Of a stretch of 57,279 nt of DNA, positions 1-57,279 are shown piece after piece (the first letter of the stretch is position 1; the number at the start of each line of letters is the position of its first letter). Under the pieces are notes generated by a model. The model had not been told where the DNA came from. It saw nothing but the letters and a program-made list of their open reading frames with translations, and made no database searches. The position numbers were made by a program, and so were the translations under genes. The DNA comes from a virus. Its lineage: Duplodnaviria > Caudoviricetes. The stretch lies in the IMG/VR virus record IMGVR_UViG_3300021963_006667, positions 1 through 57,279 of that record; one strand, written 5' to 3'.

Positions 1-1
1 G

Positions 2-2893
2 ACCATCAACGACGGTGCGGTGTATGTAAAGACGAGCGCATGGTTTACCGGTTCAACGACAGACATTCTCGGAACAACTGCGATCGTCACGTCAAACACG
101 ACCTTTACATCCAGCACGATGTTTGCTAACGTCGACTTGATCACGCTTGGCGCAAACGCATCCGATAGTCTTGTAGTCAACTCAATCGCCGACTTCAACT
201 CAAACACAAACGTTGATGGTATCCTTACCGTTACGGCCAACGCTGCATTCACGGGTACAAACACAACCTTTACCGCTATCGAAGCTACTGGTGAAATCAG
301 ACTCAAGGGTGCAGCAGCAAGAGTATTGAAGACTCAGAGCACTAGTGCAACTCTATACGACCTTCAAGTCGTACTTGCAAACACCGCAGGTTCGGTAACA
401 CCTCTTGTCGTTAACTCAACCGGTATTCTTCCAGGTGTTACTACGACGTTCGACATCGGTGGAACTTCATCACGTTGGAACAAAGGTTGGGTCAAAGATC
501 TTGACGTTGCGAACAGCGCAGTCATTACGAACCAACTATCAGTTTCCGGTAACGTTTCCTTCACGGGTGCTAACACGACCGTGACTGACCTTGAAGCTAC
601 CGGCGAGATCAGACTCAAGGGTTCTTCTGCTGAGACCATTAGAATTCAAAGTACTACCTCATCTCAACAGTCGCTTAACGTTGTGTTGACGAGTAACGCT
701 GCCGTAAGTATTACACCTCTTACGGTGAATTCGACTGGCATTATTCCAGGAGCCTCCGTAACGTTTGATCTTGGCGGAACATCCGCCCGTTGGAATAAAC
801 TTTGGGTAAAAGACATTGACGTTTCCTCCACAAGCGGTGTCGGTGTAAACCTGAGCGCTAACGTCGTTATTGGCAGAGACTTAAGCGTTTCTGGAAACCT
901 AGTTGTCTCTGGAACGACCACGCTTTCAAGCAACGTTGTACTTCAGGTCGCAGAATCAACATTTGCAAATAGCACCGTAACAAATCTATTCACTTTGGGT
1001 GCAGCGGCAAGGTTGAACTCTGATATTCTTCCGCAAACGACAACGACATACAACTTGGGTTCTACGACCCTGAGATATAGTAATGTATGGGCTTCAACGT
1101 TTACCGGCGCGCTTACAGGTAACGCGACTACTGCAACGACCCTTGAAACCGCAAGAACTATTAATGGCGTATCTTTCAATGGCTCGGCAAATATTACTGT
1201 AACAGCTAATACCACAAACACTCTTACACGCGGAACGTACCTAACCGGTTCAAACTTCAACGGCTCTGCTGCTACTACGTGGGCAGTCGATGCGACAGAT
1301 ACTAATACGGCTTCAAAGGTTGTTGTTCGCGATACAAACGGAAGTTTCTCGGCCAACGCGATCACGGCAACAACTATTACTGCGAACCTAACTGGTGCGG
1401 TAACCGGTAACGCAAGTACTGCGACGACACTTCAGACTGCAAGAACTATCAATGGTGTTTCTTTCAACGGTTCTGCGAACATCACGGTCACAGCAAACAC
1501 AAACGCTACCCTCACGAGAGGAACATATTTAACTGGTTCTGACTTCGATGGCAGTACCGCAAGAACTTGGTCAGTAGATGCTGATCCTGCGGCTACGGCT
1601 TCCAAGGTTGTTGCAAGAGATTCATCTTCTAACTTCGCTGCGAATACCATCACGGCTGCTCTATCTGGTAATGCAACCACTGCGACTACGCTCCAGACAG
1701 CAAGAACAATTAATGGTGTTTCTTTTAACGGTTCTGGTAACATCACCGTTACGGCAAATACTAACTCTACACTTACACGCGGAACGTATCTAACGGGTTC
1801 GAATTTTGACGGCTCTACTGCTACAACTTGGGCCGTTGATGCAACGACTACCGCAACCGCTTCGAAGATCGTGGCTAGAGATAGTCTTGGAAACTTTGCG
1901 GCTAATACTATCACGGCTGATTTGTCGGGTAATGCCTCAACAGCAACAACATTGGAAACTGCAAGAACTATTAATGGCGTCTCATTCAACGGTTCAGGTA
2001 ACATTACAATTGCTGCTAGTACCACAAACACTCTTACAAGAGGAGGGTATCTTACTGGTACTAACTTTAACGGATCCGCCGCCACAACATGGGCGGTCGA
2101 CGCCGATAGTGCTGCTACCGCTTCAAAGGTAGTTGCCCGTGACGCGTCTGCGAACTTTGCGGCAAACACCATCACGGCTACACTATTCTCAGGCTCTGGT
2201 GTATCGCTTACCTCTCTTAACGGCTCAAACATTTCTTCTGGTACCGTGGCTGACGCAAGAATTGCTACAACCCTAGTACGGACGTCTACCGCATTAACCG
2301 CTGGTGAAGGCATATCCGGCGGTGGCGACTTAAGCGCAAGTCGTCAGTTTGATGTTGATGCTACGGTTGTTCGTACCGCTAACACTCAGACGATTACCGG
2401 TGTAACCACGATGTCTAACCTTAGACTCAGCGGTGCCATGTTACCTACAGTAAACAATACCACTAACCTCGGTGCTGCAGGGAACGTATATCTTGCTGCT
2501 TACGCTACAACCTTCTACGGTACTGCAACATCTGCACAGTACGCCGACCTTGCAGAAAAATATCTTGCAGATGATGTGTACGACGTTGGCACTGTTATCG
2601 CAGTAGGCGGTGTGGCAGAAGTTACTGCGGCAAGTATCGACAACGCATCAGCGGTTCTTGGGGTAGTATCGGATAAACCTGCTTATCTCATGAACAGTGA
2701 ACTTGTTAGCGGTACCGCTATCGCACTGAAGGGACGTGTTCCAGTTAAGGTTACGGGCGAAGTGAAAAAGGGTGACAGACTTGCTCCTTCAACAACACCT
2801 GGTTATGCATGGGTAGACAACACAAGGGGTGCGTGGTCCTTTGCAATTGCGCTTGAAAATGGAAACAACATGGTAGAGGCTGTTATCCTCTAA
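2..2893 (+). CDS. Long tail-fibre-like protein with internal repeats and a C-terminal intramolecular chaperone/autoprocessing-type domain (5'-truncated)
   Basis: The frame is open from position 2, so the true start lies outside the window. The protein is Thr/Ala/Ser/Gly-rich with tandem repeats. The C-terminal YADLAEKY..D..Y..GTV..GG..EVT and ALKGRVPVKV.G.VKKGD.L motifs are typical of phage fibre chaperone domains. Confidence 0.8.
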   Translation, partial: TINDGAVYVKTSAWFTGSTTDILGTTAIVTSNTTFTSSTMFANVDLITLGANASDSLVVNSIADFNSNTNVDGILTVTANAAFTGTNTTFTAIEATGEIRLKGAAARVLKTQSTSATLYDLQVVLANTAGSVTPLVVNSTGILPGVTTTFDIGGTSSRWNKGWVKDLDVANSAVITNQLSVSGNVSFTGANTTVTDLEATGEIRLKGSSAETIRIQSTTSSQQSLNVVLTSNAAVSITPLTVNSTGIIPGASVTFDLGGTSARWNKLWVKDIDVSSTSGVGVNLSANVVIGRDLSVSGNLVVSGTTTLSSNVVLQVAESTFANSTVTNLFTLGAAARLNSDILPQTTTTYNLGSTTLRYSNVWASTFTGALTGNATTATTLETARTINGVSFNGSANITVTANTTNTLTRGTYLTGSNFNGSAATTWAVDATDTNTASKVVVRDTNGSFSANAITATTITANLTGAVTGNASTATTLQTARTINGVSFNGSANITVTANTNATLTRGTYLTGSDFDGSTARTWSVDADPAATASKVVARDSSSNFAANTITAALSGNATTATTLQTARTINGVSFNGSGNITVTANTNSTLTRGTYLTGSNFDGSTATTWAVDATTTATASKIVARDSLGNFAANTITADLSGNASTATTLETARTINGVSFNGSGNITIAASTTNTLTRGGYLTGTNFNGSAATTWAVDADSAATASKVVARDASANFAANTITATLFSGSGVSLTSLNGSNISSGTVADARIATTLVRTSTALTAGEGISGGGDLSASRQFDVDATVVRTANTQTITGVTTMSNLRLSGAMLPTVNNTTNLGAAGNVYLAAYATTFYGTATSAQYADLAEKYLADDVYDVGTVIAVGGVAEVTAASIDNASAVLGVVSDKPAYLMNSELVSGTAIALKGRVPVKVTGEVKKGDRLAPSTTPGYAWVDNTRGAWSFAIALENGNNMVEAVIL
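1115..2180 (+). repeat. Four tandem ~87-96 aa coding repeats (GNATTATTLxTARTINGVSFNGSxNIT...ASKVVxRDxxxxFxANxITA)
   Basis: Units begin near 1115, 1403, 1664 and 1925 (periods 288, 261 and 261 bp), with diverged synonymous sites. A separate pair of ~100 aa repeats (EATGEIRLKG...GGTSxRWNKxWVKD) lies at about 240-830. Confidence 0.9.
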
Positions 2894-2901
2894 GGAACAT
2901 T

Positions 2902-4920
2902 ATGAACGTTGTTTATGTGAACTACACTGTAAGAGACAGCGTATTTGATTATGCATGGCTCTCATTTAAAACCTACGTCGAAGATCACTATAAAGGCACG
3001 GCGAATTGGCATTGGCATTATCCAATCAGCGATTCCCGTGCCGATAGTCCAGAAGAACTAGCACAGAGAATATTACGACTTGACCCAAAGGTTGTGATGT
3101 TCTCTGTTTATGTTTGGAACGTCGGACTATCAAGAGAAGTTGCTCGAATCATCAAATCGCTTAGTCCCGAAATACACCTCGTATTTGGTGGCCCATACTG
3201 TGAGTACAAAGAAGATCCTGAGTACTTCACAAAATACCCATACATAGACTTCACTTGCCAGACGGACGGATACGGAGAACCTTTCATCAACGAGTTCCTC
3301 TATCAGGTAGAGACGGATCAAGACTGGAACAAGGTACCATACATGGTTCGAAAGGAAGGATACAGTCCTGTAACTTTCAACAAGCGTCAGTTTGAATGGC
3401 CGAAGAGAATCTTTGAGCGCAACTCTGACTACCTTCAAAAGGTAAAGGACGAACGCACCGGTTCCATCACCCTCATGACGATCTATGAGACGCAGCGCGG
3501 ATGCCCATACGGATGCACGTTCTGTGAATGGAGTGGCGGTATCAACTCAAAGGTTGCGTTTAAGCCAAGCGAAGATGTGATCGAAGACTTCACATGGCTC
3601 GCTAAAAACGGTTTCCTTGAGGACCTGCACATGGTAGAAGCAAACCTTGGCCAACTCGACAGGGACGTGATGCTCGTCGAGGAGTTGTGTAAGATCAAGG
3701 CAGAGTATGGAGTACCGAGAGACGTTATCCTTGCAGGACTCAGCAAGTCAAAGAAGTCAAACGTATATAAGATCGACAGACTTCTGGCTGCATCAGGACT
3801 TTCTAACGGATTCAAAATCTCGATGCAGGACATGGATCCACAGGTACTCAAGAACATCGAACGCGTGGACGAACCTTGGGAAAAGCAGTTCAAGGCATAC
3901 AACGAACTACGTGACGAGTTCGGAATCAAGCTAAGAGCCGAGATGATTCGTGGACTTCCTGGCACCACGCTCAATAGTTTCTATGAGCAGGCCGGAGAGA
4001 TGGCAAAGCACGGAGTTTTCTGGGATAAATACACGTGGCATCTTCTGCCTACGTCTCCTGCATCAAACCCTGAATACATGCAGAAGTTTAGCATCGAGGC
4101 GATAGACCTGATGACCGACTCAATGAAGGGTTCTGCATTCAACGCAAAGATGATCGACGAAGACAAGTTCACGGAGATCGGCGGACTCATCAACGATCAG
4201 AGATTCATTCAGCCGTCAAAGATAGTCGTATCCACCATGTCGTATACAAAAGAAGACTACGCCGAGATGGTCGTTTCGGACGGGATCATATTTGCCATGG
4301 AGACCGAGGGCTATCTGTCCAGGATAACAAAGTATCTCGACTCGAACGGGGTGCCACATTCGGTATTTTACAAAAGGTTCTATGATACCTTCATAGACCA
4401 GAAGTATCTTCAGCCTATCCAATTTACTGTGCTTAAAGCAATTATACAGCAGGCGTTGGACAAAGTACATCAAAAAAGCGCGGCTCCCTTCGAATACTAC
4501 AAACTCGAAGGGTTGCCATGGAACATCTACGCAAAGATCCCAACACTTATCAACATCATGATCAACGTCAACCGGGTTGAGTTCTACACCTCGATTCTTA
4601 GGTGGATCGTCGATGAGTTTGGAAGCGATCCTAAGTTGGATGACCTGATCGGTTGGTCCATGAATTCCGTGAAGTGGATAGACTACGACCCAACGAAACC
4701 GACCTCGTTCGTAACACAGTTTGACTGGACTGCGAATGAGTTGGTTGAAGGAACCTATATCAACACACCTTCAGACACACTCTACTCGAATGAAAACATG
4801 GACATCGATTGGCACCTATTGACGATGGAAAATCGAGTGAAGCAGTATTTTATTCGGCTATGCGCATTGCATGGTAGTAACAAGATGTTTGAGCATTTGA
4901 GGGTTACCCATGCTGAATAA
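2902..4920 (+). CDS. Cobalamin (B12)-binding radical SAM enzyme (class B methylase-like)
   Basis: N-terminal VMFSVYVWN...LVFGGP resembles a B12-binding domain. It has ETQRGCPYGCTFC (CxxxCxxC) and later IRGLPG and LLPTSP motifs. Confidence 0.85.
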   Translation: MNVVYVNYTVRDSVFDYAWLSFKTYVEDHYKGTANWHWHYPISDSRADSPEELAQRILRLDPKVVMFSVYVWNVGLSREVARIIKSLSPEIHLVFGGPYCEYKEDPEYFTKYPYIDFTCQTDGYGEPFINEFLYQVETDQDWNKVPYMVRKEGYSPVTFNKRQFEWPKRIFERNSDYLQKVKDERTGSITLMTIYETQRGCPYGCTFCEWSGGINSKVAFKPSEDVIEDFTWLAKNGFLEDLHMVEANLGQLDRDVMLVEELCKIKAEYGVPRDVILAGLSKSKKSNVYKIDRLLAASGLSNGFKISMQDMDPQVLKNIERVDEPWEKQFKAYNELRDEFGIKLRAEMIRGLPGTTLNSFYEQAGEMAKHGVFWDKYTWHLLPTSPASNPEYMQKFSIEAIDLMTDSMKGSAFNAKMIDEDKFTEIGGLINDQRFIQPSKIVVSTMSYTKEDYAEMVVSDGIIFAMETEGYLSRITKYLDSNGVPHSVFYKRFYDTFIDQKYLQPIQFTVLKAIIQQALDKVHQKSAAPFEYYKLEGLPWNIYAKIPTLINIMINVNRVEFYTSILRWIVDEFGSDPKLDDLIGWSMNSVKWIDYDPTKPTSFVTQFDWTANELVEGTYINTPSDTLYSNENMDIDWHLLTMENRVKQYFIRLCALHGSNKMFEHLRVTHAE

Positions 4921-5479
4921 GATTGTATTAGCGATGAATATAGAGGTCAACGAGGTCTATGATATTAGAAAGCGAACCAACGGCAGATTAAGTAACGCTT
5001 TTGTCGAGTATTGCATCGAAGACTCGTATGTCCGAGAGCGTGCACTCAAGAATCTTGTCGCAAATAAAGTCGATCGTAAGGTTGTTGAAGCGTTCAAGGT
5101 TTTAGACCTACAAACAGTATTTTCTTCCGTTCCAGATGACGAGTTAGTTGACTTTTTTGAGAAGATGTGTTATAAGATAAACGATATGATCTATATTAAG
5201 TTTGAGGCTGACACGTTTAAGGGATTCGATCTTCACGGAAAGATTGTATTGCCAGTAGTCTATTCTGGTAATCGTCCGGTTACCAAACATAAGTACATTG
5301 GATGGGTGACTCCTCATAACATCGAACACCTGTTAGAGCATGAGAAGATCACGGAAGACGTTGCAACCAAGGTGCAACTAAAATACGCAGAGATGCTACG
5401 TAAACATAAAGACGAATTCGACGTATTTTTTGACGGCTCTCCTATAGAGGAAGTTTTGGAGTATATCAACAATGATTAA
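4910..5479 (+). CDS. Hypothetical protein in the radical SAM cluster
   Basis: 189 aa ORF overlapping both neighbours by 8-11 nt; no motif recognised. Confidence 0.7.
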   Translation: MLNKIVLAMNIEVNEVYDIRKRTNGRLSNAFVEYCIEDSYVRERALKNLVANKVDRKVVEAFKVLDLQTVFSSVPDDELVDFFEKMCYKINDMIYIKFEADTFKGFDLHGKIVLPVVYSGNRPVTKHKYIGWVTPHNIEHLLEHEKITEDVATKVQLKYAEMLRKHKDEFDVFFDGSPIEEVLEYINND

Positions 5480-6485
5480 TTGGGCATTCACTTGGTCTTC
5501 ACGTAGAGCACCTGCGTGGGAAAACTGCAACGACGCAATGAACCTTGCCGTTGGACCTGAGTGGGTCTTTGGTGACTACTACCTACCGGTAAACACTCGG
5601 TATTCCGGCTCTCCTCTGAAGGAGTTTAAGGACGATGAGCGCATAAAACTTCTTAACGCACCGGCAGTAGATCAGTTCGAGGCGGAAACGTTCAAGTACG
5701 TCATAGAAGAGAATAGGTCTGGATACAACCTAGAGGTAGCCGATCGTGTAGGACATTTGATCCTTAAGGAACACGCGACTCCAGACATTTTACTCACCGA
5801 ACAAAATAGTCGTGTCATAGACCTGGACGAGGTTTACAAATACCTTCAGGAATATGATTGGGTCGCACTCGGAATCAAATTCAACAACATCGAGATCAGC
5901 GACAAGACGATCATGGCGAAGTCGTTCTTCTATGCCCGCGATAAGGATCTGAAGTTGGTAAACCTGTCAGGTCAGAATCAACCTTACAACGACGTCTCAT
6001 CGATCCCTGCTATAACGTATTGTGTGTTTAAGAAGACGAAGAACGTGGGTCTGGTCAACTGCATTGTAAACCCACACCTTGTTTCCGTTCCGCATATGGA
6101 TTCTAGGGTGTATGGAGATAAGCATCACGTGTTCGCACTCGACGCGTTTGACTCGACGATCGAGGACTACTTTCTTAAACCTACCATCGTTGGAAGCGAC
6201 ACTAACATCATCAACAACAACGTGATATTCACGAACGTGCAGTTCCAAATGTTGGAATATGAGGCGTCATTTTACCACATCCGTAATAAGTCGTACATAC
6301 CCTTTCCGAGAACGATTAAAACAAATTTAGGTGTAACTACGATCGGAAACGTGATAAGTATAAACCCAACTCGCCATTACGGGTACATATCCATAGAATA
6401 CGACGTTGACTCTATGATAAATAGCTATGGAGTTGCCTCTCAGGTAGGCAAACACAAAATTGAATACACCGTAATTAGAGGATAA
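5472..6485 (+). CDS. Hypothetical protein in the radical SAM cluster
   Basis: 337 aa ORF coupled to its neighbours; no motif recognised. Confidence 0.7.
   Translation: MINWAFTWSSRRAPAWENCNDAMNLAVGPEWVFGDYYLPVNTRYSGSPLKEFKDDERIKLLNAPAVDQFEAETFKYVIEENRSGYNLEVADRVGHLILKEHATPDILLTEQNSRVIDLDEVYKYLQEYDWVALGIKFNNIEISDKTIMAKSFFYARDKDLKLVNLSGQNQPYNDVSSIPAITYCVFKKTKNVGLVNCIVNPHLVSVPHMDSRVYGDKHHVFALDAFDSTIEDYFLKPTIVGSDTNIINNNVIFTNVQFQMLEYEASFYHIRNKSYIPFPRTIKTNLGVTTIGNVISINPTRHYGYISIEYDVDSMINSYGVASQVGKHKIEYTVIRG
6416..6423 (+). promoter_or_regulatory. Possible variant late promoter (GATAAATA) upstream of the 64 aa HxH/Cys peptide gene
   Basis: One mismatch to TATAAATA, ending 67 nt before the ATG at 6491. 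Confidence 0.35.
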
Positions 6486-6490
6486 CTATC

Positions 6491-6685
6491 ATGGTTGCCG
6501 ACGTAACAAGCACCTTTACAGCGAATAATACGGTCACCCCGACGAAGGCAGTAGGTTCAACCATCGATGCCGCTTCCTTTAGAACGATGGTGAACACGCT
6601 CGACGCGCTGATTCAACACAGTCATACGTTCACCGATGACTACACCTCAAACTGCCAGTGCAACTGTCAGCGAGGCAGCATCTAA
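6491..6685 (+). CDS. 64 aa HxH-motif protein with C-terminal CxCxC; candidate radical SAM substrate (precursor-like)
   Basis: Preceded by the RBS GAGGA. Ends HSHTFTDDYTSNCQCNCQRGSI and abuts the SPASM enzyme gene with no gap. Confidence 0.75.
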   Translation: MVADVTSTFTANNTVTPTKAVGSTIDAASFRTMVNTLDALIQHSHTFTDDYTSNCQCNCQRGSI

Positions 6686-8335
6686 GTGACCGACAATTAT
6701 GTGAACGTGAAAAGAGTTCTAAGCGAAGCTCAAAAGAAACGCTTAGAAAACCATACACCGTCTGTTGTCGAACAGGATGGTAAATTAGTCACAACCTTTG
6801 AGACGATAAACATCTCAGGTAAGGGACAAAAGACAAACAAACTCATCACGGTCCTTCCCGCAGCGCAGGAACAGGCTGTACCGTTTGCGGATGCAGAGTT
6901 TTTGTATCGTGACCTGATACAGGTTAACGCGATGTTAACGAACGCGTGTAACCTCAGTTGCTCCTACTGCTACGAACAACACAACAAAGACTTCGGTAGA
7001 TTTACAAAAGAATCCCTTAAGCAAGTCTATGATTGGATGAACTCCCGTAACAACGGTAAGAAGAAGGTGTTCCAATTTTTTGGAGGTGAACCTCTCATCC
7101 ACAAGCCTTTGATCAAAGAGTTTATCGAGACTTATGACGAAGAGTTGTCGGGCAACTACAAAGATTATCGTGGCACCTACATTTCGATGTGTACAAATGG
7201 ACTTCTATTAAATGACGAGTTCATCGAGTTCTATTTCGGTAAGCCATACACGCACATGATGTTGAGTCTCGATACGCTGAATTCAGCAATCGATCACAGA
7301 GAGATCACGCCGGCTCAGTTAAACAAGGTTCTCAAGAGTATAGACAAGATCGTGGAAGTTCTTGGAGATGACGCGAATCGACTCGTGATTCGTGCCACCC
7401 TGTCACAAGAGACCTCGCGTGACATGAAGAACTTCATCGAGACGCTGTATGAGCATGGTGTTAGAAACATGGTTGTTCATCCACTTGTACTCGACTCAAA
7501 GCATGGTTACATCTCATGGAAAGATGAGAACTGGCAGAACATGAGAAGTTCTATCTTCGGTGCCCTTGAGAAGTATGATGACCTTTACATCAGATTCTCT
7601 GAAGGCGTTGGCCTGAAGGAAGATAGTAACTGTATGGTCGGTTCACACATGGTTGCCATCGACGCATCCGGTGACTTCTCGGGTTGCTACTTCTTCACCA
7701 ACCAGAAGTCTAACGGTGCAGACATTGCCGTTCTCGGAAACGTATTCCAGGACCGAGTATACATAGATCGGTACAAGAAGTTCCAAAGCGCCTATCAGGA
7801 GATGTTCGATACCGAGGAGCAGTGCAGAACCTGTGACTATCAGGATGCCTGTTATCAGTGTCCTGCCGGTAACATGGATACCGGATCGAGAATCTTCCGG
7901 CCTGACGATATGTGTCAAAAGATCGTAAAGCTCTACGTCGACTTTCAACACGACGTCGCAAAGAAACTATTCATGCGTCACGTGAAGAAGAGATTCGACC
8001 GAGTTGAAAAGCACGGTGAAAAGGTATTTGCCGCCGAGTTGCAATACTTTTATGATAAATTTAATGGAGAAGGTGTCGATGATTTTGAACATTATTTGCG
8101 GATTGATTTGCCTCATTATTCTGATGTCATTCGTGCCTGGTCCGTGGACGGCAAAACCGAAGCCACCGATCTACATTCGCTCTACAACATCCTCGCAAAA
8201 AGATTCGACAAGCCAAGAATCGATATTGAAATCACATCTGACTTCGTAAAGTGTTATTACATCCAATGCATATCGACGATCATCTTCGACAAGAACAGAA
8301 TGAACGAAGTCAAACTTACGACTTTGCTGGAATAA
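6686..8335 (+). CDS. Radical SAM/SPASM-domain protein
   Basis: CNLSCSYC, FFGGEPL and TNG motifs; SPASM-type cysteines CMVG...GC...CRTCDYQDACYQCPAG...C; N- and C-terminal extensions. Confidence 0.9.
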   Translation: MTDNYVNVKRVLSEAQKKRLENHTPSVVEQDGKLVTTFETINISGKGQKTNKLITVLPAAQEQAVPFADAEFLYRDLIQVNAMLTNACNLSCSYCYEQHNKDFGRFTKESLKQVYDWMNSRNNGKKKVFQFFGGEPLIHKPLIKEFIETYDEELSGNYKDYRGTYISMCTNGLLLNDEFIEFYFGKPYTHMMLSLDTLNSAIDHREITPAQLNKVLKSIDKIVEVLGDDANRLVIRATLSQETSRDMKNFIETLYEHGVRNMVVHPLVLDSKHGYISWKDENWQNMRSSIFGALEKYDDLYIRFSEGVGLKEDSNCMVGSHMVAIDASGDFSGCYFFTNQKSNGADIAVLGNVFQDRVYIDRYKKFQSAYQEMFDTEEQCRTCDYQDACYQCPAGNMDTGSRIFRPDDMCQKIVKLYVDFQHDVAKKLFMRHVKKRFDRVEKHGEKVFAAELQYFYDKFNGEGVDDFEHYLRIDLPHYSDVIRAWSVDGKTEATDLHSLYNILAKRFDKPRIDIEITSDFVKCYYIQCISTIIFDKNRMNEVKLTTLLE

Positions 8336-9369
8336 GATCTGTTACGATCTATCTTGGCGATACCTGTAACTTTGATTGCGTCTATTGCGACCGTGCATAT
8401 ATTAAGCACGACATTGGTTCACAGAATCTAAACAAGGCAGACTTCGACGACATCATAGAGTTTATGAAGGTCGTAAAGGAACAGGCGAAAGACCTAAAGG
8501 CAATCTCGTTCCATGGCGGTGAACCGTTCTTGTATGTAAAAAGAATGGACGAACTACTTGACGCGCTTGATCCGATCTTCGGAAAAGACATGGAGTACTA
8601 CATCACATCGAACGGTTCGAAGATCGTCGAGAACGAATGGTTCTTTCAGAAGTGGCCAAAGATCCATATCACCCTGAGCTACGACTTTAATTATCAGCTT
8701 GTCAATAGGGAATATGTAGACCTAAAAGCAATCTCGGAAGTGATCTATCGTAACGACTGCTACATGATGTTTCAGTTCGTGATTCCACCAGATGGGTTCC
8801 ATGAGGATACTTTAGCCGAGGTGATCAGATCGTGTAAACTTGCTCGTTGTGATACGATTAACATCATTCCGCTTCGACACCATCGTGGTGCAAGAAAGTT
8901 CAAAGTCCTTATTGACGATTTTAACATGAAGTGGTATAGTGTTTATTTGATGCGGTTCATCCATACTTTGTATGTCCAGGGAATCACGCTCAACATAGAT
9001 GGCAACTATCACGGAATCGACAAGCAATATCTCAACAATCACAGCAAGATGATCCTGAGTCCGGATGGATACGTGTATCCAGAGTTTGACTACCTTGAAT
9101 ATAAGCGAAAGGAATTCAGGATCGGCAAGTGGAAGGGTGGAATCGAACTCGACCGAGTCAAGGACGAGAACCAATTCATTCTTCCAGGTTGCGTGACCTG
9201 CCACATGAGGGACGCGTGCGGGTTGAAGTACCTATACAAGATGTTTGATGAAGAACCGAAAGGAAACTGCGTCGACTTCTACACAACGATCAACCTGATG
9301 GTGAAACACCTTCACGCCTTGAAACAGAAGCCCACGTTGATGCATTGGATTGGAATCGGAGATGGATGA
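8266..9369 (+). CDS. Radical SAM protein with a partial SPASM-like C-terminus
   Basis: CNFDCVYC, FHGGEPF and TSNG motifs; C-terminal CVTCHMRDAC...C. The start is ATG 8266 or GTG 8251, overlapping the upstream gene. Confidence 0.85.
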   Translation: MHIDDHLRQEQNERSQTYDFAGIRSVTIYLGDTCNFDCVYCDRAYIKHDIGSQNLNKADFDDIIEFMKVVKEQAKDLKAISFHGGEPFLYVKRMDELLDALDPIFGKDMEYYITSNGSKIVENEWFFQKWPKIHITLSYDFNYQLVNREYVDLKAISEVIYRNDCYMMFQFVIPPDGFHEDTLAEVIRSCKLARCDTINIIPLRHHRGARKFKVLIDDFNMKWYSVYLMRFIHTLYVQGITLNIDGNYHGIDKQYLNNHSKMILSPDGYVYPEFDYLEYKRKEFRIGKWKGGIELDRVKDENQFILPGCVTCHMRDACGLKYLYKMFDEEPKGNCVDFYTTINLMVKHLHALKQKPTLMHWIGIGDG

Positions 9370-9871
9370 TCTGTACAAAGCTGCGTGCAGGGTGAAGACC
9401 ATCATGCCGATGAAGTATTACGACTGGAAGCAGTGGCACGAATGGCCGTATCGAACGATCGGTGACCATATCGTCCATGACGAAACCATCATCGATGTCG
9501 GTGCCGGCTGTGGGTTCTTGAGCATGCACCTTCTTATGACCGGTAAGTGTGACAAGGTTATTGCGTACGATACCCGCGAGAACATGTGCGAGTTTATGTC
9601 GTTGCTAAGTAATACGTTGGGTCTGGCCACACGCCTTGAAGTAAGGTGCGAACCGTTTCAAAGTAACCGACACGACAACTTGACCGTCTCGACCAGACTC
9701 GGGTTTTCAAACCTGCTACTCAATAACAAGGCTCAGACTATAACTATGGCTCGTACGAGAGAGTGCGAACCTATCATGAGATACGTCGAAACTCCAGATG
9801 ATTGGAACGAGAAGGTCGTTACGAGAGATGATGGATTTACTATGAGGTTGTTATGGAACTATCGAGAATAA
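9362..9871 (+). CDS. Class I SAM-dependent methyltransferase
   Basis: IIDVGAGCGFLS motif I followed by VIAYD. ATG 9362 overlaps the end of the upstream gene. Confidence 0.75.
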   Translation: MDDLYKAACRVKTIMPMKYYDWKQWHEWPYRTIGDHIVHDETIIDVGAGCGFLSMHLLMTGKCDKVIAYDTRENMCEFMSLLSNTLGLATRLEVRCEPFQSNRHDNLTVSTRLGFSNLLLNNKAQTITMARTRECEPIMRYVETPDDWNEKVVTRDDGFTMRLLWNYRE

Positions 9872-10224
9872 TTCTACTCTATAACGATGAATTCGAGATC
9901 CCACTCGAAACCGTTTACGGAGTGGTGTACATGGTTCCAGGATTAACGAAGCAGTTTCCCTGGTGGATTCGTCGGTTCTGTATTGAAGGCTATGACTATA
10001 ATAGTCCAGACTTTGAAGTCGTAGGAACAGGAGTTTCATCCGTAGTCGGGACACCATTAACGGAGAAGGCACACGAGTATCGTAAATCGATCTTCGGCCA
10101 ACGATGGATCGAAGATCTTAACTATGAGATCGTCTCAACCTTTCCTCCGCTTAGAGGGGTTAGCGTTCAGGGAGACGACTACACTCTTGATTCGGATTTA
10201 ATGAGGATACTACAGAATGTCTGA
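9853..10224 (+). CDS. Hypothetical protein
   Basis: 123 aa ORF overlapping both neighbours within the operon. Confidence 0.6.
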   Translation: MELSRIILLYNDEFEIPLETVYGVVYMVPGLTKQFPWWIRRFCIEGYDYNSPDFEVVGTGVSSVVGTPLTEKAHEYRKSIFGQRWIEDLNYEIVSTFPPLRGVSVQGDDYTLDSDLMRILQNV

Positions 10225-11353
10225 TGAGGGCGAAGAGTTCCGTAAGTTTAAAGACCACAATACGTACTTTGTGACAGAAGACGCGTTGATGCCACTGCAT
10301 CATGATATAACGTTTAGCCCGACTCGTAAATACTATTGTGGCGCAAATTGTCAAGTTTGTTACATCAAGAAGAAACTAAAGGCACATCTACCGTATTACG
10401 CCGAAGCCATACCCGAAAAGATCACGGTCGAAGACGAAAAGAGATGGTTCGAGATTTTTGAATACTTCTACGTGATTCGAGTAGTCGATGACCTGAAGTT
10501 TTTGAAGGAACACTATCCTCACATCTATGGATGGTACAAAGAACACGCCTCGATCTTTGAGTACGGTATGACTGACAACGCGATCGTTCAGCAGCATGAA
10601 ACTCTCATGGAGTTGGACATGAAGAGTTTGTCCGAGGTCGCTCTGAGCGAAGAGTTCATGAACAAGGTAAACTCGAAGAAGAACTACAACAGGGTGATGG
10701 AGATCCTTCAGAGTTACATCGACAAATACGACCTACACAAGATCAAGGTAATCAAGACTACAAACGAAGAGTTACCTTATCATGCGAGGGAGTTGGTCGA
10801 GTGGATCAACAATAAAGGAATCGTTACGTCTCTGCATAATGACTATCGTAAAACCAATGTAGATGACAACGAACTTGGTAACATTGACCATGACTTAGCC
10901 GGACTCTTCGACTATCAGAATAGTCACGTCCTATGTTACAACGACCGAACATATCAGGTCTATCGTGGATCGTTGCACTTATACGGAGATCGATTCTTCT
11001 ATAGTATCGATGATGCCACCGATATTAACTGGGAACCGTTTCATACTATGAATGGCGACTTTGACCATCAGAAGTTTATGGTCGATATGATCCAAGGCAA
11101 GTTCGATCTGTACTCAAAGTTTGCCGATGAGTTGAAAAATGCTGGAGGTGGTACCGCCGAAAAATTTCGAAGCTACTATATAAATACTACTGACAGCTTT
11201 ATGGTGAACGGCGACTTCAACTTCATACCCAAGATCATGTTAAGTGAAAACTCGAAATACTACAACAAACTGGTAGAGCTTGGGTATCGTCCAACTGAGG
11301 TTGGGTTGTACCTACCTGGAAGCTCACCCAAACCAATCATCGGATTTAGGTAA
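10217..11353 (+). CDS. Divergent radical SAM-like protein
   Basis: N-terminal YYCGANCQVCY (CxxxCxxC) in the usual position; no GGEP motif and no SPASM cysteines. Confidence 0.6.
   Translation: MSDEGEEFRKFKDHNTYFVTEDALMPLHHDITFSPTRKYYCGANCQVCYIKKKLKAHLPYYAEAIPEKITVEDEKRWFEIFEYFYVIRVVDDLKFLKEHYPHIYGWYKEHASIFEYGMTDNAIVQQHETLMELDMKSLSEVALSEEFMNKVNSKKNYNRVMEILQSYIDKYDLHKIKVIKTTNEELPYHARELVEWINNKGIVTSLHNDYRKTNVDDNELGNIDHDLAGLFDYQNSHVLCYNDRTYQVYRGSLHLYGDRFFYSIDDATDINWEPFHTMNGDFDHQKFMVDMIQGKFDLYSKFADELKNAGGGTAEKFRSYYINTTDSFMVNGDFNFIPKIMLSENSKYYNKLVELGYRPTEVGLYLPGSSPKPIIGFR
11179..11186 (+). promoter_or_regulatory. T4-type late promoter TATAAATA upstream of the 123 aa HxH protein gene
   Basis: Exact consensus inside the 3' end of the upstream gene, about 170 nt before ATG 11359. 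Confidence 0.6.
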
Positions 11354-11358
11354 AGACA

Positions 11359-11730
11359 ATGGCATCATATTCAAATACGACATCGGTTGCTGTCGCGACA
11401 TCGCTAAGAACAACATATACAACACCGTTGTTGGCGCAAATTGCAAGTGGTAATACCGTGCAAGCGGCGCATATGACCATGCTTAAAAACTTTGCAAATG
11501 CGATCTTGGTTCATACGCATACGTTAACGGATTACTCACAAATTAAAGAATTTGGTAATACTAATGCTAGTGCGTTTACGGTTGATACTGTTCCCCAAGT
11601 ACCAAGCGCTAACGTCGGTGCAACATACACTGCTGGAAACGTAATCGGCGCGAACGAATACACCGAAATTAGAGTAGCTGTTGAAGCTCTAAGAGTACAC
11701 AGCCATACATGGGATGATGCAATAGTATGA
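11359..11730 (+). CDS. 123 aa protein made of two HxH-motif modules homologous to the 64 aa peptide; candidate substrate or virion protein
   Basis: Contains the HTHTLTD and HSHTWDD modules. It is Thr/Ala-rich, and its stop overlaps the next start (ATGA). Confidence 0.75.
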   Translation: MASYSNTTSVAVATSLRTTYTTPLLAQIASGNTVQAAHMTMLKNFANAILVHTHTLTDYSQIKEFGNTNASAFTVDTVPQVPSANVGATYTAGNVIGANEYTEIRVAVEALRVHSHTWDDAIV

Positions 11731-13001
11731 TGCAACTACCTTGTTATGAACTCAGTGATGGTAGTTCGTTTTATTATGACTCTCACTCAAATACTATTTA
11801 CAACACAGAAGGCGAGCAATTAAGTTTGCCGCCTTCAAAAGCTATTGAATACTACGAATTAGAAGCAGCAAACCATGGGGTGGATTATAAGGTCAACAAC
11901 CCGTTTGCGATTCGTATCCTTCTCGGACATGCGTGTAACTACAACTGCACCTATTGCATGCAGAAAGATATTGGTAATCCGTTAGAGAGACCACAATCGA
12001 TTTATACCGAATCGTTTATTGCTAACATCAAGAAGAATCTAAACCTTGATAGGTTGAACAGAATTGAACTTTGGGGTGGAGAACCTTTCCTATATTGGAA
12101 AGACATGGTCGAGATCATGAAGTTCTTTGATTCTCCCAATAGAGAGTTCTTCATATCAACAAATGGTTCGGCATTTGTACAAAAACACGTTGACTTTTTC
12201 CAAACGTTGAAATCTACAATCTTAATCAGCTGTAGTCATGACGCTGTAGGCCAAAAAGAACTTCGTGGTGACGACATCCTTGAGAACCCAAAGAAGGTCG
12301 ACATCATTAAGAAGATGTTGGCTCTTCCGAATGTACAACTAGGGTTCTCGTCGGTGGTTAGCAATCAGAACCACGACCTATATGCAATCAACGACTACTT
12401 CAAGGAATTCTGTGACCGTGAAGGAATCGAGAACATGAAGATCACCTTCATCCCGGCAAAAAACTATGACGTTCATGACACAGAGATGGCTTCGTCGAAC
12501 TACATTCTGCGTGGTGAAAAGTTGAAAGCGTTCGCTCAACACCTATACGACTTCACACAAGATTCGTTCAACGATCGTACAAGATTCCTACGCAACAACA
12601 TCCTGTACTCGCCCGAGGGTGTGGTGGACTACGCTAAATTCCTGAGACAACAGACTCCGATCACGACCAAGTCTGGCTGTGGTGCAGACTCAAACGACGT
12701 TTTATCGGTTGACATTCAAGGAAACGTTCGCTTATGCCCGCACACCGATAGTAGCTTCATTGCTGGTAAGCTGGAAGATGTAGGTTCGGTAAAGATCAAA
12801 GGCATGGATCTTGCTCGTAAGAAGACTCACTGCATGAAGTGTCCGGTGAAACGACTCTGCAGATCGTCATGCCCTATCAAGTTTCCAGACCACGTGTTCT
12901 ACTCTAACTGCGCACTCGAGAAGGTCTGGTGGGGAAACATCCAACTTCACGCATTTAAATTATTATTCGGACAAACCGTGTCCATGAAAGAGGCAGCATG
13001 A
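11727..13001 (+). CDS. Radical SAM/SPASM-domain protein
   Basis: CNYNCTYC, LWGGEPF and STNG motifs; SPASM cysteines CGAD...LCPH...CMKCPVKRLCRSSCP...C. Confidence 0.9.
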   Translation: MMQLPCYELSDGSSFYYDSHSNTIYNTEGEQLSLPPSKAIEYYELEAANHGVDYKVNNPFAIRILLGHACNYNCTYCMQKDIGNPLERPQSIYTESFIANIKKNLNLDRLNRIELWGGEPFLYWKDMVEIMKFFDSPNREFFISTNGSAFVQKHVDFFQTLKSTILISCSHDAVGQKELRGDDILENPKKVDIIKKMLALPNVQLGFSSVVSNQNHDLYAINDYFKEFCDREGIENMKITFIPAKNYDVHDTEMASSNYILRGEKLKAFAQHLYDFTQDSFNDRTRFLRNNILYSPEGVVDYAKFLRQQTPITTKSGCGADSNDVLSVDIQGNVRLCPHTDSSFIAGKLEDVGSVKIKGMDLARKKTHCMKCPVKRLCRSSCPIKFPDHVFYSNCALEKVWWGNIQLHAFKLLFGQTVSMKEAA

Positions 13002-13744
13002 AACTTAACAAATCACTCATCGAAGAGCATACGTCGATGCTACGCAACCACTCGTTGCTCGTGACCAACAACATCCAAAGCAAAGACGACCTTCGAATCT
13101 TTATGGAACATCACGTGTTCGCCGTCTGGGACTTCATGTCTTTGTTGAAGACTTTGCAAAACGAAGTCGTTCCAAGCAAGACCCCGTGGATGCCCACCCG
13201 TGGGACACGTTCCGACATTGCAAGGATGATTAACGAGATCGTGACCGGTGAAGAGTCTGACATCGCACCAGGCGGAGGATCGATCAGTCACTTCGACCTA
13301 TATCTTCAGGCGATGCTTGAGGTGAATGCAGACACAAGTTCTATTACATCATTTTTGAAGAACCTAGAATGGTCTGGCACCATTCCATACCAACTTGCAC
13401 CAAAACCGGCAGAGAAGTTTATGCGAAACACGTTTGGTACCATTAATCGTGGACCGCACTGTGTTGCTGCTTCGTTTGCATATGGCAGAGAAACCATCAT
13501 TCCTGATATGTTCACTCGACTATTAACCCAACTCAATATCAGTCAACTTGATGCGCCAAAGTTTCATTATTACCTGCAGAGACACATTGAGGTCGACGGT
13601 GATGAACACGGTCCAATGTCTGAGCATCTCGTTGAATATTTCTGTGACGACGATCCTATTAAGGTTCACGAAGCCGAACAATCAGCGATTGCAGCCATCA
13701 AAGCACGTATTGACTTCTTCAACGACATAGAAAAGCTCCTGTAG
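12998..13744 (+). CDS. DUF3050 family heme-oxygenase-like (putative diiron) protein
   Basis: MEHHVFAVWDFMSLLK, INEIVxGEESD, SHFDLYLxAM, FAYGRE and YLQRHIEVDGDEHGP motifs. Confidence 0.85.
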   Translation: MKLNKSLIEEHTSMLRNHSLLVTNNIQSKDDLRIFMEHHVFAVWDFMSLLKTLQNEVVPSKTPWMPTRGTRSDIARMINEIVTGEESDIAPGGGSISHFDLYLQAMLEVNADTSSITSFLKNLEWSGTIPYQLAPKPAEKFMRNTFGTINRGPHCVAASFAYGRETIIPDMFTRLLTQLNISQLDAPKFHYYLQRHIEVDGDEHGPMSEHLVEYFCDDDPIKVHEAEQSAIAAIKARIDFFNDIEKLL

Positions 13745-13752
13745 ACGATTCT

Positions 13753-13760
13753 TATAAATA
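13753..13760 (+). promoter_or_regulatory. T4-type late promoter TATAAATA
   Basis: Exact consensus in the intergenic gap, followed by the AAGGAG RBS. Confidence 0.85.
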
Positions 13761-13785
13761 GTCATAGAACTTAAGGAGATATTCT

Positions 13786-14118
13786 ATGGCTATTAAAGCG
13801 AATTTAGTTATCGATCAGGGCACTTCTTTTAGTGCTACAGTTGACGTAACAGATACTGGTGGTGCGGCTTATAACCTTACCGGATACACTACCGCTGCTC
13901 AAATGCGTAAGAATTATAACTCTTCAAGCGCCGTAACTTTCTCAACTTCACACAACGGTGCATATGGTCAAATCACGTTATCGCTCAACGCCGCTAATAC
14001 AGCGGTTCTTGAGCCTGGACGTTACCTATACGACGTTGAGATTACGTCTGGAAGTGCTATCGTTACTCGAGTCGTCGAAGGAATCGTAACTGTTACACCT
14101 GGAATGACGAGAATCTAA
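13786..14118 (+). CDS. Virion structural protein (baseplate/fibre-attachment-like)
   Basis: ANLVIDQGTSF...AQMRK...GRYLYDVEI...RVVEGIVTVTP, a pattern common in T4-like phage structural regions; late promoter upstream. Confidence 0.7.
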   Translation: MAIKANLVIDQGTSFSATVDVTDTGGAAYNLTGYTTAAQMRKNYNSSSAVTFSTSHNGAYGQITLSLNAANTAVLEPGRYLYDVEITSGSAIVTRVVEGIVTVTPGMTRI

Positions 14119-14119
14119 C

Positions 14120-14365
14120 ATGACTATAAAGGCCACAGTCACTCAAAATGGGAAAACAACTGCTAAGGTAACACCTCAGCAGAACATACTCGTAACTAAC
14201 TATCAGGTAAGTTCGAGTAATATCACCCTAAATGATCTAGTTGACGTTGAAGTAGGCAATCTTCAAGATGGCGCGCTATTATCATATAATCAAAATACTC
14301 AATCTTGGAAAGCTATTACCTCTATAGAGAATCCAAACACAGAAGTTAATGGAGGCTTCTTCTAA
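14120..14365 (+). CDS. Small virion-associated protein
   Basis: LNDLVDV...DGALLSYN...W motif typical of fibre repeats; coupled to the next gene. Confidence 0.65.
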   Translation: MTIKATVTQNGKTTAKVTPQQNILVTNYQVSSSNITLNDLVDVEVGNLQDGALLSYNQNTQSWKAITSIENPNTEVNGGFF

Positions 14366-17300
14366 TGTCACTCATTCGTATTAAAAGATCAGGCACTTCT
14401 GGATCGCCTTCAGCACTTGCACAAGGTGAAATGGGATATTCGTTCTTTGCTGGAACCCAATCAAACGGCGGCGACCGTCTTTATATTGGTACCGGCACTG
14501 AAACAGGTGGTGTAGCTGCAAACATTGAAACCATTGGAGGTAAGTATTTTACCGCTAAGTTGAATCATGTTCCGGGCGTATTAACTGCAAATGCGGCAAT
14601 CATCGTCGATGCAAGCTCTAAGATCGACACACTCAACATCTCTAACATCACGATTACCGGCAACACGATCAGTACGACCGCTACAAACGCGACCCTGATT
14701 CTGGCACCAAACGGTACCGGTGTTATCGACGTTTCTGGTAAGCGTGTTATCAACAGCGCTGCTCCTGTCGCAAATACCGACCTCGTAACTCTTGGACACT
14801 TGAATAACACCTATACCGGCGTTCTTAACATTGCTGGTGATGCTGGAACCGACGCAATCTCTCTAACTTCAGAGACGTTGTTGGTAACCGGTGGCGTGGG
14901 TCTTTCATCCGCAGTTACGGCCAACACGATTACGGTAAACCTTGACAATACCACAGTAACCGCTGGATCTTATGGTGCCGCTGGTTCCGTTGGTACATTC
15001 ACTGTTGATGCTCAGGGTCGACTTACCGCTGCTGGCGCAACTACAATCTCGATCACTTCGGCTCAGGTCAACGACGCGACTGCTCTTGCAACCGCTTCAA
15101 GAATCGTCCTTCGTGACGCTTCAGGAAACTTTGCAGCTAACACGATCACAGCCGCTCTGGCCGGTAATGCTACCACAGCGACCACATTGGCCACGACCCG
15201 TACTCTCTGGGGTCAAAACTTTAACGGCGGTGCAAACGTAACAGGTTCGCTCACATCAGTCGGCGACATTACTGGTACCGCTGGTGTAACACTTACCGCA
15301 ACTGCAGGAACCCTTGCTCTTGCAGCCACAAGTACAAACGTAATCACACTATCGACAAACGCGACTGAAACCCTTCGCATCTCTGCGAACAACAACGTTG
15401 GTATTGGTAACACCACACCAGCCGATAAACTAAGTGTCACTGGTACGTCAAACTTCACTGGTAACATGGCACTCGGTGCAAACGTTGCTATTACCGGAAC
15501 GGTTACTTCGGGAACTTGGCAGGGTTCTATCGTTCAACCTACTTATGGTGGAACTGGTAAGTCAACTCTTCCAGCCGCATTTGCTGCACTAAGTGGGTTT
15601 ACAACGACAGCAACAGCAGCTGGTACAACGGTATTATCAAACACTTCAACCTCTTACCAGATATTTACCGGTGCGACTACTCAAACCATTACGCTTCCTA
15701 ATACGAGCACTCTGGCTACCGGTTGGTTCTTTGAGATTCAAAATAACTCGACTGGCTCGCTTACTATCAACTCGTCTACGGCGGTTAACATCGTTCCTGC
15801 AACTGTGGCCATTGCTGGCACAAGCGTTAGAGTCACATGTATCTCTATCGCGGATAACACAGCAGCCGCGTGGGACGTTGAGGTTGTAGGATTCAGTTCG
15901 TTCACCGGTACTGGTGCGTTTGCACGATCTTTAAGCCCAACTATCACAACTCCTTCCATCACGTACTCCACGTCAGCTGCGATTACCGCTGGTACTAACG
16001 CTCAGGGTCAAGGTGCTCTTACCTCTGACTACAACGTTGTAACGACAACTACCGCTAACCCATCTGGCGTGACGCTTCCAACCGGCGCAACCGGGCGTGT
16101 TGTTACTGTCGTGAACAGGGGAACCAACCCCATCACGATCTATCCAGCAACCGGTGGAGTGATTGATGCTCTTACAACAAACGCTGCAATTACACTTCCT
16201 GTAGGAAGAGAACTTACTTTCAAAGCGTCATCCGCTACTCAATGGTATTCTACGTATAATCTATCAACCGGTCTTGCAGATACGGCAACGATCCTTGCTA
16301 CGACTCGTACGCTATGGGGTCAGAACTTCAACGGTTCTGCTAACGTCACAGGCGACCTAACCTCCGTGGGTAACATAACTGGAACTGGTGCCGTTATCAT
16401 GACGGCAACTGGTGCAAACCCAATAACTTTTGTCACAAATAGCGTTGAAACTCTCAGAGTATCGGCCAACAACAACGTAGGTATTGGCAACACCGCTCCT
16501 GCAGATAAACTAAGCGTCAACGGTACAGCGTACTTTGGTGCTCCAGTTAGAATGGCAGCAAACGTTCAGATCGATGGTACCCTTACAGTCGGCGGAAGTA
16601 CAACTGTTATTAACGCGACGAACCTCTCTGTATCTGATAACATGATTTATCTGAACAACGGTTCAACGGCTACGATCACTGGAGCAGTTTCAAACGGTAC
16701 GACGTTCGTTTATACCGCGCAGAATAACTATAACACAAGCATGGTTGTGACGGTAACTGGAGTTAACCCATCAGGGTTTAACGTTACCGGTGCAACCGTA
16801 ACAGCTGCGAACTCAACAAGCTTCACGATTGCGAACACTTCTTCTCCGGGTGCATACGTAAGCGGTGGTAGTGCAACGGCTAAAACTTCTGCGTATCCAG
16901 ACCTCGGTATTGCTGGTGCATATAACGACGGTACGTATGCTCACGCTGGTATCTTCAGAGATGCTACCGACGGACGTTGGAAGTTCTATCATGGCTACAC
17001 GCCGGAACCAGACGCATCGGTATTCATCGACACCGCAAACAACTCGTTTACACTTTCGGACGTTCAAGCTTCTACGTTTATCGGGGCACTTACCGGAAAC
17101 GCTACAACCGCAAGCTCTGTTAACAACTCAGTAACGTTCAACAACGGTGGATCCGGTGCTGCATCTGGTACCACATTTAATGGTTCCGCAGCTCAGACAA
17201 TCTCGTATAACACGGTTGGTGCGTCTCCACTTGCTGGTTCTACGTCACTTACCACCCTTGGTACAATTGCGACCGGTACATGGAACGGTTCTATTATTGG

Positions 17301-17979
17301 CGGACAGTGGGGTGGTACAGGAGTCAACAACGCCGGTAAGACGATCACGCTTGGAGGAAACGTCTCTACGGGTGGCGATCTTACCACGGCCAATACCTTC
17401 ACGACCTCTGGCAACTTTGCCCTAACGTTGACTCAGACAGCGGCTACAAACGTTACGTTGCCTACAACCGGAACTCTCGCTACGCTTGCGGGAACTGAAA
17501 CGTTTACGAACAAGACCCTGACCCTACCAACGATTGGTGGTACAGGTGCTACGTTCAACGGTTCGACCTCTGGTACAACCGTTCTGAAAGCCTCTGCTGC
17601 TGCAGGTACTACAACAATCACAATGCCAGCCACGACTGGTACTATGGTCACGACCGGTGATACTGGAACCGTTACTTCGACCATGATCGCAAACGACACG
17701 ATCGTTAACGCAGACATCAACTCTGCGGCGGCGATTGCTATCACAAAGCTTGCGGCTTCCACAATCTCTGGTATCTCCCTCGGTAACAACCTTGGTACGC
17801 TTACCTTCGGAACGGGCCTTACTGCAGGTGGTGCAAGCTATAACGGATCGACAGGGGTTACGATAACCGCAGTGACCGCAAACAATACAACTCTGGGTAT
17901 TGCAAGCTTCGACGCGACCAACTTCACGGTAGCGACCGGGGCAGTAAGCATAAATACGATAGATGGTGGTACATACTAA
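14365..17979 (+). CDS. Long tail-fibre-like protein (1204 aa)
   Basis: N-terminal IRIKRS...LAQGEMGY; Thr/Gly-rich; internal duplicate TTRTLWGQNFNG...NNNVGIGNTxPADKLSV; ends IDGGTY. Confidence 0.8.
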   Translation: MSLIRIKRSGTSGSPSALAQGEMGYSFFAGTQSNGGDRLYIGTGTETGGVAANIETIGGKYFTAKLNHVPGVLTANAAIIVDASSKIDTLNISNITITGNTISTTATNATLILAPNGTGVIDVSGKRVINSAAPVANTDLVTLGHLNNTYTGVLNIAGDAGTDAISLTSETLLVTGGVGLSSAVTANTITVNLDNTTVTAGSYGAAGSVGTFTVDAQGRLTAAGATTISITSAQVNDATALATASRIVLRDASGNFAANTITAALAGNATTATTLATTRTLWGQNFNGGANVTGSLTSVGDITGTAGVTLTATAGTLALAATSTNVITLSTNATETLRISANNNVGIGNTTPADKLSVTGTSNFTGNMALGANVAITGTVTSGTWQGSIVQPTYGGTGKSTLPAAFAALSGFTTTATAAGTTVLSNTSTSYQIFTGATTQTITLPNTSTLATGWFFEIQNNSTGSLTINSSTAVNIVPATVAIAGTSVRVTCISIADNTAAAWDVEVVGFSSFTGTGAFARSLSPTITTPSITYSTSAAITAGTNAQGQGALTSDYNVVTTTTANPSGVTLPTGATGRVVTVVNRGTNPITIYPATGGVIDALTTNAAITLPVGRELTFKASSATQWYSTYNLSTGLADTATILATTRTLWGQNFNGSANVTGDLTSVGNITGTGAVIMTATGANPITFVTNSVETLRVSANNNVGIGNTAPADKLSVNGTAYFGAPVRMAANVQIDGTLTVGGSTTVINATNLSVSDNMIYLNNGSTATITGAVSNGTTFVYTAQNNYNTSMVVTVTGVNPSGFNVTGATVTAANSTSFTIANTSSPGAYVSGGSATAKTSAYPDLGIAGAYNDGTYAHAGIFRDATDGRWKFYHGYTPEPDASVFIDTANNSFTLSDVQASTFIGALTGNATTASSVNNSVTFNNGGSGAASGTTFNGSAAQTISYNTVGASPLAGSTSLTTLGTIATGTWNGSIIGGQWGGTGVNNAGKTITLGGNVSTGGDLTTANTFTTSGNFALTLTQTAATNVTLPTTGTLATLAGTETFTNKTLTLPTIGGTGATFNGSTSGTTVLKASAAAGTTTITMPATTGTMVTTGDTGTVTSTMIANDTIVNADINSAAAIAITKLAASTISGISLGNNLGTLTFGTGLTAGGASYNGSTGVTITAVTANNTTLGIASFDATNFTVATGAVSINTIDGGTY

Positions 17980-18030
17980 CCATTACTAATCTCATAGGCT
18001 ATATAGCCATTATACATACGTGAGGGACAT

Positions 18031-18825
18031 ATGTCAACCGTTCAGTTAAAACGGAGTGCTACAGCGTCTAAAGTTCCGCTAGTCGGTGACTTGCAACTAG
18101 GCGAGTTAGCACTCAACACATACGATGGCCGAATATTCTTTAAGAAGGATCCGGGCACTCCATCTATCGTCACAGTGGTTACCACCGCTGACAGTCAAAC
18201 ACTTACCAACAAGACTTTATCTGCCCCGATAATAACCGGAAACATCACAGCAAACGGAGCCGTTGGTGCTGCCGGTACAGTTTTGGCGTCTAACGGTACT
18301 AGTGTGTTTTGGAAGTCAGCGCTGTATTCGACAACAAACATCTCCGATACCGCCCCACTTTCCCCGTTAAACGGAGATCTTTGGTTTGACTCAACTGACG
18401 GTTCTCTCAACGTGTATTATAATGACGGCACCAGCTCGCAATGGGTAAGTGCTATCTCAAACCAAACGGATGCCGCATACATCGTAAAGACTGCGAACTA
18501 CACCGCTACAAATCGTGACCATATCCTTGCGGATACTACGTCTGGTTCGTTTACCATCACCCTTCCTGCAACTCCTGCCATCGGCCACAACGTTGTACTT
18601 TATGATAACAACAGTTGGGGAACAAATAACTTAACTGTTGCAAGAAACGGAAACACCATTGAATCTATCGCTGATGACTTCTTACTCGACGTCTCTTCAA
18701 TCAAGGTAGAGTTCATATATAATGGAAGCACGTGGCAGATCTACTCGTCGCTCGGCCAGTCGACCCAGGCTGCATCCGGTATTGGTAGCTCTACCGCCGC
18801 AGCACTTGCAATAGCACTAGGATAA
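18031..18825 (+). CDS. Tail-fibre-like virion protein
   Basis: VQLKRS...LQLGELALNTYDG N-terminus; GDLWFDS and FTITLPATP...NNLTVARNG modules. Confidence 0.75.
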   Translation: MSTVQLKRSATASKVPLVGDLQLGELALNTYDGRIFFKKDPGTPSIVTVVTTADSQTLTNKTLSAPIITGNITANGAVGAAGTVLASNGTSVFWKSALYSTTNISDTAPLSPLNGDLWFDSTDGSLNVYYNDGTSSQWVSAISNQTDAAYIVKTANYTATNRDHILADTTSGSFTITLPATPAIGHNVVLYDNNSWGTNNLTVARNGNTIESIADDFLLDVSSIKVEFIYNGSTWQIYSSLGQSTQAASGIGSSTAAALAIALG

Positions 18826-18836
18826 ATGAGGATTCA

Positions 18837-21749
18837 ATGTCAAAGAAATTAGTAGCAGATTATGTTTACGCTCCTGCCGGTGCTGGTGCGGGTACGATCA
18901 AGATTCCGGGTCGTTATTCACTCGAAAAGATTTTGTTGATCACAAATGTCACCAAAAACCAAGTGGTCTATAACTTTGCAGATGCACAGTACAGCGGAAC
19001 CACTACAACCTTTACCGCGGCTGATGACACAACGTATTTCCCAACTCTCACTCAGCGTGAAGATGGTTATACGACCATCACCCTTGCAATTAGCACGGCG
19101 ACTCATAGTTCCGGCGATAGACTTCAGATCTTTGTTGAGGATACACAGAAGCATCAACGCACAAAGCCTTGGGACTTTGGTACCGATGCGATCGAAAGAA
19201 CCCGTGTATCGAACCCAGAATCACTCATCGACGCCGACTTTGAATATGGTCTTCAGCCAACAAAGTGGGCAGGTTACGGTACCGTTCGTGGTTATCCATC
19301 TTCATACGAACTTCCTGGTATCGACCTTACGGTTACGGCGATCACCACCGACTTTAACGTGACAAGTACGACCAATAGTTTGATCACCGTTACAACAAGT
19401 GCGGTACATGGTATTACTGTTGGTCAGGTAATTAACTTGTCTGGATTGAATTCTGGTATCGCAGGATTTAGTAGAGCCGACGGTACTTACATCGTTAACA
19501 GCGTTCCGACCACATCTACGCTTACATACTTTGCGCGTGGTATCGTTGGTGTGTCGAACGGACAGAGCTTGCTTACCGACACTACGTTGATCAAAAAGGG
19601 CGACATTTATAGCGGCGCGTCTATTACGGTTTCTTCGGCAACGAGTAACGGCGCAAACCCATCGGTTATCACGCTCAACTTTACAAATCCACATGGTCTC
19701 ATTCCCGGAACAGCCATCCACTCTATAGTTGCTTCTGGTACGAACGCTGCACTTGCCTCAGGCCCGTTTGTTATTACTAGCGTGCCTTCACTCACCTCCT
19801 TAACGTACCTTGCTAGGGCAGGCGGTATCGTAGCAACCCCTGCCACCGTTACCCTTTACGCTATGTCAAACGCTACGATTCTTCATAGACCCGCAGACGG
19901 CGGAGTTATCCTTTCGACGAAAACTCCAACGTATGGTTCTTCAGTTATTCGTCAAAGTAAGAAGTATTTCCGCTATCAGTCCGGTAAAGGATTCCTTTGG
20001 TCGACCGGTACCTTATTCAAACCAAACTATGACGTGCGTTCAGTGACGGCAAGCGGCACGACCGTCGGTTCGACCATAACTATTACGACCGATGACATAG
20101 ATCATGGCCTTCAAGCCGGGGCGGTTATTGAGTTGGCTGGTGTTACTACGAGTGGATATAACGGCACTTATACCGTTGCGTCTATCACAAGCGACTACGA
20201 ATTTACTGTTCTTGCAACAGCTACTTTAGGTGCTACAACTGCTGTTCTAGGCTTAACAGCAACCGCTTATGTTAAGTCGTGGGATGGCGCGGCCGTTCGT
20301 GCGGGCATGTTTGACGATCAGAATGGGTTGTTCTGGGAATTTGATGGCGGCACACTGAGTGTAGTAAAAAGAAACGCCACAACGCAGCTTTCTGGAACAC
20401 TTTCAGTTACACAGAACTCCAATGCTGTAACGGGTTCGAATACCAGATTCACGCAACAGTTAAAAGCTGGTGACAAAATCGTTATTCGCGGTATGACGCA
20501 CTTCATTTCTCAAGTTGTATCTGATACTTCAATTAACGTTACTCCGGACTATCGTGGTATCAACGCATCAGGTGTAAAGGGTAACATTATTCGCGAAGTT
20601 CGCGTTCCGCAATCTCGATTCAATTTGGATAAGATTGATGGTACCGGCGATAGCGGATTTAATATCGATCTAAACAAGATGCAGATGGTTGGCCTGCAGT
20701 ACTCATGGTACGGTGCTGGATTTGTGGACTTTATGGCTCGTGGTCCAGACGGTAACTGGGTCTTTGTCCATCGAATGAAGAACAATAACGTCAACAACGA
20801 AGCGTACATGCGCTCTGGTAACCTTCCAGTTCGGTACTCGATCGAAAATGATAGCCCAGTGACTTCATTGTCCGGTGCAATTACCAACGTGCAAACTACT
20901 ATTCCAGTGACGGACCTATCGTACTTCCCTAGCGCTGGGACGTTGTACATCGATAACGAGATGATCAGTTATACCGGAAAATCCGCAGCGACCGGTGCAG
21001 GAAACTTTACCGGATGTACTCGAGCGGCAACGTTAACGCAGTGGCAATCTGGAACGAGTCAGACTTTCAGCGCTGCCGCTGCAGCGGCACATACCGCTGG
21101 AACGGGCATCATTCTGATCAGTAACACATGTTCTCCTACATTGAGCCACTGGGGTTCTGCGTTGGTTATGGACGGCGGTTTCACGAAGGACCGCGGTTAC
21201 ATCTTCAACTATCAAAGAGTTGGGGTATCACTCACTACGGCGGCGCAAACGGTATTCGTCATTCGTCTGGCACCATCTGTCTCTAACAGCCAAGTTGGAG
21301 CACTCGGTGCAAAAGATCTTCTTAACAGATCACAGTTGTTGCTTCAAGCAGTTGGTGTTTCGGTTTCAGGTGGTACTACTCCGGGTGCGGTTATCGTTGA
21401 AGGAATTCTAAATCCAAAAAACTTTACCGGTGCAACATGGCTCCCACTTAATACTGAAGCTGTCGGTGGTCAACCGAGTTTAGCCCAGGTCGCAACAGCC
21501 GTCACGTATTCTGCTGGTACCGTTGCGATCCCGGGTGAACAGGTATTTGCTTTCGCCGGTCCGTCCACTACAACTGGCGCCGTAAACGACCGCTTAGATC
21601 TTGATGAGTTGAAAGAACTTACAGGTGCTCCACTCGGAGGTGACTTTAAGTACCCAGATGGTTCTGACATCTTGGCAATCAACGTTCGTCTTACCGCTGG
21701 CACTGGTTCAGGTCACATTCTTCTTCGCTGGTCAGAAGCTCAGGCATAA
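18837..21749 (+). CDS. Large virion structural protein (970 aa)
   Basis: Repeated beta modules (HG...G..I.L.G...GTY.V), RVSNPESLIDADFEYGLQ, YFRYQSGKG and YSWYGAG; located in the fibre block. Confidence 0.7.
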   Translation: MSKKLVADYVYAPAGAGAGTIKIPGRYSLEKILLITNVTKNQVVYNFADAQYSGTTTTFTAADDTTYFPTLTQREDGYTTITLAISTATHSSGDRLQIFVEDTQKHQRTKPWDFGTDAIERTRVSNPESLIDADFEYGLQPTKWAGYGTVRGYPSSYELPGIDLTVTAITTDFNVTSTTNSLITVTTSAVHGITVGQVINLSGLNSGIAGFSRADGTYIVNSVPTTSTLTYFARGIVGVSNGQSLLTDTTLIKKGDIYSGASITVSSATSNGANPSVITLNFTNPHGLIPGTAIHSIVASGTNAALASGPFVITSVPSLTSLTYLARAGGIVATPATVTLYAMSNATILHRPADGGVILSTKTPTYGSSVIRQSKKYFRYQSGKGFLWSTGTLFKPNYDVRSVTASGTTVGSTITITTDDIDHGLQAGAVIELAGVTTSGYNGTYTVASITSDYEFTVLATATLGATTAVLGLTATAYVKSWDGAAVRAGMFDDQNGLFWEFDGGTLSVVKRNATTQLSGTLSVTQNSNAVTGSNTRFTQQLKAGDKIVIRGMTHFISQVVSDTSINVTPDYRGINASGVKGNIIREVRVPQSRFNLDKIDGTGDSGFNIDLNKMQMVGLQYSWYGAGFVDFMARGPDGNWVFVHRMKNNNVNNEAYMRSGNLPVRYSIENDSPVTSLSGAITNVQTTIPVTDLSYFPSAGTLYIDNEMISYTGKSAATGAGNFTGCTRAATLTQWQSGTSQTFSAAAAAAHTAGTGIILISNTCSPTLSHWGSALVMDGGFTKDRGYIFNYQRVGVSLTTAAQTVFVIRLAPSVSNSQVGALGAKDLLNRSQLLLQAVGVSVSGGTTPGAVIVEGILNPKNFTGATWLPLNTEAVGGQPSLAQVATAVTYSAGTVAIPGEQVFAFAGPSTTTGAVNDRLDLDELKELTGAPLGGDFKYPDGSDILAINVRLTAGTGSGHILLRWSEAQA

Positions 21750-21758
21750 GGAAAGATC

Positions 21759-22769
21759 ATGGCAACCAAACTTACTACGTTTCTGGCAACGCCTGATACC
21801 GGTGATGCTGCTTCTCACTACTATGTGGAGACCGCCAGTGATAATTTTATTCGACCAAAGACTTTAGCGAACGTTCAAGCCGAAATAGTAACAACAGCGG
21901 TTCTTGGTACGGGTACGGCGAACACCTCGTATTTCCTACGAGGCGATAGAACGTGGAGCAACAATATAACAGGTCCGGTTAGTTTTGGAGGTGTAGCCCC
22001 TTATGCATGGGAAACCGGAAGCCTTGTCGGAGCAATCGACATATCAACTGCTGGTATCTACGGTTCCAGCACAGGTATGCAAATAGCTCAAAACGCTTAT
22101 TGGAACGGCACGAACTGGATTTATAAACGCAGTTTACCTGCAACAGTATACCAACACAATGGTGGAGCGCACATATGGTATACATCCCCAACCGGTACCA
22201 CCGGTGGAACTGCTACCTTTTCTGAAAAACTTCGGATTGATTCGTCTGGAAACGTATTACAGACTAACGTTACGTCTGGAGTCGGTGCTATCGTCGGTGA
22301 ACAGACGTTCCAACTTCCTGCTAACGGTTCAGCAATAGGCGCAATTGCTGACTTTTTTGGATCAACTTCTGCCATATCTTTAGAGGCTTCGTCGATCTAT
22401 CAAATTACGGCTTATTGTGTTTTCTTAAAAACTACTGCAGGCACCGCAACATTTACTATGACCGCATCATCGGCACCAACACGTATGGCTGGAATTTACC
22501 TAGCAACTCCGCTTGGTGGTATTGGTAGCGGATCCCCACAGTGGGGATCAGCGGGTTCACAAGCCGCCACAACCGCAGCGTTTACTACGACTGGTTCACT
22601 TACGACAGCCGTCAACCACGTATTCCAACTTACGATGCAAGTTCAAACCAACCTTGCAACAAACTGGAGACTACAGATAGCATCTGGTACAGGTACTTCA
22701 ACTCCATTAGCTGGTTCATACTACACGGTCAAGAAGATAAGCACCACAACCGGTACATTTGTAGCATAA
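21759..22769 (+). CDS. Tail-fibre-like protein
   Basis: LGTGTANTSYFLRGDRTW and EKLRIDSSGNV fibre motifs. Confidence 0.7.
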   Translation: MATKLTTFLATPDTGDAASHYYVETASDNFIRPKTLANVQAEIVTTAVLGTGTANTSYFLRGDRTWSNNITGPVSFGGVAPYAWETGSLVGAIDISTAGIYGSSTGMQIAQNAYWNGTNWIYKRSLPATVYQHNGGAHIWYTSPTGTTGGTATFSEKLRIDSSGNVLQTNVTSGVGAIVGEQTFQLPANGSAIGAIADFFGSTSAISLEASSIYQITAYCVFLKTTAGTATFTMTASSAPTRMAGIYLATPLGGIGSGSPQWGSAGSQAATTAAFTTTGSLTTAVNHVFQLTMQVQTNLATNWRLQIASGTGTSTPLAGSYYTVKKISTTTGTFVA

Positions 22770-22779
22770 GGAATAACAG

Positions 22780-24429
22780 ATGGCAATTAACTTTCCAAAC
22801 TCACCAGCAACAAATGATACGTTCACCGGGCCAACTGGACTTGAATACATCTTTGATGGTACTAAATGGAGATCGTTTAAACCTACCGAACCGGTCGTAG
22901 GTACATTCAACGCAAACAGTGCGATCAGCCTTTCGGCTGGTGGTACAAACCAAAATATCGTTCTCACTCCGAGCGGAACGGGTGTCCTAACTACTCCAGC
23001 TAGTGTCGGTATTGGGACGACTACTACTGCTTCTGGCAGGGCCATAACTCTTAATAGCGCGTCGAACTATTTCGGTTTAGCGTTACAAGTTTCTGGAAGT
23101 ACTCAGGCACAACTCATACAAGAAGCTACCGGCAGTCTATATATTGATGCCGGCATCACGAATACTTCCGGTGTCATAGCGTTTAGAAATGCTGCAGGTA
23201 CAGAACGTATGCGTATCGCTAACACCGGAAACGTCGGCATTGGAACCACCGCTCCATCTGCATTACTAACTGTTGATGGCGGGATTATCTCAACGATACA
23301 CTACGCTGCTACCCCGCAAATAAGATTTAACTACGCTGCAGGCACTAAAGCGTCACCTACAGCAATTGCATCACAAGTCCCAGTCGGTGCGGTTTACGGT
23401 TTTGGATATGATGGAACTACATTCCGAAACACTTCTGGAATGCTTATGTATTCTGATGGTGCTGTCAGTTCAGTGTCTAGTCCTGGGCTTATACTTTTTG
23501 CAACTACACCATCTGGAGCAACTTCTACTACAGAACGTATGCGTATCACTTCTGCAGGCAACGTAGGCATTGGCACGGGTTCTCCACAAGAAAAACTGGA
23601 TGTGATTGGCAGCGTAAGAATACAAGCTGCAAGCGGAAGCGGTATCCTTAATATACTTCCAGCTTCAGGAACATTCACTTCTGAAATAAGATTACACTCG
23701 GCTTCTAACGGTTTGACGTTTCAGAGGTTGATAAATGATAATGGTCTTTTGACTATGGGTACTTCTGATGCTAACTCAATATCGTTTTTTACAAACAGCG
23801 CTGAACGTGTACGTATTCTCGCTACTGGTCAATTACTTATTGGAGGAAATGCGACAGCATTAACTGCCATTCCTGGTTCATTAGGAAATTCTACCGTATA
23901 TTCCCGTATTGGTATGACTGTGGTAAACGATACCACCACGTTAGGTTACTTCCAAACATACGACTCAAATGCTACAACCGACTTAAAGACTTGGAGACAT
24001 GGTGGTCAGGATAATGGTAGCTATATATTCCAAACCGTTAACGATGCGTATAACTCATCTGCCACACGATTAACTATTAGTGCGACTGGCATTTTATCAG
24101 ACGGTAAAGGCGATGTTCGTGCTGCTCCGATTCAAACTAAAGCTGGTGCATATGTCGTTGTTGCTTCAGACGCTGGGCAAACCATCTACATATCTACCGG
24201 TGGTGTTACCATCAACGCTTCGATTCTTTCAGCCGGCGATATGATCACAATTGTTAATAACTCTGCATCTCCTCAGACTATCACCGCCGGTGCATCTGTA
24301 ACATTCAGATTGGCTGGAACCGCCACAACAGGTAACAGAACTCTTGCACAGTACGGTATGGCAACATTCTTATGTGTGGTTGGTGGTGCAACTCCAACCT
24401 TCCATTGTTCAGGCGCAGGATTAACCTAA
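22780..24429 (+). CDS. Tail-fibre-like protein
   Basis: MAINFPNSP N-terminus; repeated ERMRIxxxGNVGIGT; C-terminal GNRTLAQYGMAT...SGAGLT. Confidence 0.75.
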   Translation: MAINFPNSPATNDTFTGPTGLEYIFDGTKWRSFKPTEPVVGTFNANSAISLSAGGTNQNIVLTPSGTGVLTTPASVGIGTTTTASGRAITLNSASNYFGLALQVSGSTQAQLIQEATGSLYIDAGITNTSGVIAFRNAAGTERMRIANTGNVGIGTTAPSALLTVDGGIISTIHYAATPQIRFNYAAGTKASPTAIASQVPVGAVYGFGYDGTTFRNTSGMLMYSDGAVSSVSSPGLILFATTPSGATSTTERMRITSAGNVGIGTGSPQEKLDVIGSVRIQAASGSGILNILPASGTFTSEIRLHSASNGLTFQRLINDNGLLTMGTSDANSISFFTNSAERVRILATGQLLIGGNATALTAIPGSLGNSTVYSRIGMTVVNDTTTLGYFQTYDSNATTDLKTWRHGGQDNGSYIFQTVNDAYNSSATRLTISATGILSDGKGDVRAAPIQTKAGAYVVVASDAGQTIYISTGGVTINASILSAGDMITIVNNSASPQTITAGASVTFRLAGTATTGNRTLAQYGMATFLCVVGGATPTFHCSGAGLT

Positions 24430-24430
24430 T

Positions 24431-25273
24431 ATGACATTAATGCAAGCATTATTGGGCGGTGGTTCTAGAACCACCGCGACAGGTGGTGTAATCACATCCG
24501 CCACGATCAGTGGTACGGTCTATACCGTACATACCTTCACGACCAACGGAAACTTTGTTGTCACATCAGGCGGCAATGATATTGAATACCTTATGGTCGG
24601 TGGAGGTGGATCTGGTGGCGTCATCAGTACTGCTGGAGGTGGTGGTGGTGCTGGCGGTGTTCTCAACAACACGGGAAGCCCAATCACATTAATACCAGCA
24701 ACGTACCCAGTTGTTGTTGGTGTCGGCGGCGCGGCAAAGGCTGTGGCGGGGGTTGGCAATGATGGTGCAGCATCGACATTTAATGGTCTAAGTGCAACTG
24801 GTGGCGGTGGTGGTGGTGGCGCATCTACCGCTGGTCCAAATCCGGGGCGTGCTGGTGGTTCTGGTGGTGGTGTTGGTAGTTCTACATCTGCTATTGGTGC
24901 TGTTGGTGCTGGTACTGCTGGTCAGGGAAATAATGGTGGTAGCGCACAATCGTCCACACTCGCAGCAAACAGGGGTGGCGGTGGTGGTGGAGGTAAATCA
25001 GCCGTTGGCGTTGCTGGAAACGGCAGTGGTGTTGGCGGTGCTGGTGGTGCTGGTCAGGCTTATACGTTCCAAACAGCTTCTGCTATAACTTATGGCGGTG
25101 GCGGTGGCGGTTCTGGTAACACACAAGGTGCTGGCGGTGCTGGTGGTGGTAGTGCTGGTTCAGCGACAGTCTCTTTGGCTGGAACGGATGGTCTTGGTGG
25201 AGGCTCAGGCGGCGGCAAAACAGGTTGTGGTAAGGGTGGTGATGGCGTTGTCATTATCAGATACCCAACATAA
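24431..25273 (+). CDS. Glycine-rich virion protein (adhesin-like glycine-rich domain)
   Basis: VHTFTTNG...IEYLMVGGGGSGG, many poly-Gly runs, and the ending GGDGVVIIRYP. Confidence 0.75.
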   Translation: MTLMQALLGGGSRTTATGGVITSATISGTVYTVHTFTTNGNFVVTSGGNDIEYLMVGGGGSGGVISTAGGGGGAGGVLNNTGSPITLIPATYPVVVGVGGAAKAVAGVGNDGAASTFNGLSATGGGGGGGASTAGPNPGRAGGSGGGVGSSTSAIGAVGAGTAGQGNNGGSAQSSTLAANRGGGGGGGKSAVGVAGNGSGVGGAGGAGQAYTFQTASAITYGGGGGGSGNTQGAGGAGGGSAGSATVSLAGTDGLGGGSGGGKTGCGKGGDGVVIIRYPT

Positions 25274-25294
25274 CAGTTAGCATATTTCCAGAGA

Positions 25295-25302
25295 CATAAA
25301 TA
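25295..25302 (+). promoter_or_regulatory. Late promoter variant CATAAATA upstream of gp13
   Basis: One mismatch to consensus, intergenic, followed by the AAGGAG RBS. A similar CATAAATA occurs at 17949-17956. Confidence 0.65.
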
Positions 25303-25319
25303 CTCTAAAGGAGAATAAC

Positions 25320-26060
25320 ATGGCCCAACCAACAACACGAGCAGAATTTAAAGAATGGTGCCTACGCAAGTTAGGTAAGCCTGTTATTGAGATCAACGTA
25401 GATCAAGATCAGGTTGAGGATCGTATCGACGAGGCGCTTGCATACTATTGGGACTATCACTTTGATGGCACCGAGAAGATGTACGTGAAGAAGCAGATGA
25501 CCCAACAAGATCTTGACAACGGATACATCACAGTTCCAGAGAACGTTATCGGCGTGGTAAACCTGTTCCCTATCGCCGGTAACCTCACCGGTTCTGGCAT
25601 CTTTAGCGCGACCTATCAATTCGTGTTAAACAACCTACACGACTTCGTTAACTACGACATGATCAACTACTATATGTCGTTCCAGCACCTTGCATTCATG
25701 CAGGAGATCTTGAGCGGACGTCAGCCGATTCGTTACAACCGTAACCAAAACAAGTTGTACATCGACATGACCAAGGACAAGATTAACGCCGGAGAGTACA
25801 TCGTCTACGAGTGCTATCAGGTGGTTGACCCTGCAACATACGCCGATGTATGGAAAGATCGTTGGCTTCAGAACTATGCAACCGCAAAGATCAAGTATCA
25901 GTGGGGCGCAAACCTTACGAAGTTTACCGGCATGAACCTTCCAGGTGGAGTGCAGTTCAACGGTGAAAAGATTCTGAACGACGCAGACGAAGAGATTAAG
26001 AAGATGGAACAGGAGATGCTTTCGAGCTACTCCCTACCAATTACTGACATGATCGGATAA
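25320..26060 (+). CDS. gp13: Neck protein gp13
   Basis: LRKLGKPVIEINV..DQVEDRIDEAL..Y.DYHFDG and KYQWGANLTKF..LPGGV motifs; gene order. Confidence 0.92.
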   Translation: MAQPTTRAEFKEWCLRKLGKPVIEINVDQDQVEDRIDEALAYYWDYHFDGTEKMYVKKQMTQQDLDNGYITVPENVIGVVNLFPIAGNLTGSGIFSATYQFVLNNLHDFVNYDMINYYMSFQHLAFMQEILSGRQPIRYNRNQNKLYIDMTKDKINAGEYIVYECYQVVDPATYADVWKDRWLQNYATAKIKYQWGANLTKFTGMNLPGGVQFNGEKILNDADEEIKKMEQEMLSSYSLPITDMIG

Positions 26061-26065
26061 GTGAA

Positions 26066-26725
26066 TTGGCCACTAACTTTTACTTCAGCAACTTTTCAAA
26101 CTCGATGGAGCAAACTCTCATCGAGGATTTGATCATTGAGAGCATCCGTATCCACGGTCTCGACATGTGGTACATTCCACGCGTGCTTGGTGCCAAGGAT
26201 GACTTGCTGAACGAAGACGACCTTCCCATCTTTAACCACGCCTACCAACTTGAGATGTATGTTAAGAACGTTGAAGGCTTTGGTGGTGACGGCGAGTTCC
26301 TATCCAAGTTTGGTCTACAGATTCGTGACTCAGTTACGTTCTCGGTTGCTATGAGAAGGTTCTCCGAAGACGTTGGAACTTATAGTGAGGAAGTCAGACC
26401 AAACGAAGGTGACCTCATCTATCTCCCACTCAATCGTAAGATCTACGAGGTGATGTTCGTCGATAACAAGCCGATCTTCTATCAACTCGGTGCGCTTCAG
26501 ATGTACGACCTTCGTTGCGAACTGTTTGAGTTCTCGAACGAACGTTTCAACACCGGAGTCGAAGAGATCGATTCTATCACGGCGAAGATCATCACGACAG
26601 CAAACAACACCATGGCTGGAGTTGAATCGCTTGATTTTCTTGCAGACAACCTAACGATTGAAACCGCGGCTGCCGGAATCCTTGACTTCACCGAGGAAAA
26701 CCCATTTGGTGAGGATACCTACTAA
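26066..26725 (+). CDS. gp14: Neck protein gp14
   Basis: EQTLIEDLIIESI, FLSKFGLQIRD, RPNEGDLIY and FYQLG motifs; TTG start. Confidence 0.92.
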   Translation: MATNFYFSNFSNSMEQTLIEDLIIESIRIHGLDMWYIPRVLGAKDDLLNEDDLPIFNHAYQLEMYVKNVEGFGGDGEFLSKFGLQIRDSVTFSVAMRRFSEDVGTYSEEVRPNEGDLIYLPLNRKIYEVMFVDNKPIFYQLGALQMYDLRCELFEFSNERFNTGVEEIDSITAKIITTANNTMAGVESLDFLADNLTIETAAAGILDFTEENPFGEDTY

Positions 26726-27522
26726 TGTTCGGATATTCATTCTACAACCAAACGACAAGAAGATACATAGCTCTTTTTGGCACGCTGTTTAATAACATCT
26801 CAATCGGTCGTTCTAATAATGCCGGTACAGAGCAACAGCGTTTCAAGGTTCCCGTCAACTATGGACCGATGCAGAAGTTCCTATCGAAGATCGAGCAGGA
26901 TCCAGAACTTCAGGCTCAGGCGATTACGCTTCCACGTATCTCGTTCGAGCTTACCGCAATGAACTATGCAGGGGACAGAAAGCTTACCAACCGTACCATG
27001 ACGTCACAGGGAATCCCTGGGACAAACGACTCCGTTCGTACACACTTTACCGCGACCCCTTACGACCTTGAGTTTAACCTTAACATCATGGCGAAGTATG
27101 CAGAAGACGCGACAAAGATCGTCGAGCAAATCCTTCCGTTCTTCAAGCCAGAGTTTACCGTCACCGCAAAGATGATCGACTCAATGAACGAAACCGTTGA
27201 CCTTCCTATCATCTTGAACTCGGTAAGCAGCGAGGACACGTATGAAGGATCGTATGACGAAAGACGAGCGATCATCTGGACGCTTCAGTTCACGCTAAAA
27301 GGTTACTACTATGGACCAACGTCTACGAAGAAGATCATCAAGTTTGTTGATGCAAACCTGTACACCGACACGACCGCCACACGTGCAGTTACCCAAATCA
27401 ACGTTCAACCCGGTTTGACTGCAAACGGCCAACCTACAACCATACTCGCAAACAGTATCCCGTACGCTAACGTTAACATAGACGACGATTGGGCTTATAT
27501 TGTGACCATAGAGGACCTATAA
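26725..27522 (+). CDS. gp15: Tail sheath stabiliser/terminator gp15
   Basis: FY..T.RRYIALFGTLFNNI, VPVNYGP.QKFL and ITLPRISFE motifs. Confidence 0.92.
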   Translation: MFGYSFYNQTTRRYIALFGTLFNNISIGRSNNAGTEQQRFKVPVNYGPMQKFLSKIEQDPELQAQAITLPRISFELTAMNYAGDRKLTNRTMTSQGIPGTNDSVRTHFTATPYDLEFNLNIMAKYAEDATKIVEQILPFFKPEFTVTAKMIDSMNETVDLPIILNSVSSEDTYEGSYDERRAIIWTLQFTLKGYYYGPTSTKKIIKFVDANLYTDTTATRAVTQINVQPGLTANGQPTTILANSIPYANVNIDDDWAYIVTIEDL

Positions 27523-27523
27523 C

Positions 27524-28009
27524 ATGAGTAATGATCAAATAAGCAGATACCTTGGTTTACCGCCAATGGGAGTAATCCCTGATGCTGAAGTAGTTGAAGA
27601 GAAGAAGTCGGTTTCAGTCACGTCCCAGCACATCTCTAAAAACTTAGCGAAACAGTTGCCTAAAGAGCCTGAGACCAGGGTCGAGCAGGCAGAAAACGAT
27701 TACGACTACGCTCGAAAGAACATGTACGACGTGATCGAGAAGGGAACGCAGGCCCTTGAAGAGTTGCTCGGTGTGGCGACTCAATCACAGCACCCACGAG
27801 CTTATGAAGTACTCGCGACTACAATGAAGACCCTCGTCGATGCAAACAAAGAACTCGTCGGCCTTTCGAAGAAGAAGGTCGAAGAAGAAAAGCTTAATGA
27901 TGAACCTCAGACGAGATCTGGCGGTGTGACAAATAACAACCTATTCGTAGGCACAACGCATGATCTGCTGAAGGTTTTAGCAGACATGAGGAAAAATGCA
28001 AACTCCTAA
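27524..28009 (+). CDS. gp16: Terminase small subunit gp16
   Basis: DYDYARKN, HPRAYEV and NNNLFVGTT motifs. Confidence 0.92.
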   Translation: MSNDQISRYLGLPPMGVIPDAEVVEEKKSVSVTSQHISKNLAKQLPKEPETRVEQAENDYDYARKNMYDVIEKGTQALEELLGVATQSQHPRAYEVLATTMKTLVDANKELVGLSKKKVEEEKLNDEPQTRSGGVTNNNLFVGTTHDLLKVLADMRKNANS

Positions 28010-29639
28010 TAACGAACCCGAAAAGCAGAAGGGTTACCTAGGTAACAACCTTCTCAAACGTATCGGACAAGAACAAAATTGGACCACGGAACAGTTGTCA
28101 GAGATGGCAAAGTGTATGATGGATCCGATCTACTTCGCAGAGACGTACATCAAGATCGTTCACGTTGACCGTGGACTCATCAAGATGGAGATGTATGACT
28201 ACCAAAAAGACATCGCCACAAAGATTTTCAACAACCGCCGTGTTGCTGTCCTGACCGCTCGTCAGGCAGGTAAAACCACGACCGCGGTTGCGATCATCTT
28301 ACACTACGTTATCTTCAATGAACATAAAAACGTTGGCATCCTTTCAAACAAAGGTGAAGGCTCAAAGGAAGTTCTTGAGCGTATCAAACTTGCATACGAA
28401 AATCTACCAAAGTGGATGCAACACGGCATCCTAGAGTGGAACAAGAACTCCATCGAACTTGAGAACGGCTGTAAGATCTATGCAGGAACGACCACGTCTA
28501 GCTCGATCCGTGGTAAGTCTATCGCATTCCTTTACATCGACGAGTGTGCGTTTGTTGAAGGATACGACGACTTCTTCGCCTCCGTGTATCCTACCCTTTC
28601 GTCTGGTGAAGAGACCAAGCTACTCATGACTTCCACGCCAAACGGTCTTAACCACTTCTTTAAGATATGTGAAGGGGCAAAGCAAGGAACGAACGGATAC
28701 CAATATGTCGAGGTGACATGGGACAAGGTTCCTGGTCGTGGACCATCTTGGAAACAGGAAACCCTCGAGGCACTCAACTTCGATACCGAGAAGTTTGCCC
28801 AGGAATACGAGGCACAGTTCCTCGGATCGTCTGGTACTCTTATCGACGGTGCGACCCTGAAGATGTTGCAGTCTTCGTTCAAAACTCCTCTTCATGAAGG
28901 TCAAGGCTTGAGTGTCTATGAGACACCGCAGAAGGGAAGAACCTACGTGGCCGTGGCCGACGTGTCCAGGGGAAAGGGTCTTGACTATTCGGCATTCCAT
29001 ATCTTTGACGTGAGTCAGATGCCTTACAAGCAGGTCGCGACTTACCGAAACAACTTGGTTACTCCGGTCGACTATGCCGACATCATCTATAGGACTACGA
29101 AGTCTTACAACGACGCGTACATCCTTGTAGAGATCAACGATATTGGTGGACAGGTTTCAGACACCTTGCACTTTGAGTTTGAGGTCGAGACCTTGTTATA
29201 TACCGAGTCCGCGGGTAGGTCCGGTAAACGAATCTCCGGTGGTTTTGGTTCAAACGCAGACAAAGGGATCCGAACCACGAAGCAGGTAAAGGCTGTTGGT
29301 TGTTCAATCCTTAAACTACTTCTTGAACAGAAACAGTTGGTGCTTTCCGACTTCAACACTATTAACGAGTTGTCCACTTTCTCTAAAAGAGGCGTATCTT
29401 ATGAGGCTGAATCTGGATGCCACGACGACCTTGTGATGTGTCTTGTGTTGTTCGCGTGGTTAAGCACACAGACGTTCTTCAAAGACATCACCGATATTAA
29501 CACGATGATGAGGTTAAGGGAGAAGACCGACTCGGAGATTATGGAAGATTTGCTTCCGTTTGGATTAACGTACGACGACATTGAGACTTTTGAGCCCGCG
29601 TATATTCCGAGGCAAGACGGTTGGTTAAACGATTGGTAA
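27996..29639 (+). CDS. gp17: Terminase large subunit gp17
   Basis: Walker A RQAGKTT, Walker B YIDE, STPNG, nuclease motifs DVSRGKGLDYS and HDDLVM. Confidence 0.96.
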   Translation: MQTPNNEPEKQKGYLGNNLLKRIGQEQNWTTEQLSEMAKCMMDPIYFAETYIKIVHVDRGLIKMEMYDYQKDIATKIFNNRRVAVLTARQAGKTTTAVAIILHYVIFNEHKNVGILSNKGEGSKEVLERIKLAYENLPKWMQHGILEWNKNSIELENGCKIYAGTTTSSSIRGKSIAFLYIDECAFVEGYDDFFASVYPTLSSGEETKLLMTSTPNGLNHFFKICEGAKQGTNGYQYVEVTWDKVPGRGPSWKQETLEALNFDTEKFAQEYEAQFLGSSGTLIDGATLKMLQSSFKTPLHEGQGLSVYETPQKGRTYVAVADVSRGKGLDYSAFHIFDVSQMPYKQVATYRNNLVTPVDYADIIYRTTKSYNDAYILVEINDIGGQVSDTLHFEFEVETLLYTESAGRSGKRISGGFGSNADKGIRTTKQVKAVGCSILKLLLEQKQLVLSDFNTINELSTFSKRGVSYEAESGCHDDLVMCLVLFAWLSTQTFFKDITDINTMMRLREKTDSEIMEDLLPFGLTYDDIETFEPAYIPRQDGWLNDW

Positions 29640-29649
29640 TTGTCTTTCT

Positions 29650-29657
29650 TATAAATA
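29650..29657 (+). promoter_or_regulatory. T4-type late promoter TATAAATA (gp18)
   Basis: Exact consensus, intergenic. Confidence 0.85.
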
Positions 29658-29706
29658 AAAGGAAGAAGTTACACGAAATAATGCTCATAAAAGGAGATAA
29701 CCAACC

Positions 29707-31287
29707 ATGGCATATCAATTAAGCCCAGGAATTAACGTATCTGAGATCGACCTTACTTCTGTCGTCCCAGCCGTGGCAACCACGACTGGTGCTATCGCAG
29801 GCGTTTTTGCATGGGGTCCAACCAATACACCAGTTTTAGTATCGTCTGAAACCGATCTTGTTAACAGATTTGGTGAACCAGTCACAGGCGTGAATACCGA
29901 GACGTTCTTCACCGCAGCAGACTTCCTTGCATACGGAAACTCGCTGTATGTAGTTCGTGTAAGCGATGGCGTAGCAGCAACGCCAAACACAGGTTCGACG
30001 TATGACACCTCAATCAGCGCAAAGTACCCAGGAACTTATGGTAACAGCCTCAGCGTTGCTATCATCGGTCCTACCGGTAACACGTCGCTACTTAGTGCCG
30101 GTTCTAAGTTTTACGCCGATAAACTCAGAACCCCAGCTACCGGAACAGTTAACGTCGTCGTCATGGATAAGACCGCTAACGTGGCTCTTGAAGTTTACGA
30201 ATCGCTTTCAACTTCATCAACTGCATTCACCGAAGATGGCACCACGAACTATCTCGAAGAAGTGATTGCACAGAAGTCAAGATACGTCACCATTTCAGCA
30301 GCAGCAGTTACCTCAATCATTAGTGCTGGTTCGACCATCGCTGTCGACGAAGGTCTTGTTGGTGGTACGAACGGTGCTACAGAAACTTCGGTTACGGCAT
30401 CTAACCTTATCGCTGGATACAACTACTTTGCAAGCCCTGAAGACATCGACGTTTCGTTGATCCTTGCCGGTAAGCCGATGGGTACCAACGCTGTCCAGGT
30501 CGCAAACCACATCATCGACAACATCTGCTCGGTCAGAAAGGATTGCATGGTATTCATCACGCCTTCTTCAAGCACCGGTGCAATGTCAACTGTTGGTAGC
30601 GAACTTACAGACATCACAACGTTTGCTAACAGAATAACTAACTCATCGTACGCCGTTATCGACTCAGGTTATAAGTACCGTTACGACCGTTACAACGACA
30701 GATATATTTACACTCCTCTCAACGGGGACATCGCTGGTCTGTGCGTAAGAACCGACGAGACTCGTGATCCATGGTTCTCACCTGCAGGTTACAACAGAGG
30801 TTTAATCAAAAACGTCATCAAACTTGCTTACAACCCTAAAAAGGCTGACCGTGACGCGCTTTACAAGCTTGGTGTAAACCCTGTTATCACACAACCTGGA
30901 CAAGGAACACTTCTGTTCGGTGACAAGACTCACTTGACCACCAACTCTGCGTTTGATAGAATCAACGTTCGCCGCCTATTCATCGTTCTTGAGAAAGCAA
31001 TCTCAAGAGCTTCTAAGTCTACACTCTTCGAATTCAACGATGCCTTCACTCGTGCACAATTCAAGAATATGGTTGAACCTTTCCTTAGAGACGTCCAGGG
31101 TCGTCGTGGTATCTATGACTTTAAGGTTGTATGTGACGAAACAAACAACACGGCACAAGTCATTGATAGCAACTCTTTTGTCGGTGACATCTACGTTAAA
31201 CCAGCGCGCGCAATCAACTTCATTCAACTCAACTTCGTCGCAGTTAGAACTGGCGTAGAGTTTAATGAAATCATTGGTCAACGCTAA
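29707..31287 (+). CDS. gp18: Contractile tail sheath protein gp18
   Basis: LSPGINVSEIDLT, FAWGP, PWFSPAGYNRG and FDRINVRRLF motifs. Confidence 0.96.
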   Translation: MAYQLSPGINVSEIDLTSVVPAVATTTGAIAGVFAWGPTNTPVLVSSETDLVNRFGEPVTGVNTETFFTAADFLAYGNSLYVVRVSDGVAATPNTGSTYDTSISAKYPGTYGNSLSVAIIGPTGNTSLLSAGSKFYADKLRTPATGTVNVVVMDKTANVALEVYESLSTSSTAFTEDGTTNYLEEVIAQKSRYVTISAAAVTSIISAGSTIAVDEGLVGGTNGATETSVTASNLIAGYNYFASPEDIDVSLILAGKPMGTNAVQVANHIIDNICSVRKDCMVFITPSSSTGAMSTVGSELTDITTFANRITNSSYAVIDSGYKYRYDRYNDRYIYTPLNGDIAGLCVRTDETRDPWFSPAGYNRGLIKNVIKLAYNPKKADRDALYKLGVNPVITQPGQGTLLFGDKTHLTTNSAFDRINVRRLFIVLEKAISRASKSTLFEFNDAFTRAQFKNMVEPFLRDVQGRRGIYDFKVVCDETNNTAQVIDSNSFVGDIYVKPARAINFIQLNFVAVRTGVEFNEIIGQR

Positions 31288-31289
31288 GG

Positions 31290-31297
31290 TATAAATA
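31290..31297 (+). promoter_or_regulatory. T4-type late promoter TATAAATA (gp19)
   Basis: Exact consensus, intergenic. Confidence 0.85.
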
Positions 31298-31320
31298 TAG
31301 AAAGATAAGGAGAATCTAAA

Positions 31321-31872
31321 ATGGCTTTCAATATTAACGACCTTAGATCACAACTAACATTTGGAGGAGCGAAAGCCTCGCTCTTCCAGGTACAAATCAC
31401 CAACCCGGTTAACGGTCTTGCGGACATCAAAGTTCCTTTCATGGTAAAGGCTTCCTCTATCCCTGCAAGCACGTTGAGCACAATCGAGGTTCCATACTTT
31501 GGTCGTAAGATCAAACTTGCTGGAAACAGAACGTTTGCTGAATGGTCCGTCACCGTCATCAACGACGAAGACTTCTTGATTCGTAACGCTATGGAAAACT
31601 GGATGGCTTCAATCAACAGTCACCGCGGAAACATTACGAACTTGGCTTCGGCATCACCTCTTCAATATAAAGCTCAGGCGCAAATCACTCAGTTCTCTAA
31701 GACTGGTGCTGCTCTTCGTACATATGAATTTAACGGACTGTTCCCTGTAGATGTTGCAGCGATGGAAACTAACTGGGAATCTGACGGTATTCAGGACTTT
31801 AACGTGACTTTCCAGTACGACTGGTGGAGCGTAAACGGTGGCATCACCGGCGATGCTGGTACACAGGCCTAA
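31321..31872 (+). CDS. gp19: Tail tube protein gp19
   Basis: IEVPYFGRKIKLAGNRTFAEWSVTVINDEDF and F.VTFQYDWW motifs. Confidence 0.95.
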   Translation: MAFNINDLRSQLTFGGAKASLFQVQITNPVNGLADIKVPFMVKASSIPASTLSTIEVPYFGRKIKLAGNRTFAEWSVTVINDEDFLIRNAMENWMASINSHRGNITNLASASPLQYKAQAQITQFSKTGAALRTYEFNGLFPVDVAAMETNWESDGIQDFNVTFQYDWWSVNGGITGDAGTQA

Positions 31873-31926
31873 GTGAAACGAGAGCAATAGCTTTCAATAT
31901 AGAAATGATCTAAGGATAACAAACTA

Positions 31927-33489
31927 ATGCAGCTATTTGGCTTCGAAATAAAGCGAAAAGAGGAAGCGAAGGATCAAGTTAGATCCTTCGCCGAACCTAC
32001 TAATGATGACGGAGCCATTTCAGTCGCGACTGGTGGCGCACAGAGTTCATTCGTGGACTTGGACGGTACAGCAAAGACCGAAGCCGAACTTGTAAACCGT
32101 TATCGCGGAATGCTTCAGCAACCTGAAGTTCAATCCGCGGTAGACGACATTGTGAACGAAGCAATCACTATTTCTGATGAAGAAAGTGTGGTTGAGTGTG
32201 TTACCGACGACATCGAAATGCCTGATACTATCCGTAAAAAGATCCGTGAAGAGTTTGAAAACGTTCTTATGCTTCTCGACTTTTCTAACCAAGGTTATGA
32301 TATTTTTCAACGTTGGTATGTCGATGGTCGTATAAACTATCACATCGTTATTGATGAGTCTGCCCCTAAAAAGGGCATAGTCGAACTTCGTTACATCGAC
32401 CCGCGTAAGATTAGAAAGATCCGTGAGTTTGAACGTCAAAGGGTTGATGGAACAAACTTCGCCGTTAAGAAGGTGAAGGCCGAGTACTACATGTATTCGG
32501 AAAGAGGATACGACGGTCAGTCTGCAAACGTTCTTGGAGCCACCGATTCGATTCAGGGCTTGAAGATCGCCAAGGACTCGATCATTCACTGTAATTCTGG
32601 TGTGCTGAATGAGAGAAACACAGTTGTTCTCTCTTATTTGCATAAGGCATACAAGCCTTTGAACCAACTTCGTATGATGGAAGACGCCGCAGTTATCTAC
32701 AGAATCTCACGTGCCCCAGAACGTAGAATCTTCTATATCGACGTCGGTAACCTTCCAAAACTGAAGGCTGAACAGTATCTTCGTGATATGATGGTCAACC
32801 ACAAGAACAAACTCGTCTATGACGCTGCGACAGGCGAGATGAGAGACGATCGCAAGTTCATGACGATCACGGACGACTTCTGGCTTCCTCGCCGTGAAGG
32901 TGGACGTGGTACAGAAATTACCACCCTTCCTGGTGGTCAGAACCTAGGTGAACTCGACGACATTATGTACTTCCAAAAGAAGTTGTACAAGTCATTGAAC
33001 GTTCCAATCTCGCGTATGGAACCAGAGACAGGTTTCTCACTTGGTAGAGCCTCTGAAATCTCCCGCGATGAAGTCAAGTTTGCAAAGTTTATTCGTCGTC
33101 TTCGTGCTCGCTTCACTATCCTTTTCGATAAGGCACTTGAAAAGCAACTGATCCTCAAGGGTATCATTAAGCCTGAAGAGTGGGATCTTATCAAGGACAA
33201 GATCCGTTACAACTTCATGAATGATAACCATTTTGAAGAGTTGAAGGAAGCTGAAATCCTTCGTGACAGATTGAGTATTCTAGCCGATATAAGTAATTAC
33301 ACCGGTGATTACTTCTCTAAAGAGTGGGTTCGTAAGAATGTACTCCATATGAGCGAAGACGACATTGAAGAAATTAAGAAACAAATTGATCAAGAAGTTA
33401 AGGATGAGCCTCCGGCAGAAGAACCCGTGACACCGCCTGGACCTCTCGATTCAAACCCACCACAACCAAATAATGTACCATCCAAATAA
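31927..33489 (+). CDS. gp20: Portal vertex protein gp20
   Basis: YRISRAPERRIFYIDVGNLPK and DFWLPRREGGRGTEITTLPGGQNLG motifs. Confidence 0.97.
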   Translation: MQLFGFEIKRKEEAKDQVRSFAEPTNDDGAISVATGGAQSSFVDLDGTAKTEAELVNRYRGMLQQPEVQSAVDDIVNEAITISDEESVVECVTDDIEMPDTIRKKIREEFENVLMLLDFSNQGYDIFQRWYVDGRINYHIVIDESAPKKGIVELRYIDPRKIRKIREFERQRVDGTNFAVKKVKAEYYMYSERGYDGQSANVLGATDSIQGLKIAKDSIIHCNSGVLNERNTVVLSYLHKAYKPLNQLRMMEDAAVIYRISRAPERRIFYIDVGNLPKLKAEQYLRDMMVNHKNKLVYDAATGEMRDDRKFMTITDDFWLPRREGGRGTEITTLPGGQNLGELDDIMYFQKKLYKSLNVPISRMEPETGFSLGRASEISRDEVKFAKFIRRLRARFTILFDKALEKQLILKGIIKPEEWDLIKDKIRYNFMNDNHFEELKEAEILRDRLSILADISNYTGDYFSKEWVRKNVLHMSEDDIEEIKKQIDQEVKDEPPAEEPVTPPGPLDSNPPQPNNVPSK

Positions 33490-33499
33490 GGAGACTAAC

Positions 33500-34141
33500 A
33501 TGTCAATTAAAGATCTAATTGCAGCGGCATATAACAAAGACGCTACTGCGTTTGAATCAGCATTTCAGTCAGTCATGCAAGACAAGGTCTCTGCTGCTGT
33601 TCAAACTGCGTTTACCGCTGAGGAAGCTGAAGAAGACCTTGACGAAGAAGTCGAACAGATCGACGAACTTTCAGATGACAAGCTTAAGGACTATCATGCT
33701 AAAGCCGGAGCAGATCGCCAAAAAGCGAAGGCTGAAGCTGAAAAAGGATTTACCGCAAAGAAGTTTACTCCTGCAAGCGTTCAGAAAACAACTGACGCAT
33801 ATAAGCGTTTTGTTAAGCGCGGTAAGGGTATGACTGCTGCAGCCAATAAAATGTCTGAAGAAGTCGAAGAACTTGACGAGCTTTCGAACAAAACTCTCGC
33901 ATCCTATACAAATAAAGCCGCTGATTCTATGGCTAATGCTGCACATAGTCTTGGCAAAAAGTCAGAGCGTTCCGATGAAGTAGATCGCATGACAAACCGT
34001 CATATGCCAGACAAGTATACTGTACGCGACAACATGAAAAAGGTTCTTGACGCTGATGAGAAATCACAGAGAAAAGATCGTAAAGTAATTGGTAAGCGCA
34101 TTACTGGTATTGCGCAAGCTACAAAAAGACTTTCAAAGTAA
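33500..34141 (+). CDS. Prohead core protein (gp67 position) with acidic-linker/basic repeat modules
   Basis: ATG 33500 follows AAGGAG. It lies right after gp20 and carries the EEVEQIDELS and EEVEELDELS repeats. Confidence 0.7.
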   Translation: MSIKDLIAAAYNKDATAFESAFQSVMQDKVSAAVQTAFTAEEAEEDLDEEVEQIDELSDDKLKDYHAKAGADRQKAKAEAEKGFTAKKFTPASVQKTTDAYKRFVKRGKGMTAAANKMSEEVEELDELSNKTLASYTNKAADSMANAAHSLGKKSERSDEVDRMTNRHMPDKYTVRDNMKKVLDADEKSQRKDRKVIGKRITGIAQATKRLSK

Positions 34142-34152
34142 TAGGTAGTCAA

Positions 34153-36642
34153 ATGAAAACCATTAAGCAAATTTTAGAAACTACATACATGCCTAAGGGC
34201 GGTGACGAGAAGAAATTCTGGGACAAGCATGTACGTAAGTTGCTTGACCATCCTGTTGCCGAACCGACACAGTTCAAGGCAAGTACAAAGAAGTCAAAAA
34301 CAAATCCTGCTAATCGTGACGAAGCATCAAGTGAAGGTGTTTATGAAGCAGCGTTCAACGATACTTCGGTACACACTAAGCGTGCGGACAAAGAGCCTGT
34401 AATCTCGAGAGGCATTGATCCTGTCACTCGCAAGGGGATTAACGTTGTTAAGAAAGCCGCTACCGGGGAAATTAAGATTGGTGAAGAAGTCGAACAGATC
34501 GACGAACTTTCAAAGAAGACTATTGGCTCTTATGCTAAGAAAGCATCATTTGATGCAGCTAAACATGCTCTAAAATATGGCACACAAGGCGAGCCCGAAA
34601 GCTTTAGAAAAGCTGCCCAAAGATTAAAGGGTGTCGAAAAAGCTACTGATAAACTTACCAAGGAAGAAGTTGACCTTGATGAAGCGCTCAGTACTAATGA
34701 CTACTCGACTCATGGTGTTAAGTCTCAGTTCGGTGGTTACCGCGCAGAGATCAAGCATAAGACTAAAGGCCATACTATGTATTCTGGCGGCCATTCATAT
34801 GACACTGCTGAAAAGGCAAAGGGTGAAGCTGACGCGTATCTGAAAGGTTACTCTGGTGTAATGGGTAACGATATACATGCAGGGACTCTTGCGCGTAATC
34901 ACGCAATGGCGCACGCCGTCGCAGGACCTTTCGCTAAGAAACCTGTGAAAGAAGATCTTGACGAGAAGGTTGATAACCCATACGCAGTTGGAATGGCAGC
35001 AGCCATGAAAGCGACCGGTGACCATCCTCCTCTGAAGAAGTCGACCATCATGAAGGGTCACGAGATCGCAAAGAGCATCAAGGCTGAAGCAATGGATCCT
35101 GTTGGTAAGGAAGACTCCGACATCAACAACGATGGAAGCGTTAACAAAACCGACAAGTACCTACACAACCGCCGTAAGGCGATTGGCAAGGCTCTTGCTG
35201 GCGCTACCGCTAAGCCAAAGAGTCAAGTCTCTTTACCAAAAGCTCCTTGGAAAGAGGAAGTTGATCTTGACGAAGCAAAATCTGAAGATGATTGGGTACA
35301 TATCAATCACGCTGGATCGTTCCATAATCCTAAAAAAGATACAATCGTAGGATATAGTAAAGCGACAAAAGACGCGCCTAAACTTAAAACAGGCGCAAAC
35401 GGTGCAATGCGAGTTGGGACGGCAAAGAAAAAAGGTTATGTGATCGAAGAAGTCGATCTTGACGAAGCAAAGGCTGTAGGCAAATCTTCAAAAGAATCTT
35501 CAGAAGCTAACCATGACGCGTACAAGGCAACAACTAAGAACAAAGAAGAATTCAAGGAAACTGCTGATCAACTCGACGAACTTTCACCAAACACGCTTCA
35601 CTCCTACACCAAAAAGGCAGCGCTATCACTCGCTGGTAATGCTTCCGGTATTGGCATGGCGGTTGGTTCTGGTAAGAATCCGCACAAGGACCTAACTCGT
35701 TGGACGACTAATCGTGTTAGAGGTATCACTTCTGCTTCTGGTCGTCTTTCGGATAAGGCAAACGCCGTACACGAGGAAACAGAACAACTCGATGAGATTG
35801 GTGATACTCCAGCTGGTAGAAAAGCTCTTAAGGCTGTAATTGCAAGAGCACCTGAAAAAGCAGCAAATGCTCGTCTAAAATCAGATCTTCTTGGTCGTCG
35901 TCAATTTGATGCTGACGTGAGTCATCAAAATTCAGAACTATACGGCAAGGCATCTGACAAAGCTTACAAGAAGTATCAACACACTGTAAAAAGTGCTGCA
36001 CGCGCTGTCGACCGTTTGACCAAAGAAGAAACTGAGCAGGTTGACGAAGTTTCAAAGGCTTTGCTTGGAAGATATATCAAAAAGGCAAAAACCGATGTTG
36101 CTGGCAAGGCGTATCAACTAGGCGCTAGAGATCCACTTAAACCACAAGCAAGTTGGTCAAAGACTTTAGGCAGAGAAAAACAAATCGATAAAGCCGTAGA
36201 TCGTCTTACAAAAGAAGAAGTTGACCAGCTTGATGAGCTTTCACCAAAGACTCTTGGATCTTATATCAAGAAGGCAAGTATGAGAGTTGCGAGTAAATCA
36301 AACCACGCGGGTGAGATTGAAGGCAGAGGTGATAGCAATATTACACCGGCAGCTAGATCAACTTTGACAAAGCTTAACAGAAAGACCGTGAACAGTTTGA
36401 CCGGTATTAGTAGAGCAACAAACCGTCTTACTAAGGAAGATCTTGACGAGGCTTTCAAAGCTGGTGCAATGACTCTCAAGGACGGATCATCGGTAACTCT
36501 TACAAAAGAGTCTGCTGAGTCGCTTAATTCTCTATTCACCCAGTTGAATCCAACAAACAAGTCAAAGATGGAAGAGCGTCTCATGTCAAGTCCAAAGGGT
36601 TATAACGAGATCCTTAGCTTTGCGGAGAATATTAATGGCTGA
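34153..36642 (+). CDS. Large repeat-built prohead core/internal head protein (829 aa)
   Basis: Lies between gp20 and gp21. About 10 [LIV]DE motifs in acidic linkers separate Lys/Arg-rich modules; it also has a DSDINNDGSVNKTD motif. Confidence 0.7.
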   Translation: MKTIKQILETTYMPKGGDEKKFWDKHVRKLLDHPVAEPTQFKASTKKSKTNPANRDEASSEGVYEAAFNDTSVHTKRADKEPVISRGIDPVTRKGINVVKKAATGEIKIGEEVEQIDELSKKTIGSYAKKASFDAAKHALKYGTQGEPESFRKAAQRLKGVEKATDKLTKEEVDLDEALSTNDYSTHGVKSQFGGYRAEIKHKTKGHTMYSGGHSYDTAEKAKGEADAYLKGYSGVMGNDIHAGTLARNHAMAHAVAGPFAKKPVKEDLDEKVDNPYAVGMAAAMKATGDHPPLKKSTIMKGHEIAKSIKAEAMDPVGKEDSDINNDGSVNKTDKYLHNRRKAIGKALAGATAKPKSQVSLPKAPWKEEVDLDEAKSEDDWVHINHAGSFHNPKKDTIVGYSKATKDAPKLKTGANGAMRVGTAKKKGYVIEEVDLDEAKAVGKSSKESSEANHDAYKATTKNKEEFKETADQLDELSPNTLHSYTKKAALSLAGNASGIGMAVGSGKNPHKDLTRWTTNRVRGITSASGRLSDKANAVHEETEQLDEIGDTPAGRKALKAVIARAPEKAANARLKSDLLGRRQFDADVSHQNSELYGKASDKAYKKYQHTVKSAARAVDRLTKEETEQVDEVSKALLGRYIKKAKTDVAGKAYQLGARDPLKPQASWSKTLGREKQIDKAVDRLTKEEVDQLDELSPKTLGSYIKKASMRVASKSNHAGEIEGRGDSNITPAARSTLTKLNRKTVNSLTGISRATNRLTKEDLDEAFKAGAMTLKDGSSVTLTKESAESLNSLFTQLNPTNKSKMEERLMSSPKGYNEILSFAENING

Positions 36643-36877
36643 TTACATTAAGGTCAAATCTACCGAGATTAGTTTTACTGCAGCTAATACCGTAAACAGT
36701 GCCAACGTCGTTAGGGTTTATGCCCCATCGGCGTCGGTGCTTACGTTTGCAAATACCGGTGGAACAATCGGCACCTACACTATGGGTGCCGGTACAGAAC
36801 AGTTCTTTGTTAAAGAGCGTACCGACACCATTGCGGCTACAGTAGCGGTTAATGCCGTAGCTGTCTCTTATAAATAA
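36635..36877 (+). CDS. Small hypothetical virion-region protein
   Basis: ATG 36635 follows GGAG; 80 aa, beta-rich. Confidence 0.65.
   Translation: MADYIKVKSTEISFTAANTVNSANVVRVYAPSASVLTFANTGGTIGTYTMGAGTEQFFVKERTDTIAATVAVNAVAVSYK
36869..36876 (+). promoter_or_regulatory. T4-type late promoter TATAAATA (gp21)
   Basis: Exact consensus, ending 22 nt before the ATG. Confidence 0.85.
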
Positions 36878-36898
36878 TAAGCAAAAGGAGCAGCTAAA

Positions 36899-37561
36899 AT
36901 GGCACTATTAATCAAAGACATAGTTGAAGATGTTCAATATATTACCGAAGCAAATGAAAAAGGTGAGAAGAATACTTTCATCGAAGGTATCATCATGCAG
37001 GGTGACATTAAGAACCGCAACGGTAGAATCTATCCATCAAGCGTTTTGATGAGAGAGATGGGACGTTATAACGAAAACTATGTGTCTAAAAACCGGGCGT
37101 TTGGTGAACTTGGTCACCCACAGGGTCCGACCATCAACCTCGATCGTGTTTCGCACATGTTCACTGAACTTAAGTCAGACGGATCTAACGTAGTTGGCCG
37201 TGCTAAAATCGTTGATACTCCAATGGGTGATACGGTAAAGGGTCTGATTAAGTCAGGCGCTCAACTCGGTATCTCTTCTCGTGGTATGGGTTCTGTGAAA
37301 CCTAACAAACAAGGTATCATGGAAGTTCAAGACGACTTCATGCTTGCGACTGCCGGCGACATCGTAGCTGATCCTTCAGCCCCCGATGCTTTCATCAAAG
37401 GCATCATGGAAGGTGTTGAGTGGATCTATGACGTTGCTTCTTCTTCATGGAGAGCAGCTAACGAGTTCGATCGCATCGAAGAGCATGTGAAGAATAACTA
37501 TAAGCAGATCGATGAAGCAGCTGCTGCGGACATCTTCAAGAAGTTCTTGAATAGCTTATAA
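36899..37561 (+). CDS. gp21: Prohead protease gp21
   Basis: KNRNGRIYP, GELGHP, GISSRGMGS and DIVADPSAPDAF motifs. Confidence 0.96.
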   Translation: MALLIKDIVEDVQYITEANEKGEKNTFIEGIIMQGDIKNRNGRIYPSSVLMREMGRYNENYVSKNRAFGELGHPQGPTINLDRVSHMFTELKSDGSNVVGRAKIVDTPMGDTVKGLIKSGAQLGISSRGMGSVKPNKQGIMEVQDDFMLATAGDIVADPSAPDAFIKGIMEGVEWIYDVASSSWRAANEFDRIEEHVKNNYKQIDEAAAADIFKKFLNSL

Positions 37562-37576
37562 CAAAAACCGTATTCT

Positions 37577-37584
37577 TATAAATA
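37577..37584 (+). promoter_or_regulatory. T4-type late promoter TATAAATA (gp22)
   Basis: Exact consensus, intergenic. Confidence 0.85.
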
Positions 37585-37612
37585 CTATTAATTACCATAA
37601 AGGAGAACCAAA

Positions 37613-38512
37613 ATGGATGACCTAAATGAAAAAAAGGCTACTGGTGAAGAGTCATACTCTGCTGATCCAGTGGTAGGCGCTGGCGGTCCTGTAAAGAATC
37701 GTAACGGCGACGTAAAGAAGAAAGTTGACCCAGTTGCTGACGACATCGAAAAGAACGTCAAGACTCCTATGGGCACAAACAACGCTGGACTTCATGAAGC
37801 GATCGCTGCGCTCTTTGGCGACACTGATCTTTCAGAAGACTTCAAGGCAAAGACAGTAACCATTTTCGAAGCAGCAGTGCACGAAAAGGTTGAGGCAGCT
37901 CGTGCAGAAATCGCAGAAGAATTTGAAGCGGTTCTTGAAGAGCAGACAGAAGCCATCGTTGAAGACCTTACCACCAAGCTTGACGCGTACCTAGACTACG
38001 TTGTTGAAAACTGGATGGCTGAAAACGAAGTTGCTCTTGAAACCGGTTTCAAGGTTCAAGTTGCTGAATCACTATTTGATGGACTTAAATCGCTTATGTC
38101 CGAGCACAACATGGCAGTCGACGAAGAAACCGTTGACGTCGTTGCTGCTATGGAAGAGCAAGTCGCAGAATCAAACGCTAAGTACAACGACCTCTTTGAA
38201 GAGATGATTGCACTTCGCGAAGAAAAAGAAATGCTTCAAAAGAATGCCGCACTTGCAGCACTCTCAGAAGGTATGGTCGCAACCGACGCTGAAAGATTCA
38301 GAGTCCTTGCTGAAGGTGTAAACCACGAATCAGTAGAAGACTTTGTAGCTAAGCTTGAAACAATCAAGGAAGGCTATTTCGCTGAATCAGTAGCTCGCGC
38401 TGAAGATCAATCAGATCTTCTTGAGGAAGAAGTTGAAGATACTAAAGCACCGGTTCTTTCAGAATCAGTCGCTGCGTACGTCGCTTCGCTAAATAAGTTC
38501 GGCAAAAACTAA
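37613..38512 (+). CDS. gp22: Prohead core scaffold protein gp22
   Basis: LSEDFKAK..TIFEAAV and YLDYVVENWM.EN motifs; acidic coiled coil. Confidence 0.93.
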   Translation: MDDLNEKKATGEESYSADPVVGAGGPVKNRNGDVKKKVDPVADDIEKNVKTPMGTNNAGLHEAIAALFGDTDLSEDFKAKTVTIFEAAVHEKVEAARAEIAEEFEAVLEEQTEAIVEDLTTKLDAYLDYVVENWMAENEVALETGFKVQVAESLFDGLKSLMSEHNMAVDEETVDVVAAMEEQVAESNAKYNDLFEEMIALREEKEMLQKNAALAALSEGMVATDAERFRVLAEGVNHESVEDFVAKLETIKEGYFAESVARAEDQSDLLEEEVEDTKAPVLSESVAAYVASLNKFGKN

Positions 38513-38516
38513 TTCT

Positions 38517-38524
38517 TATAAATA
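38517..38524 (+). promoter_or_regulatory. T4-type late promoter TATAAATA (gp23)
   Basis: Exact consensus, intergenic. Confidence 0.85.
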
Positions 38525-38556
38525 ACTATATCTAATCCATCAAAGGAGAAACTAAA

Positions 38557-39825
38557 ATGAGAAATGAAGACTTGATGAAAAAGTGGGGCCCTGTGCTTGA
38601 GCACAACGCTCTGCCAGGAATTAAAGACTCACACAGAAAGTCGGTCACGGCACAGCTTCTCGAGAATACCGAGATTGCTCTTAAGGAAGGCTCAAGCTAT
38701 TCGCCTAGCTCGTTCCTTACTGAAGCTCCAGTGAACGCAACCGGTGTGGCACAGAACTACGACCCAGTGCTTATCAGCCTCGTTCGTCGTGCAATGCCTA
38801 ACCTCATCGCTTACGACATCGCTGGCGTTCAGCCAATGACTGGTCCAACCGGACTTATCTTTGCGATGCGTTCGAACTACGCTAACACCACCGCAGCAAC
38901 CGGCGAAACCTTCTACAACGAAGTTAACACCGCGTTCTCCGGTACGGGTACGATGGCTGGTACAACCGGTACGTTCTCAACCGCAAACACCGGTACGGGT
39001 ATGTCAACAGCAGCTGCTGAAGCTCTTGGTGACGGCGCTGGTACTGACTTCGCACAGATGTCGTTCAGCATTGAAAAAGTGTCCGTAACTGCAAAGTCAC
39101 GTGCTCTCAAGGCAGAATACACAACTGAACTCGCACAGGACCTTAAGGCTATCCACGGTCTTGACGCTGAGTCAGAGCTTGCAAACATGCTTCAGGCTGA
39201 ACTCCTTGCAGAAATCAACCGTGAAGTTGTTCGTACTGTGTACAACACCGCTGTGACTGGTGCTCAGACCGGTACTGCTACTGCAGGTATCTTCGACCTT
39301 GACGTCGACGCAAACGGCCGTTGGTCAGTTGAAAAGTTCAAGGGACTTATGTTCCAAATTGAACGCGAAGCTAACCAAGTCGCAAAAGACACCCGTCGTG
39401 GTAAGGCTAACATCCTCATCTGCTCTTCTGACGTAGCTTCTGCTCTTCAGATGGCTGGTGTTCTGGATTACACCCCAGCTCTTAACAGCAACTCACTCAA
39501 CGTTGACGACACCGGCAACACCTTCGCTGGTGTGCTTAACGGTCGCTTCCGCGTGTACATCGACCCATATGCTGGTGCAAACTACATGGTCGTTGGCTAC
39601 AAAGGTTCTTCAACGTTCGACGCTGGTCTCTTCTACTGCCCATACGTTCCGCTACAAATGGTTCGCGCAGTTGGCGAAAACAGCTTCCAGTCAAAGCTTG
39701 GCTTCAAGACTCGCTACGGCATGGTTGCTAACCCATTCGCACAGGGCCTTACCGCTGGTGCTGGTGCTATCACCGCAAACAGCAACCTCTACTACCGTAG
39801 AGTGCGTGTTACCAACATTCTCTAA
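38557..39825 (+). CDS. gp23: Major capsid protein gp23
   Basis: LVRRAMPNLIAYDIAGVQPMTGPTGLIFAMR, ELAQDLKAIHGLDAE and FKTRYG motifs; probable maturation site LTE/A. Confidence 0.98.
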   Translation: MRNEDLMKKWGPVLEHNALPGIKDSHRKSVTAQLLENTEIALKEGSSYSPSSFLTEAPVNATGVAQNYDPVLISLVRRAMPNLIAYDIAGVQPMTGPTGLIFAMRSNYANTTAATGETFYNEVNTAFSGTGTMAGTTGTFSTANTGTGMSTAAAEALGDGAGTDFAQMSFSIEKVSVTAKSRALKAEYTTELAQDLKAIHGLDAESELANMLQAELLAEINREVVRTVYNTAVTGAQTGTATAGIFDLDVDANGRWSVEKFKGLMFQIEREANQVAKDTRRGKANILICSSDVASALQMAGVLDYTPALNSNSLNVDDTGNTFAGVLNGRFRVYIDPYAGANYMVVGYKGSSTFDAGLFYCPYVPLQMVRAVGENSFQSKLGFKTRYGMVANPFAQGLTAGAGAITANSNLYYRRVRVTNIL

Positions 39826-39861
39826 TAAAGAGAATCGGGTTAACCGATCAAATCTCAAACT

Positions 39862-39888
39862 GGGACTCCTTCGGGAGTCCCTTTTTTT
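39862..39888 (+). terminator. Rho-independent terminator with a UUCG tetraloop
   Basis: GGGACTCC-TTCG-GGAGTCCC followed by seven Ts, downstream of gp23. Confidence 0.95.
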
Positions 39889-39902
39889 ATTCTGTGATTC
39901 CT

Positions 39903-39910
39903 TATAAATA
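39903..39910 (+). promoter_or_regulatory. T4-type late promoter TATAAATA (gp3)
   Basis: Exact consensus, just after the terminator. Confidence 0.8.
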
Positions 39911-39945
39911 TACACAGTACTGTACCAAATGTCAATAGGGATAAT

Positions 39946-40437
39946 ATGCAACAGAACTTTCTTTCACCGGCAGGGTTTAGATTCTCCATCAAGAGACTGC
40001 CAAACGTTTCGTTCTTCATTCAGGCAGCAACCATTCCTGGAATCACGATGAATGCCATCGAGTATCCTACCCCATTTAAGACCCTAGAGTTTGCATCAAG
40101 CAAACTTAACTTTGAGCAGTTCACCGTTAATATCCGTGTGGACGAATACATGGACAGTTACAACGAGATCTTTAACTGGATGGTAGGTTTGGCTCCAACT
40201 AAGTCTTTCGATCAATACACTACTTTGAAGAACAGCGATGCGGGTCTATATTCGGACGCTTCATTGATCGTACTCAATAGCAAACAGAACCCTGCACTCG
40301 AGGTAGTGTTCAACGACATTTTCCCGGTTGCACTCGGTAGTATTGCCCTAGATACCACACAGTCGACCATAAACTACGTCTCGTGTGACGTCACCTTTGG
40401 ACACAACGGATACAAGATTAATCGCATAAACGGTTGA
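39946..40437 (+). CDS. gp3: Tail completion/tube terminator protein gp3
   Basis: NFLSPAGFRF.IKRLP.V.FF.Q...IPGI, Y.EIFNWM and SDASLIVLNS motifs; position after gp23. Confidence 0.85.
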   Translation: MQQNFLSPAGFRFSIKRLPNVSFFIQAATIPGITMNAIEYPTPFKTLEFASSKLNFEQFTVNIRVDEYMDSYNEIFNWMVGLAPTKSFDQYTTLKNSDAGLYSDASLIVLNSKQNPALEVVFNDIFPVALGSIALDTTQSTINYVSCDVTFGHNGYKINRING

Positions 40438-40462
40438 CATTTTCCGCGAGTTGTAGTACTGT
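40434..40462 (+). promoter_or_regulatory. Sigma70-type promoter for uvsY (TTGACA-17-TACTGT)
   Basis: Perfect -35 with 17 bp spacing and a partial -10. Confidence 0.55.
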
Positions 40463-40482
40463 AGTATGTCAACCATCGGAGA

Positions 40483-40923
40483 GTGATTATGGATATTGAA
40501 GCGATCTACAGTGAATGGGCCAAAGATGGCGAGATCGACCAGACAAATGTGTCTCGAGCAGTCACAGACATCCCAAAACTGCACAATAAATACTTCAAGT
40601 TGTACGTAGATGAAGGCCTCAAGTTGAAGAAGCTTAAGGCAGAGTACAAGATTCTTTGGAAACTCAAGGGCGAATACTATCGCGGTGAGTTAGACGAAGA
40701 GGAACTCAAGCAAAACGGATGGAAGCCTCAGGCCCTACGTATCCTTAAGGCAGACGTTCCATCATACCTAGAGGCAGATCCAGAGGTGGTTAAGAAGTCT
40801 CTGTTGATCGGTCTTCAAGAAGAAAAAGTCGCATATTTAGAATCAATCGTTAAACATATTAGTAATAGGAATTTCCTCCTGAAAACGATCGTTGATTGGG
40901 AGAAATTTAGAACAGGCGCATAA
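40483..40923 (+). CDS. uvsY: Recombination mediator UvsY
   Basis: W.KD..ID, IPKLH.KY, EYY.G and IKxxxDWEKF..G-like motifs; directly before uvsW. Confidence 0.9.
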   Translation: MIMDIEAIYSEWAKDGEIDQTNVSRAVTDIPKLHNKYFKLYVDEGLKLKKLKAEYKILWKLKGEYYRGELDEEELKQNGWKPQALRILKADVPSYLEADPEVVKKSLLIGLQEEKVAYLESIVKHISNRNFLLKTIVDWEKFRTGA

Positions 40924-42380
40924 TGGATTTAGTACACGTTGAGAAAGTCAATGAAGTATTTGTGAGAGTCGTGGCTGAACCATCGATCAAGATGGAAATG
41001 TCAGAATACTTCACGTTTGAAGTTCCAGGGGCAAAGTTCATGCCCGCAGTCAGAAATAAAGTTTGGGACGGCAAAGTAAGACTTCTCAACACGATGACCG
41101 GTTATATCTACCACGGTCTAGTTGCTCATATCCAAAGGTTTTGTGAGAAAAACGGCTACGAGTGTACACTTGATAAGTCGATAGTGAACACCGAGATCGT
41201 TCCAGATAACTATGCAGAAGAGATCGCTAAAGAGGTTGAGGCAGCCTTCGAAGTTCGCGACTATCAGGGAGAGGCGGTAAACCACGCTATACGCAACAAC
41301 CGCGCGTTGTTCCTTTCACCTACCGCATCTGGCAAGTCCTTCATCATATTCCTGATCATGTGCCATTACCTGATGCTCGATAAGAACATCTTGATCGTGG
41401 TTCCTACCACGTCTCTTGTCGACCAGATGGCTTCCGACTTTGTTGAATACAACAAGGGGCGCAAGATGGACATCCATAAGATCCGCGGTGGCATGGAAAA
41501 AATATCCGAAGCCAGAATCACGATCACGACTTGGCAGTCCATCTACAAGATGAAGAAAGAGTTCTTCGAGAAGTTTGATGTAGTCTTCGGTGATGAAGCA
41601 CACAACTTCAAAGCTAAGTCTCTCACATCTATCCTCGAGAAGATGCCGCATGTCAAGTATCGATTCGGTCTTACAGGTACGCTCGACGGAACTCTGACCA
41701 ACAAGCTGGTACTCGAAGGACTTTTCGGACCCGTTTATCAGGTTATCAAGACGAAGAAACTGATCGATGATAAGGTCCTTGCCGCGTTCGACATCAAGGC
41801 CATTGTTCTGAAGTACTCTGACGAGACCAGAAAGGCGAACAAGGGTAAGACCTATCAGGAGGAGATCGACTGGATCGTTCGTAACCAAGCTCGTAACACA
41901 TATATCAGGAACCTTGCGTGGAACCTGAAAGGCAACACCCTCATACTCTTCCAATACGTCGATAAGCACGGTCAGGTTCTTTACGACATGCTGAACAAGT
42001 CTGAGGAACATGCTGTACATTTCGTCCACGGGGGCGTGGGTACGGACGAGCGTGAGGCCATACGCCTGGACGTACGTAAGACGAGAGGCAACATCATTTG
42101 CGCCTCATACGGTACGTTTAGTACAGGTATAAATATTCCAGAGTTGGACAACCTAATATTTGCTTCTCCCTCAAAGGGTCGCATCAGAAACCTACAGTCC
42201 ATCGGACGCGTCTTACGCAAGGGTAACGACAAAACTTCTGCAACTCTATATGACATAGCCGATGACCTTCAATGGAAAAATACTCAGAACTTTGCTGTAA
42301 GGCACTTCGTGGAAAGAGTGAAGATCTACACTGATGAAGGATTCGACTTTAAGATTTACAACGTAGATGTAAAGGGATGA
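40923..42380 (+). CDS. uvsW: SF2 DNA helicase UvsW
   Basis: RDYQ, SPTASGKS, DEAH, GLTGT and QSIGRVLR motifs. Confidence 0.95.
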   Translation: MDLVHVEKVNEVFVRVVAEPSIKMEMSEYFTFEVPGAKFMPAVRNKVWDGKVRLLNTMTGYIYHGLVAHIQRFCEKNGYECTLDKSIVNTEIVPDNYAEEIAKEVEAAFEVRDYQGEAVNHAIRNNRALFLSPTASGKSFIIFLIMCHYLMLDKNILIVVPTTSLVDQMASDFVEYNKGRKMDIHKIRGGMEKISEARITITTWQSIYKMKKEFFEKFDVVFGDEAHNFKAKSLTSILEKMPHVKYRFGLTGTLDGTLTNKLVLEGLFGPVYQVIKTKKLIDDKVLAAFDIKAIVLKYSDETRKANKGKTYQEEIDWIVRNQARNTYIRNLAWNLKGNTLILFQYVDKHGQVLYDMLNKSEEHAVHFVHGGVGTDEREAIRLDVRKTRGNIICASYGTFSTGINIPELDNLIFASPSKGRIRNLQSIGRVLRKGNDKTSATLYDIADDLQWKNTQNFAVRHFVERVKIYTDEGFDFKIYNVDVKG

Positions 42381-42383
42381 CGA

Positions 42384-42734
42384 ATGCAACTGATCCATAT
42401 CAAGATGAAGAACGGTGAAGATCTGTTAGGCTACTTGGTATCTTCTACAGACCATCATATTGAGATAAACACTCCTATAGCTGTCGACATCGAACCGTCA
42501 CTCGGGTTCTTCGCAAAGTCATGGTTGATGCTGTCAGAGGACAACTCCGTAAGACTTTCAAAGGAAGACTACATGTTCTGGTCTAAAGCCAACAAGAGGG
42601 CTACAGAGTACTATGACGAGTTCATGCACCGTCTGGCCGACAAACCTGACGACCGCACAGAGTCAGAGTATACGAACGACCTTGAAGAGGTTTTTTCGGC
42701 ACTGATGGAATCGAAAGCATCTATCAAACACTAA
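42384..42734 (+). CDS. Conserved T4-like hypothetical protein (Sm-like pattern)
   Basis: IKMKNGEDLLG...INTPI pattern; its usual position between uvsW and gp55. A TATAAATA at 42128-42135 may drive it. Confidence 0.65.
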   Translation: MQLIHIKMKNGEDLLGYLVSSTDHHIEINTPIAVDIEPSLGFFAKSWLMLSEDNSVRLSKEDYMFWSKANKRATEYYDEFMHRLADKPDDRTESEYTNDLEEVFSALMESKASIKH

Positions 42735-42757
42735 CCATATTCAAAGACCATATATGG

Positions 42758-42785
42758 ATTATACCTACTTAAGTTCAAGTGTCAA
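42758..42785 (-). promoter_or_regulatory. Minus-strand sigma70-type promoter (TTGACA-16-TATAAT) with no matching gene
   Basis: On the plus strand, ATTATA lies at 42758-42763 and TGTCAA at 42780-42785. Confidence 0.55.
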
Positions 42786-42810
42786 CAGAAAAGTGCGCTT
42801 GAATAAGTAG

Positions 42811-42839
42811 TTGACATTATTGCATTATAGTGTTATACT
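42811..42839 (+). promoter_or_regulatory. Sigma70-type promoter for gp55 (TTGACA-17-TATACT, extended -10 TG)
   Basis: Near-consensus hexamers with ideal spacing, upstream of the AAGGAGG RBS. Confidence 0.85.
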
Positions 42840-42865
42840 AACAGAAACACATAAAAGGAGGGAGC

Positions 42866-43450
42866 ATGGCCCTTACGAAAAAGAAGCCACGGAACTACGT
42901 GAACAACGCAGAGTTCCTTGCAGCGATGGTTGTATACAAGAAGGCGGTCCGAGAGGCCGAGGACTGTGGAGAACCACCACCACGAATTCCTAACTACATC
43001 GGCGTCTGTCTCTATGATATAGCTAACCGTTTGGCGTACAAACCAAACTTCATCAACTACACGTACAGAGATGATATGGTAGCGGATGGGTTGGAGAACG
43101 CCATCATGTGCATCAACAACTTTGATCCGGCTAAGTCCAGCAACCCGTTTGCGTACTTCACGCAGGTGGTATGGTTCGCTTTCATCCGTCGCATCCAGAA
43201 GGAGAAGAAGCAGACATATATCCGTCACAAGGTGCTCGAAAACGCCATGTTGACTGACACCGCCTTTCAACATGATGATAATAGTGACTTCGGTAGTTCT
43301 TCGATGAAAGAACTTACGAACGACTACATCAACGACTTCGTCGAAAAGTACGAGGCGAAGATGGAGACGAAGAAGAAGGTCGTGAAGAAGAAAAAGGGAC
43401 TCGAGGAGTTCTACGTCGAGGTTCCGGAAGATCTGGAGAACGATGATTGA
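42866..43450 (+). CDS. gp55: Late-transcription sigma factor gp55
   Basis: NYVNNAEFL, PNFINYTYRDDMVADG and NFDP.KS.NPFAYFTQ motifs. Confidence 0.96.
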   Translation: MALTKKKPRNYVNNAEFLAAMVVYKKAVREAEDCGEPPPRIPNYIGVCLYDIANRLAYKPNFINYTYRDDMVADGLENAIMCINNFDPAKSSNPFAYFTQVVWFAFIRRIQKEKKQTYIRHKVLENAMLTDTAFQHDDNSDFGSSSMKELTNDYINDFVEKYEAKMETKKKVVKKKKGLEEFYVEVPEDLENDD

Positions 43451-44508
43451 AAGTAGCAGTGATTACAGACCAACACTTCGGTGTCAGAGGCGACAGTAAC
43501 CTGTTCCTTGACTACTATGAGAAGTTCTATCGTGACGTGTTCTTTCCTACCCTTGACGCCAAGGACATCAAGGTCGTTCTCGACCTAGGCGATACGTTTG
43601 ACCGCAGGAAGTACATCAACTATCTGACCCTGCGTCGTGCTAAAGAGATGTACTTCGACGAGTTGCAGCGAAGAGGGATCACGGTCTACTCCATCGTTGG
43701 TAACCACACAACATATTTCAAAAACACAAACGAGACCAACTCGATGGAACTCCTCTTGAAGGAGTATCCAAACTATAAGGTGTACATCGACGAACCCGTC
43801 ACCATCACACTCGGTAGTTGTGACGTCATGCTTTCGCCTTGGTTATGTCCGAGTAACTTTGAAGCCTCATTCAAAGCTTTCAAGGAAACGTCGGCTAAGA
43901 TCGTGATGGGACACTTTGAGTTTGCAGGGTTTGAGGTGATGAAGGGTCAACTTCAAGATCACGGCCTTGAGACGACTGACTTCAAGAAGTTTTCGGCCGT
44001 GTATTCTGGCCATTACCACCACCCGTCGTCTCACGAGAACATCACCTATCTCGGTGCACCTTACGAGATGACTTGGACCGATTATGACGGAAAGCGGGGG
44101 TTTCACCTGTTCGACACCGAGACGTTGGACATGGAGTTTATCAAGAACCCGTACAGCATCTTCCATAAGATCACGTACGACGACGTCGACATGACGCTCG
44201 AAGACATCAATGAACTCGACGTTTCGATGTTGACATCCACGTACGTTAAGGTTATAGTGAAGAACAAAAATAATCCTTACACATTTGACATGTTTATTGA
44301 CAAGCTTCAGTCTTCCGGCTGTGCGGACATTAAGGTCGTTGAAGACCACCTGAACTTCGAGTCCCTGAATAGTGATGAGTTGATCGATGAGGCACAGGAC
44401 ACCATGTCCCTGCTAAGTAACTATGTCGATAGCATGGAAATCAAAGCAAACAAAGAAAAGGTTACGGGTTTCCTCAGGGACCTGTACCAGGAGGCTATGA
44501 GTCTATGA
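43447..44508 (+). CDS. gp47: Recombination endonuclease subunit gp47 (Mre11/SbcD-like)
   Basis: TDQHFG, LGDTFD, GNH and SGHYH metallophosphoesterase motifs. Confidence 0.95.
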   Translation: MKVAVITDQHFGVRGDSNLFLDYYEKFYRDVFFPTLDAKDIKVVLDLGDTFDRRKYINYLTLRRAKEMYFDELQRRGITVYSIVGNHTTYFKNTNETNSMELLLKEYPNYKVYIDEPVTITLGSCDVMLSPWLCPSNFEASFKAFKETSAKIVMGHFEFAGFEVMKGQLQDHGLETTDFKKFSAVYSGHYHHPSSHENITYLGAPYEMTWTDYDGKRGFHLFDTETLDMEFIKNPYSIFHKITYDDVDMTLEDINELDVSMLTSTYVKVIVKNKNNPYTFDMFIDKLQSSGCADIKVVEDHLNFESLNSDELIDEAQDTMSLLSNYVDSMEIKANKEKVTGFLRDLYQEAMSL

Positions 44509-44663
44509 AGACAAAGATCGTTGAGCGAAAGCTTGAGGATGGGTCGACAGAATACGGCGTACAATACCACGACGGTCACATCAAGTGGTTCGCTTCACTG
44601 CCACATGCTCAATACGCGTATGGAAAGAATCTTTACAAGAAAAAGCATAAGGTTACTGCATGA
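44505..44663 (+). CDS. Small hypothetical protein (52 aa, MKTKIVERKLEDG...)
   Basis: Read manually; below the ORF-track cutoff. ATGA overlap with the gp47 stop and a GGAGG RBS upstream. Confidence 0.6.
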   Translation: MKTKIVERKLEDGSTEYGVQYHDGHIKWFASLPHAQYAYGKNLYKKKHKVTA

Positions 44664-44704
44664 TATTTTTTACTGAAGTTCGTTACAAATCTCCAAGTGT
44701 ATAA
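44660..44704 (+). pseudogene. Remnant duplicate of the gp46 N-terminus (MIFFTEVRYKSPSV*)
   Basis: ATGATATTTTTTACTGAAGTTCGTTAC matches the gp46 start ATGCTATTTTTTACTGAAGTGAGATAC (MLFFTEVRYRN). Confidence 0.8.
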
Positions 44705-44707
44705 ATA
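44700..44707 (+). promoter_or_regulatory. Late promoter TATAAATA for the HNH endonuclease
   Basis: Exact consensus ending 19 nt before the ATG, with an AGGAGG RBS. Confidence 0.8.
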
Positions 44708-44726
44708 CTTCTAACAGGAGGTATTT

Positions 44727-45353
44727 ATGGTATTACTAGATGAAGACGTTGTTAGAACTATGCATTTGCGCGTAAAAGATGTAGCTGATCAATACAAGGT
44801 AAGTGTTGCTACCGTTAATAGGGCAAGGAAGAGGCTGAACTTAAAACCTACAGCGTTCGGTAGAGGTAGACCTAAAACTAACTTTATGGTGGAAAAACCA
44901 TGTCCAAGTTGTAATACTCTATTTACAGCTTGGTCCAAATACTGTAGTGTTTCATGCTATATAAAAGACAGGCCCAAACCTTCTGAAAGTGCATCAAAGA
45001 AAATTTCAGAAAAGGCAAAATTAAGATGGCAGTCTCCAACGGATGATATGTTGCGTGGCATCGAAAAGAGAAAACTTGAAGATCTATCTGAATATAAACA
45101 TTACAGAAATAGACTAAAGACCTTAACTGAAAAAACATATTTGGAGAACGTGGATACTATTAATCCAAATAACTATAAACGAGGAATTGCTGGAATAGAT
45201 GGCCACTACCATTTGGATCATATAATACCAGCTAGGTTTGGGTTTGAGAATAACATTCCGGTAGAGGATCTTTCACGAAAAGAAAACCTACAGATGTTAC
45301 CATGGAGAGAGAATATTGTTAAAGGTAGGACGCACAATAGTGAAGTGGAATAA
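44727..45353 (+). mobile_element. Free-standing HNH homing endonuclease gene
   Basis: N-terminal HTH-like segment, CPSC...YCSVSC zinc motif, HLDHIIP...NLQMLPWREN HNH motif; visibly more AT-rich than its neighbours. Confidence 0.85.
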
Positions 45354-45355
45354 TA

Positions 45356-47065
45356 ATGCTATTTTTTACTGAAGTGAGATACCGTAATATCCTTTCGACG
45401 GGTAACACTTGGAACGTAATCAACTTGAGTCGCAATAAATCTACGTTGATTGTTGGCGAGAATGGTGCTGGAAAGTCGACCATTCTCGACGCAATCTCTT
45501 TTGCTTTGTACGGTAAAGCTTTTCGTAAGATCAACAAGCCTCAGTTGATGAACTCCATCAACCAACGTGACATGATGGTCGAGGTCTCATTCACCTCGAA
45601 CGGTTCTGACTACGTTATCAAACGTGGAATGAAGCCGAACATCTTTGAGATTTGGAAAGGCAGTGAGTTACTCAACCAAGATGCCTCGTCTAGAGACTAT
45701 CAGGCGTATCTCGAAGAGAACATCTTGAAGATGAACTACAAGTCCTTCGGTCAGGTAGTCGTACTCGGAAGCTCAACGTTTGTTCCGTTCATGCAACTTC
45801 CGGCTCAACATCGTCGTGAGGTGATTGAAGACCTACTCGACATCCAGATCTTTAGTACGATGAACAACCTCTTGAAGGAGAAGGTGTCGACAAACAAGAC
45901 AGACACGGTCGAGATTAAGTACCAGATCGAGATGATCAAGAACAAGATCCAGGCCGCAGAGGAACACAACGAGTCTATCCGAAAACTTAAGGAGGATGAG
46001 GTCCTTCGCGTTAAGGAAAAGATGCGTGAGAAGATCGCCCTCATCGAGAGTGAGGAGAAGTTTGCCGATGCTCTTGACGAACAGATCGCTGAGACGATAG
46101 GTACCATCTCCGACAAGCAGGGATGTAAGACCAAGATCGAAAAGTTTAAGTCCATCAAGAGTGAACTCGATACGAAACTGGCCACACTGTATAAGGAAGT
46201 GAAGTTCTATGATGCGCATGACAATTGTCCAACGTGTAAACAGGGTATTGAGCATGACTTTAAGCAATCAACAGTCGGCGAAAAGTCTAACAAAATTTCT
46301 GAGATTGAAAACGCCTTACATGCGCTTGGTGAAAAGATCGGGACTGTCGAGTCACGGCTCGAAGAAATTTCCACCGTTGAGTCAACTCTACATTCACTCA
46401 GTCTTTCTCGCAATGATCATTCCGCCAACATACGAATCGCCAAGTCGGCGCTTGTTGGACTTAAAAAGGAACTTGACGACGCTGAAAAATTTGCATCTGA
46501 AATCGACACCGCAAAGATCGACTCCTATCAAGAAGAACACAGAGCACACATCGAGCGTCAAAAGAAACTCCACGAGGATAAGGAAACCCTCGCGATAGTC
46601 GGATCCATGCTGAAGGATGGTGGGATCAAAACCCGCATCATCAAACAGTACGTTCCGATCATGAATAAATTGATAAATAAATATCTCGCGGCTATGGACT
46701 TCTTCGTTGACTTCCAACTCGACGAAAGCTTCAACGAAAAGATCCTGAGTCGTTTCCGTGACGAGTTCTCTTACTCGTCCTTCTCTGAAGGCGAGAAGCT
46801 TCGTATCGACTTGGCCCTTATGTTCACATGGAGAGCGGTGTCAAAGCTTCGCAACTCCGTAACGACAAACCTTCTGATCATGGACGAGGTTCTTGACGGA
46901 TCGCTCGATCAGGCCGGTACAGACGAGTTCTTGAAGATCATCAACGAGTTAACCGGAGACTCAAACGTGTTCATCATCAGCCATAAGGGTGACTCGTTAC
47001 ATGATAAGTTTGACCATGTGATTAAATTTGAGAAGGTGAAAAACTTTAGTCGAATGGCAGCATAA
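45356..47065 (+). CDS. gp46: Recombination ATPase subunit gp46 (Rad50/SbcC-like)
   Basis: GENGAGKST, CPTC zinc hook, FSEGEK signature, MDEVLD and ISH motifs. Confidence 0.96.
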   Translation: MLFFTEVRYRNILSTGNTWNVINLSRNKSTLIVGENGAGKSTILDAISFALYGKAFRKINKPQLMNSINQRDMMVEVSFTSNGSDYVIKRGMKPNIFEIWKGSELLNQDASSRDYQAYLEENILKMNYKSFGQVVVLGSSTFVPFMQLPAQHRREVIEDLLDIQIFSTMNNLLKEKVSTNKTDTVEIKYQIEMIKNKIQAAEEHNESIRKLKEDEVLRVKEKMREKIALIESEEKFADALDEQIAETIGTISDKQGCKTKIEKFKSIKSELDTKLATLYKEVKFYDAHDNCPTCKQGIEHDFKQSTVGEKSNKISEIENALHALGEKIGTVESRLEEISTVESTLHSLSLSRNDHSANIRIAKSALVGLKKELDDAEKFASEIDTAKIDSYQEEHRAHIERQKKLHEDKETLAIVGSMLKDGGIKTRIIKQYVPIMNKLINKYLAAMDFFVDFQLDESFNEKILSRFRDEFSYSSFSEGEKLRIDLALMFTWRAVSKLRNSVTTNLLIMDEVLDGSLDQAGTDEFLKIINELTGDSNVFIISHKGDSLHDKFDHVIKFEKVKNFSRMAA

Positions 47066-47074
47066 GGAGAAACT

Positions 47075-47290
47075 ATGAGCAAATGGAACATTGACGCATC
47101 TGACGATACTTTCATGAGACCGCAGATGTACAAACACAAGAAGACTGGAGGTCTTTACACGATCCTTCATGAAGGACTTGAAGTGACCGGAGACGAAGGG
47201 GTTCCTTCGATAGTATACTGTAACGGTAGCGGTAAAGTTTTCATTCAGGCTAAGTCAAGATTCGAAGACGGGAGATTTGAAAAACTATGA
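47075..47290 (+). CDS. Small protein, DUF1653-like
   Basis: YKHKKTGGLY....VY.....F......F.DGRF pattern. Confidence 0.55.
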   Translation: MSKWNIDASDDTFMRPQMYKHKKTGGLYTILHEGLEVTGDEGVPSIVYCNGSGKVFIQAKSRFEDGRFEKL

Positions 47291-47442
47291 CACTAGATGC
47301 AATCCAAGATATGATCAAAAACATAAGCGACCGAATCCACGTCTTAGAGTCTGAGCGTGTCGCTGAAAAATACATTCAGCCGCTGTACCAGGAACGATCG
47401 AAACTATTGAAGATGGTTACCTCTGCGGAAGGCGCACGATGA
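47287..47442 (+). CDS. Small hypothetical protein (51 aa, MTLDAIQDMIK...)
   Basis: Read manually; ATGA overlaps at both ends fill the gap exactly. Confidence 0.6.
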   Translation: MTLDAIQDMIKNISDRIHVLESERVAEKYIQPLYQERSKLLKMVTSAEGAR

Positions 47443-47876
47443 GGGTCGGGTTTACCTGTTCTACATTTGATCTACTTCACGCTGGCCACATAGCCATGCT
47501 TCGTGAAGCAAAGGATCAATGTGACTATCTTATCTGTGGCTTGCAGGTAGACCCGTCGATAGATCGTAAGGAAAAGAACAAACCAGTACAGACGTTGGTG
47601 GAAAGATTCGTTCAACTTTCAGCAGTCAAGTATGTCGATGAGATCGTTCCTTACGTCACAGAAGAAGATTTGGTTGACATTCTTGGAATGTATGATATAA
47701 CGGTAAGGATACTCGGTGATGAATACAAGGATCGTGACTTCACCGGTAAAGACATATGTCAAAAACGTGGCATAGACCTATACTTCAACAAGCGAGACCA
47801 TCGCTTCAGTAGCTCAGGTCTACGCAAACGTGTATATGAACTCGAGAACAAATTCAAAGGTATTGAAGGGGATTAA
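47439..47876 (+). CDS. Cytidylyltransferase (TagD/glycerol-3-phosphate cytidylyltransferase-like)
   Basis: TFDLLHAGH (HxGH), KYVDEI and R.H.FSSS motifs. Confidence 0.88.
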   Translation: MRVGFTCSTFDLLHAGHIAMLREAKDQCDYLICGLQVDPSIDRKEKNKPVQTLVERFVQLSAVKYVDEIVPYVTEEDLVDILGMYDITVRILGDEYKDRDFTGKDICQKRGIDLYFNKRDHRFSSSGLRKRVYELENKFKGIEGD

Positions 47877-47878
47877 TC

Positions 47879-48295
47879 ATGAGCACTAACTGGGTACAAG
47901 ACATCAGTGATATGCATGCTAAGTTCGGTGTCCACAAGTGGGTGGCCGAAAAGATCGCTAAGAACGACTATGAGTCGTTGCGTACGTTCATGCAGTTTCG
48001 TATCGACTTCCTGAAGGAAGAGTTGACTGAAACTACCAACGCGTTTGAGGCTTCAGACGCCGAAGAGATCATCGATGGTTTGATCGACCTGTGCGTCGTT
48101 GCAATCGGTACGTTGGACGCTTTCGGTGTAGATGCACATAAGGCGTGGGACGCGGTTCATGAGGCAAACATGTCGAAGGAACCAGGCGTAAAGCCTTCTC
48201 GTCCGAACCCGCTCGGTCTTCCCGATCTGATCAAGCCTGAAGGTTGGACCGCTCCTTCGCACAAAGGTAATCACGCAATCGTGGAAATTATTTGA
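47879..48295 (+). CDS. MazG-like/PRA-PH nucleoside triphosphate pyrophosphohydrolase
   Basis: FLKEELTE...EIIDGLIDL...VHEANMSK...KPEGW motifs. Confidence 0.85.
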   Translation: MSTNWVQDISDMHAKFGVHKWVAEKIAKNDYESLRTFMQFRIDFLKEELTETTNAFEASDAEEIIDGLIDLCVVAIGTLDAFGVDAHKAWDAVHEANMSKEPGVKPSRPNPLGLPDLIKPEGWTAPSHKGNHAIVEII

Positions 48296-48314
48296 AAAAA
48301 GTGCACTTTTGCTG

Positions 48315-48343
48315 TGTACAACACCTATGCGTCTGTGTATAAC
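48315..48343 (+). promoter_or_regulatory. Probable early promoter (TGTACA-17-TATAAC) with an upstream AAAAGTGCACTTTT palindrome
   Basis: Intergenic, with 17 bp spacing and an A/T-rich upstream element. Confidence 0.55.
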
Positions 48344-48377
48344 AGAATAGTAAGACAAAACAAAGCAAGGTGTGAAG

Positions 48378-48737
48378 ATGAACAAGATCGCAAAATTCGA
48401 CCGTGACTCTCTGAAGATGCTTCGTGCAGAAATGCAGTCTCTGCTGACCAAATACGGTGTCGACATGAACCTCGAGTTCAACGTCGGTAACATGAAGTTC
48501 AGCGAAGCAGAAGTTGAGATCAAAGTCTCTGCGAAAATCGCCGGTGCAAAGACCTTCAGCAACGTGATCCTTGAGTCGCGTGTCGCTGCTCTCGGTCTGA
48601 AGATGAAGAACGCTCTCGGTGACGAACTTGTCGACTACAACTCGAAAGCCTACAAGATGCCGTTCGTCTACATCAACGCTCGTGACGGTAAGCGTTACAA
48701 GTGTGACGAGCGCACCGCGAAGCTGCGGTTTGCATAA
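48378..48737 (+). CDS. Hypothetical protein (probable early gene)
   Basis: Has its own promoter and terminator; codons are strongly biased to C/G endings. Confidence 0.7.
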   Translation: MNKIAKFDRDSLKMLRAEMQSLLTKYGVDMNLEFNVGNMKFSEAEVEIKVSAKIAGAKTFSNVILESRVAALGLKMKNALGDELVDYNSKAYKMPFVYINARDGKRYKCDERTAKLRFA

Positions 48738-48744
48738 TCGAAAG

Positions 48745-48772
48745 AGAGGGGTTGACATTCAGCCCCTCTTTT
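48745..48772 (+). terminator. Rho-independent terminator overlapping a TTGACA -35
   Basis: AGAGGGGTTGA-CAT-TCAGCCCCTCT stem followed by Ts; TTGACA lies at 48752-48757. Confidence 0.75.
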
Positions 48773-48791
48773 ACTATATGTGAGGTATATC

Positions 48792-49037
48792 ATGGCACGC
48801 ACCCCTAACTATCGTTACACCGTTAAGATGCGATACGGTGAACCCATCGGTCCAGATCTATCGATGGTCAACGCACTTCGTAGGTACATCTCGTACCTCA
48901 ATCAACGAAACGGTACTTCTTTGTACGTAAAGCTTCAAGGTCGTGGACCTCGTAAGGTCAACGGTCGAAAGTATTTTCAATCTCTTCCTCTAGAATTTGC
49001 AACAACCGCTGATGTTTATGTGTACGAACGGCATTAA
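48792..49037 (+). CDS. Hypothetical basic protein
   Basis: ATG after GAGG; YVKLQGRGPR...ADVYVYER. Confidence 0.65.
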   Translation: MARTPNYRYTVKMRYGEPIGPDLSMVNALRRYISYLNQRNGTSLYVKLQGRGPRKVNGRKYFQSLPLEFATTADVYVYERH

Positions 49038-49045
49038 GGAGAATT

Positions 49046-49621
49046 ATGGCACTATGTAAAATTCCAAAAACAATCACCTTTTCACTATCTGACGAACAAA
49101 AGTCGCACATTCAGTCTATGACTGAAGACATCTATGCATGCCCCGTAAGATCGCGCGGAAGAAGTTTCGACGCGGTCTATAAGTCTGTTAAAAACGGCGC
49201 GATCATGGAGTACGCGTTGGTTGCACAAGGAGCGGTAAAGAACGACGCGACCTTCGATCATACCGATCCGCTCACGTACTGTTGGGATGTATTTTGGGAT
49301 GGACTCAGGGCTGAAGTGAAGTGTTTTTACTTTGACGACACGATGTCGTGGGTAACTTTCCCAATGAAGTTTGTGCAGACCTTCATCAATACCACGAAGC
49401 GAGGAAAGAATCTCGTTGACATTATCATATTTGGGTATTATGATGAAACTCCAGAAGGAGTGATCACTGCGAAGTGGCGACTCATTGCCCCGAGCGATAC
49501 GTTTGCGAGTAAACTCAAGAAGTGTAACCCTACATTCAAAAGCAGCTTTGACCCTTACACCGGTGAACCGAAGTACTTCTATTCACATCCGTCAGAGTCA
49601 AGAGCAATATTCATTAAGTGA
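49046..49621 (+). CDS. denB: Endonuclease IV (DenB)-like nuclease
   Basis: DPLTYCWDV..GLRAEVK resembles the T4 DenB segment DPYTYAWDV...GLRVEVK as I recall it; PD-(D/E)xK pattern and similar length. Confidence 0.7.
   Translation: MALCKIPKTITFSLSDEQKSHIQSMTEDIYACPVRSRGRSFDAVYKSVKNGAIMEYALVAQGAVKNDATFDHTDPLTYCWDVFWDGLRAEVKCFYFDDTMSWVTFPMKFVQTFINTTKRGKNLVDIIIFGYYDETPEGVITAKWRLIAPSDTFASKLKKCNPTFKSSFDPYTGEPKYFYSHPSESRAIFIK
49416..49444 (+). promoter_or_regulatory. Internal sigma70-type promoter (TTGACA-17-TATGAT)
   Basis: Near-consensus; lies upstream of the DUF5664/dCMP hydroxymethylase operon. Confidence 0.6.
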
Positions 49622-49627
49622 GGTAAT

Positions 49628-49957
49628 ATGAAATACGACAAGGGTAAACCAAAGATCCATCTAGTTCCACCGGACGCAATCAATGCGATCGCAACCGTGT
49701 ATGGTTTTGGTGCAGAGAAGTATGGTGAGAATAACTGGCGTAAGGACATCCACAAGTATCCTTACTCTCGACACTACTCTTCGATCATGCGTCACCTTCT
49801 CGCGTTTCATTCTGGTGAGGATCTTGACCCGGAGTCTGGTCTTCCGCACCTTGCTCACGCGATGACTCAGATGATGATCCTTTATATGACGACTCTGGAA
49901 GCTCCAGAGATGGATGACCGTTTCAAACCGGAGGTTAAAGATGCAGAAGGTAAGTGA
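49628..49957 (+). CDS. DUF5664 family dATP/dGTP diphosphohydrolase-like protein
   Basis: KYDKGKP..HLVP, FGAEKYGENNWRK, RHL..F..GED.DPESGLPHLAHA motifs. Confidence 0.85.
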   Translation: MKYDKGKPKIHLVPPDAINAIATVYGFGAEKYGENNWRKDIHKYPYSRHYSSIMRHLLAFHSGEDLDPESGLPHLAHAMTQMMILYMTTLEAPEMDDRFKPEVKDAEGK

Positions 49958-50606
49958 TGTTCGTGCAAAACTCATCCAGAGTTACAAGGATCAAGACTTC
50001 GTAATCGATAAGACCGGAGTCAAAACGATCGAACTGATCGGCGAGTCGTTCATCGCAGATGAAGACTGGATCATCCGCAAGCCGAACTACGAGTACATCG
50101 AGCGTGAACTCGAGTGGTACAAGTCTCAATCTTTGTATGTCAAAGATATTCCTGGTGAGACTCCGACTATCTGGAATCAAGTCGCATCGAAGAGTGGAAA
50201 GATCAACTCGAACTATGGACAACTTATCTGGTCGAGTGACAACTTCAACCAGTATCAAAACGTCCTTAACGAGTTGAAGAAGAACCAGAACAGTCGTCGA
50301 GCCGTGATGATCTACAACCGTCCCTCGATGCACTATGAGTATAACGTGAACGGTATGTCGGACTTCATCTGCACGTACGCAAACACGTTCATAATCCGTG
50401 ACGACAAACTCATCAGTCACTATCTCATGCGTTCGAACGATGCGGTGTTTGGTTACGACAATGACGTTCATTGGGCAATGCATGTCCAGAAGAAGTTGGC
50501 TGCTGAGTTGGGTATCGAGTGCGGTAATATCATCTGGACAGCTACGAACCTTCACGTCTACGAACGTCACTTCAAGTTTATCGAGGAATTGATGGATGAG
50601 CATTAA
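49941..50606 (+). CDS. gp42: dCMP hydroxymethylase (thymidylate synthase superfamily, T4 gp42-like)
   Basis: INSNYG, SRRAVMIYNRPSM, SDFICT (catalytic Cys), MRSNDAVFGYDNDVHW with Asp at the dCMP-specificity position, and LHVYERHF. ATG 49941 follows GGAGG. Confidence 0.85.
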   Translation: MQKVSDVRAKLIQSYKDQDFVIDKTGVKTIELIGESFIADEDWIIRKPNYEYIERELEWYKSQSLYVKDIPGETPTIWNQVASKSGKINSNYGQLIWSSDNFNQYQNVLNELKKNQNSRRAVMIYNRPSMHYEYNVNGMSDFICTYANTFIIRDDKLISHYLMRSNDAVFGYDNDVHWAMHVQKKLAAELGIECGNIIWTATNLHVYERHFKFIEELMDEH

Positions 50607-51048
50607 GTGGGATCAGCGTTATCTCAAACTTGCACACGGTGTGGCTCAATGGTCGAAAGACCCATCAAGTAAGATCGGTGCAATAGCCGTTGGATCTAAG
50701 GGGCAAGTCCTGTCCCAAGGGTTCAACGGTTTTCCTCGTGGCCTAAATGATTACTCGCACAGGTTGGATGACCGCGAGACCAAATATAAGTACATTGTAC
50801 ATGCTGAAATGAATGTGATATATAATGCTACGTATAACGGTGTATCGTTAGATGGTGCAACTCTATACGTGTATGGCCTTCCAACGTGTTCAGAATGTGC
50901 AAAGGGTGTTATACAAGTCGGTATCGAACGAGTAGTTATGCCTAATATGGACATTCCGGATAAATGGAAAGAGTCGTGGCTATTAACTAAAAGCATGTTT
51001 GATGAGGCAGGCATTCGGTACGAGTTTATGGAATACAAACATGATTGA
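50596..51048 (+). CDS. cd: dCMP deaminase
   Basis: SKDPS.KIGA, GFNGFPRG, HAEMN and PTCSEC zinc motifs. Confidence 0.92.
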   Translation: MSIKWDQRYLKLAHGVAQWSKDPSSKIGAIAVGSKGQVLSQGFNGFPRGLNDYSHRLDDRETKYKYIVHAEMNVIYNATYNGVSLDGATLYVYGLPTCSECAKGVIQVGIERVVMPNMDIPDKWKESWLLTKSMFDEAGIRYEFMEYKHD

Positions 51049-52222
51049 GATGACTAAATACTATGACGAGTATCTTCGCTATTATGAGATGGCATTAGAT
51101 CAACAAATCAAGTGTAACACTGCTACTGAAGCTCCTTTCGGAATGATCGAACACGCCGACTCAGGCATGAACGATGACCTCATGGAAAAGGTTACACTCT
51201 ACGACGTCGTTGAACGTAAACTTGCAGGCTTTTCGCAGATCGTTAACGATTGTTTCTATGGATGGACTCCTGATCATCCTTACTGGCCGAAGATGCAGGC
51301 CGGAAAACACACGTACCAACGAGAGGTCGTGGCAAAGGCTTGGACAGGCAAACACTCTGACTTCAGCCTTCCAGAATGGCTTTACATCTTTATCCTCCAT
51401 CGTGTTTGTGGGTCTGCGATCAACTACGCGACTCAACCTTCCGGTTATCACAATACCATTCTGTTTAACCTACATCAGTCGAGAACCATCGAAGAGATGG
51501 CGGAGATGGTTACCACGTATCCATTCCCATTCTACACCTCGGTAGGTTATCAGTTCCCGGCGTTTCCAAAACCTCCGGCAGGTTCTCGGTACAAACGTGG
51601 TGGAGACTACTTCCTTGCAGAGTTTGCCCCTCGTCTTGCTCGAGAGTTGGCTGAATGGCTATGCATGACAGGAGAGAAGAAAGACCTTCGGGAGATCGGC
51701 GAGTGGATGTTTGAGTGGAACCGTAAGAACGGTCTTCGCGTCTATCAGTTCCAATACGCTGCGGTTCTTGCAGACATCGCTGACTGGTATCCACAATACG
51801 TAAACCTCGACAGCATGTTCTACTACGGAACAAACGCACGAGAGTGTATCTCCTACCTTGCGGTTCCTACGCAAAAGATGAGTCAGGACCAGTTCCTAGA
51901 CAAAGTCATGGAACGGATCTATCTCGATACAAAGTCTGTTCCGTACAACGCAGAAGACGTCTGCTGTGACTTCATTCGTTGGGTTGAGAACTACATTCGA
52001 CCGGGCGCGCACTACGATAGTCTAGACTTTGACTCTGTGTTCTCGAGTTGTAAGATTAAGGACCATCCGTTCGGCAGACAGAAAGCTATGTTGGATCTTG
52101 GGATCGTCAAGACCTTCAATGGAATGAAGGCACACCCGTCTGACGACAAGATCATCAAAGAGGCCGGTTTGACAATCGAAGAATACAAGAAATTAGTAGG
52201 AGCGCATTATGCCTCACAATAA
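51041..52222 (+). CDS. Putative DNA base hypermodification enzyme (aGPT-Pplase/amino acid:DNA transferase-like)
   Basis: The YDVVER, ILHR, QYAAVLAD, YGTNA..CI and AEDVCCDFIRW patterns resemble the family; it lies in the hydroxymethylase cluster. Confidence 0.5.
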   Translation: MIEMTKYYDEYLRYYEMALDQQIKCNTATEAPFGMIEHADSGMNDDLMEKVTLYDVVERKLAGFSQIVNDCFYGWTPDHPYWPKMQAGKHTYQREVVAKAWTGKHSDFSLPEWLYIFILHRVCGSAINYATQPSGYHNTILFNLHQSRTIEEMAEMVTTYPFPFYTSVGYQFPAFPKPPAGSRYKRGGDYFLAEFAPRLARELAEWLCMTGEKKDLREIGEWMFEWNRKNGLRVYQFQYAAVLADIADWYPQYVNLDSMFYYGTNARECISYLAVPTQKMSQDQFLDKVMERIYLDTKSVPYNAEDVCCDFIRWVENYIRPGAHYDSLDFDSVFSSCKIKDHPFGRQKAMLDLGIVKTFNGMKAHPSDDKIIKEAGLTIEEYKKLVGAHYASQ

Positions 52223-53096
52223 TCACGTTATGGATGGTATCAACAAAGACGCACAACTTTGGCCAGGATGCACCTACGAAGATGCAAAGGAATATTATCT
52301 TGACCTTGCGGCTGGATGGATTCCATACAACCCTGATCCGGTAGTAACCGTTCATGAGGGTGTTCGAGTTGTCCGTGATGACCTAATCGTTGGAACCAAG
52401 ACTCGAGCCGGTGACCTGATCGCATCCAAAACCAACCACAAAACGTTTGTTTACTCTCAACCGAGAACCGGTCTTGCAGGTGTATCTATCCTAGACGTCG
52501 CAAGACATCATGACCGAGAAGTTGTTTTGTTTATGCCTGCATGTAAGGAAATCTCTCACCATCAGGCATGTTGCATCGAACAAGGCGCAAAGGTACACTT
52601 CAAACGAATCGCAGCGATGCCTAACCTGAACAAATACGCGAAGGAGTGGGCAGAGGAAAATGGTGCGTACTTCATTCCTTTGGGGCTGAGACACGAACTT
52701 TCAACGGCAGCAATCGTTCATGCAGCCAACACCATCGATCCTCCAGACGAGGTCTACGTTGCAATCTCGACCGGGGTTCTTTCTCGGGCTCTTCAGATCG
52801 CGTGGCCTAACGCAAAGTTTACCTGTGTGGCAGTTGCAAGAAACCTTAAGGAAGGCGAACTCGGTAGAGCAAGCGTAATATCCGAACCTTTGCCGTTTAC
52901 GTCTCCTGAGCTTGAAAAGAACCTGCCCCCATTCCCATGCATCTCGACATACGACTCGAAGGTTTGGAAGTACATCCCAAAGAATAGCGGCAAAAATGTT
53001 CTCATGTGGAACGTCGGAAACGAACCGGTGTTGACAAATCCCGGTATATATAGTACAGTGAATTCTTACCGAGACTGGGAGAAAAATATAAAATGA
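52209..53096 (+). CDS. PLP-dependent fold type II enzyme (D-cysteine desulfhydrase/ACC deaminase-like)
   Basis: VVRDDL..GTKTR (Schiff-base Lys), YFIPLG, VAISTG loop and TYDSK. Confidence 0.75.
   Translation: MPHNNHVMDGINKDAQLWPGCTYEDAKEYYLDLAAGWIPYNPDPVVTVHEGVRVVRDDLIVGTKTRAGDLIASKTNHKTFVYSQPRTGLAGVSILDVARHHDREVVLFMPACKEISHHQACCIEQGAKVHFKRIAAMPNLNKYAKEWAEENGAYFIPLGLRHELSTAAIVHAANTIDPPDEVYVAISTGVLSRALQIAWPNAKFTCVAVARNLKEGELGRASVISEPLPFTSPELEKNLPPFPCISTYDSKVWKYIPKNSGKNVLMWNVGNEPVLTNPGIYSTVNSYRDWEKNIK
53031..53059 (+). promoter_or_regulatory. Sigma70-type promoter (TTGACA-17-TACAGT)
   Basis: Ideal spacing, ending 33 nt upstream of ATG 53093. Confidence 0.6.
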
Positions 53097-54169
53097 GAGT
53101 TATCGTCCATTCGCCAATTGGACCCATGTCGAAAAACCTTGCGTCACATCGAGCTGCACAAGGCGTAATCTATGCAGACATGCTTCGTCAGACCGGCCTT
53201 GACGTTACGGTCAACATGTCTCTTGACTGCTATTACGCCGACATGAATGAGTTCGACGCGCTGTATGTGTATCACGGTAACGATTGGAACGGAAGCCTTA
53301 ACCTGTTCGGCGGACTTCGTGAGTTTCAACACGTTCAAAACATCATCGACTTCTCGAAGTTCAAGGGTCCCGTGTATTCCTTGGTGATCCCGTCACCGGA
53401 CTACGTCAGCCTTATCGAGTCGAAGATGAAGTCGATGATCGACAAAGGCGTTCAAAACGAGATCGATCCTCGTTGGTATCAGGTGGACTATAATAACTGG
53501 AAACGGATCCAAGCCGCCCCAGTGATTGATCCGAATACTCTGTACAAGTCGACGAAGGCCGCGATGGGCGATAGTCACGCTATTAGCATGTATCGTCCTG
53601 GTTGGTTGATCAACTCCGTTCCGTTTAAGACTTTGCATGGTGCTTTGTCCATGGGACTTGAGTCGTTTCTACCGATTCAGGGCCAAGAGTACACCGAGTT
53701 GGAATACTACTTCGGTAACATCGACATCCGACATCACCTGATGCGTCAGGAAAATCCTGAAGATGCGACTCGTCGGTTGGTCAAACAGTACTTTGACGCT
53801 GCCGGTGAAGTAGGCAAGAAGTACAACGCAAAGGTAAAGTTGTACGCACCACTTCCGATCGAAAACATCCGCCGTGCGGTTCCAAAGACCGGACACTACA
53901 AGGGAACCGCGTACTTCGGTTCGTGGTCAGAACGGAACAACATCCGTGACGTGTTCATCGATGAGGCTTTGAAGCAACAGACTTCAGACGTTTCGCTGTA
54001 TCGTTGGAACGACCATATGCTCAACACTGAAGGCGAGATGGACTTCAAGTACATGGAACAACCCAAGTCTGTTCACCTGTCGCGCGAGCATTACCCCCAC
54101 TGGCAGGGTAAGGAATACAACAAGTCTCTGACGAAGCAACTCAGTTTGTTGGACTTCATCGATGACTAA
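53093..54169 (+). CDS. Hypothetical protein with a C-terminal SGNH-hydrolase-like domain
   Basis: AMGDSHA, YFGNIDIRHHL and SVHLS match SGNH blocks I, III and V. Confidence 0.55.
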   Translation: MRVIVHSPIGPMSKNLASHRAAQGVIYADMLRQTGLDVTVNMSLDCYYADMNEFDALYVYHGNDWNGSLNLFGGLREFQHVQNIIDFSKFKGPVYSLVIPSPDYVSLIESKMKSMIDKGVQNEIDPRWYQVDYNNWKRIQAAPVIDPNTLYKSTKAAMGDSHAISMYRPGWLINSVPFKTLHGALSMGLESFLPIQGQEYTELEYYFGNIDIRHHLMRQENPEDATRRLVKQYFDAAGEVGKKYNAKVKLYAPLPIENIRRAVPKTGHYKGTAYFGSWSERNNIRDVFIDEALKQQTSDVSLYRWNDHMLNTEGEMDFKYMEQPKSVHLSREHYPHWQGKEYNKSLTKQLSLLDFIDD

Positions 54170-55364
54170 AATCACACATGCGACCATCATTCCTCTGATC
54201 GGTGGAGAGGCGATTGCTTCTCAGCAGGTGTTTCATTCAAGACCGGAATACATCCTTTCTTACAGCGTGTTCAAAGACAACGAAAAGCATCTTCTGAACT
54301 ATTGGAACCACGAAGTCCCATACATCGTGCTAGACGAAGGTGGAAAGGCTCCTCATACTGTGGACGTCATGTCTTCCGTGTGCCCGTGCGGGGGACTCTC
54401 CATGCTTTCCGGAGATTACGGTGACGATAACGCCAACAACCAATGGATGATCAAAACCGCAGAGTACACCTTAGGCGTCGTTCGCCCTAAAGTCTTTTGG
54501 GGTGAAAACGCACCAGACTTCTCTGGACAAATCGGTAAGAACATCAGAGAAAGACTACGAAAGATCGGTAAAGACAACGGTTATACGATGAGCGTGTATC
54601 GTACCAAGTCGTTGTTTCATGGAGTTGCACAAGTCCGGGAAAGAACGTTCTACTTCTTTTGGAAGGGCGAAAAGACTCCGTTGTTGCACTACTTCAACAG
54701 GTCCTACCTCCCGATCGAAGACGTGATCCGTAACGTGTCGACGAACTTCCAACAGGATCCGATCAACAAGAACATCCCGTCAAAAAATCCATACTATCGA
54801 TACATCTTGGAGGTGATCCACGGTGGCATTAGCCATGCCGAGTTTTCACGTCAGGTAGAGTCTGCATCTGTACGCACCGCAGATAGCTATGGTTACATCG
54901 AAAGATCCGGATGCGACTATAAAGACGTTGCAGTATGGATGAAAGAGAACGGGTTCGATGACGAGGTGGAAAAATGCATATATAGAGCCGACAAACTCGA
55001 AAGAGGTTTAGAGGTGATGCATAGAGGCGTTACGGTTCCAAAGGACAGGATCGGCGCATTCGTTGGACACTATCCGATGATGTTGACCCATCCTGACTTG
55101 GATCGGTTCATAACCTATCGTGAAGCCATGACCATCATGGGACTCCCGTCAGACTTTGAGTTGCTGAACCCGAACACGACCACGAGAAACCATATCTGCC
55201 AAAACGTGCCGGTACAAACCGCATTCGATATGGCGTCAGAGGTGCTCGCGGTGTTAACCAACAAACGTACCATGTTAGACGTAGACTATCTATTGCAACA
55301 TAACGCGACCCAGTCTGAAGAGTACGAGACAACCGTTAGCACGTTGGACCAGTTCTTCACGTAA
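54162..55364 (+). CDS. DNA cytosine-C5 methyltransferase-fold protein with a degenerate SAM-binding motif
   Basis: CPC (IV), ENAP (VI), QVRERTF (VIII), RFITYREAMTIMGLP (IX) and QNVPV (X); motif I reads IPLIGG. Confidence 0.75.
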   Translation: MTKITHATIIPLIGGEAIASQQVFHSRPEYILSYSVFKDNEKHLLNYWNHEVPYIVLDEGGKAPHTVDVMSSVCPCGGLSMLSGDYGDDNANNQWMIKTAEYTLGVVRPKVFWGENAPDFSGQIGKNIRERLRKIGKDNGYTMSVYRTKSLFHGVAQVRERTFYFFWKGEKTPLLHYFNRSYLPIEDVIRNVSTNFQQDPINKNIPSKNPYYRYILEVIHGGISHAEFSRQVESASVRTADSYGYIERSGCDYKDVAVWMKENGFDDEVEKCIYRADKLERGLEVMHRGVTVPKDRIGAFVGHYPMMLTHPDLDRFITYREAMTIMGLPSDFELLNPNTTTRNHICQNVPVQTAFDMASEVLAVLTNKRTMLDVDYLLQHNATQSEEYETTVSTLDQFFT

Positions 55365-55367
55365 AGG

Positions 55368-55396
55368 TTGACATTTCTAACCATACGGTGTATAGT
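55368..55396 (+). promoter_or_regulatory. Sigma70-type promoter (TTGACA-17-TATAGT)
   Basis: Near-consensus, intergenic. Confidence 0.8.
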
Positions 55397-55436
55397 TACC
55401 ATTCATAGCTCGAATAAAGTGATTGAAAGTTTTAAA

Positions 55437-55871
55437 ATGAACAATGAGCAGTATAAATATAATGCAACCGAGACCGGTGCAGTTCGTGAAGGTCTCGGTA
55501 TTCCCTACACTCGGCATATTCCACTTGAGGCGGTTGCTGCCGCTGCGGCATCATTCGAATACGGTGCCATGAAATATGCCGATCGTAACTGGGAAAAGGG
55601 CCTTCCTTGGCAGCAGATGATCGACAGTCTTAAGCGTCACATCGAAGACTTCGAGAGAGGTAGCGACTATGATGACGGTGAAGACGGTTCTGATCTACAT
55701 CAGGTGTGTATGATCATGGCCTCGGCGATGATGTTGACCGCCTCAGTCGTACGTGGAATCGGTACCGACGATCGATTGCCTGCCGTTGATGAAAAGGCCT
55801 ACACTGCAAAACAATGTGCGAAATTCATTCGAGGCCAACTCGATAATGCAAGACCAGTGAAAGGCAAATAA
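55437..55871 (+). CDS. Second DUF5664 family diphosphohydrolase-like protein
   Basis: TGAVRE, FEYGAMKYADRNWEKG and SLKRH motifs. The start is set at ATG 55437, downstream of the promoter. Confidence 0.75.
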   Translation: MNNEQYKYNATETGAVREGLGIPYTRHIPLEAVAAAAASFEYGAMKYADRNWEKGLPWQQMIDSLKRHIEDFERGSDYDDGEDGSDLHQVCMIMASAMMLTASVVRGIGTDDRLPAVDEKAYTAKQCAKFIRGQLDNARPVKGK

Positions 55872-56800
55872 TGGAAATCAAGATCAACGTAGAAGATCTT
55901 CAAAAGAAAAAGCTGTTCATCGCAACGCCGATGTACGGCGGGCAATGTGCCGGCATGTTCACCAAGTCTACCAACGACTTGGCTATGGCATGTACGAAGT
56001 ATGGAATCGAGGTCCGATTCTATTACCTGTTTAACGAATCCCTTATCACAAGAGCACGTAACTATTGCGTGGATGAATTCCTGCGTAGCGACTGCACGCA
56101 CATGTTGTTCATCGACTCTGACATAGGGTTCAACTTTAAAGACGTCTTCACGCTTCTTCATCTATGTGAACCGTCGACAGGATTTGACATCGTAACTGGT
56201 CCGTATCCGAAGAAGACCATCTCATGGGAAAAGGTCAAGTCCGCAGTTGACCAAGGCTTTGGTGCACAGAACCCGTTTGAGCTTGAGAACTTCGTTGGAG
56301 ACTACGTGTTCAACGCTGCCGAAGGCATCACCGAGTTCCGTATCGACGAACCGGTAGAGATCCGTGAAGGTGGAACCGGGTTCATGATGATCCATCGGAA
56401 CACCTTCGAAAAGTATGCAGAGGCATACCCAGAACTCAAGTATCTCCCTGACCACGTTCGTACCGAACACTTCGACGGTACTCGTGAGATCACTGCGTTC
56501 TTCGACACGATCATTGATCCCAAGTCAAAGAGATACCTATCTGAAGACTACATGTTTAGTCAGTATGCACGCGAAGCGGGTCTGAAGATCTGGATGTGCC
56601 CGTGGATGCAACTGAAACACGTCGGAAGTTACACGTTTGGCGGTTCTATGTCTGCTATGGCAGCAATTGCAGCTTCTCCCACCGCAAGCGCTGCATCGAA
56701 TCAAAAAAACTATTTTACACCACCGCAAGATGATGTTAATATGAACAACACGCAACTCAACCGGCAGCAACGTCGCGCTGCCATGAAAAAAGGTAAATGA
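55871..56800 (+). CDS. GT-A fold glycosyltransferase-like protein
   Basis: LFIATPMYGG, NESLITRARN, FIDSDI (DxD), GTGFMMI and YLSEDY motifs. Confidence 0.7.
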   Translation: MEIKINVEDLQKKKLFIATPMYGGQCAGMFTKSTNDLAMACTKYGIEVRFYYLFNESLITRARNYCVDEFLRSDCTHMLFIDSDIGFNFKDVFTLLHLCEPSTGFDIVTGPYPKKTISWEKVKSAVDQGFGAQNPFELENFVGDYVFNAAEGITEFRIDEPVEIREGGTGFMMIHRNTFEKYAEAYPELKYLPDHVRTEHFDGTREITAFFDTIIDPKSKRYLSEDYMFSQYAREAGLKIWMCPWMQLKHVGSYTFGGSMSAMAAIAASPTASAASNQKNYFTPPQDDVNMNNTQLNRQQRRAAMKKGK

Positions 56801-56802
56801 TT

Positions 56803-57279
56803 ATGAAATTTAGTGCTGAAACCCTTAGTGTTTTGAAGAACTTCTCCCAGGTAAATCCTGGAATCGTGTTTAAACCGGGATCGGTCGTTAAGACCATCCA
56901 TCCGCAAAAGACCATCATGGCCTCTGCAACCGTCGCAGAGAACTTCCAGGCCGTGGCTCGCATCTACGACCTTTCGCGCTTCCTGGCAACCCTGTCGCTG
57001 TTTGATGATCCGGAAGTTGAGTTCACCGAAGATCGTTTCATTATCTCTTCTGGTAAGAACAAGGTGTCGTATACGTATGCAGCAGAAAGCATGGTCGTGT
57101 CCCCTCCGGATAAAGACATCAAGTTCCCTGACGCTGAAGCTACGGTCAACGTTAAGTGGAAAGAACTTGATACGGTTGCAAAGGCGGCAGGGGTTCTGAA
57201 ACTTTCTGAGATCGCCTTCATCGGAAACGACGGAACAATCTCTCTGTCTGCCGTCGACTCAAAGAACCCCACCGCTGAC
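56803..57279 (+). CDS. gp45: DNA polymerase sliding clamp gp45 (3'-truncated)
   Basis: Read manually: MKFSAETLSVLKNFSQVNPGIVFKPG...IYDLSRFLATLSLFDDPE. The frame is open to the end of the window. Confidence 0.9.
   Translation, partial: MKFSAETLSVLKNFSQVNPGIVFKPGSVVKTIHPQKTIMASATVAENFQAVARIYDLSRFLATLSLFDDPEVEFTEDRFIISSGKNKVSYTYAAESMVVSPPDKDIKFPDAEATVNVKWKELDTVAKAAGVLKLSEIAFIGNDGTISLSAVDSKNPTAD

Follow-up and report, generated by a model that had tools for sequence, protein, structure and literature searches.

A radical SAM and iron oxidase cassette among the tail-fibre genes of a T4-like phage: a candidate maturation system for small fibre-associated proteins

The window (the whole stretch of DNA that was analysed, 57,279 nucleotides) is a fragment of a T4-like phage in which tail-fibre genes, as judged by PHROG matches, lie on both sides of a 12-gene cassette. 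With modest confidence, this cassette is best read as a maturation system, expressed late, whose enzymes crosslink, methylate or oxidise a small protein complex associated with the fibres. It would be a phage-borne protein-maturation cassette and part of the tail-fibre (host-recognition) module, and its most likely substrates would be two small proteins, s64 and s123b. No paper describing such a cassette was found in the literature, and the combination of radical SAM enzymes, an iron oxidase and small His/Cys-motif proteins among fibre genes appears not to have been described before. The sequence-only reading had proposed a modification of virion proteins; this is supported in part—by the fibre linkage, the HxH proteins that travel with the cassette, the lack of a recognisable export or leader-protease gene and the Cys tail found on fibres.

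Gene order, spread and promoter words

The cassette (2902–13744) consists of 12 plus-strand ORFs, adjacent pairs of which overlap by 4 to 85 nt or are separated by 0 to 5 nt in the ORF listing. Five of the genes encode radical SAM proteins: one of the B12 type, three that carry cysteines for auxiliary clusters and one divergent member; the rest comprises a protein with a sub-threshold methyltransferase match, a DUF3050 protein, three unassigned proteins and the two small related proteins. Upstream lies a tail-fibre protein of 957 aa (20–2893, plus strand; PHROG tail-fibre families), relatives of which precede the cassette in most loci, as FibA-like ORFs in L003–L015 and L017. The downstream fibre block (13786–17979, plus strand) encodes a 110-aa protein, an 81-aa protein and a 1204-aa fibre (phrog_3304/1084, phrog_13853 and phrog_15769) and comes after the cassette in most relatives, as judged by synteny. 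The arrangement seen beforehand, twelve tightly coupled genes between fibre blocks, is borne out by the ORF coordinates and the flanking PHROG tail-fibre matches.

The 16 records first examined are the window, the Ralstonia jumbo phage RP12 and the loci L003–L015 and L017. They share a core (16 of 16) of a 337-aa protein, s64, four radical SAM proteins of 549, 372, 378 and 424 aa, the DUF3050 protein and s123b; the 424-aa enzyme and DUF3050 are absent only from L010, the contig of which ends there. The 337-aa gene lies directly upstream of the s64 gene in most of these records. The linkage to tail genes and HxH proteins, for which a synteny survey had been suggested, held throughout: the small HxH proteins travel with the cassette in 16 of 16 records, and tail or fibre genes adjoin it in every record examined, including lineages unrelated to the T4-like window phage. 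In RP12, which is of such an unrelated lineage, the cassette sits after two tail-type proteins, and the metagenomic locus L098 lies between two fibre genes. It counts against the maturation reading that RP12 gp074 is annotated as hypothetical only, and that shared ancestry may account for part of the synteny seen in the T4-like loci. From locus to locus the flanking fibres differ widely, whereas the small proteins are constant. The 672-aa B12 enzyme is an accessory (8 of 16 records), always with the 189-aa protein alongside (8 of 16), and the 173-aa methyltransferase-like protein and the 123-aa protein encoded at 9853–10224 occur only in this window among the 16.

The main rival to the maturation reading is a free peptide product. 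The cassette would then be a classical phage RiPP system, with s64 (perhaps also s123b) as precursors whose C-terminal core is crosslinked, set free by lysis or a host protease, and active as an independent molecule (antimicrobial, metal chelator or host-takeover factor). That it lies among fibre genes would then be mere coincidence in a part of the genome that varies. This is considered unlikely. Among relatives, accessory tailoring genes are gained and lost as in biosynthetic clusters, and the fibre region of pelagimyophages is described as highly variable (PMC7029224); the fibre-gene linkage, however, persists across unrelated phage lineages.

The T4 late-promoter word TATAAATA occurs 11 times in the window, all on the plus strand, against 1.18 expected, mostly in gaps ahead of structural genes; one copy (13753–13760) lies in the gap between the cassette and the next structural gene. 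A gp55-type late sigma is encoded at 42866–43450 (phrog_234, E 3.3e-59). A late sigma in the genome and TATAAATA before late genes are the marks of what, from the sequence, appears to be a T4-type late unit. Sigma-70-like sites are no more frequent than by chance (24 found, 28.3 expected), in line with the earlier remark that sigma70-type promoters are absent. Inside the cassette, TATAAATA is found on the plus strand within the 378-aa gene (11179–11186), 173 nt before the s123b gene, in an equal relative place in L003–L005 and 37 nt upstream in L017. A second word, GATAAATA (6415–6422, plus strand), is one mismatch from the T4 late-promoter word and lies about 70 nt before the s64 gene; L003–L005 carry an exact TATAAATA about 75 nt before theirs. 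For the internal late promoter proposed earlier, the word is present; the copy at 11179 falls in codons for Y-I-N-T and could be chance. Late expression of the cassette is suggested by promoter-like words only, and a look for RNA runs that contain the stretch found none.

Enzymes of the cassette

The first gene (2902–4920, plus strand) encodes a 672-aa protein with a B12-binding domain (PF02310, 36.5 bits, Pfam cut-off 32.1) followed by a radical SAM domain (PF04055, 34.4 bits, cut-off 29.5). As both matches exceed their cut-offs, the B12-type radical SAM enzyme named by the sequence-only reading is confirmed; by its domain order, the protein is of the B12-dependent (class B) radical SAM architecture and likely a C-methyltransferase. 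Its CxxxCxxC motif is invariant in five of five relatives. The KedN5 family C-methyltransferase (NF033712), its best NCBIfam match, was rejected at 131.6 bits against a cut-off of 700. The adjacent 189-aa protein (4910–5479, plus strand) and the 123-aa protein at 9853–10224 (plus strand; not s123b) have no family match in Pfam, NCBIfam or PHROGs, and an atlas search with the 189-aa protein returned no usable match. The 337-aa core protein (5472–6485, plus strand) features a C-terminal Ig-like sandwich in its AF2 model (pLDDT 79.8, pTM 0.83), the structural matches being Ig-like only and confined to residues 229–337 (best Z 7.4).

The 549-aa protein (6686–8335, plus strand) is a radical SAM/SPASM enzyme with PF04055 at 68.2 bits (cut-off 29.5), SPASM PF13186 at 25.2 bits (cut-off 21.5) and CxxxCxxC, GGEP and seven C-terminal Cys invariant in 12 of 12 relatives. 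Its best profile and PDB matches are thioether-forming ranthipeptide/sactipeptide maturases—PapB (NF047865, 114.6 bits, best NCBIfam match) and PDB 5wgg (5e-14)—with which it shares CxxxCxxC, GGEP and the SPASM cysteine set. In addition, the candidate substrate is Cys-rich, as in PapB-type systems, with Asp, Asn, Glu or Gln flanking the cysteines. Membership of the PapB family was rejected, the score of the 549-aa enzyme being far below the cut-off of 340 and that of the 424-aa enzyme only 44.8 bits. The system differs further in that no recognition domain, protease or exporter is recognised, and in that four such enzymes occur per cassette, in lytic-type phages and among fibre genes. To our knowledge, an alternating CxCxC after HxHxFxDDY is not a substrate motif of the ranthipeptide/sactipeptide maturase families.

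The 372-aa radical SAM enzyme (8251–9369, plus strand; PF04055 40.9 bits, cut-off 29.5) has C39, C43, C46, GGEP, C314, C317, C323 and C340 invariant in 12 of 12 relatives, and, having four invariant C-terminal Cys and no SPASM model match, counts as no more than twitch-like. The 424-aa radical SAM/SPASM enzyme (11727–13001, plus strand) matches PF04055 at 46.2 bits (cut-off 29.5) and TIGR04085 at 27.2 bits (cut-off 27); its relatives (11 of 11) all keep the cluster motif and GGEP/GGE, and six C-terminal Cys are invariant too. Three GGEP enzymes with SPASM-type cysteines had been claimed, and all three carry invariant auxiliary-cluster cysteines, the 372-aa enzyme without a SPASM model match. 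The divergent CxxxCxxC protein noticed from sequence is real as well. This 378-aa protein (10217–11353, plus strand; phrog_36229) has no Pfam match, no GGE motif and no auxiliary cysteines, whereas its relatives (12 of 12) all retain C41, C45 and C48. When its AF2 model (pLDDT 84.7) was compared with known structures, the first 16 matches were radical SAM enzymes without exception, with Z from 10.7 (MoaA) to 7.4; as judged by this model, the protein is a radical SAM fold and a putative enzyme. Used as a cassette marker, it is found at one locus among 185,579 species genomes, a locus flanked by fibre genes; by this count it is nearly phage-specific and all but missing from cellular genomes.

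The 173-aa protein (9350–9871, plus strand) is a probable SAM-dependent methyltransferase; matches exist for the methyltransferase named earlier, all of them sub-threshold, the best being Methyltransf_18 at E 3.1e-5 and 24.5 bits (cut-off 27). The last gene (12998–13744, plus strand) encodes a 248-aa DUF3050 (MgoB-type) heme-oxygenase-like protein, an assignment made before and now firmly backed by PF11251 at 272.2 bits (cut-off 22.2; profile positions 3–233 of 233). The candidate metal ligands H39, E80/E85/E86, H98, E165, H196, D200 and H204 do not vary among its relatives (11 of 11). With these residues and the catalytic and cluster cysteines invariant, the cassette enzymes look intact. PMC4520260 presents a model with a diiron site for DUF3050/heme-oxygenase-like proteins. 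The family includes MgoB, and the copy of RP12 is annotated as MgoB-like (PMC5468394); MgoB belongs to a Pseudomonas non-ribosomal peptide synthetase operon (mgo, mangotoxin; PMC3298696), whereas the neighbours here are radical SAM enzymes in a phage.

A PQQ-like, peptide-derived redox cofactor or metal cluster carrier would be a further use of such a set: a SPASM enzyme would crosslink an acidic residue to the Tyr of DDY, and the heme-oxygenase-like protein would complete the oxidation. The F-x-D-D-Y motif is invariant in s64, SPASM enzymes co-occur with a heme-oxygenase-clan protein—PqqC shares the heme-oxygenase-like fold class—and PqqE is among the structural matches of the 378-aa model (Z 8.6). 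Yet no PqqB-, PqqD- or PqqF-like gene and no cofactor-using dehydrogenase was found in Pfam and NCBIfam searches, and the Cys tail, the three HxH units and the fibre context would be left unexplained, which makes this option highly improbable.

Peptide or protein maturases are the best matches of the enzymes in NCBIfam, PDB and structural searches. The presence of several radical SAM/SPASM enzymes together with a B12 methylase and an oxidase is also what one typically sees in RiPP clusters, and the free-peptide alternative draws on both points. Against it, no PqqD-type recognition domain, leader protease or exporter was found at E ≤ 0.01 in Pfam, NCBIfam and PHROGs (three proteins without assignment), nor such a fold among the structural matches of the two AF2-modelled proteins of 337 and 378 aa; nor did any of the 12 genes match an immunity family, in agreement with the first note, which saw no transporter, protease or immunity gene. 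DNA modification by a radical SAM enzyme has a phage precedent (PMC8989533), and DNA or nucleotide hypermodification, as the thymidine hypermodification of phage M6, deserves mention, with only the faintest probability. The M6-type enzyme is spore-photoproduct-lyase-like, its gene neighbours being a kinase, an amino-acid transferase and a PLP enzyme; all three are absent from the cassette in Pfam and NCBIfam, and the cassette sits in the structural late region, not in a replication region.

Small HxH proteins and the Cys-alternating tail

The candidate substrate s64 (6491–6685, plus strand; 64 aa) consists of one helix-HxH unit and a conserved tail, HSHTFTDDYTSNCQCNCQRGSI, as judged by the family alignment. 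Its predicted partner s123b (11359–11730, plus strand; 123 aa) consists of two such units (VHTHTLTDY and VHSHTWDD). In profile comparison each half of s123b matches the s64 profile, giving three helix-HxH units per locus and upholding the earlier statement that the two proteins are related. In s64, H43, H45, F47, D49, Y51, C55, C57, C59, R61 and G62 are invariant (14 of 14), as are H52, H54, D58, H114, H116 and D120 in s123b (14 of 14). The s64 family comprises 406 database clusters, with the tail NCxCxC...RGS near-invariant across the 120 clusters listed of these, and the s123b family 273 clusters at 50% identity. Neither by sequence nor in the PDB did the small HxH proteins match a known fibre protein. 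A longer protein with a full s64 profile match was not found either, so that there is no example of s64 itself joined to a fibre; this is weak evidence against the maturation reading.

The form of s64, an N-terminal recognition region and a conserved C-terminal Cys-rich core, is exactly that of a RiPP precursor and favours the free peptide. Its sequence, however, shows neither a hydrophobic N-terminus nor a Gly-Gly site. Some s123b relatives carry beta-propeller, glycine-rich, Hint or other domains between or after the units, an arrangement that resembles modular adhesins; such whole inserted domains are unlike a leader peptide.

The modelled complex of s64 and s123b scores 0.62, 0.60 and 0.62, the best control 0.00, with a partner pLDDT of 65 or higher and agreement of 73% or more of the contacts. 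Of 157 solved complexes, 116 reach the mark set for this score, as do 2 of 215 mismatched pairs; the counts apply only roughly because custom alignments were used. The predicted interface is formed by s64 residues 4–47 and both helix-HxH regions of s123b, and places H43/H45 of s64 together with H52/H54 and H114/H116 of s123b. The model could also reflect generic packing of paralogous helices.

Relatives of the 424-aa enzyme are encoded in 557 viral stretches, and the enzyme type also stands alone in other phages, adjoining small proteins or true fibre proteins that end in the Cys-alternating motif. The siphovirus JWF and the Ackermannviridae phage RSP15 encode a related single enzyme in fibre context: JWF gp028 carries NCNCDCNCNCSC directly ahead of a Hint domain, and the C-terminal end of RSP15 gp048 is NTNCQCGN. 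Across L082–L099, the enzyme gene is directly preceded in 18 of 18 loci by a plus-strand ORF whose CxCxC run is terminal or comes before a Hint domain, and 20 of the 23 six-frame ORFs with CxCxC occupy this position. About 13 of the best 80 of the 557 loci have neither a multi-enzyme cassette nor a CxCxC ORF, in classes assigned by a script that are rough (at least L023, L056 and L094 are mis-sorted); most of these exceptions have glycine-rich neighbours instead. The Cys motif on long fibre proteins ahead of a Hint domain speaks against a free peptide.

The enzymes might instead act on the large flanking fibres or on a non-protein substrate (a sugar or a fibre-assembly cofactor), the HxH proteins being unmodified, metal-binding structural or chaperone parts. 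Large fibre genes always adjoin the cassette, solved structures of fibres and spikes contain HxH motifs with bound metal, and the 378- and 372-aa proteins also match small-molecule radical SAM enzymes (MoaA, viperin, QueE). Nevertheless, systems that are otherwise dissimilar share the pairing of a near-invariant Cys tail with the 424-aa enzyme type, no sugar- or nucleotide-handling family is found in the cassette (Pfam, NCBIfam), and it is the small proteins, not the fibres, that stay constant; this alternative is decidedly unlikely.

Related systems and the proposed maturation

A QhpD-type radical SAM/SPASM enzyme matures the small gamma subunit of quinohemoprotein amine dehydrogenase. There, too, a small Cys-rich protein is crosslinked to Asp/Glu carbons and stays as a subunit of the complex, and an oxidase adds a further modification; here, by contrast, a dehydrogenase context is lacking and the product would belong to the virion. 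Against the QhpD-type model the 549-aa enzyme scores 69.6 bits (E 2.1e-19), far below the NCBIfam cut-off of 453. The His-Xaa-Ser system (HxsABCD) likewise pairs radical SAM enzymes with a His-motif repeat protein. It was rejected as an assignment: HxsB and HxsC match weakly (68.6 against 370 and 30.4 against 267.9 bits), and the small proteins are without HxS repeats. It is also bacterial, not viral, and the motif here is HxH after a helix. HxH metal sites occur in trimeric phage fibres and spikes (T4-type fibres, P2-type spikes), and gp38-type adhesins cap trimeric tips. In these, as here, HxH follows a helix or strand, and the three motifs of the small proteins are predicted to converge; the genes lie in the fibre module and have relatives with inserted glycine-rich or binding-type domains. 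The difference is that two different small chains, not three copies of one chain, would meet. We know of no HxH fibre part associated with radical SAM enzymes.

In the preferred maturation reading, s64 and s123b would assemble 1:1 into a three-unit pseudo-trimeric bundle in which the three HxH motifs meet while the Cys tail stays unbound. This reading gives the 337-aa core protein no role, which counts against it. The 424-aa enzyme probably acts on the NCxCxC tail, most likely forming thioether links from Cys to the carbons of neighbouring Asn, Asp, Gln or Glu. The 549-, 372- and 378-aa enzymes and DUF3050 are found only together with HxH units, and with the latter as iron oxidase they probably modify the conserved HxHxFxDDY region. 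The lineage of the window would have added the B12 radical SAM methylase, and the window alone the SAM methyltransferase. The product, made late, would stay on the virion as cap, tip or adhesin part of a neighbouring fibre.

Tentatively, many aquatic T4-like and jumbo phages may carry an enzymatically hardened or functionalised host-recognition part, a two-chain pseudo-trimeric cap, as one case of a general fibre-tip finishing. Such a cap would bear a six-histidine metal site and, at its end, a radical-SAM-crosslinked cysteine ladder. If this is true, the Cys-alternating tail with its SPASM enzyme would be a general, previously unrecognised way of fibre-tip finishing in several phage families, and post-translational chemistry of the RiPP kind would be applied to virion proteins.

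Gene content of the radical SAM cassette

The window spans the whole of a 57,279-base IMG/VR virus record, the completeness of which is estimated at 27%. Its gene set is that of a T4-like myovirus and includes sheath, tube, portal, prohead protease, scaffold, major head protein, terminase, a UvsY-like protein and a gp55-like late sigma factor. Its major head protein is 70% identical to those of the Sinorhizobium phages phiN3 and phiM12, and no DNA near-identical to the window was found in the cultured-phage collection. Two genes belong to the tail-tube family phrog_45 (31321-31872 and 39946-40437); one occupies the usual place 3' of the sheath gene, the other lies directly 3' of the major head gene. 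An 829-aa protein (34153-36642), whose gene separates the portal region from that of the prohead protease, has weak matches to function-unknown PHROGs only.

The cassette consists of 12 ORFs on the + strand (2902-13744); neighbouring ORFs overlap slightly or lie no more than 5 nt apart. Genes were assigned from Pfam, NCBIfam and PHROGs. The enzymes are a B12-binding radical SAM enzyme (672 aa, 2902-4920), a radical SAM enzyme with a SPASM match (549 aa, 6686-8335), a further radical SAM enzyme (372 aa, 8251-9369), one with SPASM at threshold (424 aa, 11727-13001) and a DUF3050 protein (248 aa, 12998-13744). A 173-aa ORF (9350-9871) gives a weak methyltransferase match under the cut-offs, and the 378-aa protein (10217-11353) belongs to phrog_36229, of unknown function; the ORFs of 189, 337, 64, 123 and 123 aa match no family in the three collections. 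The genes on both flanks match tail-fibre families in PHROGs. The ORF list, the family assignments and the fibre flanks thus bear out the sequence-only reading, which had described a radical SAM gene cluster embedded among fibre genes.

The 378-aa protein had been set apart in that reading as a divergent protein with a CxxxCxxC motif. This motif is kept in 12 of 12 relatives, and an AlphaFold model (pLDDT 84.7, pTM 0.85), which gives weak matches only in Foldseek, lists radical SAM enzymes in the top 16 rows of a wide structural search (MoaA, Z 10.7; ChlB, 10.0; SuiB, 9.9; SkfB, 9.5). As judged by motif and predicted model, it has a radical SAM fold and the cluster motif, without auxiliary cysteines, and would be the fifth protein of this fold in the cassette. 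The three GGEP enzymes of 549, 372 and 424 aa keep their cluster motifs across relatives and carry in addition 7, 4 and 6 C-terminal cysteines, respectively. Among profiles and PDB entries, the 549-aa enzyme comes closest to thioether-forming maturases, with all scores far under the family cut-offs. The DUF3050 protein keeps a set of His, Glu and Asp residues across its relatives, and this set resembles the diiron site modelled for the family in PMC4520260. No relative of the B12 enzyme was found in the phage collection. The 337-aa protein finds no Foldseek match at E up to 0.001 and Ig-like matches only, over residues 229-337, in the wide structural search; an Atlas search returned nothing usable for it or for the 189-aa protein. 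Kinship of the 337-aa protein with the roughly 300-aa proteins beside single enzymes—gp029 of Achromobacter phage JWF, gp047 of Ralstonia phage RSP15 and those of the loci L082-L099—was abandoned because hhalign and hmmsearch showed no relation.

Small proteins built from a helix-HxH unit

The 64-aa protein (6491-6685) features one helix-HxH unit and a tail of alternating cysteines, its C-terminal end being HSHTFTDDYTSNCQCNCQRGSI. In 14 of 14 aligned relatives, H43, H45, F47, D49, Y51, C55, C57, C59, R61 and G62 are invariant. The family comprises at least 406 clusters at 90% identity, with lengths of 63-77 aa among the 120 clusters listed of the 406, and its tails take two near-invariant forms, HNHIFYDDYNTVCECQCQCACSRGTL-like and HxHTFTDDYTSNCQCNCxRGSI-like. 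The 123-aa protein (11359-11730) upstream of the 424-aa enzyme features two HxH motifs with a helix ahead of each. Profile comparisons run in both directions pair each of its halves with the N-terminal 45-50 residues of the 64-aa protein; the unit is therefore present three times at every locus, twice in the 123-aa chain and once in the Cys-tail chain. The 123-aa family comprises 273 clusters at 50% identity, the conserved positions being HxH...D, and a few relatives contain whole domains between or after the units: a beta-propeller (P0221), glycine-rich domains (P0238, P0257), Hint domains (P0214, P0243) and others. A sequence search of solved structures matched neither small protein (nothing below E 0.5), and no longer protein matching the 64-aa profile was found among 8000 candidates, which is weak evidence.

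Complex predictions for the 64-aa and 123-aa proteins scored 0.62, 0.60 and 0.62, and the best of three controls 0.00. The partner pLDDT is 65 or higher, and agreement of contacts between runs is at least 73%. In calibration of the tool, 116 of 157 solved complexes reached this mark, as did 2 of 215 mismatched pairs—counts that apply only roughly here because custom alignments were supplied. The predicted interface joins residues 4-47 of the 64-aa protein to residues 7-56 and 96-120 of its 123-aa partner, and hence comprises the helix-HxH parts of all three units, with the Cys tail outside. The prediction supports binding of the two small proteins to each other, and the model fits a pseudo-trimeric bundle gathering three HxH motifs. 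Trimeric fibres and spikes gather three HxH motifs around a metal ion.

Conservation of the cassette and linkage to fibre genes

With the 378-aa protein as marker, 14 viral loci were found, including Ralstonia jumbo phage RP12 (L016); among 185,579 species genomes, the marker occurs at one locus only, on a 14.8-kb MAG contig on which fibre genes flank the cassette. Sixteen records were compared (the window, RP12, L003-L015 and L017). A core of the 337-aa and 64-aa proteins, the 549-, 372-, 378- and 424-aa enzymes, DUF3050 and the 123-aa HxH protein is present in 16/16, the sole exception being L010, which ends ahead of the last two genes. The remainder is variable: the B12 enzyme and the 189-aa protein occur in 8/16, a rubrerythrin-like protein in 4/16, and two more unknowns in 6/16 and 2/16, and the methyltransferase and the second 123-aa protein are present in the window alone. 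The latter two form an insertion of about 850 nt (9350-10224); the two enzyme genes on either side of it adjoin in all 15 other records, among them relatives with flanking proteins of about 73-79% identity. The rubrerythrin-like (diiron) protein of 262 aa in L010 (4783-5571) and its relatives in L011, L013 and L015 occupy the position of the B12 enzyme and the 189-aa protein; this type occurs in four of the seven loci (L009-L015) with a five-cysteine tail on the 64-aa protein, and the B12 enzyme accompanies the three-cysteine tail. In the close relative L004, the genes of the 549-aa enzyme (7322-8965) and the 424-aa enzyme (11516-12871) are each split in two ORFs, which could reflect cassette decay or assembly errors. 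In RP12, the 65-aa gene is unannotated, and the cassette lies 3' of two proteins in tail and tail-fibre PHROG families.

The profile of the 424-aa enzyme type finds 557 viral stretches, and contexts were counted for the best 80 of these in rough script classes, by which at least L023, L056 and L094 are mis-sorted. By these rough classes, 49 of the best 80 hold a multi-enzyme cassette; a 64-aa gene lies inside the 6-kb flank in 37 of the 49, and the contig or flank ends cut most others. Weaker relatives occur in the fibre modules of the Achromobacter siphovirus JWF and of RSP15 (Ackermannviridae). The JWF fibre protein gp028 has a shufflon-type region and carries the run NCNCDCNCNCSC immediately ahead of a Hint domain; RSP15 gp048, annotated as side tail fibre, has the C-terminus NTNCQCGN. 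The loci L082-L099 hold a single enzyme 27-30% identical to the 424-aa one. At 18/18 of them, a + strand ORF just 5' of the enzyme ends in N-C-x-C-x-C(-x-C) or has such a run ahead of a Hint domain (L094, L099), and 20 of the 23 six-frame ORFs with CxCxC lie directly upstream of the enzyme. The true Cys-tail proteins of these loci have 65-104 aa and the N-terminus MAYKVGTTIVIDD. 2OG-Fe(II) oxygenases are also present, as are fibre genes with an S74-type chaperone domain at the end. In L098, a fibre gene is followed by the 65-aa Cys-tail protein, a 304-aa protein, the enzyme and a second fibre gene. The synteny survey thereby upholds the proposed linkage of the cassette to fibre genes, by the MAG contig and RP12 for the cassette itself and by JWF, RSP15 and L098 for related single enzymes.

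About 13 of the best 80 loci have neither a multi-enzyme cassette nor a CxCxC ORF, and in most of them the enzyme adjoins split glycine-rich proteins that carry a CGAC motif. In this third context (38-42% identical enzymes; L051:5362-7837, L053:4044-5045 and L054:3970-5102), the first of the split proteins ends in a long Gly run, and the second starts ...RLIACGAC... and continues with Gly runs; nearby lie a tail-fibre-assembly-like protein as well as a 2OG oxygenase, and a CxCxC tail is absent. A self-cleaving Hint domain directly follows the Cys run or the HxH-unit protein at L018:4655-6106 (JWF gp028), L094:4331-5185, L099:3840-5183, P0214 and P0243. Given this position, Hint autoprocessing may create the mature protein end right at the motif.

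Candidate substrates and fate of the product

The late-promoter word TATAAATA occurs 11 times in the window against 1.18 expected, always on the + strand and mostly in gaps that precede genes for sheath, tube, protease, scaffold and head. Of these copies, one is found 173 nt 5' of the 123-aa gene and another just past DUF3050, and GATAAATA lies about 70 nt upstream of the 64-aa gene. In the close relatives L003-L005, exact words stand at the matching positions ahead of the 123-aa and the 64-aa genes, and in L017 one lies 37 nt 5' of the 123-aa gene. Being inside codons, the word at 11179 could have arisen by chance. Sigma-70-like and terminator-like sites are about as frequent as expected by chance.

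Because the 424-aa enzyme type is the only element common to all Cys-tail systems, the Cys tail is its most likely substrate. Asn, Asp, Gln and Glu make up most of the residues that separate the tail cysteines; these are acceptor residues of known thioether-forming SPASM enzymes. The 549-, 372- and 378-aa enzymes and DUF3050 occur solely alongside HxH units, so the invariant HxHxFxDDY region may be their target. The 64-aa protein has the form of a precursor, which lends some probability to a classical RiPP pathway, in which it would give rise to a free peptide. A product retained in the virion is favoured because the motif is found on true fibre proteins, the fibre linkage is constant across unrelated phages, whole domains are inserted in 123-aa relatives, late-promoter words are present, and no export or protease genes were found in the cassette. 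A role in DNA hypermodification was set aside on comparison with the DNA-modifying radical SAM enzyme covered in PMC8989533. Modification of small structural proteins, as proposed by the sequence-only reading, is the best-supported reading on these comparative grounds.

Free peptides and a few cellular proteins are known targets of radical SAM/SPASM maturases. Literature searches found no paper tying radical SAM enzymes to tail-fibre modification. A pelagimyophage study remarks on radical SAM cassettes in a host-recognition cluster (PMC7029224), ORF76, 77, 79 and 80 of RP12 are listed under 'other genes' (PMC5468394; its main text and the GenBank record are silent on detection of the small proteins), DUF3050 is treated (PMC3298696, PMC4520260), and a cyanophage radical SAM gene unrelated to the cassette is described (PMC12801897). 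The kinds of enzyme are hence already known; their recurrent use in phage fibre modules with HxH-unit and Cys-tail proteins is undescribed in searchable papers. The system is common, with at least 406 clusters for the 64-aa protein, 273 for the 123-aa protein and 557 viral stretches for the enzyme type. If its product is a fibre part, enzymatically matured receptor-binding tips would constitute a new layer of host recognition, the crosslinking chemistry on a very simple motif would be new, and there would be a possible reason for the presence of radical SAM genes in phage structural regions.

What the first reader, a model, noticed from the sequence alone, without database searches (positions are those of the whole stretch)
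6491..11730. Two small proteins share an ungapped 28-residue module ending in HxH, and each directly precedes a SPASM enzyme
Three copies align without gaps: GSTIDAASFRTMVNTLDALIQHSHTFTD (64 aa protein), GNTVQAAHMTMLKNFANAILVHTHTLTD and GNVIGANEYTEIRVAVEALRVHSHTWDD (123 aa protein, two copies). The consensus is G-x2-[IV]-x-A-x2-[FMY]-x2-[MLI]-x5-A-[LI]-x2-H-[ST]-H-T-[FLW]-x-D. The substrate-then-enzyme layout occurs twice (6491 to 6686, and 11359 to 11727). HxH motifs bind metal in trimeric T4 fibre proteins (gp12, gp37 tip). Inference: the module is either a leader/recognition sequence for the maturases or a trimerising, metal-binding element that docks onto a fibre.
Basis: partly seen in the sequence, partly recalled or inferred. 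Interest (0 to 1): 0.85.

Follow-up and report, generated by a model that had tools for sequence, protein, structure and literature searches.

The report
Three-module HxH proteins matured by phage radical-SAM enzymes
Two tiny phage proteins together carry three copies of a helix-plus-His-x-His element and a cysteine ladder, always travel with four radical-SAM enzymes beside tail-fibre genes, and probably form one enzyme-modified virus-particle part, which no searched paper describes.

Summary
ORFs 6491-6685 (64 aa, "P64") and 11359-11730 (123 aa, "P123") carry three homologous copies of one module. Each ORF abuts a radical-SAM/SPASM gene.

Across about 50 phage contigs, Ralstonia jumbo phage RP12 and one Ewingella genome, the module occurs only in these proteins. 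It always occurs three times per cassette, split 2+1, 1+2 or fused 3-in-1. The only invariant residues are HxHxxxD in every module. P64 adds an alternating Cys ladder ending in RG.

The cassette always holds four radical-SAM-type genes and an unknown about 320-aa protein. It usually lies beside tail-fibre genes. Similar Asn-Cys ladders end genuine tail-fibre proteins in other phages, next to relatives of the window's 424-aa enzyme.

Best reading (about 50%): the two proteins are pieces of one pseudo-threefold unit. The enzymes mature it, probably by Cys thioether links. The product works with the fibres, not as a free peptide.

A classical leader-core RiPP reading is weaker. Metal binding, cross-links and virion location are untested. 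The complex prediction never ran.

The parts
20..2893 (+). tail-fibre protein (957 aa from GTG 20; the frame is open to the window start), upstream flank of the cassette
   Evidence: PHROG tail-fibre families, e.g. phrog_1833 2.1e-22 and phrog_19602 2.7e-15. It lies in the same position in the window-type loci that reach it; in L021-L023 the match is only partial.
2902..4920 (+). B12-binding radical-SAM enzyme (g02), likely C-methyltransferase type; absent from the RP12 cassette
   Evidence: Pfam B12-binding 4.7e-9 and Radical_SAM 3.1e-8. NCBIfam KedN5 family 2.7e-38, below its cut-off. No RP12 counterpart.
4910..5479 (+). g03, 189-aa protein of unknown function, conserved in window-type loci
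   Evidence: No family hit; syntenic.
5472..6485 (+). g04, 337-aa cassette protein of unknown function, present in all cassette types but very divergent, with no invariant catalytic residue
   Evidence: Alignment A4: 14 sequences, only M1 invariant. No PDB sequence hit at E <= 1. RP12 ORF075 is a weak match, E 0.025.
6491..6685 (+). P64: small protein with one module and a C-terminal alternating Cys ladder ending in RG-x-hydrophobic
   Evidence: GAGGA lies 8 nt before the ATG, and the stop abuts the next start.
6554..6637 (+). module copy 3 (helix, then HSHTFTD at 6617-6637)
   Evidence: Regex; module HMM 4e-12; AF2 helix at residues 27-42.
6650..6682 (+). Asn/Cys ladder and tail NCQCNCQRGSI
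   Evidence: In 31 diverse homologues C55, C57 and C59 are nearly invariant and R61 and G62 are invariant. Conservation has a two-residue period, p = 0.0013.
6686..8335 (+). g06, 549-aa radical-SAM/SPASM enzyme
   Evidence: Pfam Radical_SAM and SPASM. Best NCBIfam hit is PapB ranthipeptide maturase, 5.6e-33, 114.6 bits against a cut-off of 340. Nearest solved chain 5wgg, E 2.9e-16.
8251..9369 (+). g07, radical-SAM enzyme with four conserved C-terminal Cys. The true start is uncertain: the ORF overlaps g06 by 85 nt
   Evidence: Pfam Radical_SAM 3.1e-10. Conserved CX3CX2C plus C286, C289, C295 and C312, numbered from position 8335.
9350..9871 (+). g08, methyltransferase-like protein; optional, found only in the window and L010
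   Evidence: Weak Pfam methyltransferase hits below their cut-offs; synteny.
9853..10224 (+). g09, 123-aa unknown protein without a module; optional, found only in the window and L010
10217..11353 (+). g10, 378-aa protein with a conserved CxxxCxxC motif: a cryptic fourth radical-SAM-type protein
   Evidence: C41, C45 and C48 are invariant in 11 homologues, RP12 ORF078 included. phrog_36229 1.1e-34. No Pfam hit.
11359..11730 (+). P123: small protein with two modules and no Cys
   Evidence: phrog_31780 3.2e-5. AF2 mean pLDDT 73.
11449..11532 (+). module copy 1 (helix, then HTHTLTD)
   Evidence: 5e-10.
11635..11718 (+). module copy 2 (helix, then HSHTWDD)
   Evidence: 2e-9.
11727..13001 (+). g12, 424-aa radical-SAM/SPASM enzyme. 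Its relatives sit next to Asn-Cys-ladder tail fibres in other phages
   Evidence: It is the best match of the rSAM neighbour in 26 of 40 ladder loci.
12998..13744 (+). DUF3050 / haem-oxygenase-like protein; frequent but not universal cassette member
   Evidence: Pfam DUF3050 5e-81. RP12 ORF080 is 37% identical. Absent in L018 and L019.
13786..17979 (+). downstream flank: 110-aa and 81-aa tail-fibre-associated proteins and a 1204-aa fibre protein
   Evidence: phrog_3304 2.6e-26 and phrog_15769 1.2e-28.

Best explanation
P64 and P123 are two pieces of one protein unit made of three homologous modules. Each module is an amphipathic helix followed by an extended strand bearing HxHxxxD. The third module continues into an alternating Cys (Asn/Gln-Cys) ladder.

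Inferred steps, none shown:
- The three modules pack side by side as a pseudo-trimer.
- Their six His, and perhaps three Asp, lie on one face and may hold a metal ion, as the HxH sites of trimeric T4 fibre proteins do.
- The unit is the dedicated substrate of the cassette's four radical-SAM-type enzymes (g06, g07, g10, g12; plus a B12-rSAM in this lineage).
- These enzymes most likely staple the Cys ladder by thioether links to acidic or other residues. They may also modify the His/Asp motif.
- No leader is cut off. The mature small protein complex acts at or with the tail fibres whose genes flank it, as a hardened fibre-tip or fibre-accessory part.

Shown here: homology of the modules, the three-per-cassette rule, fusion and fission of the pieces, obligate linkage to the enzymes, the tail-fibre neighbourhood, and the same kind of ladder on true fibre proteins elsewhere.
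For: 1. Three modules per cassette. A module HMM run on six-frame translations of 70 sources found exactly three in 55. It found fewer only where a contig ends or a copy falls below threshold. It never found more than three and never hit any other ORF.

2. Different partitions of the same three modules.
- 2+1 in most loci.
- 1+2 in Ewingella americana: L091, an 85-aa one-module ORF plus a 122-aa two-module-plus-ladder ORF.
- All three in one chain in P0078, P0116, P0127 and P0137.

3. Invariant residues. Across 27 diverse P123 sequences only H52, H54, D58, H114, H116 and D120 are invariant. Across 31 P64 sequences the invariants are M33, H43, H45, D49, R61 and G62, with C55, C57 and C59 nearly so.

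4. Strand-like periodicity. Conservation alternates with period 2 from H43 to R61: 4.08 against 2.93 bits, p = 0.0013. Module 2 gives p = 0.009. This fits one conserved face of a beta strand.

5. Linkage to the enzymes.
- 48 of 54 loci found through g06 carry both proteins.
- In window-type loci P64 is followed by g06 in 17 of 17 loci that reach that far. P123 is followed by g12 in 15 of 15.
- RP12 has the whole core set at 28-43% identity.

6. Enzyme type. g06 is nearest to thioether-forming maturases: PapB family 5.6e-33 and solved chain 5wgg 2.9e-16.

7. Protein-like behaviour.
- The AF2 monomer of P123 is a folded helical domain, pLDDT 73, pTM 0.63.
- The two-module unit is followed by a beta-rich domain or a Hint domain, or is split by a Gly-rich domain, in L050, L069 and L073.

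8. Fibre context.
- Flanks are tail-fibre or virion-structural PHROGs in 8 of 10 representative loci and in the window.
- Of 80 viral loci with an NCNCNCNC-coding stretch, 40 place it within 20 aa of the end of a frame of at least 95 aa.
- 26 of those 40 have a g12-like rSAM ORF within 2 kb.
- 9 of 12 larger ladder proteins hit tail-fibre PHROGs.
Against: - No structure, metal or mass data exist.
- The complex prediction of P123 with P64 could not be run.
- The AF2 model of P64 alone is poor: pLDDT 57, one helix.
- No fold match supports a fibre-like fold: Foldseek best E 0.96; VIA best Z 5.4, within noise.
- Periodicity is not significant for module 1, p = 0.13.
- The volume-compensation test between modules gave only weak signals: 4 of 31 positions at <= 0.03, uncorrected, with relatedness not controlled.
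- A unit with one ladder per three modules differs from homotrimeric fibres, which would bring three ladders together.
- RP12 ORF074 is annotated only as 'hypothetical protein' while its neighbours are 'virion structural protein'. It may therefore not have been seen in the RP31 virion proteome. The supplementary table that would tell could not be opened.
- 14 of 40 ladder loci had no rSAM within 2 kb.
- Co-occurrence of the genes is equally expected if both proteins are merely co-substrates.
Confidence: 0.5

Rival explanations
1. Classical RiPP pathway. P64 and P123 are precursor peptides. The helix is a leader or recognition sequence bound by the maturases. The HxH...D and Cys stretches are cores. 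The modified peptides are released at lysis as free bioactive compounds, such as an antibiotic, a signal or a metallophore.
For: - Small ORFs are translationally coupled to rSAM/SPASM genes.
- The enzymes fall among RiPP maturase families.
- In RP12 and 22 other loci both small genes precede the enzymes, as precursor genes do.
- The small proteins evolve faster than the enzymes.
- A cyanophage paper reads a phage rSAM maturase as an 'antibiotic synthesis gene' (PMC12801897, passages).
Against: - The module number is fixed at three whatever the partition, unlike multi-core precursors.
- The invariant residues are HxHxxxD, not the helix.
- Module 2 leaves almost no core.
- Folded domains can follow the unit.
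- No PqqD/RRE, protease or transporter family was found in the cassette.
- The position among tail-fibre genes is constant.
- Ladders elsewhere are part of the fibre proteins themselves.
Confidence: 0.2
2. Each small protein homotrimerises on its own through its helix and binds metal through three HxH motifs. The enzymes act on something else, or only on the ladder.
For: HxH sites in T4 gp37 bind iron in a trimer (PMC11705849, passages). The amphipathic helix and strand periodicity fit. In homotrimeric fibres of other phages three ladders would meet.
Against: This reading does not explain why a two-module and a one-module protein always occur together. It also does not explain why they are fused or re-split so that the sum stays three.
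Confidence: 0.12
3. The unit is an effector against the host or against other phages, for example superinfection exclusion or counter-defence. It would be matured like HxsA of the bacterial HXS system and would not be a virion part.
For: The HXS system shows rSAM enzymes maturing a His-motif protein that acts at phage DNA entry (PMC13128918, abstract and passages). g06, g07 and g12 give weak hits to HxsB/HxsC models. The cassette also occurs in a bacterial genome, Ewingella.
Against: All hits lie far below the HxsB/HxsC cut-offs. There are no HxS repeats, no signal peptide or peptidoglycan-binding domain was seen in Pfam, and no HxsD was found. The cassette lies in the late structural gene block on the same strand.
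Confidence: 0.08
4. The unit is a scaffold or carrier for a metal or iron-sulfur cofactor, which the rSAM enzymes and the DUF3050 oxidase build or consume.
For: There are many Cys and His ligands. Several SPASM enzymes stand beside a haem-oxygenase-like protein.
Against: No cofactor-using enzyme is linked. DUF3050 is missing in some cassettes. The tail-fibre context is unexplained.
Confidence: 0.05

Closest known systems
Ranthipeptide/sactipeptide systems (PapA/PapB freyrasin; CteA/CteB SCIFF)
   Same: A Cys-rich small substrate is encoded next to a radical-SAM/SPASM enzyme. g06's best family hit is PapB and its nearest solved chain is 5wgg. That 5wgg is CteB is recalled, not shown by a call.
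   Different: - The scores lie far below the family cut-offs.
- There are four to five rSAM genes.
- A second substrate has no Cys.
- There is no detected RRE, protease or exporter.
- The module number is fixed at three.
- The setting is a phage tail-fibre block.
QhpC/QhpD of quinohaemoprotein amine dehydrogenase
   Same: A SPASM enzyme cross-links Cys to Asp/Glu inside a small protein that stays part of a larger assembly (recalled knowledge). g06 hits the QhpD model at 2.1e-19. Asp is invariant next to each HxH.
   Different: The score is 69.6 bits against a cut-off of 453. No dehydrogenase partners are present. The system is phage-borne.
HXS antiphage system (HxsA/B/C/D), PMC13128918
   Same: Paired rSAM enzymes covalently modify a His-containing motif of a protein rather than a peptide (abstract and passages read).
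   Different: HXS has HxS repeats, a periplasmic peptidoglycan-binding effector and a bacterial defence role. The hits here are far below the HxsB/HxsC cut-offs.
HxH metal sites of trimeric phage fibres and spikes (T4 gp37, gp12; iron-loaded spike tips of P2 and phi92, the latter recalled)
   Same: HxH lies on a strand, with three copies per unit and a tail-fibre context (PMC11705849 passages).
   Different: Here the three copies come from one or two small chains, not from a homotrimeric fibre. There is no Pfam fibre-family hit. Metal is untested.
C-terminal Asn-Cys ladders of phage tail fibres with a neighbouring rSAM
   Same: P64 ends in the same kind of ladder. The neighbouring rSAM in those loci is most like the window's g12.
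   Different: In those phages the ladder ends the fibre protein itself and no HxH module precedes it: 4 of 80 loci had one, all of the P64 family. Here the ladder is on a separate 64-aa protein with the HxH modules and three extra rSAM-type genes.
PAAR-type caps (recalled)
   Same: One small chain with three repeats forms a pseudo-threefold, metal-holding cap on a trimeric spike. This is the logic proposed here.
   Different: There is no sequence or fold similarity. This is an analogy only.

Membership tests
rSAM/SPASM RiPP systems of the thioether type (PapB/PapA, CteB/CteA) | small substrate gene next to an rSAM/SPASM maturase | tested here: met
rSAM/SPASM RiPP systems of the thioether type (PapB/PapA, CteB/CteA) | maturase reaches the curated family score (PapB NF047865, 340 bits) | tested here: not met
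   g06 scores 114.6 bits, g07 47.4 and g12 44.8.
rSAM/SPASM RiPP systems of the thioether type (PapB/PapA, CteB/CteA) | Cys-rich core in the substrate | tested here: inconclusive
   Met for P64 (three to six alternating Cys). Not met for P123 (no Cys).
rSAM/SPASM RiPP systems of the thioether type (PapB/PapA, CteB/CteA) | leader-binding RRE (PqqD-like) domain, leader protease or exporter in the cluster | tested here: inconclusive
   No such Pfam, PHROG or NCBIfam hit in any cassette protein. g03, g04 and g09 have no family, so a divergent one cannot be excluded. The N-terminal extension of g06 is missing in RP12 and L023.
rSAM/SPASM RiPP systems of the thioether type (PapB/PapA, CteB/CteA) | thioether cross-links in the product | not testable with these tools
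   Needs mass spectrometry.
Trimeric phage fibre HxH metal site (T4 gp37/gp12 type) | three HxH strands per site | tested here: inconclusive
   Three modules per cassette in 55 of 70 sources, never more. Their spatial arrangement is unknown.
Trimeric phage fibre HxH metal site (T4 gp37/gp12 type) | sequence membership in a known fibre family | tested here: not met
   No Pfam family for P64 or P123. The module HMM hits no fibre ORF in about 1 Mb of loci.
Trimeric phage fibre HxH metal site (T4 gp37/gp12 type) | bound Fe or Zn | not testable with these tools
   Needs ICP-MS or a structure.
HXS system (HxsA/B/C/D) | HxsB and HxsC equivalogs above cut-off; HxS repeats; HxsD | tested here: not met
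   HxsB model: 68.6 bits against 370. HxsC model: 29.4 and 30.4 bits against 267.9. The motif is HxHxxxD, not HxS repeats. No HxsD hit.
QhpD/QhpC | QhpD equivalog above cut-off | tested here: not met
   69.6 bits against 453.
Phage Asn-Cys-ladder plus rSAM fibre-tip pairing (informal) | ladder near the C-end of the protein and a g12-like rSAM in the same gene block | tested here: met
   P64 ends NCQCNCQRGSI. g12 is in the cassette. g12 is the best match of the rSAM neighbour in 26 of 40 ladder loci.
Phage Asn-Cys-ladder plus rSAM fibre-tip pairing (informal) | ladder carried by a tail-fibre protein | tested here: not met
   P64 is a separate 64-aa protein with no fibre-family hit.

The most novel reading that the evidence does not exclude
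P64 and P123 form a two-chain pseudo-trimeric, iron- or zinc-holding cap. Radical-SAM enzymes staple it covalently, with Cys-ladder thioethers to the invariant Asp of each module. It sits on the tip of a trimeric tail fibre and takes part in host recognition. It would be the first enzymatically cross-linked structural part of a virus particle, and a PAAR-like solution reached independently for fibres.
Probability: 0.25. Interest if true: 0.9.

Novelty: new variant of a known kind. Interest (0 to 1): 0.78.

Why it matters
Radical-SAM peptide chemistry is known from bacterial natural products, cofactors and, since 2026, one antiphage effector. Here phages of unrelated lineages spend 8-11 kb on four or five such enzymes. 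The lineages are T4-like, phiKZ-like jumbo and others. The enzymes process a tiny, strictly three-module His/Asp/Cys protein unit placed among host-recognition genes.

If the unit is a matured fibre part, several things follow:
- Virion proteins can be post-translationally cross-linked by dedicated radical enzymes.
- Such links bear on fibre stability, host range and metal (iron) content of marine phages.
- They also bear on why such small proteins escape annotation and proteomics. The RP12 homologue of P64 is not annotated.
- The work supplies a compact set of genes for a direct test by co-expression and mass spectrometry.

Tried and rejected
- DNA search of the region against isolate phages: no match.
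- tblastn of P123 against isolate phages: only hits with E >= 5. The RP12 lead came from one of these. It counted only after confirmation by blastp (1.4e-6), family HMM (1e-11 on L059, the IMG/VR copy of RP12) and module HMM.
- Fold searches with the P123 model: Foldseek/PDB best E 0.96. VIA wide best Z 5.4 (TssK neck region), inside the stated noise range, not used.
- ESM Atlas: the nearest clusters are unnamed viral proteins, score 0.93. The Cxxx-repeat rSAM-target family appears only at 0.79-0.80. These are leads only.
- Scan with the two-module-plus-ladder alignment A7: returned only contigs already known.
- Volume compensation between modules: weak and not relied on.
- Earlier-findings look-ups by place and by sequence: empty.
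It never entered the queue: queue full or no usable answer. There is no result of any kind.
So I cannot say whether the RP31 homologue was seen in the virion proteome.
- The script failed to write its query file, and its 'none' rows are void. One search is the valid run.
- Literature searches found no paper on this module or on the function of this cassette. Only passing mentions turned up: rSAM cassettes in the host-recognition cluster of pelagimyophages (PMC7029224, passages), and rSAM genes listed for RP12/RP31 (PMC5468394, passages).

Full report
**What is in the window**

The window is a 57-kb fragment of a T4-like myovirus. CheckV estimates it at 27% of the genome. It carries tail-fibre, neck, terminase, sheath, portal, scaffold and major-head genes, all on the + strand. 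Between two tail-fibre genes (20-2893 and 14365-17979) lies a block of 12 genes:

| Name | Coordinates | What it is |
|---|---|---|
| g02 | 2902-4920 | B12-binding radical-SAM enzyme |
| g03 | 4910-5479 | unknown |
| g04 | 5472-6485 | unknown |
| P64 | 6491-6685 | small protein, 64 aa |
| g06 | 6686-8335 | rSAM/SPASM enzyme |
| g07 | 8251-9369 | rSAM |
| g08 | 9350-9871 | methyltransferase-like |
| g09 | 9853-10224 | unknown |
| g10 | 10217-11353 | unknown, conserved CxxxCxxC |
| P123 | 11359-11730 | small protein, 123 aa |
| g12 | 11727-13001 | rSAM/SPASM enzyme |
| – | 12998-13744 | DUF3050 |

- The copies are homologous, not chance. hhalign of the P64 family against the P123 family gives 95.8%, E 7.8e-9. 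The two halves of P123 give 97.3%, E 2.5e-11.
- Both ORFs are real genes. Each has 29 database relatives. Median dN/dS is 0.20 and 0.36, against 0.07 for g06. dS is close to saturation, so these values are rough.
- P64 has a GAGGA 8 nt before its ATG. Its TAA is followed at once by the GTG of g06.
- The TGA of P123 overlaps the ATG of g12.

**Spread of the cassette**

- *Window-type loci.* I fetched 18 loci through P64. All share the same gene order. P64 is followed by g06 in 17 of the 17 loci that reach that far. P123 is followed by g12 in 15 of 15.
- *RP12.* A non-significant tblastn hit (E 8) led to Ralstonia jumbo phage RP12.
  - ORF074 (125 aa) is a two-module homologue of P123.
  - An unannotated 65-aa ORF is a homologue of P64 (tblastn 1e-5 with no feature under it).
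  - ORF076, 077, 078, 079 and 080 match g06, g07, g10, g12 and DUF3050 at 28-43% identity.
  - Virion structural genes stand just upstream.
- *Viral contigs.* A scan with an alignment of g06 gave 54 loci, one of them RP12 itself.
  - 48 carry both a P64-like and a P123-like ORF.
  - The six others are two loci where the enzyme lies at or near unread sequence, three whose enzyme is only 23-31% identical, and one with an odd 127-aa module-like Cys-rich protein.
- *Gene order in those 54 loci*.
  - P64 lies directly before g06 in 25 loci, one gene away in 16, further away in 6 and downstream in 1.
  - P123 lies directly before P64 in 22, further upstream in 20, and before g12 only in 5.
  - So the 'substrate then enzyme, twice' layout is a trait of the window's lineage. 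Membership in the cassette is general.
- *Family size.* A profile of 31 diverse P64 sequences found 87 clusters at E <= 0.001 among 1.84 billion representatives. The family is small but diverse.
- *Prokaryote genomes.* Among 185,579 prokaryote species genomes, four contigs hold close relatives of g06 with modules. Three are MAG contigs. One is a scaffold of the isolate Ewingella americana E4.

**What the module is**

- *Invariant residues.*
  - Across 27 diverse P123 proteins (20-60% identity) the only invariant residues are H52, H54, D58, H114, H116 and D120.
  - Across 31 P64 proteins the invariants are M33, H43, H45, D49, R61 and G62. C55, C57, C59, D50, Y51, L37 and L40 are nearly invariant.
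  - The core of the module is therefore HxHxxxD, preceded by an amphipathic helix. AF2 places helices at residues 27-42 in P64 and at 36-49 and 98-112 in P123.
- *Periodicity.*
  - From H43 to R61 of P64, conservation alternates with period two: H.H.F.D.Y.T.C.C.C.R.
  - The conserved face averages 4.08 bits and the other face 2.93 bits, p = 0.0013.
  - Module 2 of P123 shows the same pattern (p = 0.009). Module 1 does not reach significance (p = 0.13).
  - This is what one face of a long beta strand looks like.
- *Three per cassette.* A module HMM built from 85 copies was run over six-frame translations of the window, RP12 and 68 loci.
  - It found exactly three modules in 55 of 70 sources.
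  - It found two in 7 sources, where the third is visible by eye or cut by a contig end.
  - It found one in 2 sources (contig ends) and none in 6.
  - It never found four, and it never hit any other ORF, fibre genes included.
- *Variable partition.*
  - Most cassettes are 2+1.
  - The Ewingella locus has a one-module 85-aa ORF followed by a two-module ORF with the ladder.
  - Four database proteins (P0078, P0116, P0127, P0137) carry all three modules in one chain.
- *Attached domains.*
  - In L050 and L069 the two-module unit is followed by a beta-rich domain. In L050 a Hint-like domain follows as well (Pfam 9.3e-7, below cut-off).
  - In L073 a Pfam glycine-rich domain is inserted between the two modules.

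A fixed sum of three with movable breakpoints is the signature of one structural unit built from three like parts. It is not the signature of a multi-core precursor.

**The enzymes**

- g06 has the full SPASM cysteine set. Its best family match is the PapB ranthipeptide maturase (5.6e-33, 114.6 bits against a cut-off of 340). CXXX-repeat, QhpD, HxsB and anaerobic sulfatase maturase models follow.
- The nearest solved chain to g06 is 5wgg/5why (2.9e-16). From memory this is the thioether synthase CteB.
- g12 has a full SPASM pattern. g07 has CX3CX2C plus four C-terminal Cys. g10 keeps only CxxxCxxC.
- None reaches a curated cut-off, so these are new subfamilies.
- g04 is present in every cassette type but has no invariant residue and no PDB relative. 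It looks like a scaffold or partner rather than an enzyme.
- No PqqD/RRE domain, protease or transporter was detected.
- The N-terminal extension of g06 is absent in RP12 and L023.

**Link to tail fibres**

- In 8 of 10 representative non-window loci the genes flanking the cassette hit tail-fibre or virion-structural PHROGs.
- A published note says that rSAM cassettes are part of the variable host-recognition cluster of pelagimyophages (PMC7029224, passages).
- Earlier notes of this scan claimed that Asn-Cys ladders with rSAM enzymes sit at phage fibre tips. I tested that claim.
  - I read 80 viral loci with an NCNCNCNC-coding stretch.
  - In 40 of them the ladder lies within 20 residues of the end of a frame of at least 95 aa.
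  - 26 of those 40 have an rSAM-like ORF within 2 kb, always most like g12. 14 have none in that span.
  - 9 of 12 larger ladder proteins hit tail-fibre PHROGs.
  - Only 4 of the 80 have HxHxxxD before the ladder, and these are P64 family members.
- So P64 ends in a motif that elsewhere is the very tip of fibre proteins. The enzyme type that goes with it needs no HxH module.

**Reading**

The best-supported explanation has three parts:
1. P64 and P123 are pieces of one three-module unit.
2. The unit is the substrate of the cassette.
3. The product works with the fibres.

The inferred steps are as follows:
- The three helices and three strands pack as a pseudo-trimer.
- Six His, and perhaps three Asp, form a metal site like the HxH sites of T4 gp37 (PMC11705849, passages).
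- The Cys ladder is stapled by thioethers, by analogy with PapB, CteB and QhpD.

The HXS system shows that paired rSAM enzymes can modify a His motif in a protein (PMC13128918).

Weaknesses:
- There is no structural or chemical evidence.
- The P64 model is poor and there is no fold match.
- Inter-module compensation is only weak.
- There is one ladder per unit, not three.
- The RP12 homologue is annotated as hypothetical while its neighbours are virion proteins. The deciding supplementary table was closed.
- The planned complex prediction never ran.

Rivals are a classical diffusible RiPP (0.2), separate homotrimers (0.12), an HXS-like effector (0.08) and a cofactor scaffold (0.05).

**Novelty**

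Six literature searches found nothing on this module or on the function of this cassette. The chemistry class is known. The three-module HxHxxxD unit, its fixed stoichiometry, its four-enzyme cassette and its phage fibre setting are not. Related ladder systems have been noted by other agents of this scan, so the general theme is not unique to this window.

Noticed in passing
L024:8889-9086 (Ralstonia phage RP12, NC_041911, about 82,888-83,085): A 65-aa ORF homologous to P64 is not annotated in the RP12 or RP31 records. tblastn shows 'none' under the match.
   Followed up: yes
L098-L177 (viral contigs): C-terminal Asn-Cys ladders end many phage proteins, several of them tail fibres. A g12-like radical-SAM gene lies within 2 kb in 26 of 40 cases.
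   Followed up: partly
window 10217-11353: g10 has an invariant CxxxCxxC motif but no Pfam radical-SAM hit. It is a cryptic, very divergent radical-SAM-type protein conserved from T4-like phages to RP12.
   Followed up: partly
L050:4488-5846: A 452-aa form of P123 carries a Hint (intein-like) domain after the two modules and a beta-rich domain. This hints at self-cleavage or protein ligation in some lineages.
   Followed up: no
L091 (Ewingella americana E4 scaffold), 6059-14243: The cassette occurs in a cultured enterobacterial genome next to a transposase and a weakly tail-like gene. There g06 is 696 aa with a long N-terminal extension. Whether this is a prophage, a tailocin or a chromosomal system was not settled.
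   Followed up: partly
L003/L009 (same viral contig): g06 and g12 are each split into two ORFs in this contig. The cause could be a frameshift, a stop or an assembly error.
   Followed up: no
L075:9292-9675 (543-kb viral contig): A 127-aa protein has a module-like helix, HTHTHxD and a large Cys-rich domain. It lies next to an rSAM only 24% identical to g06 and may be a distant variant of the system.
   Followed up: no
window 8251-8335: g07's ORF overlaps the end of g06 by 85 nt, and the same overlap is kept in relatives. The true start (perhaps the ATG at 8266) is uncertain.
   Followed up: no
window 2300-2893 and fibre genes of L028, L035, L043: Fibre genes next to the cassette in different lineages share the same C-terminal domain, with the motif ARYADLAEKY (phrog_22593/19602).
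   Followed up: partly

Follow-up and report, generated by a model that had tools for sequence, protein, structure and literature searches.

A 64-residue protein, pep64, whose C-terminus is a ladder of alternating cysteines, is encoded within a tail-fibre region of a T4-like phage, and its gene is real, conserved and linked to radical SAM/SPASM genes across loci. The surrounding cassette represents, in a reading that the data partly support, a widespread, phage-borne and fibre-gene-linked version of radical SAM peptide or protein maturation that has not previously been described. Specifically, pep64 is proposed to be the substrate of this multi-enzyme radical SAM cassette, in which the enzyme rSAM424 would lead the formation of a thioether ladder, and the product would be retained as a protein of the fibre apparatus; the chances of this specific proposal are judged to be about even. 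The window, meaning the whole stretch of 57,279 nucleotides that was analysed, belongs to a T4-like myovirus, as indicated by PHROG matches to tail fibres, large terminase, sheath, portal, major head protein, helicase and an SbcC-like nuclease. Its head protein shares at most 70% identity with those of Sinorhizobium phiM12-type, Methylophilales and Pelagibacter myophages. The pep64 gene lies within an 11-kb block that has a tail-fibre gene on one side and fibre-like genes (from 13786) on the other (Table 1).

Table 1. Features of the cassette and its borders, in window coordinates.
Feature	Position	Strand	Remark
Tail-fibre protein	20..2893	+	Upstream flank of the cassette
B12-binding radical SAM protein, KedN5-like far under cut-off	2902..4920	+	Accessory in full clusters; retained in reduced clusters
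189-aa accessory ORF	4910..5479	+	
u337, 337-aa protein of an unnamed, very divergent family, two domains	5472..6485	+	C-terminal domain (229-337) is an Ig-like sandwich
pep64, 64-aa Cys-ladder protein	6491..6685	+	
HSHTFTDDY motif of pep64	6617..6643	+	H43, H45 and D49 invariant across the diverse family
pep64 core TSNCQCNCQRGSI plus stop codon	6644..6685	+	Overlapping N/Q-x-x-C units: N54-x-x-C57, Q56-x-x-C59
rSAM549, 549-aa radical SAM/SPASM enzyme, 7-8 conserved auxiliary-cluster Cys	6686..8335	+	Closest relatives CteB and PapB
rSAM372, 372-aa radical SAM enzyme, partial (twitch-like) C-terminal Cys motif	8251..9369	+	
173-aa methyltransferase-like accessory ORF	9350..9871	+	Sub-threshold Pfam matches
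123-aa accessory ORF	9853..10224	+	
r378, 378-aa divergent radical-SAM-like protein, phrog_36229, CX3CX2C motif	10217..11353	+	
pep123, 123-aa Cys-free paralogue, two helix-HxHxxxD modules	11359..11730	+	
rSAM424, 424-aa radical SAM/SPASM enzyme, full 7-Cys SPASM pattern	11727..13001	+	Clade pairs with Cys ladders across phages
DUF3050 (haem-oxygenase-like) protein	12998..13744	+	Frequent accessory, 24/43 loci
110-aa phrog_1084/phrog_3304 protein	13786..14118	+	Downstream flank of the cassette; tail-fibre-like genes next

The initial annotation had placed all three cysteines of pep64 at its C-terminus, and this is confirmed: C55, C57 and C59 are the sole cysteines, and they fall within residues 52-64 (TSNCQCNCQRGSI), which correspond exactly to positions 6644-6685 once the stop codon is included. 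A GAGGA Shine-Dalgarno-like motif is located about 9 nt 5' of the ATG, and the rSAM549 gene begins one base past the stop codon. As a bare DNA pattern, TGYNNNTGYNNNTGY occurs seven times in the window, where 4.95 ± 2.15 would be expected; shuffled sequences contain at least as many in 26 of 100 cases. The CxCxC pattern alone is not rare here, and its significance therefore rests on conservation.

Conservation of the protein is extensive. A word-indexed search recovered 29 close clusters, all of 54-68 aa, in which residues 25-64 are almost invariant, residues 1-24 are variable and C55, C57 and C59 are invariant; Y51 is likewise invariant in both 29-row alignments. A profile search of 1.84 billion representatives, made without CxCxC ascertainment, returned 66 matches to the family. 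At least three cysteines follow the last HxHxxxD in 55 of these 66 proteins, where three to seven alternate after the invariant motif; two further matches have one or two, and nine have none, the latter comprising four two-module proteins of the pep123 type, two three-module proteins and three short (52-54 aa) single-module proteins. Upstream of the last module there are five cysteines in total across the 66 matches, all within four proteins that lack the Cys tail. Among 43 diverse family members, H43, H45 and D49 are invariant, and C55, C57, C59 and G62 are conserved at 90% or more. The general plan of the family is a variable, T/S/A-rich N-terminus, an amphipathic helix, HxHxxxDxY, a (Cys-X)n ladder and usually RGx(L/I/V), with pep64 itself carrying (Cys-X)3 and an RGSI end. 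The Cys-free part of the protein had been described as leader-like, which does not agree with these alignments: only the first ~22 residues vary, and the half that holds the helix and HxHxxxDxY is conserved at least as strongly as the cysteines.

Variation within the tail is found both in its codons and in its length. Across 72 distinct DNA tails, the Cys and His codons vary synonymously, the first Cys being TGC in 32 and TGT in 40. After exclusion of six tails longer than 40 aa from a total of 137, the 131 distinct short tails that were counted hold three (38 tails), four (29), five (39), six (16), seven (3), zero (5) or one (1) Cys, a distribution that is biased because most tails came from loci chosen by the CxCxC pattern. 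The spacer residue X in C-X-C is N in 167 instances, Q in 129, A in 38, E in 32, D in 24 and another residue in 11.

pep123 is, as had been proposed, a Cys-free partial paralogue of pep64, with 12 of 30 positions identical (40%) in a BLASTP alignment at E 7e-6. Proteins of this 123-aa family contain the helix-HxHxxxD module twice, without the ladder. Fused forms also exist in which two or three modules are followed by a terminal ladder (P0087, P0099, P0100, P0105 and P0064). In P0095 the module and ladder are followed by a poly-Pro linker and a domain of ~190 aa, P0125 has ~150 aa ahead of the module, and a mini-intein is inserted in frame in two alleles of the pep64 family. A search for long fused forms of the HxH module and ladder, limited in its reach, found four proteins of 206-256 aa, the longest obtained, and no true fibre carrying both elements; a similarly limited search of pep64-family loci for long ladder-ended ORFs found none except the intein allele.

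The gene linkage was established by locus searches with the degenerate DNA pattern HxHxxxDxYxxxCxCxC, in which family membership was decided by a helix-plus-motif test. In IMG/VR, 77 loci were obtained, 55 of them family members. At 43 IMG/VR loci with at least 6.5 kb of downstream sequence, tblastn detected rSAM372 and rSAM424 at all 43, rSAM549 at 41, r378 at 40, DUF3050 at 24, pep123 at 15 and the B12 enzyme at 12, counts in which the loci are not de-duplicated and paralogues cross-hit. On the locus maps, the genes are distinct and follow a conserved order (peptide, rSAM549, rSAM372, r378, rSAM424), and the radical SAM genes that travel with the peptide and the ~300-aa protein, usually four, are situated beside fibre or baseplate genes. 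The ORFs at 9350-9871 and 9853-10224 gave no tblastn match (E≤1e-5) in 55 viral loci and are missing from locus L005.

Beyond metagenomic viruses, the cassette has a narrow but diverse distribution. Among isolated phages it was found only in the Ralstonia jumbo phages RP12 and RP31, in which the gene for the 65-aa peptide (the homologue in RP12) is unannotated; megablast of the cassette against isolated phages and tblastn of pep123 against phages both gave no match. In 185,579 species genomes, four of 72 pattern matches were true, namely two MAGs that are phage-like bins, an Ewingella americana isolate and a Bdellovibrio MAG, and a metagenome scan contributed at least 35 true loci among the 117 matches listed. 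The Ewingella isolate has a two-module fused peptide after baseplate-wedge and tail genes, in a prophage-like region. The Bdellovibrio copy is placed amid cellular genes (BamE, histidine kinase, FabH), with three pilin-like, Peptidase_S74-ended proteins and a second r378 paralogue ~1.5-5 kb off the cassette. Fibre or baseplate genes adjoin the cassette in T4-like phages, RP12 and Ewingella, and fibre-like Peptidase_S74-ended proteins are found near the Bdellovibrio copy. RP12 and RP31 are phiKZ-related, and the accessible portion of their genome paper lists the cassette genes by homology only (PMC5468394). According to Table S3 of the same source, none of the cassette ORF68-76 is among the 32 gel-band proteins that make up the RP31 virion proteome (PMC5468394). 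The 65-aa ORF was absent from the search set of that proteome, and cross-linked peptides escape standard searches.

The peptide gene is also regularly adjoined by a gene of the u337 family. An HMM built from the ~300-aa ORFs that adjoin the peptide gene matches the 5472-6485 protein of the window at E 3.5e-22, and in 56 of 59 loci a gene of this family is the immediate upstream or downstream neighbour of the peptide gene, one of the three exceptions being truncated by a contig end. Its sequence is highly divergent, with 22% column identity and zero invariant columns, and Pfam assigned no family to 35 members, apart from one spurious match at E 0.01. The predicted fold of u337 (pLDDT 88) has two domains, of which the C-terminal one is an Ig-like sandwich. 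Foldseek against the PDB returned nothing at E≤0.001; in a VIA-wide fold search, matches were confined to the common Ig-like C-terminal domain (Z ≤7.4), and in BFVD the RP12 homologue was the only match. These comparisons, which barely covered the N-terminal domain (1-228), pointed to no function for u337.

The cassette encodes radical SAM/SPASM enzymes whose nearest characterised relatives form thioethers. rSAM549 has Radical_SAM and SPASM domains in Pfam, and in 29 homologues C88/C92/C95 are invariant together with C316, C334, C380, C383, C389, C392 and C410, with C237 present in 90% or more. Its top NCBIfam match is the PapB ranthipeptide maturase family NF047865 (E 5.6e-33), with 114.6 bits where 340 are required. 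Curated family cut-offs (PapB, CteB-like, RumMC, CcpM and others) are not reached by any radical SAM protein of the cluster, and the scores for all the other families likewise fall far short. TIGR04463 (CrpC family) gives rSAM549 52 bits against a cut-off of 525, and the His-Xaa-Ser enzyme families TIGR03978/TIGR03977 are not passed (HxsB 68.6 bits against 370, HxsC 29-30 against 268). The TIGR04085 SPASM domain is recognised on rSAM424 at its cut-off, 27.2 bits against 27. The best solved structures for rSAM549 are those of CteB (5WHY/5WGG; phmmer E 5e-14, Foldseek E 7.6e-15), followed by SkfB, anSME, ChlB, TigE and SuiB. In the rSAM549 model (pLDDT 82), the N-terminus is a hairpin plus helix, with residues 1-32 at low pLDDT and no complete RRE seen, and an extra helical domain is predicted at 409-548. 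The likeness of r378 to radical SAM proteins comes from language-model features (0.95, with few shared features, and so a lead only) and from its CX3CX2C motif, which recurs in three homologues, from RP12, Ewingella and Bdellovibrio. A predicted complex of rSAM549 with pep64 was set aside as evidence: the signal was weak, with an ipSAE of 0.32 (runs 0.22, 0.37 and 0.32) against 0.00 for the best of three controls, on a calibration in which 116 of 157 solved complexes and 2 of 215 mismatched pairs scored as high, though just 18 of the 157 solved complexes scored at or below 0.60. At least 29% of contacts agreed between the runs, and the partner pLDDT was at least 38.

The question of which enzyme acts on the ladder is informed by reduced clusters, of which two (L023 and L060) were viewed over ±9-10 kb and two (L166 and L203) in part. 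These keep the CxCxC peptide, ending in a Gly run or another tail and not in RGxL, and have also preserved the 300-aa protein and one of the 123-aa type. Besides the B12 enzyme, an rSAM424 orthologue is the one radical SAM gene left in them, so that rSAM424 is the sole SPASM-type enzyme retained. A scan of IMG/VR for CNCNCNC further revealed many ladder-ended proteins without any HxH module; when 11 were checked against PHROG, seven proved to be tail fibres and four had no match. At 24 other (Cys-Asn)n ladder loci, rSAM424 is the best match for every one of the 26 radical SAM ORFs, with 56-140 bits to this enzyme against 33-59 to rSAM549 and rSAM372. The rSAM424 clade is the constant companion of the ladder, as both the reduced clusters and the 26 best matches indicate, and the window holds the ladder and an enzyme of this clade within a few kb of each other. 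rSAM549, rSAM372 and r378 form a trio that travels together, here only with RG-ended peptides.

Since the Cys ladder persists in clusters without rSAM549, adjacency in the window is a poor guide to the substrate. The initial annotation had assigned pep64 to the neighbouring enzymes at 6686-8335 and 8266-9369, an assignment that is probably wrong, given the tie between rSAM424 and ladders. It had also argued that the SPASM enzyme encoded after the Cys-free pep123 would need different chemistry; this does not follow from gene order, rSAM424 being a member of the ladder-associated clade.

We infer the thioether chemistry, the assignment of enzymes to residues and the fibre-related role along the following lines. 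The tail N54-C55-Q56-C57-N58-C59 may be viewed as a dense array of N/Q-x-x-C units, which a SPASM enzyme would turn into intramolecular thioethers of the ranthionine type, at the beta- or gamma-carbon. An auxiliary Fe-S cluster would hold the thiol, and the 5'-deoxyadenosyl radical would take a hydrogen from a neighbouring Asn or Gln. rSAM424, whose link to the ladder is the tightest, is the proposed ladder enzyme, and rSAM549, rSAM372 and r378 may modify the tail, or the HxHxxxDxY module, in further ways. Once matured, the small protein would be retained and would act together with its variable neighbour u337 in the fibre (host-recognition) apparatus. A sacti-type hairpin, in which Cys would be linked to distant acceptors in the helix instead of through local N-x-x-C links, was also considered. 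HxH motifs in the fibres of the window itself were rejected as targets of the radical SAM enzymes, since HxH is absent from the four fibre-like proteins (20-2893, 14365-17979, 18031-18825 and 18837-21749) and from three accessory ORFs.

Several characterised systems provide precedents for parts of this scheme. In the maturation of quinohaemoprotein amine dehydrogenase, the radical SAM/SPASM enzyme QhpD joins Cys to Asp or Glu within the small subunit QhpC, which is retained in a larger complex; here, however, the score for its family is 69.6 bits against a cut-off of 453, and no dehydrogenase partners are present. CteB, the best solved-structure match of rSAM549, is a SPASM thioether former that acts on the Cys-rich C-terminal core of CteA (SCIFF/thermocellin), but it shares 18% identity with rSAM549, whose model lacks the full N-terminal RRE and has ~140 aa of extra helical C-terminal domain. 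The CteA precursor is itself unrelated to pep64, which combines an HxH module with an alternating Cys ladder and has no leader of the GG type. PapB, which matures PapA (freyrasin), joins Cys to a neighbour of the carboxylate or carboxamide type; the score of rSAM549 nevertheless places it outside the PapB family, and PapA contains C-x3-D repeats, not C-x-C.

Two further systems bear on the chemistry of the ladder. NxxcB, from a streptococcal RaS-RiPP system, forms a beta-thioether between Cys and the Asn three residues upstream, with Ala, Gln and Asp tolerated, as described in the available part of that report (PMC9389541). In pep64, N54..C57 and Q56..C59, the latter a Gln variant, have the same N/Q-x-x-C form, a likeness at the level of the motif. 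The acceptors given there for NxxcB (N, A, Q, D) largely coincide with the ladder spacers (N, Q, A, E, D), Glu being additional here; NxxcA differs in having a single motif on a short secreted peptide. CrpC of Methanococcus voltae (TIGR04463), a SPASM radical SAM enzyme, places ranthionine links on the whole Cys-rich protein CrpA, according to the accessible section of its description (PMC13692751). The substrate of a SPASM enzyme is thus a protein and not a short peptide in that case, although, as far as that section goes, the system is archaeal and not viral, CrpC has an RRE and the motifs are CAGM, CAVD and CPLV. Together, the overlap with NxxcB acceptors and the CrpC precedent make thioether cross-linking the best-supported mechanism for the ladder, and such cross-linking of pep64 is plausible.

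The fate of the product is the point at which this proposal departs from a diffusible RiPP, in which an N-terminal leader and a CxCxC core of sacti- or ranthipeptide type would yield a peptide that leaves the cell at lysis and acts as an antibiotic or signal. The order of a small peptide gene ahead of SPASM enzymes, the proximity of those enzymes to CteB, PapB and SkfB, and the chromosomal copy in the Bdellovibrio MAG, where six flanking ORFs have no PHROG match, would all suit such a product. However, no leader peptidase, exporter or transporter family was detected among the 13 cluster ORFs (2902-14118) with Pfam, PHROGs and NCBIfam, which makes it probable that the mature small protein is retained. 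PF05402 (PqqD-like RRE) likewise matches none of the 13 at E≤0.01. In addition, the core and the last 25 residues of the supposed leader are near-invariant and the first ~22 are variable, which is the reverse of most leader/core pairs; variants fused to other domains occur (P0095, P0125); and identical ladders terminate true tail fibres in other phages. A diffusible product is accordingly considered distinctly improbable. That the cassette recurs amid fibre genes in several lineages is more in keeping with a small protein that undergoes maturation than with a free sacti- or ranthipeptide, and a retained protein of the fibre apparatus is the more likely of the two. What stands of the sacti-/ranthipeptide layout originally proposed is a conserved Cys tail locked to SPASM kin of thioether formers; the Cys-free part is not a typical leader.

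An alternative that is unlikely, yet deserves more weight than a released peptide, treats pep64 as a metal-site protein, in which the helix would trimerise, HxH (with D49/Y51) and the Cys ladder would bind Fe, Zn or Fe-S, the cysteines would remain free ligands and the enzymes would act on different residues or on a different protein. Metal ions are classically ligated by His and Cys, so a combination of HxH with CxCxC would suit a metal site just as well, and HxH motifs bind metal ions in the gp37/gp12 fibres of T4, which pep64 resembles, at motif level only, in its invariant HxH and as a small protein amid fibre genes. H43, H45 and D49 are the sole family-wide invariant residues, with Cys at 90% or more, the Cys-free pep123 retains HxHxxxD twice, and the cassette is consistently found amid fibre genes. 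Such a site would not, however, need four or five radical SAM enzymes, which are nonetheless co-inherited with the peptide; a Cys number of three to seven is odd for a defined site; and the ladder occurs on other fibre ends without HxH, always with an rSAM424-like enzyme. Still less probable is a peptide-derived cofactor resembling PQQ or mycofactocin, for which the enzymes would cross-link D49 and Y51 and the DUF3050 oxidase and methyltransferases would tailor the excised product. The invariance of D49, the near-invariance of Y51 and the presence of several radical SAM enzymes together with a haem-oxygenase-like DUF3050 protein speak for it, the fold of PqqC being akin to haem-oxygenase-like proteins, but DUF3050 is present in just 24 of 43 loci, no protease is found, and a variable number of Cys repeats and fused multi-module forms are unsuited to one fixed cofactor. 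Finally, the commonness of CxCxC in the window could suggest that pep64 is a chance ORF whose motif is noise between two real genes; against homologues in 29 close clusters and 66 profile matches, synonymous codon variation, a Shine-Dalgarno-like motif before the ATG and an in-frame mini-intein in two alleles, the probability of this is negligible.

Thioether radical SAM chemistry has so far been associated with small secreted peptides, the enzyme subunit QhpC and, since 2026, archaeal CrpA. Here, four to five radical SAM genes form a conserved group inside the tail-fibre modules of unrelated phages. These comprise T4-like phages from marine and freshwater settings, Ralstonia jumbo phages and an enterobacterial prophage, and the group also adjoins fibre-like genes in a Bdellovibrio MAG. 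It may be, as a tentative generalisation that is rather less secure than the proposal for pep64, that tailed phages and at least one predatory bacterium staple a Cys/Asn ladder on their host-recognition apparatus by RiPP-type radical SAM chemistry, either on the C-terminal tip of the fibre or on a separate 64-aa HxH tip subunit paired with a fast-evolving Ig-domain protein. If the ladder is indeed cross-linked and placed on the fibre, this would constitute a new kind of virion maturation, with a bearing on host recognition and particle stability, and an enzymatically cross-linked virion part would be a type of maturation not described so far. It would also define a large family of radical SAM enzymes with defined, tiny substrates, directly testable in E. 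coli. No report of a phage radical SAM/ladder cassette was found in the full-text literature, a scope that excludes subscription journals, and within the DUF3050 literature no title or abstract opening concerns a phage radical SAM cassette. Two phage reports that might appear related, the Thermus phage 'rSAM module' (bioRxiv 10.1101/2024.08.14.607894) and the radical SAM gene of cyanophage S-SCSM2R (PMC12801897), describe different systems in the portions of these sources that are accessible.

The peptide gene is directly accompanied in 56 of 59 loci by a gene of the same family as its 337-aa neighbour in the window, an unnamed and very fast-evolving family for which structure modelling gives a confident predicted fold with an Ig-like C-terminal domain. 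Within the cassette, the 372-aa radical SAM ORF begins inside the end of the 549-aa ORF; the overlap measures 70–85 nt, according to which start codon is used, GTG 8251 or ATG 8266. Further gene ends also overlap, and together these junctions indicate tight gene packing, from which translational coupling of the overlapping genes may follow.

Feature coordinates in the window and in compared loci
Feature	Location	Strand	Details
337-aa family member	window 5472-6485		
549-aa/372-aa ORF overlap	window 8251-8335		
Further overlap	window 11727-11730		
Further overlap	window 12998-13001		
65-aa peptide homologue, Ralstonia phage RP12 (AP017924.1)	L001:7941-8138		between ORF074 and ORF075
Ladder-ended tail-fibre loci (IMG/VR)	L307, L335, L330, L306, L336, L275, L276		PHROG matches
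Intein-bearing peptide allele	L020:9869-10489	+	Cys start, T(K/M)N end of insert

The RP12 homologue is without annotation in its GenBank record. A full cassette also occurs in a Bdellovibrio MAG (L113 and L274; G001:C108), in a cellular chromosome context that includes BamE, a histidine kinase and FabH. Approximately 1.5–5 kb from this copy lie a second paralogue of the radical-SAM-like protein r378 and three proteins combining pilin-like N-termini with C-terminal Peptidase_S74 fibre-chaperone domains, one of which matches the Pfam N-methylation motif. Reduced clusters (L023 and L060, each covered over ±9–10 kb, and L166 and L203, each covered in part) contain only the B12 enzyme and an orthologue of the SPASM enzyme rSAM424 as radical SAM content. 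The peptides encoded there terminate in a run of Gly or in ...LGNGCNLV rather than in RGxL.

Cysteine ladders are also found on true tail-fibre proteins (307–616 aa), whose extreme C-terminus is a (Cys-Asn)n ladder; an rSAM424-like radical SAM gene lies approximately 1–3.3 kb downstream of these fibres. Variant forms of the peptide with poly-Pro or other linkers were observed as well. In P0095, the HxHxxxD-type module and ladder are followed by a Pro-rich linker and then by a Cys-containing domain of approximately 190 aa. In P0092 and P0121, the linker interrupts the ladder itself, so that the last Cys and RGxL act like a separate unit.

In two peptide-gene alleles (L020 and P0126), the Cys ladder is interrupted by a mini-intein of approximately 135–140 aa, an unusual occurrence for a host protein of approximately 70 aa. 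Both inserts start with Cys and end in ...T(K/M)N, followed by the next ladder Cys; the match to Pfam Intein_splicing is weak (E 0.051).
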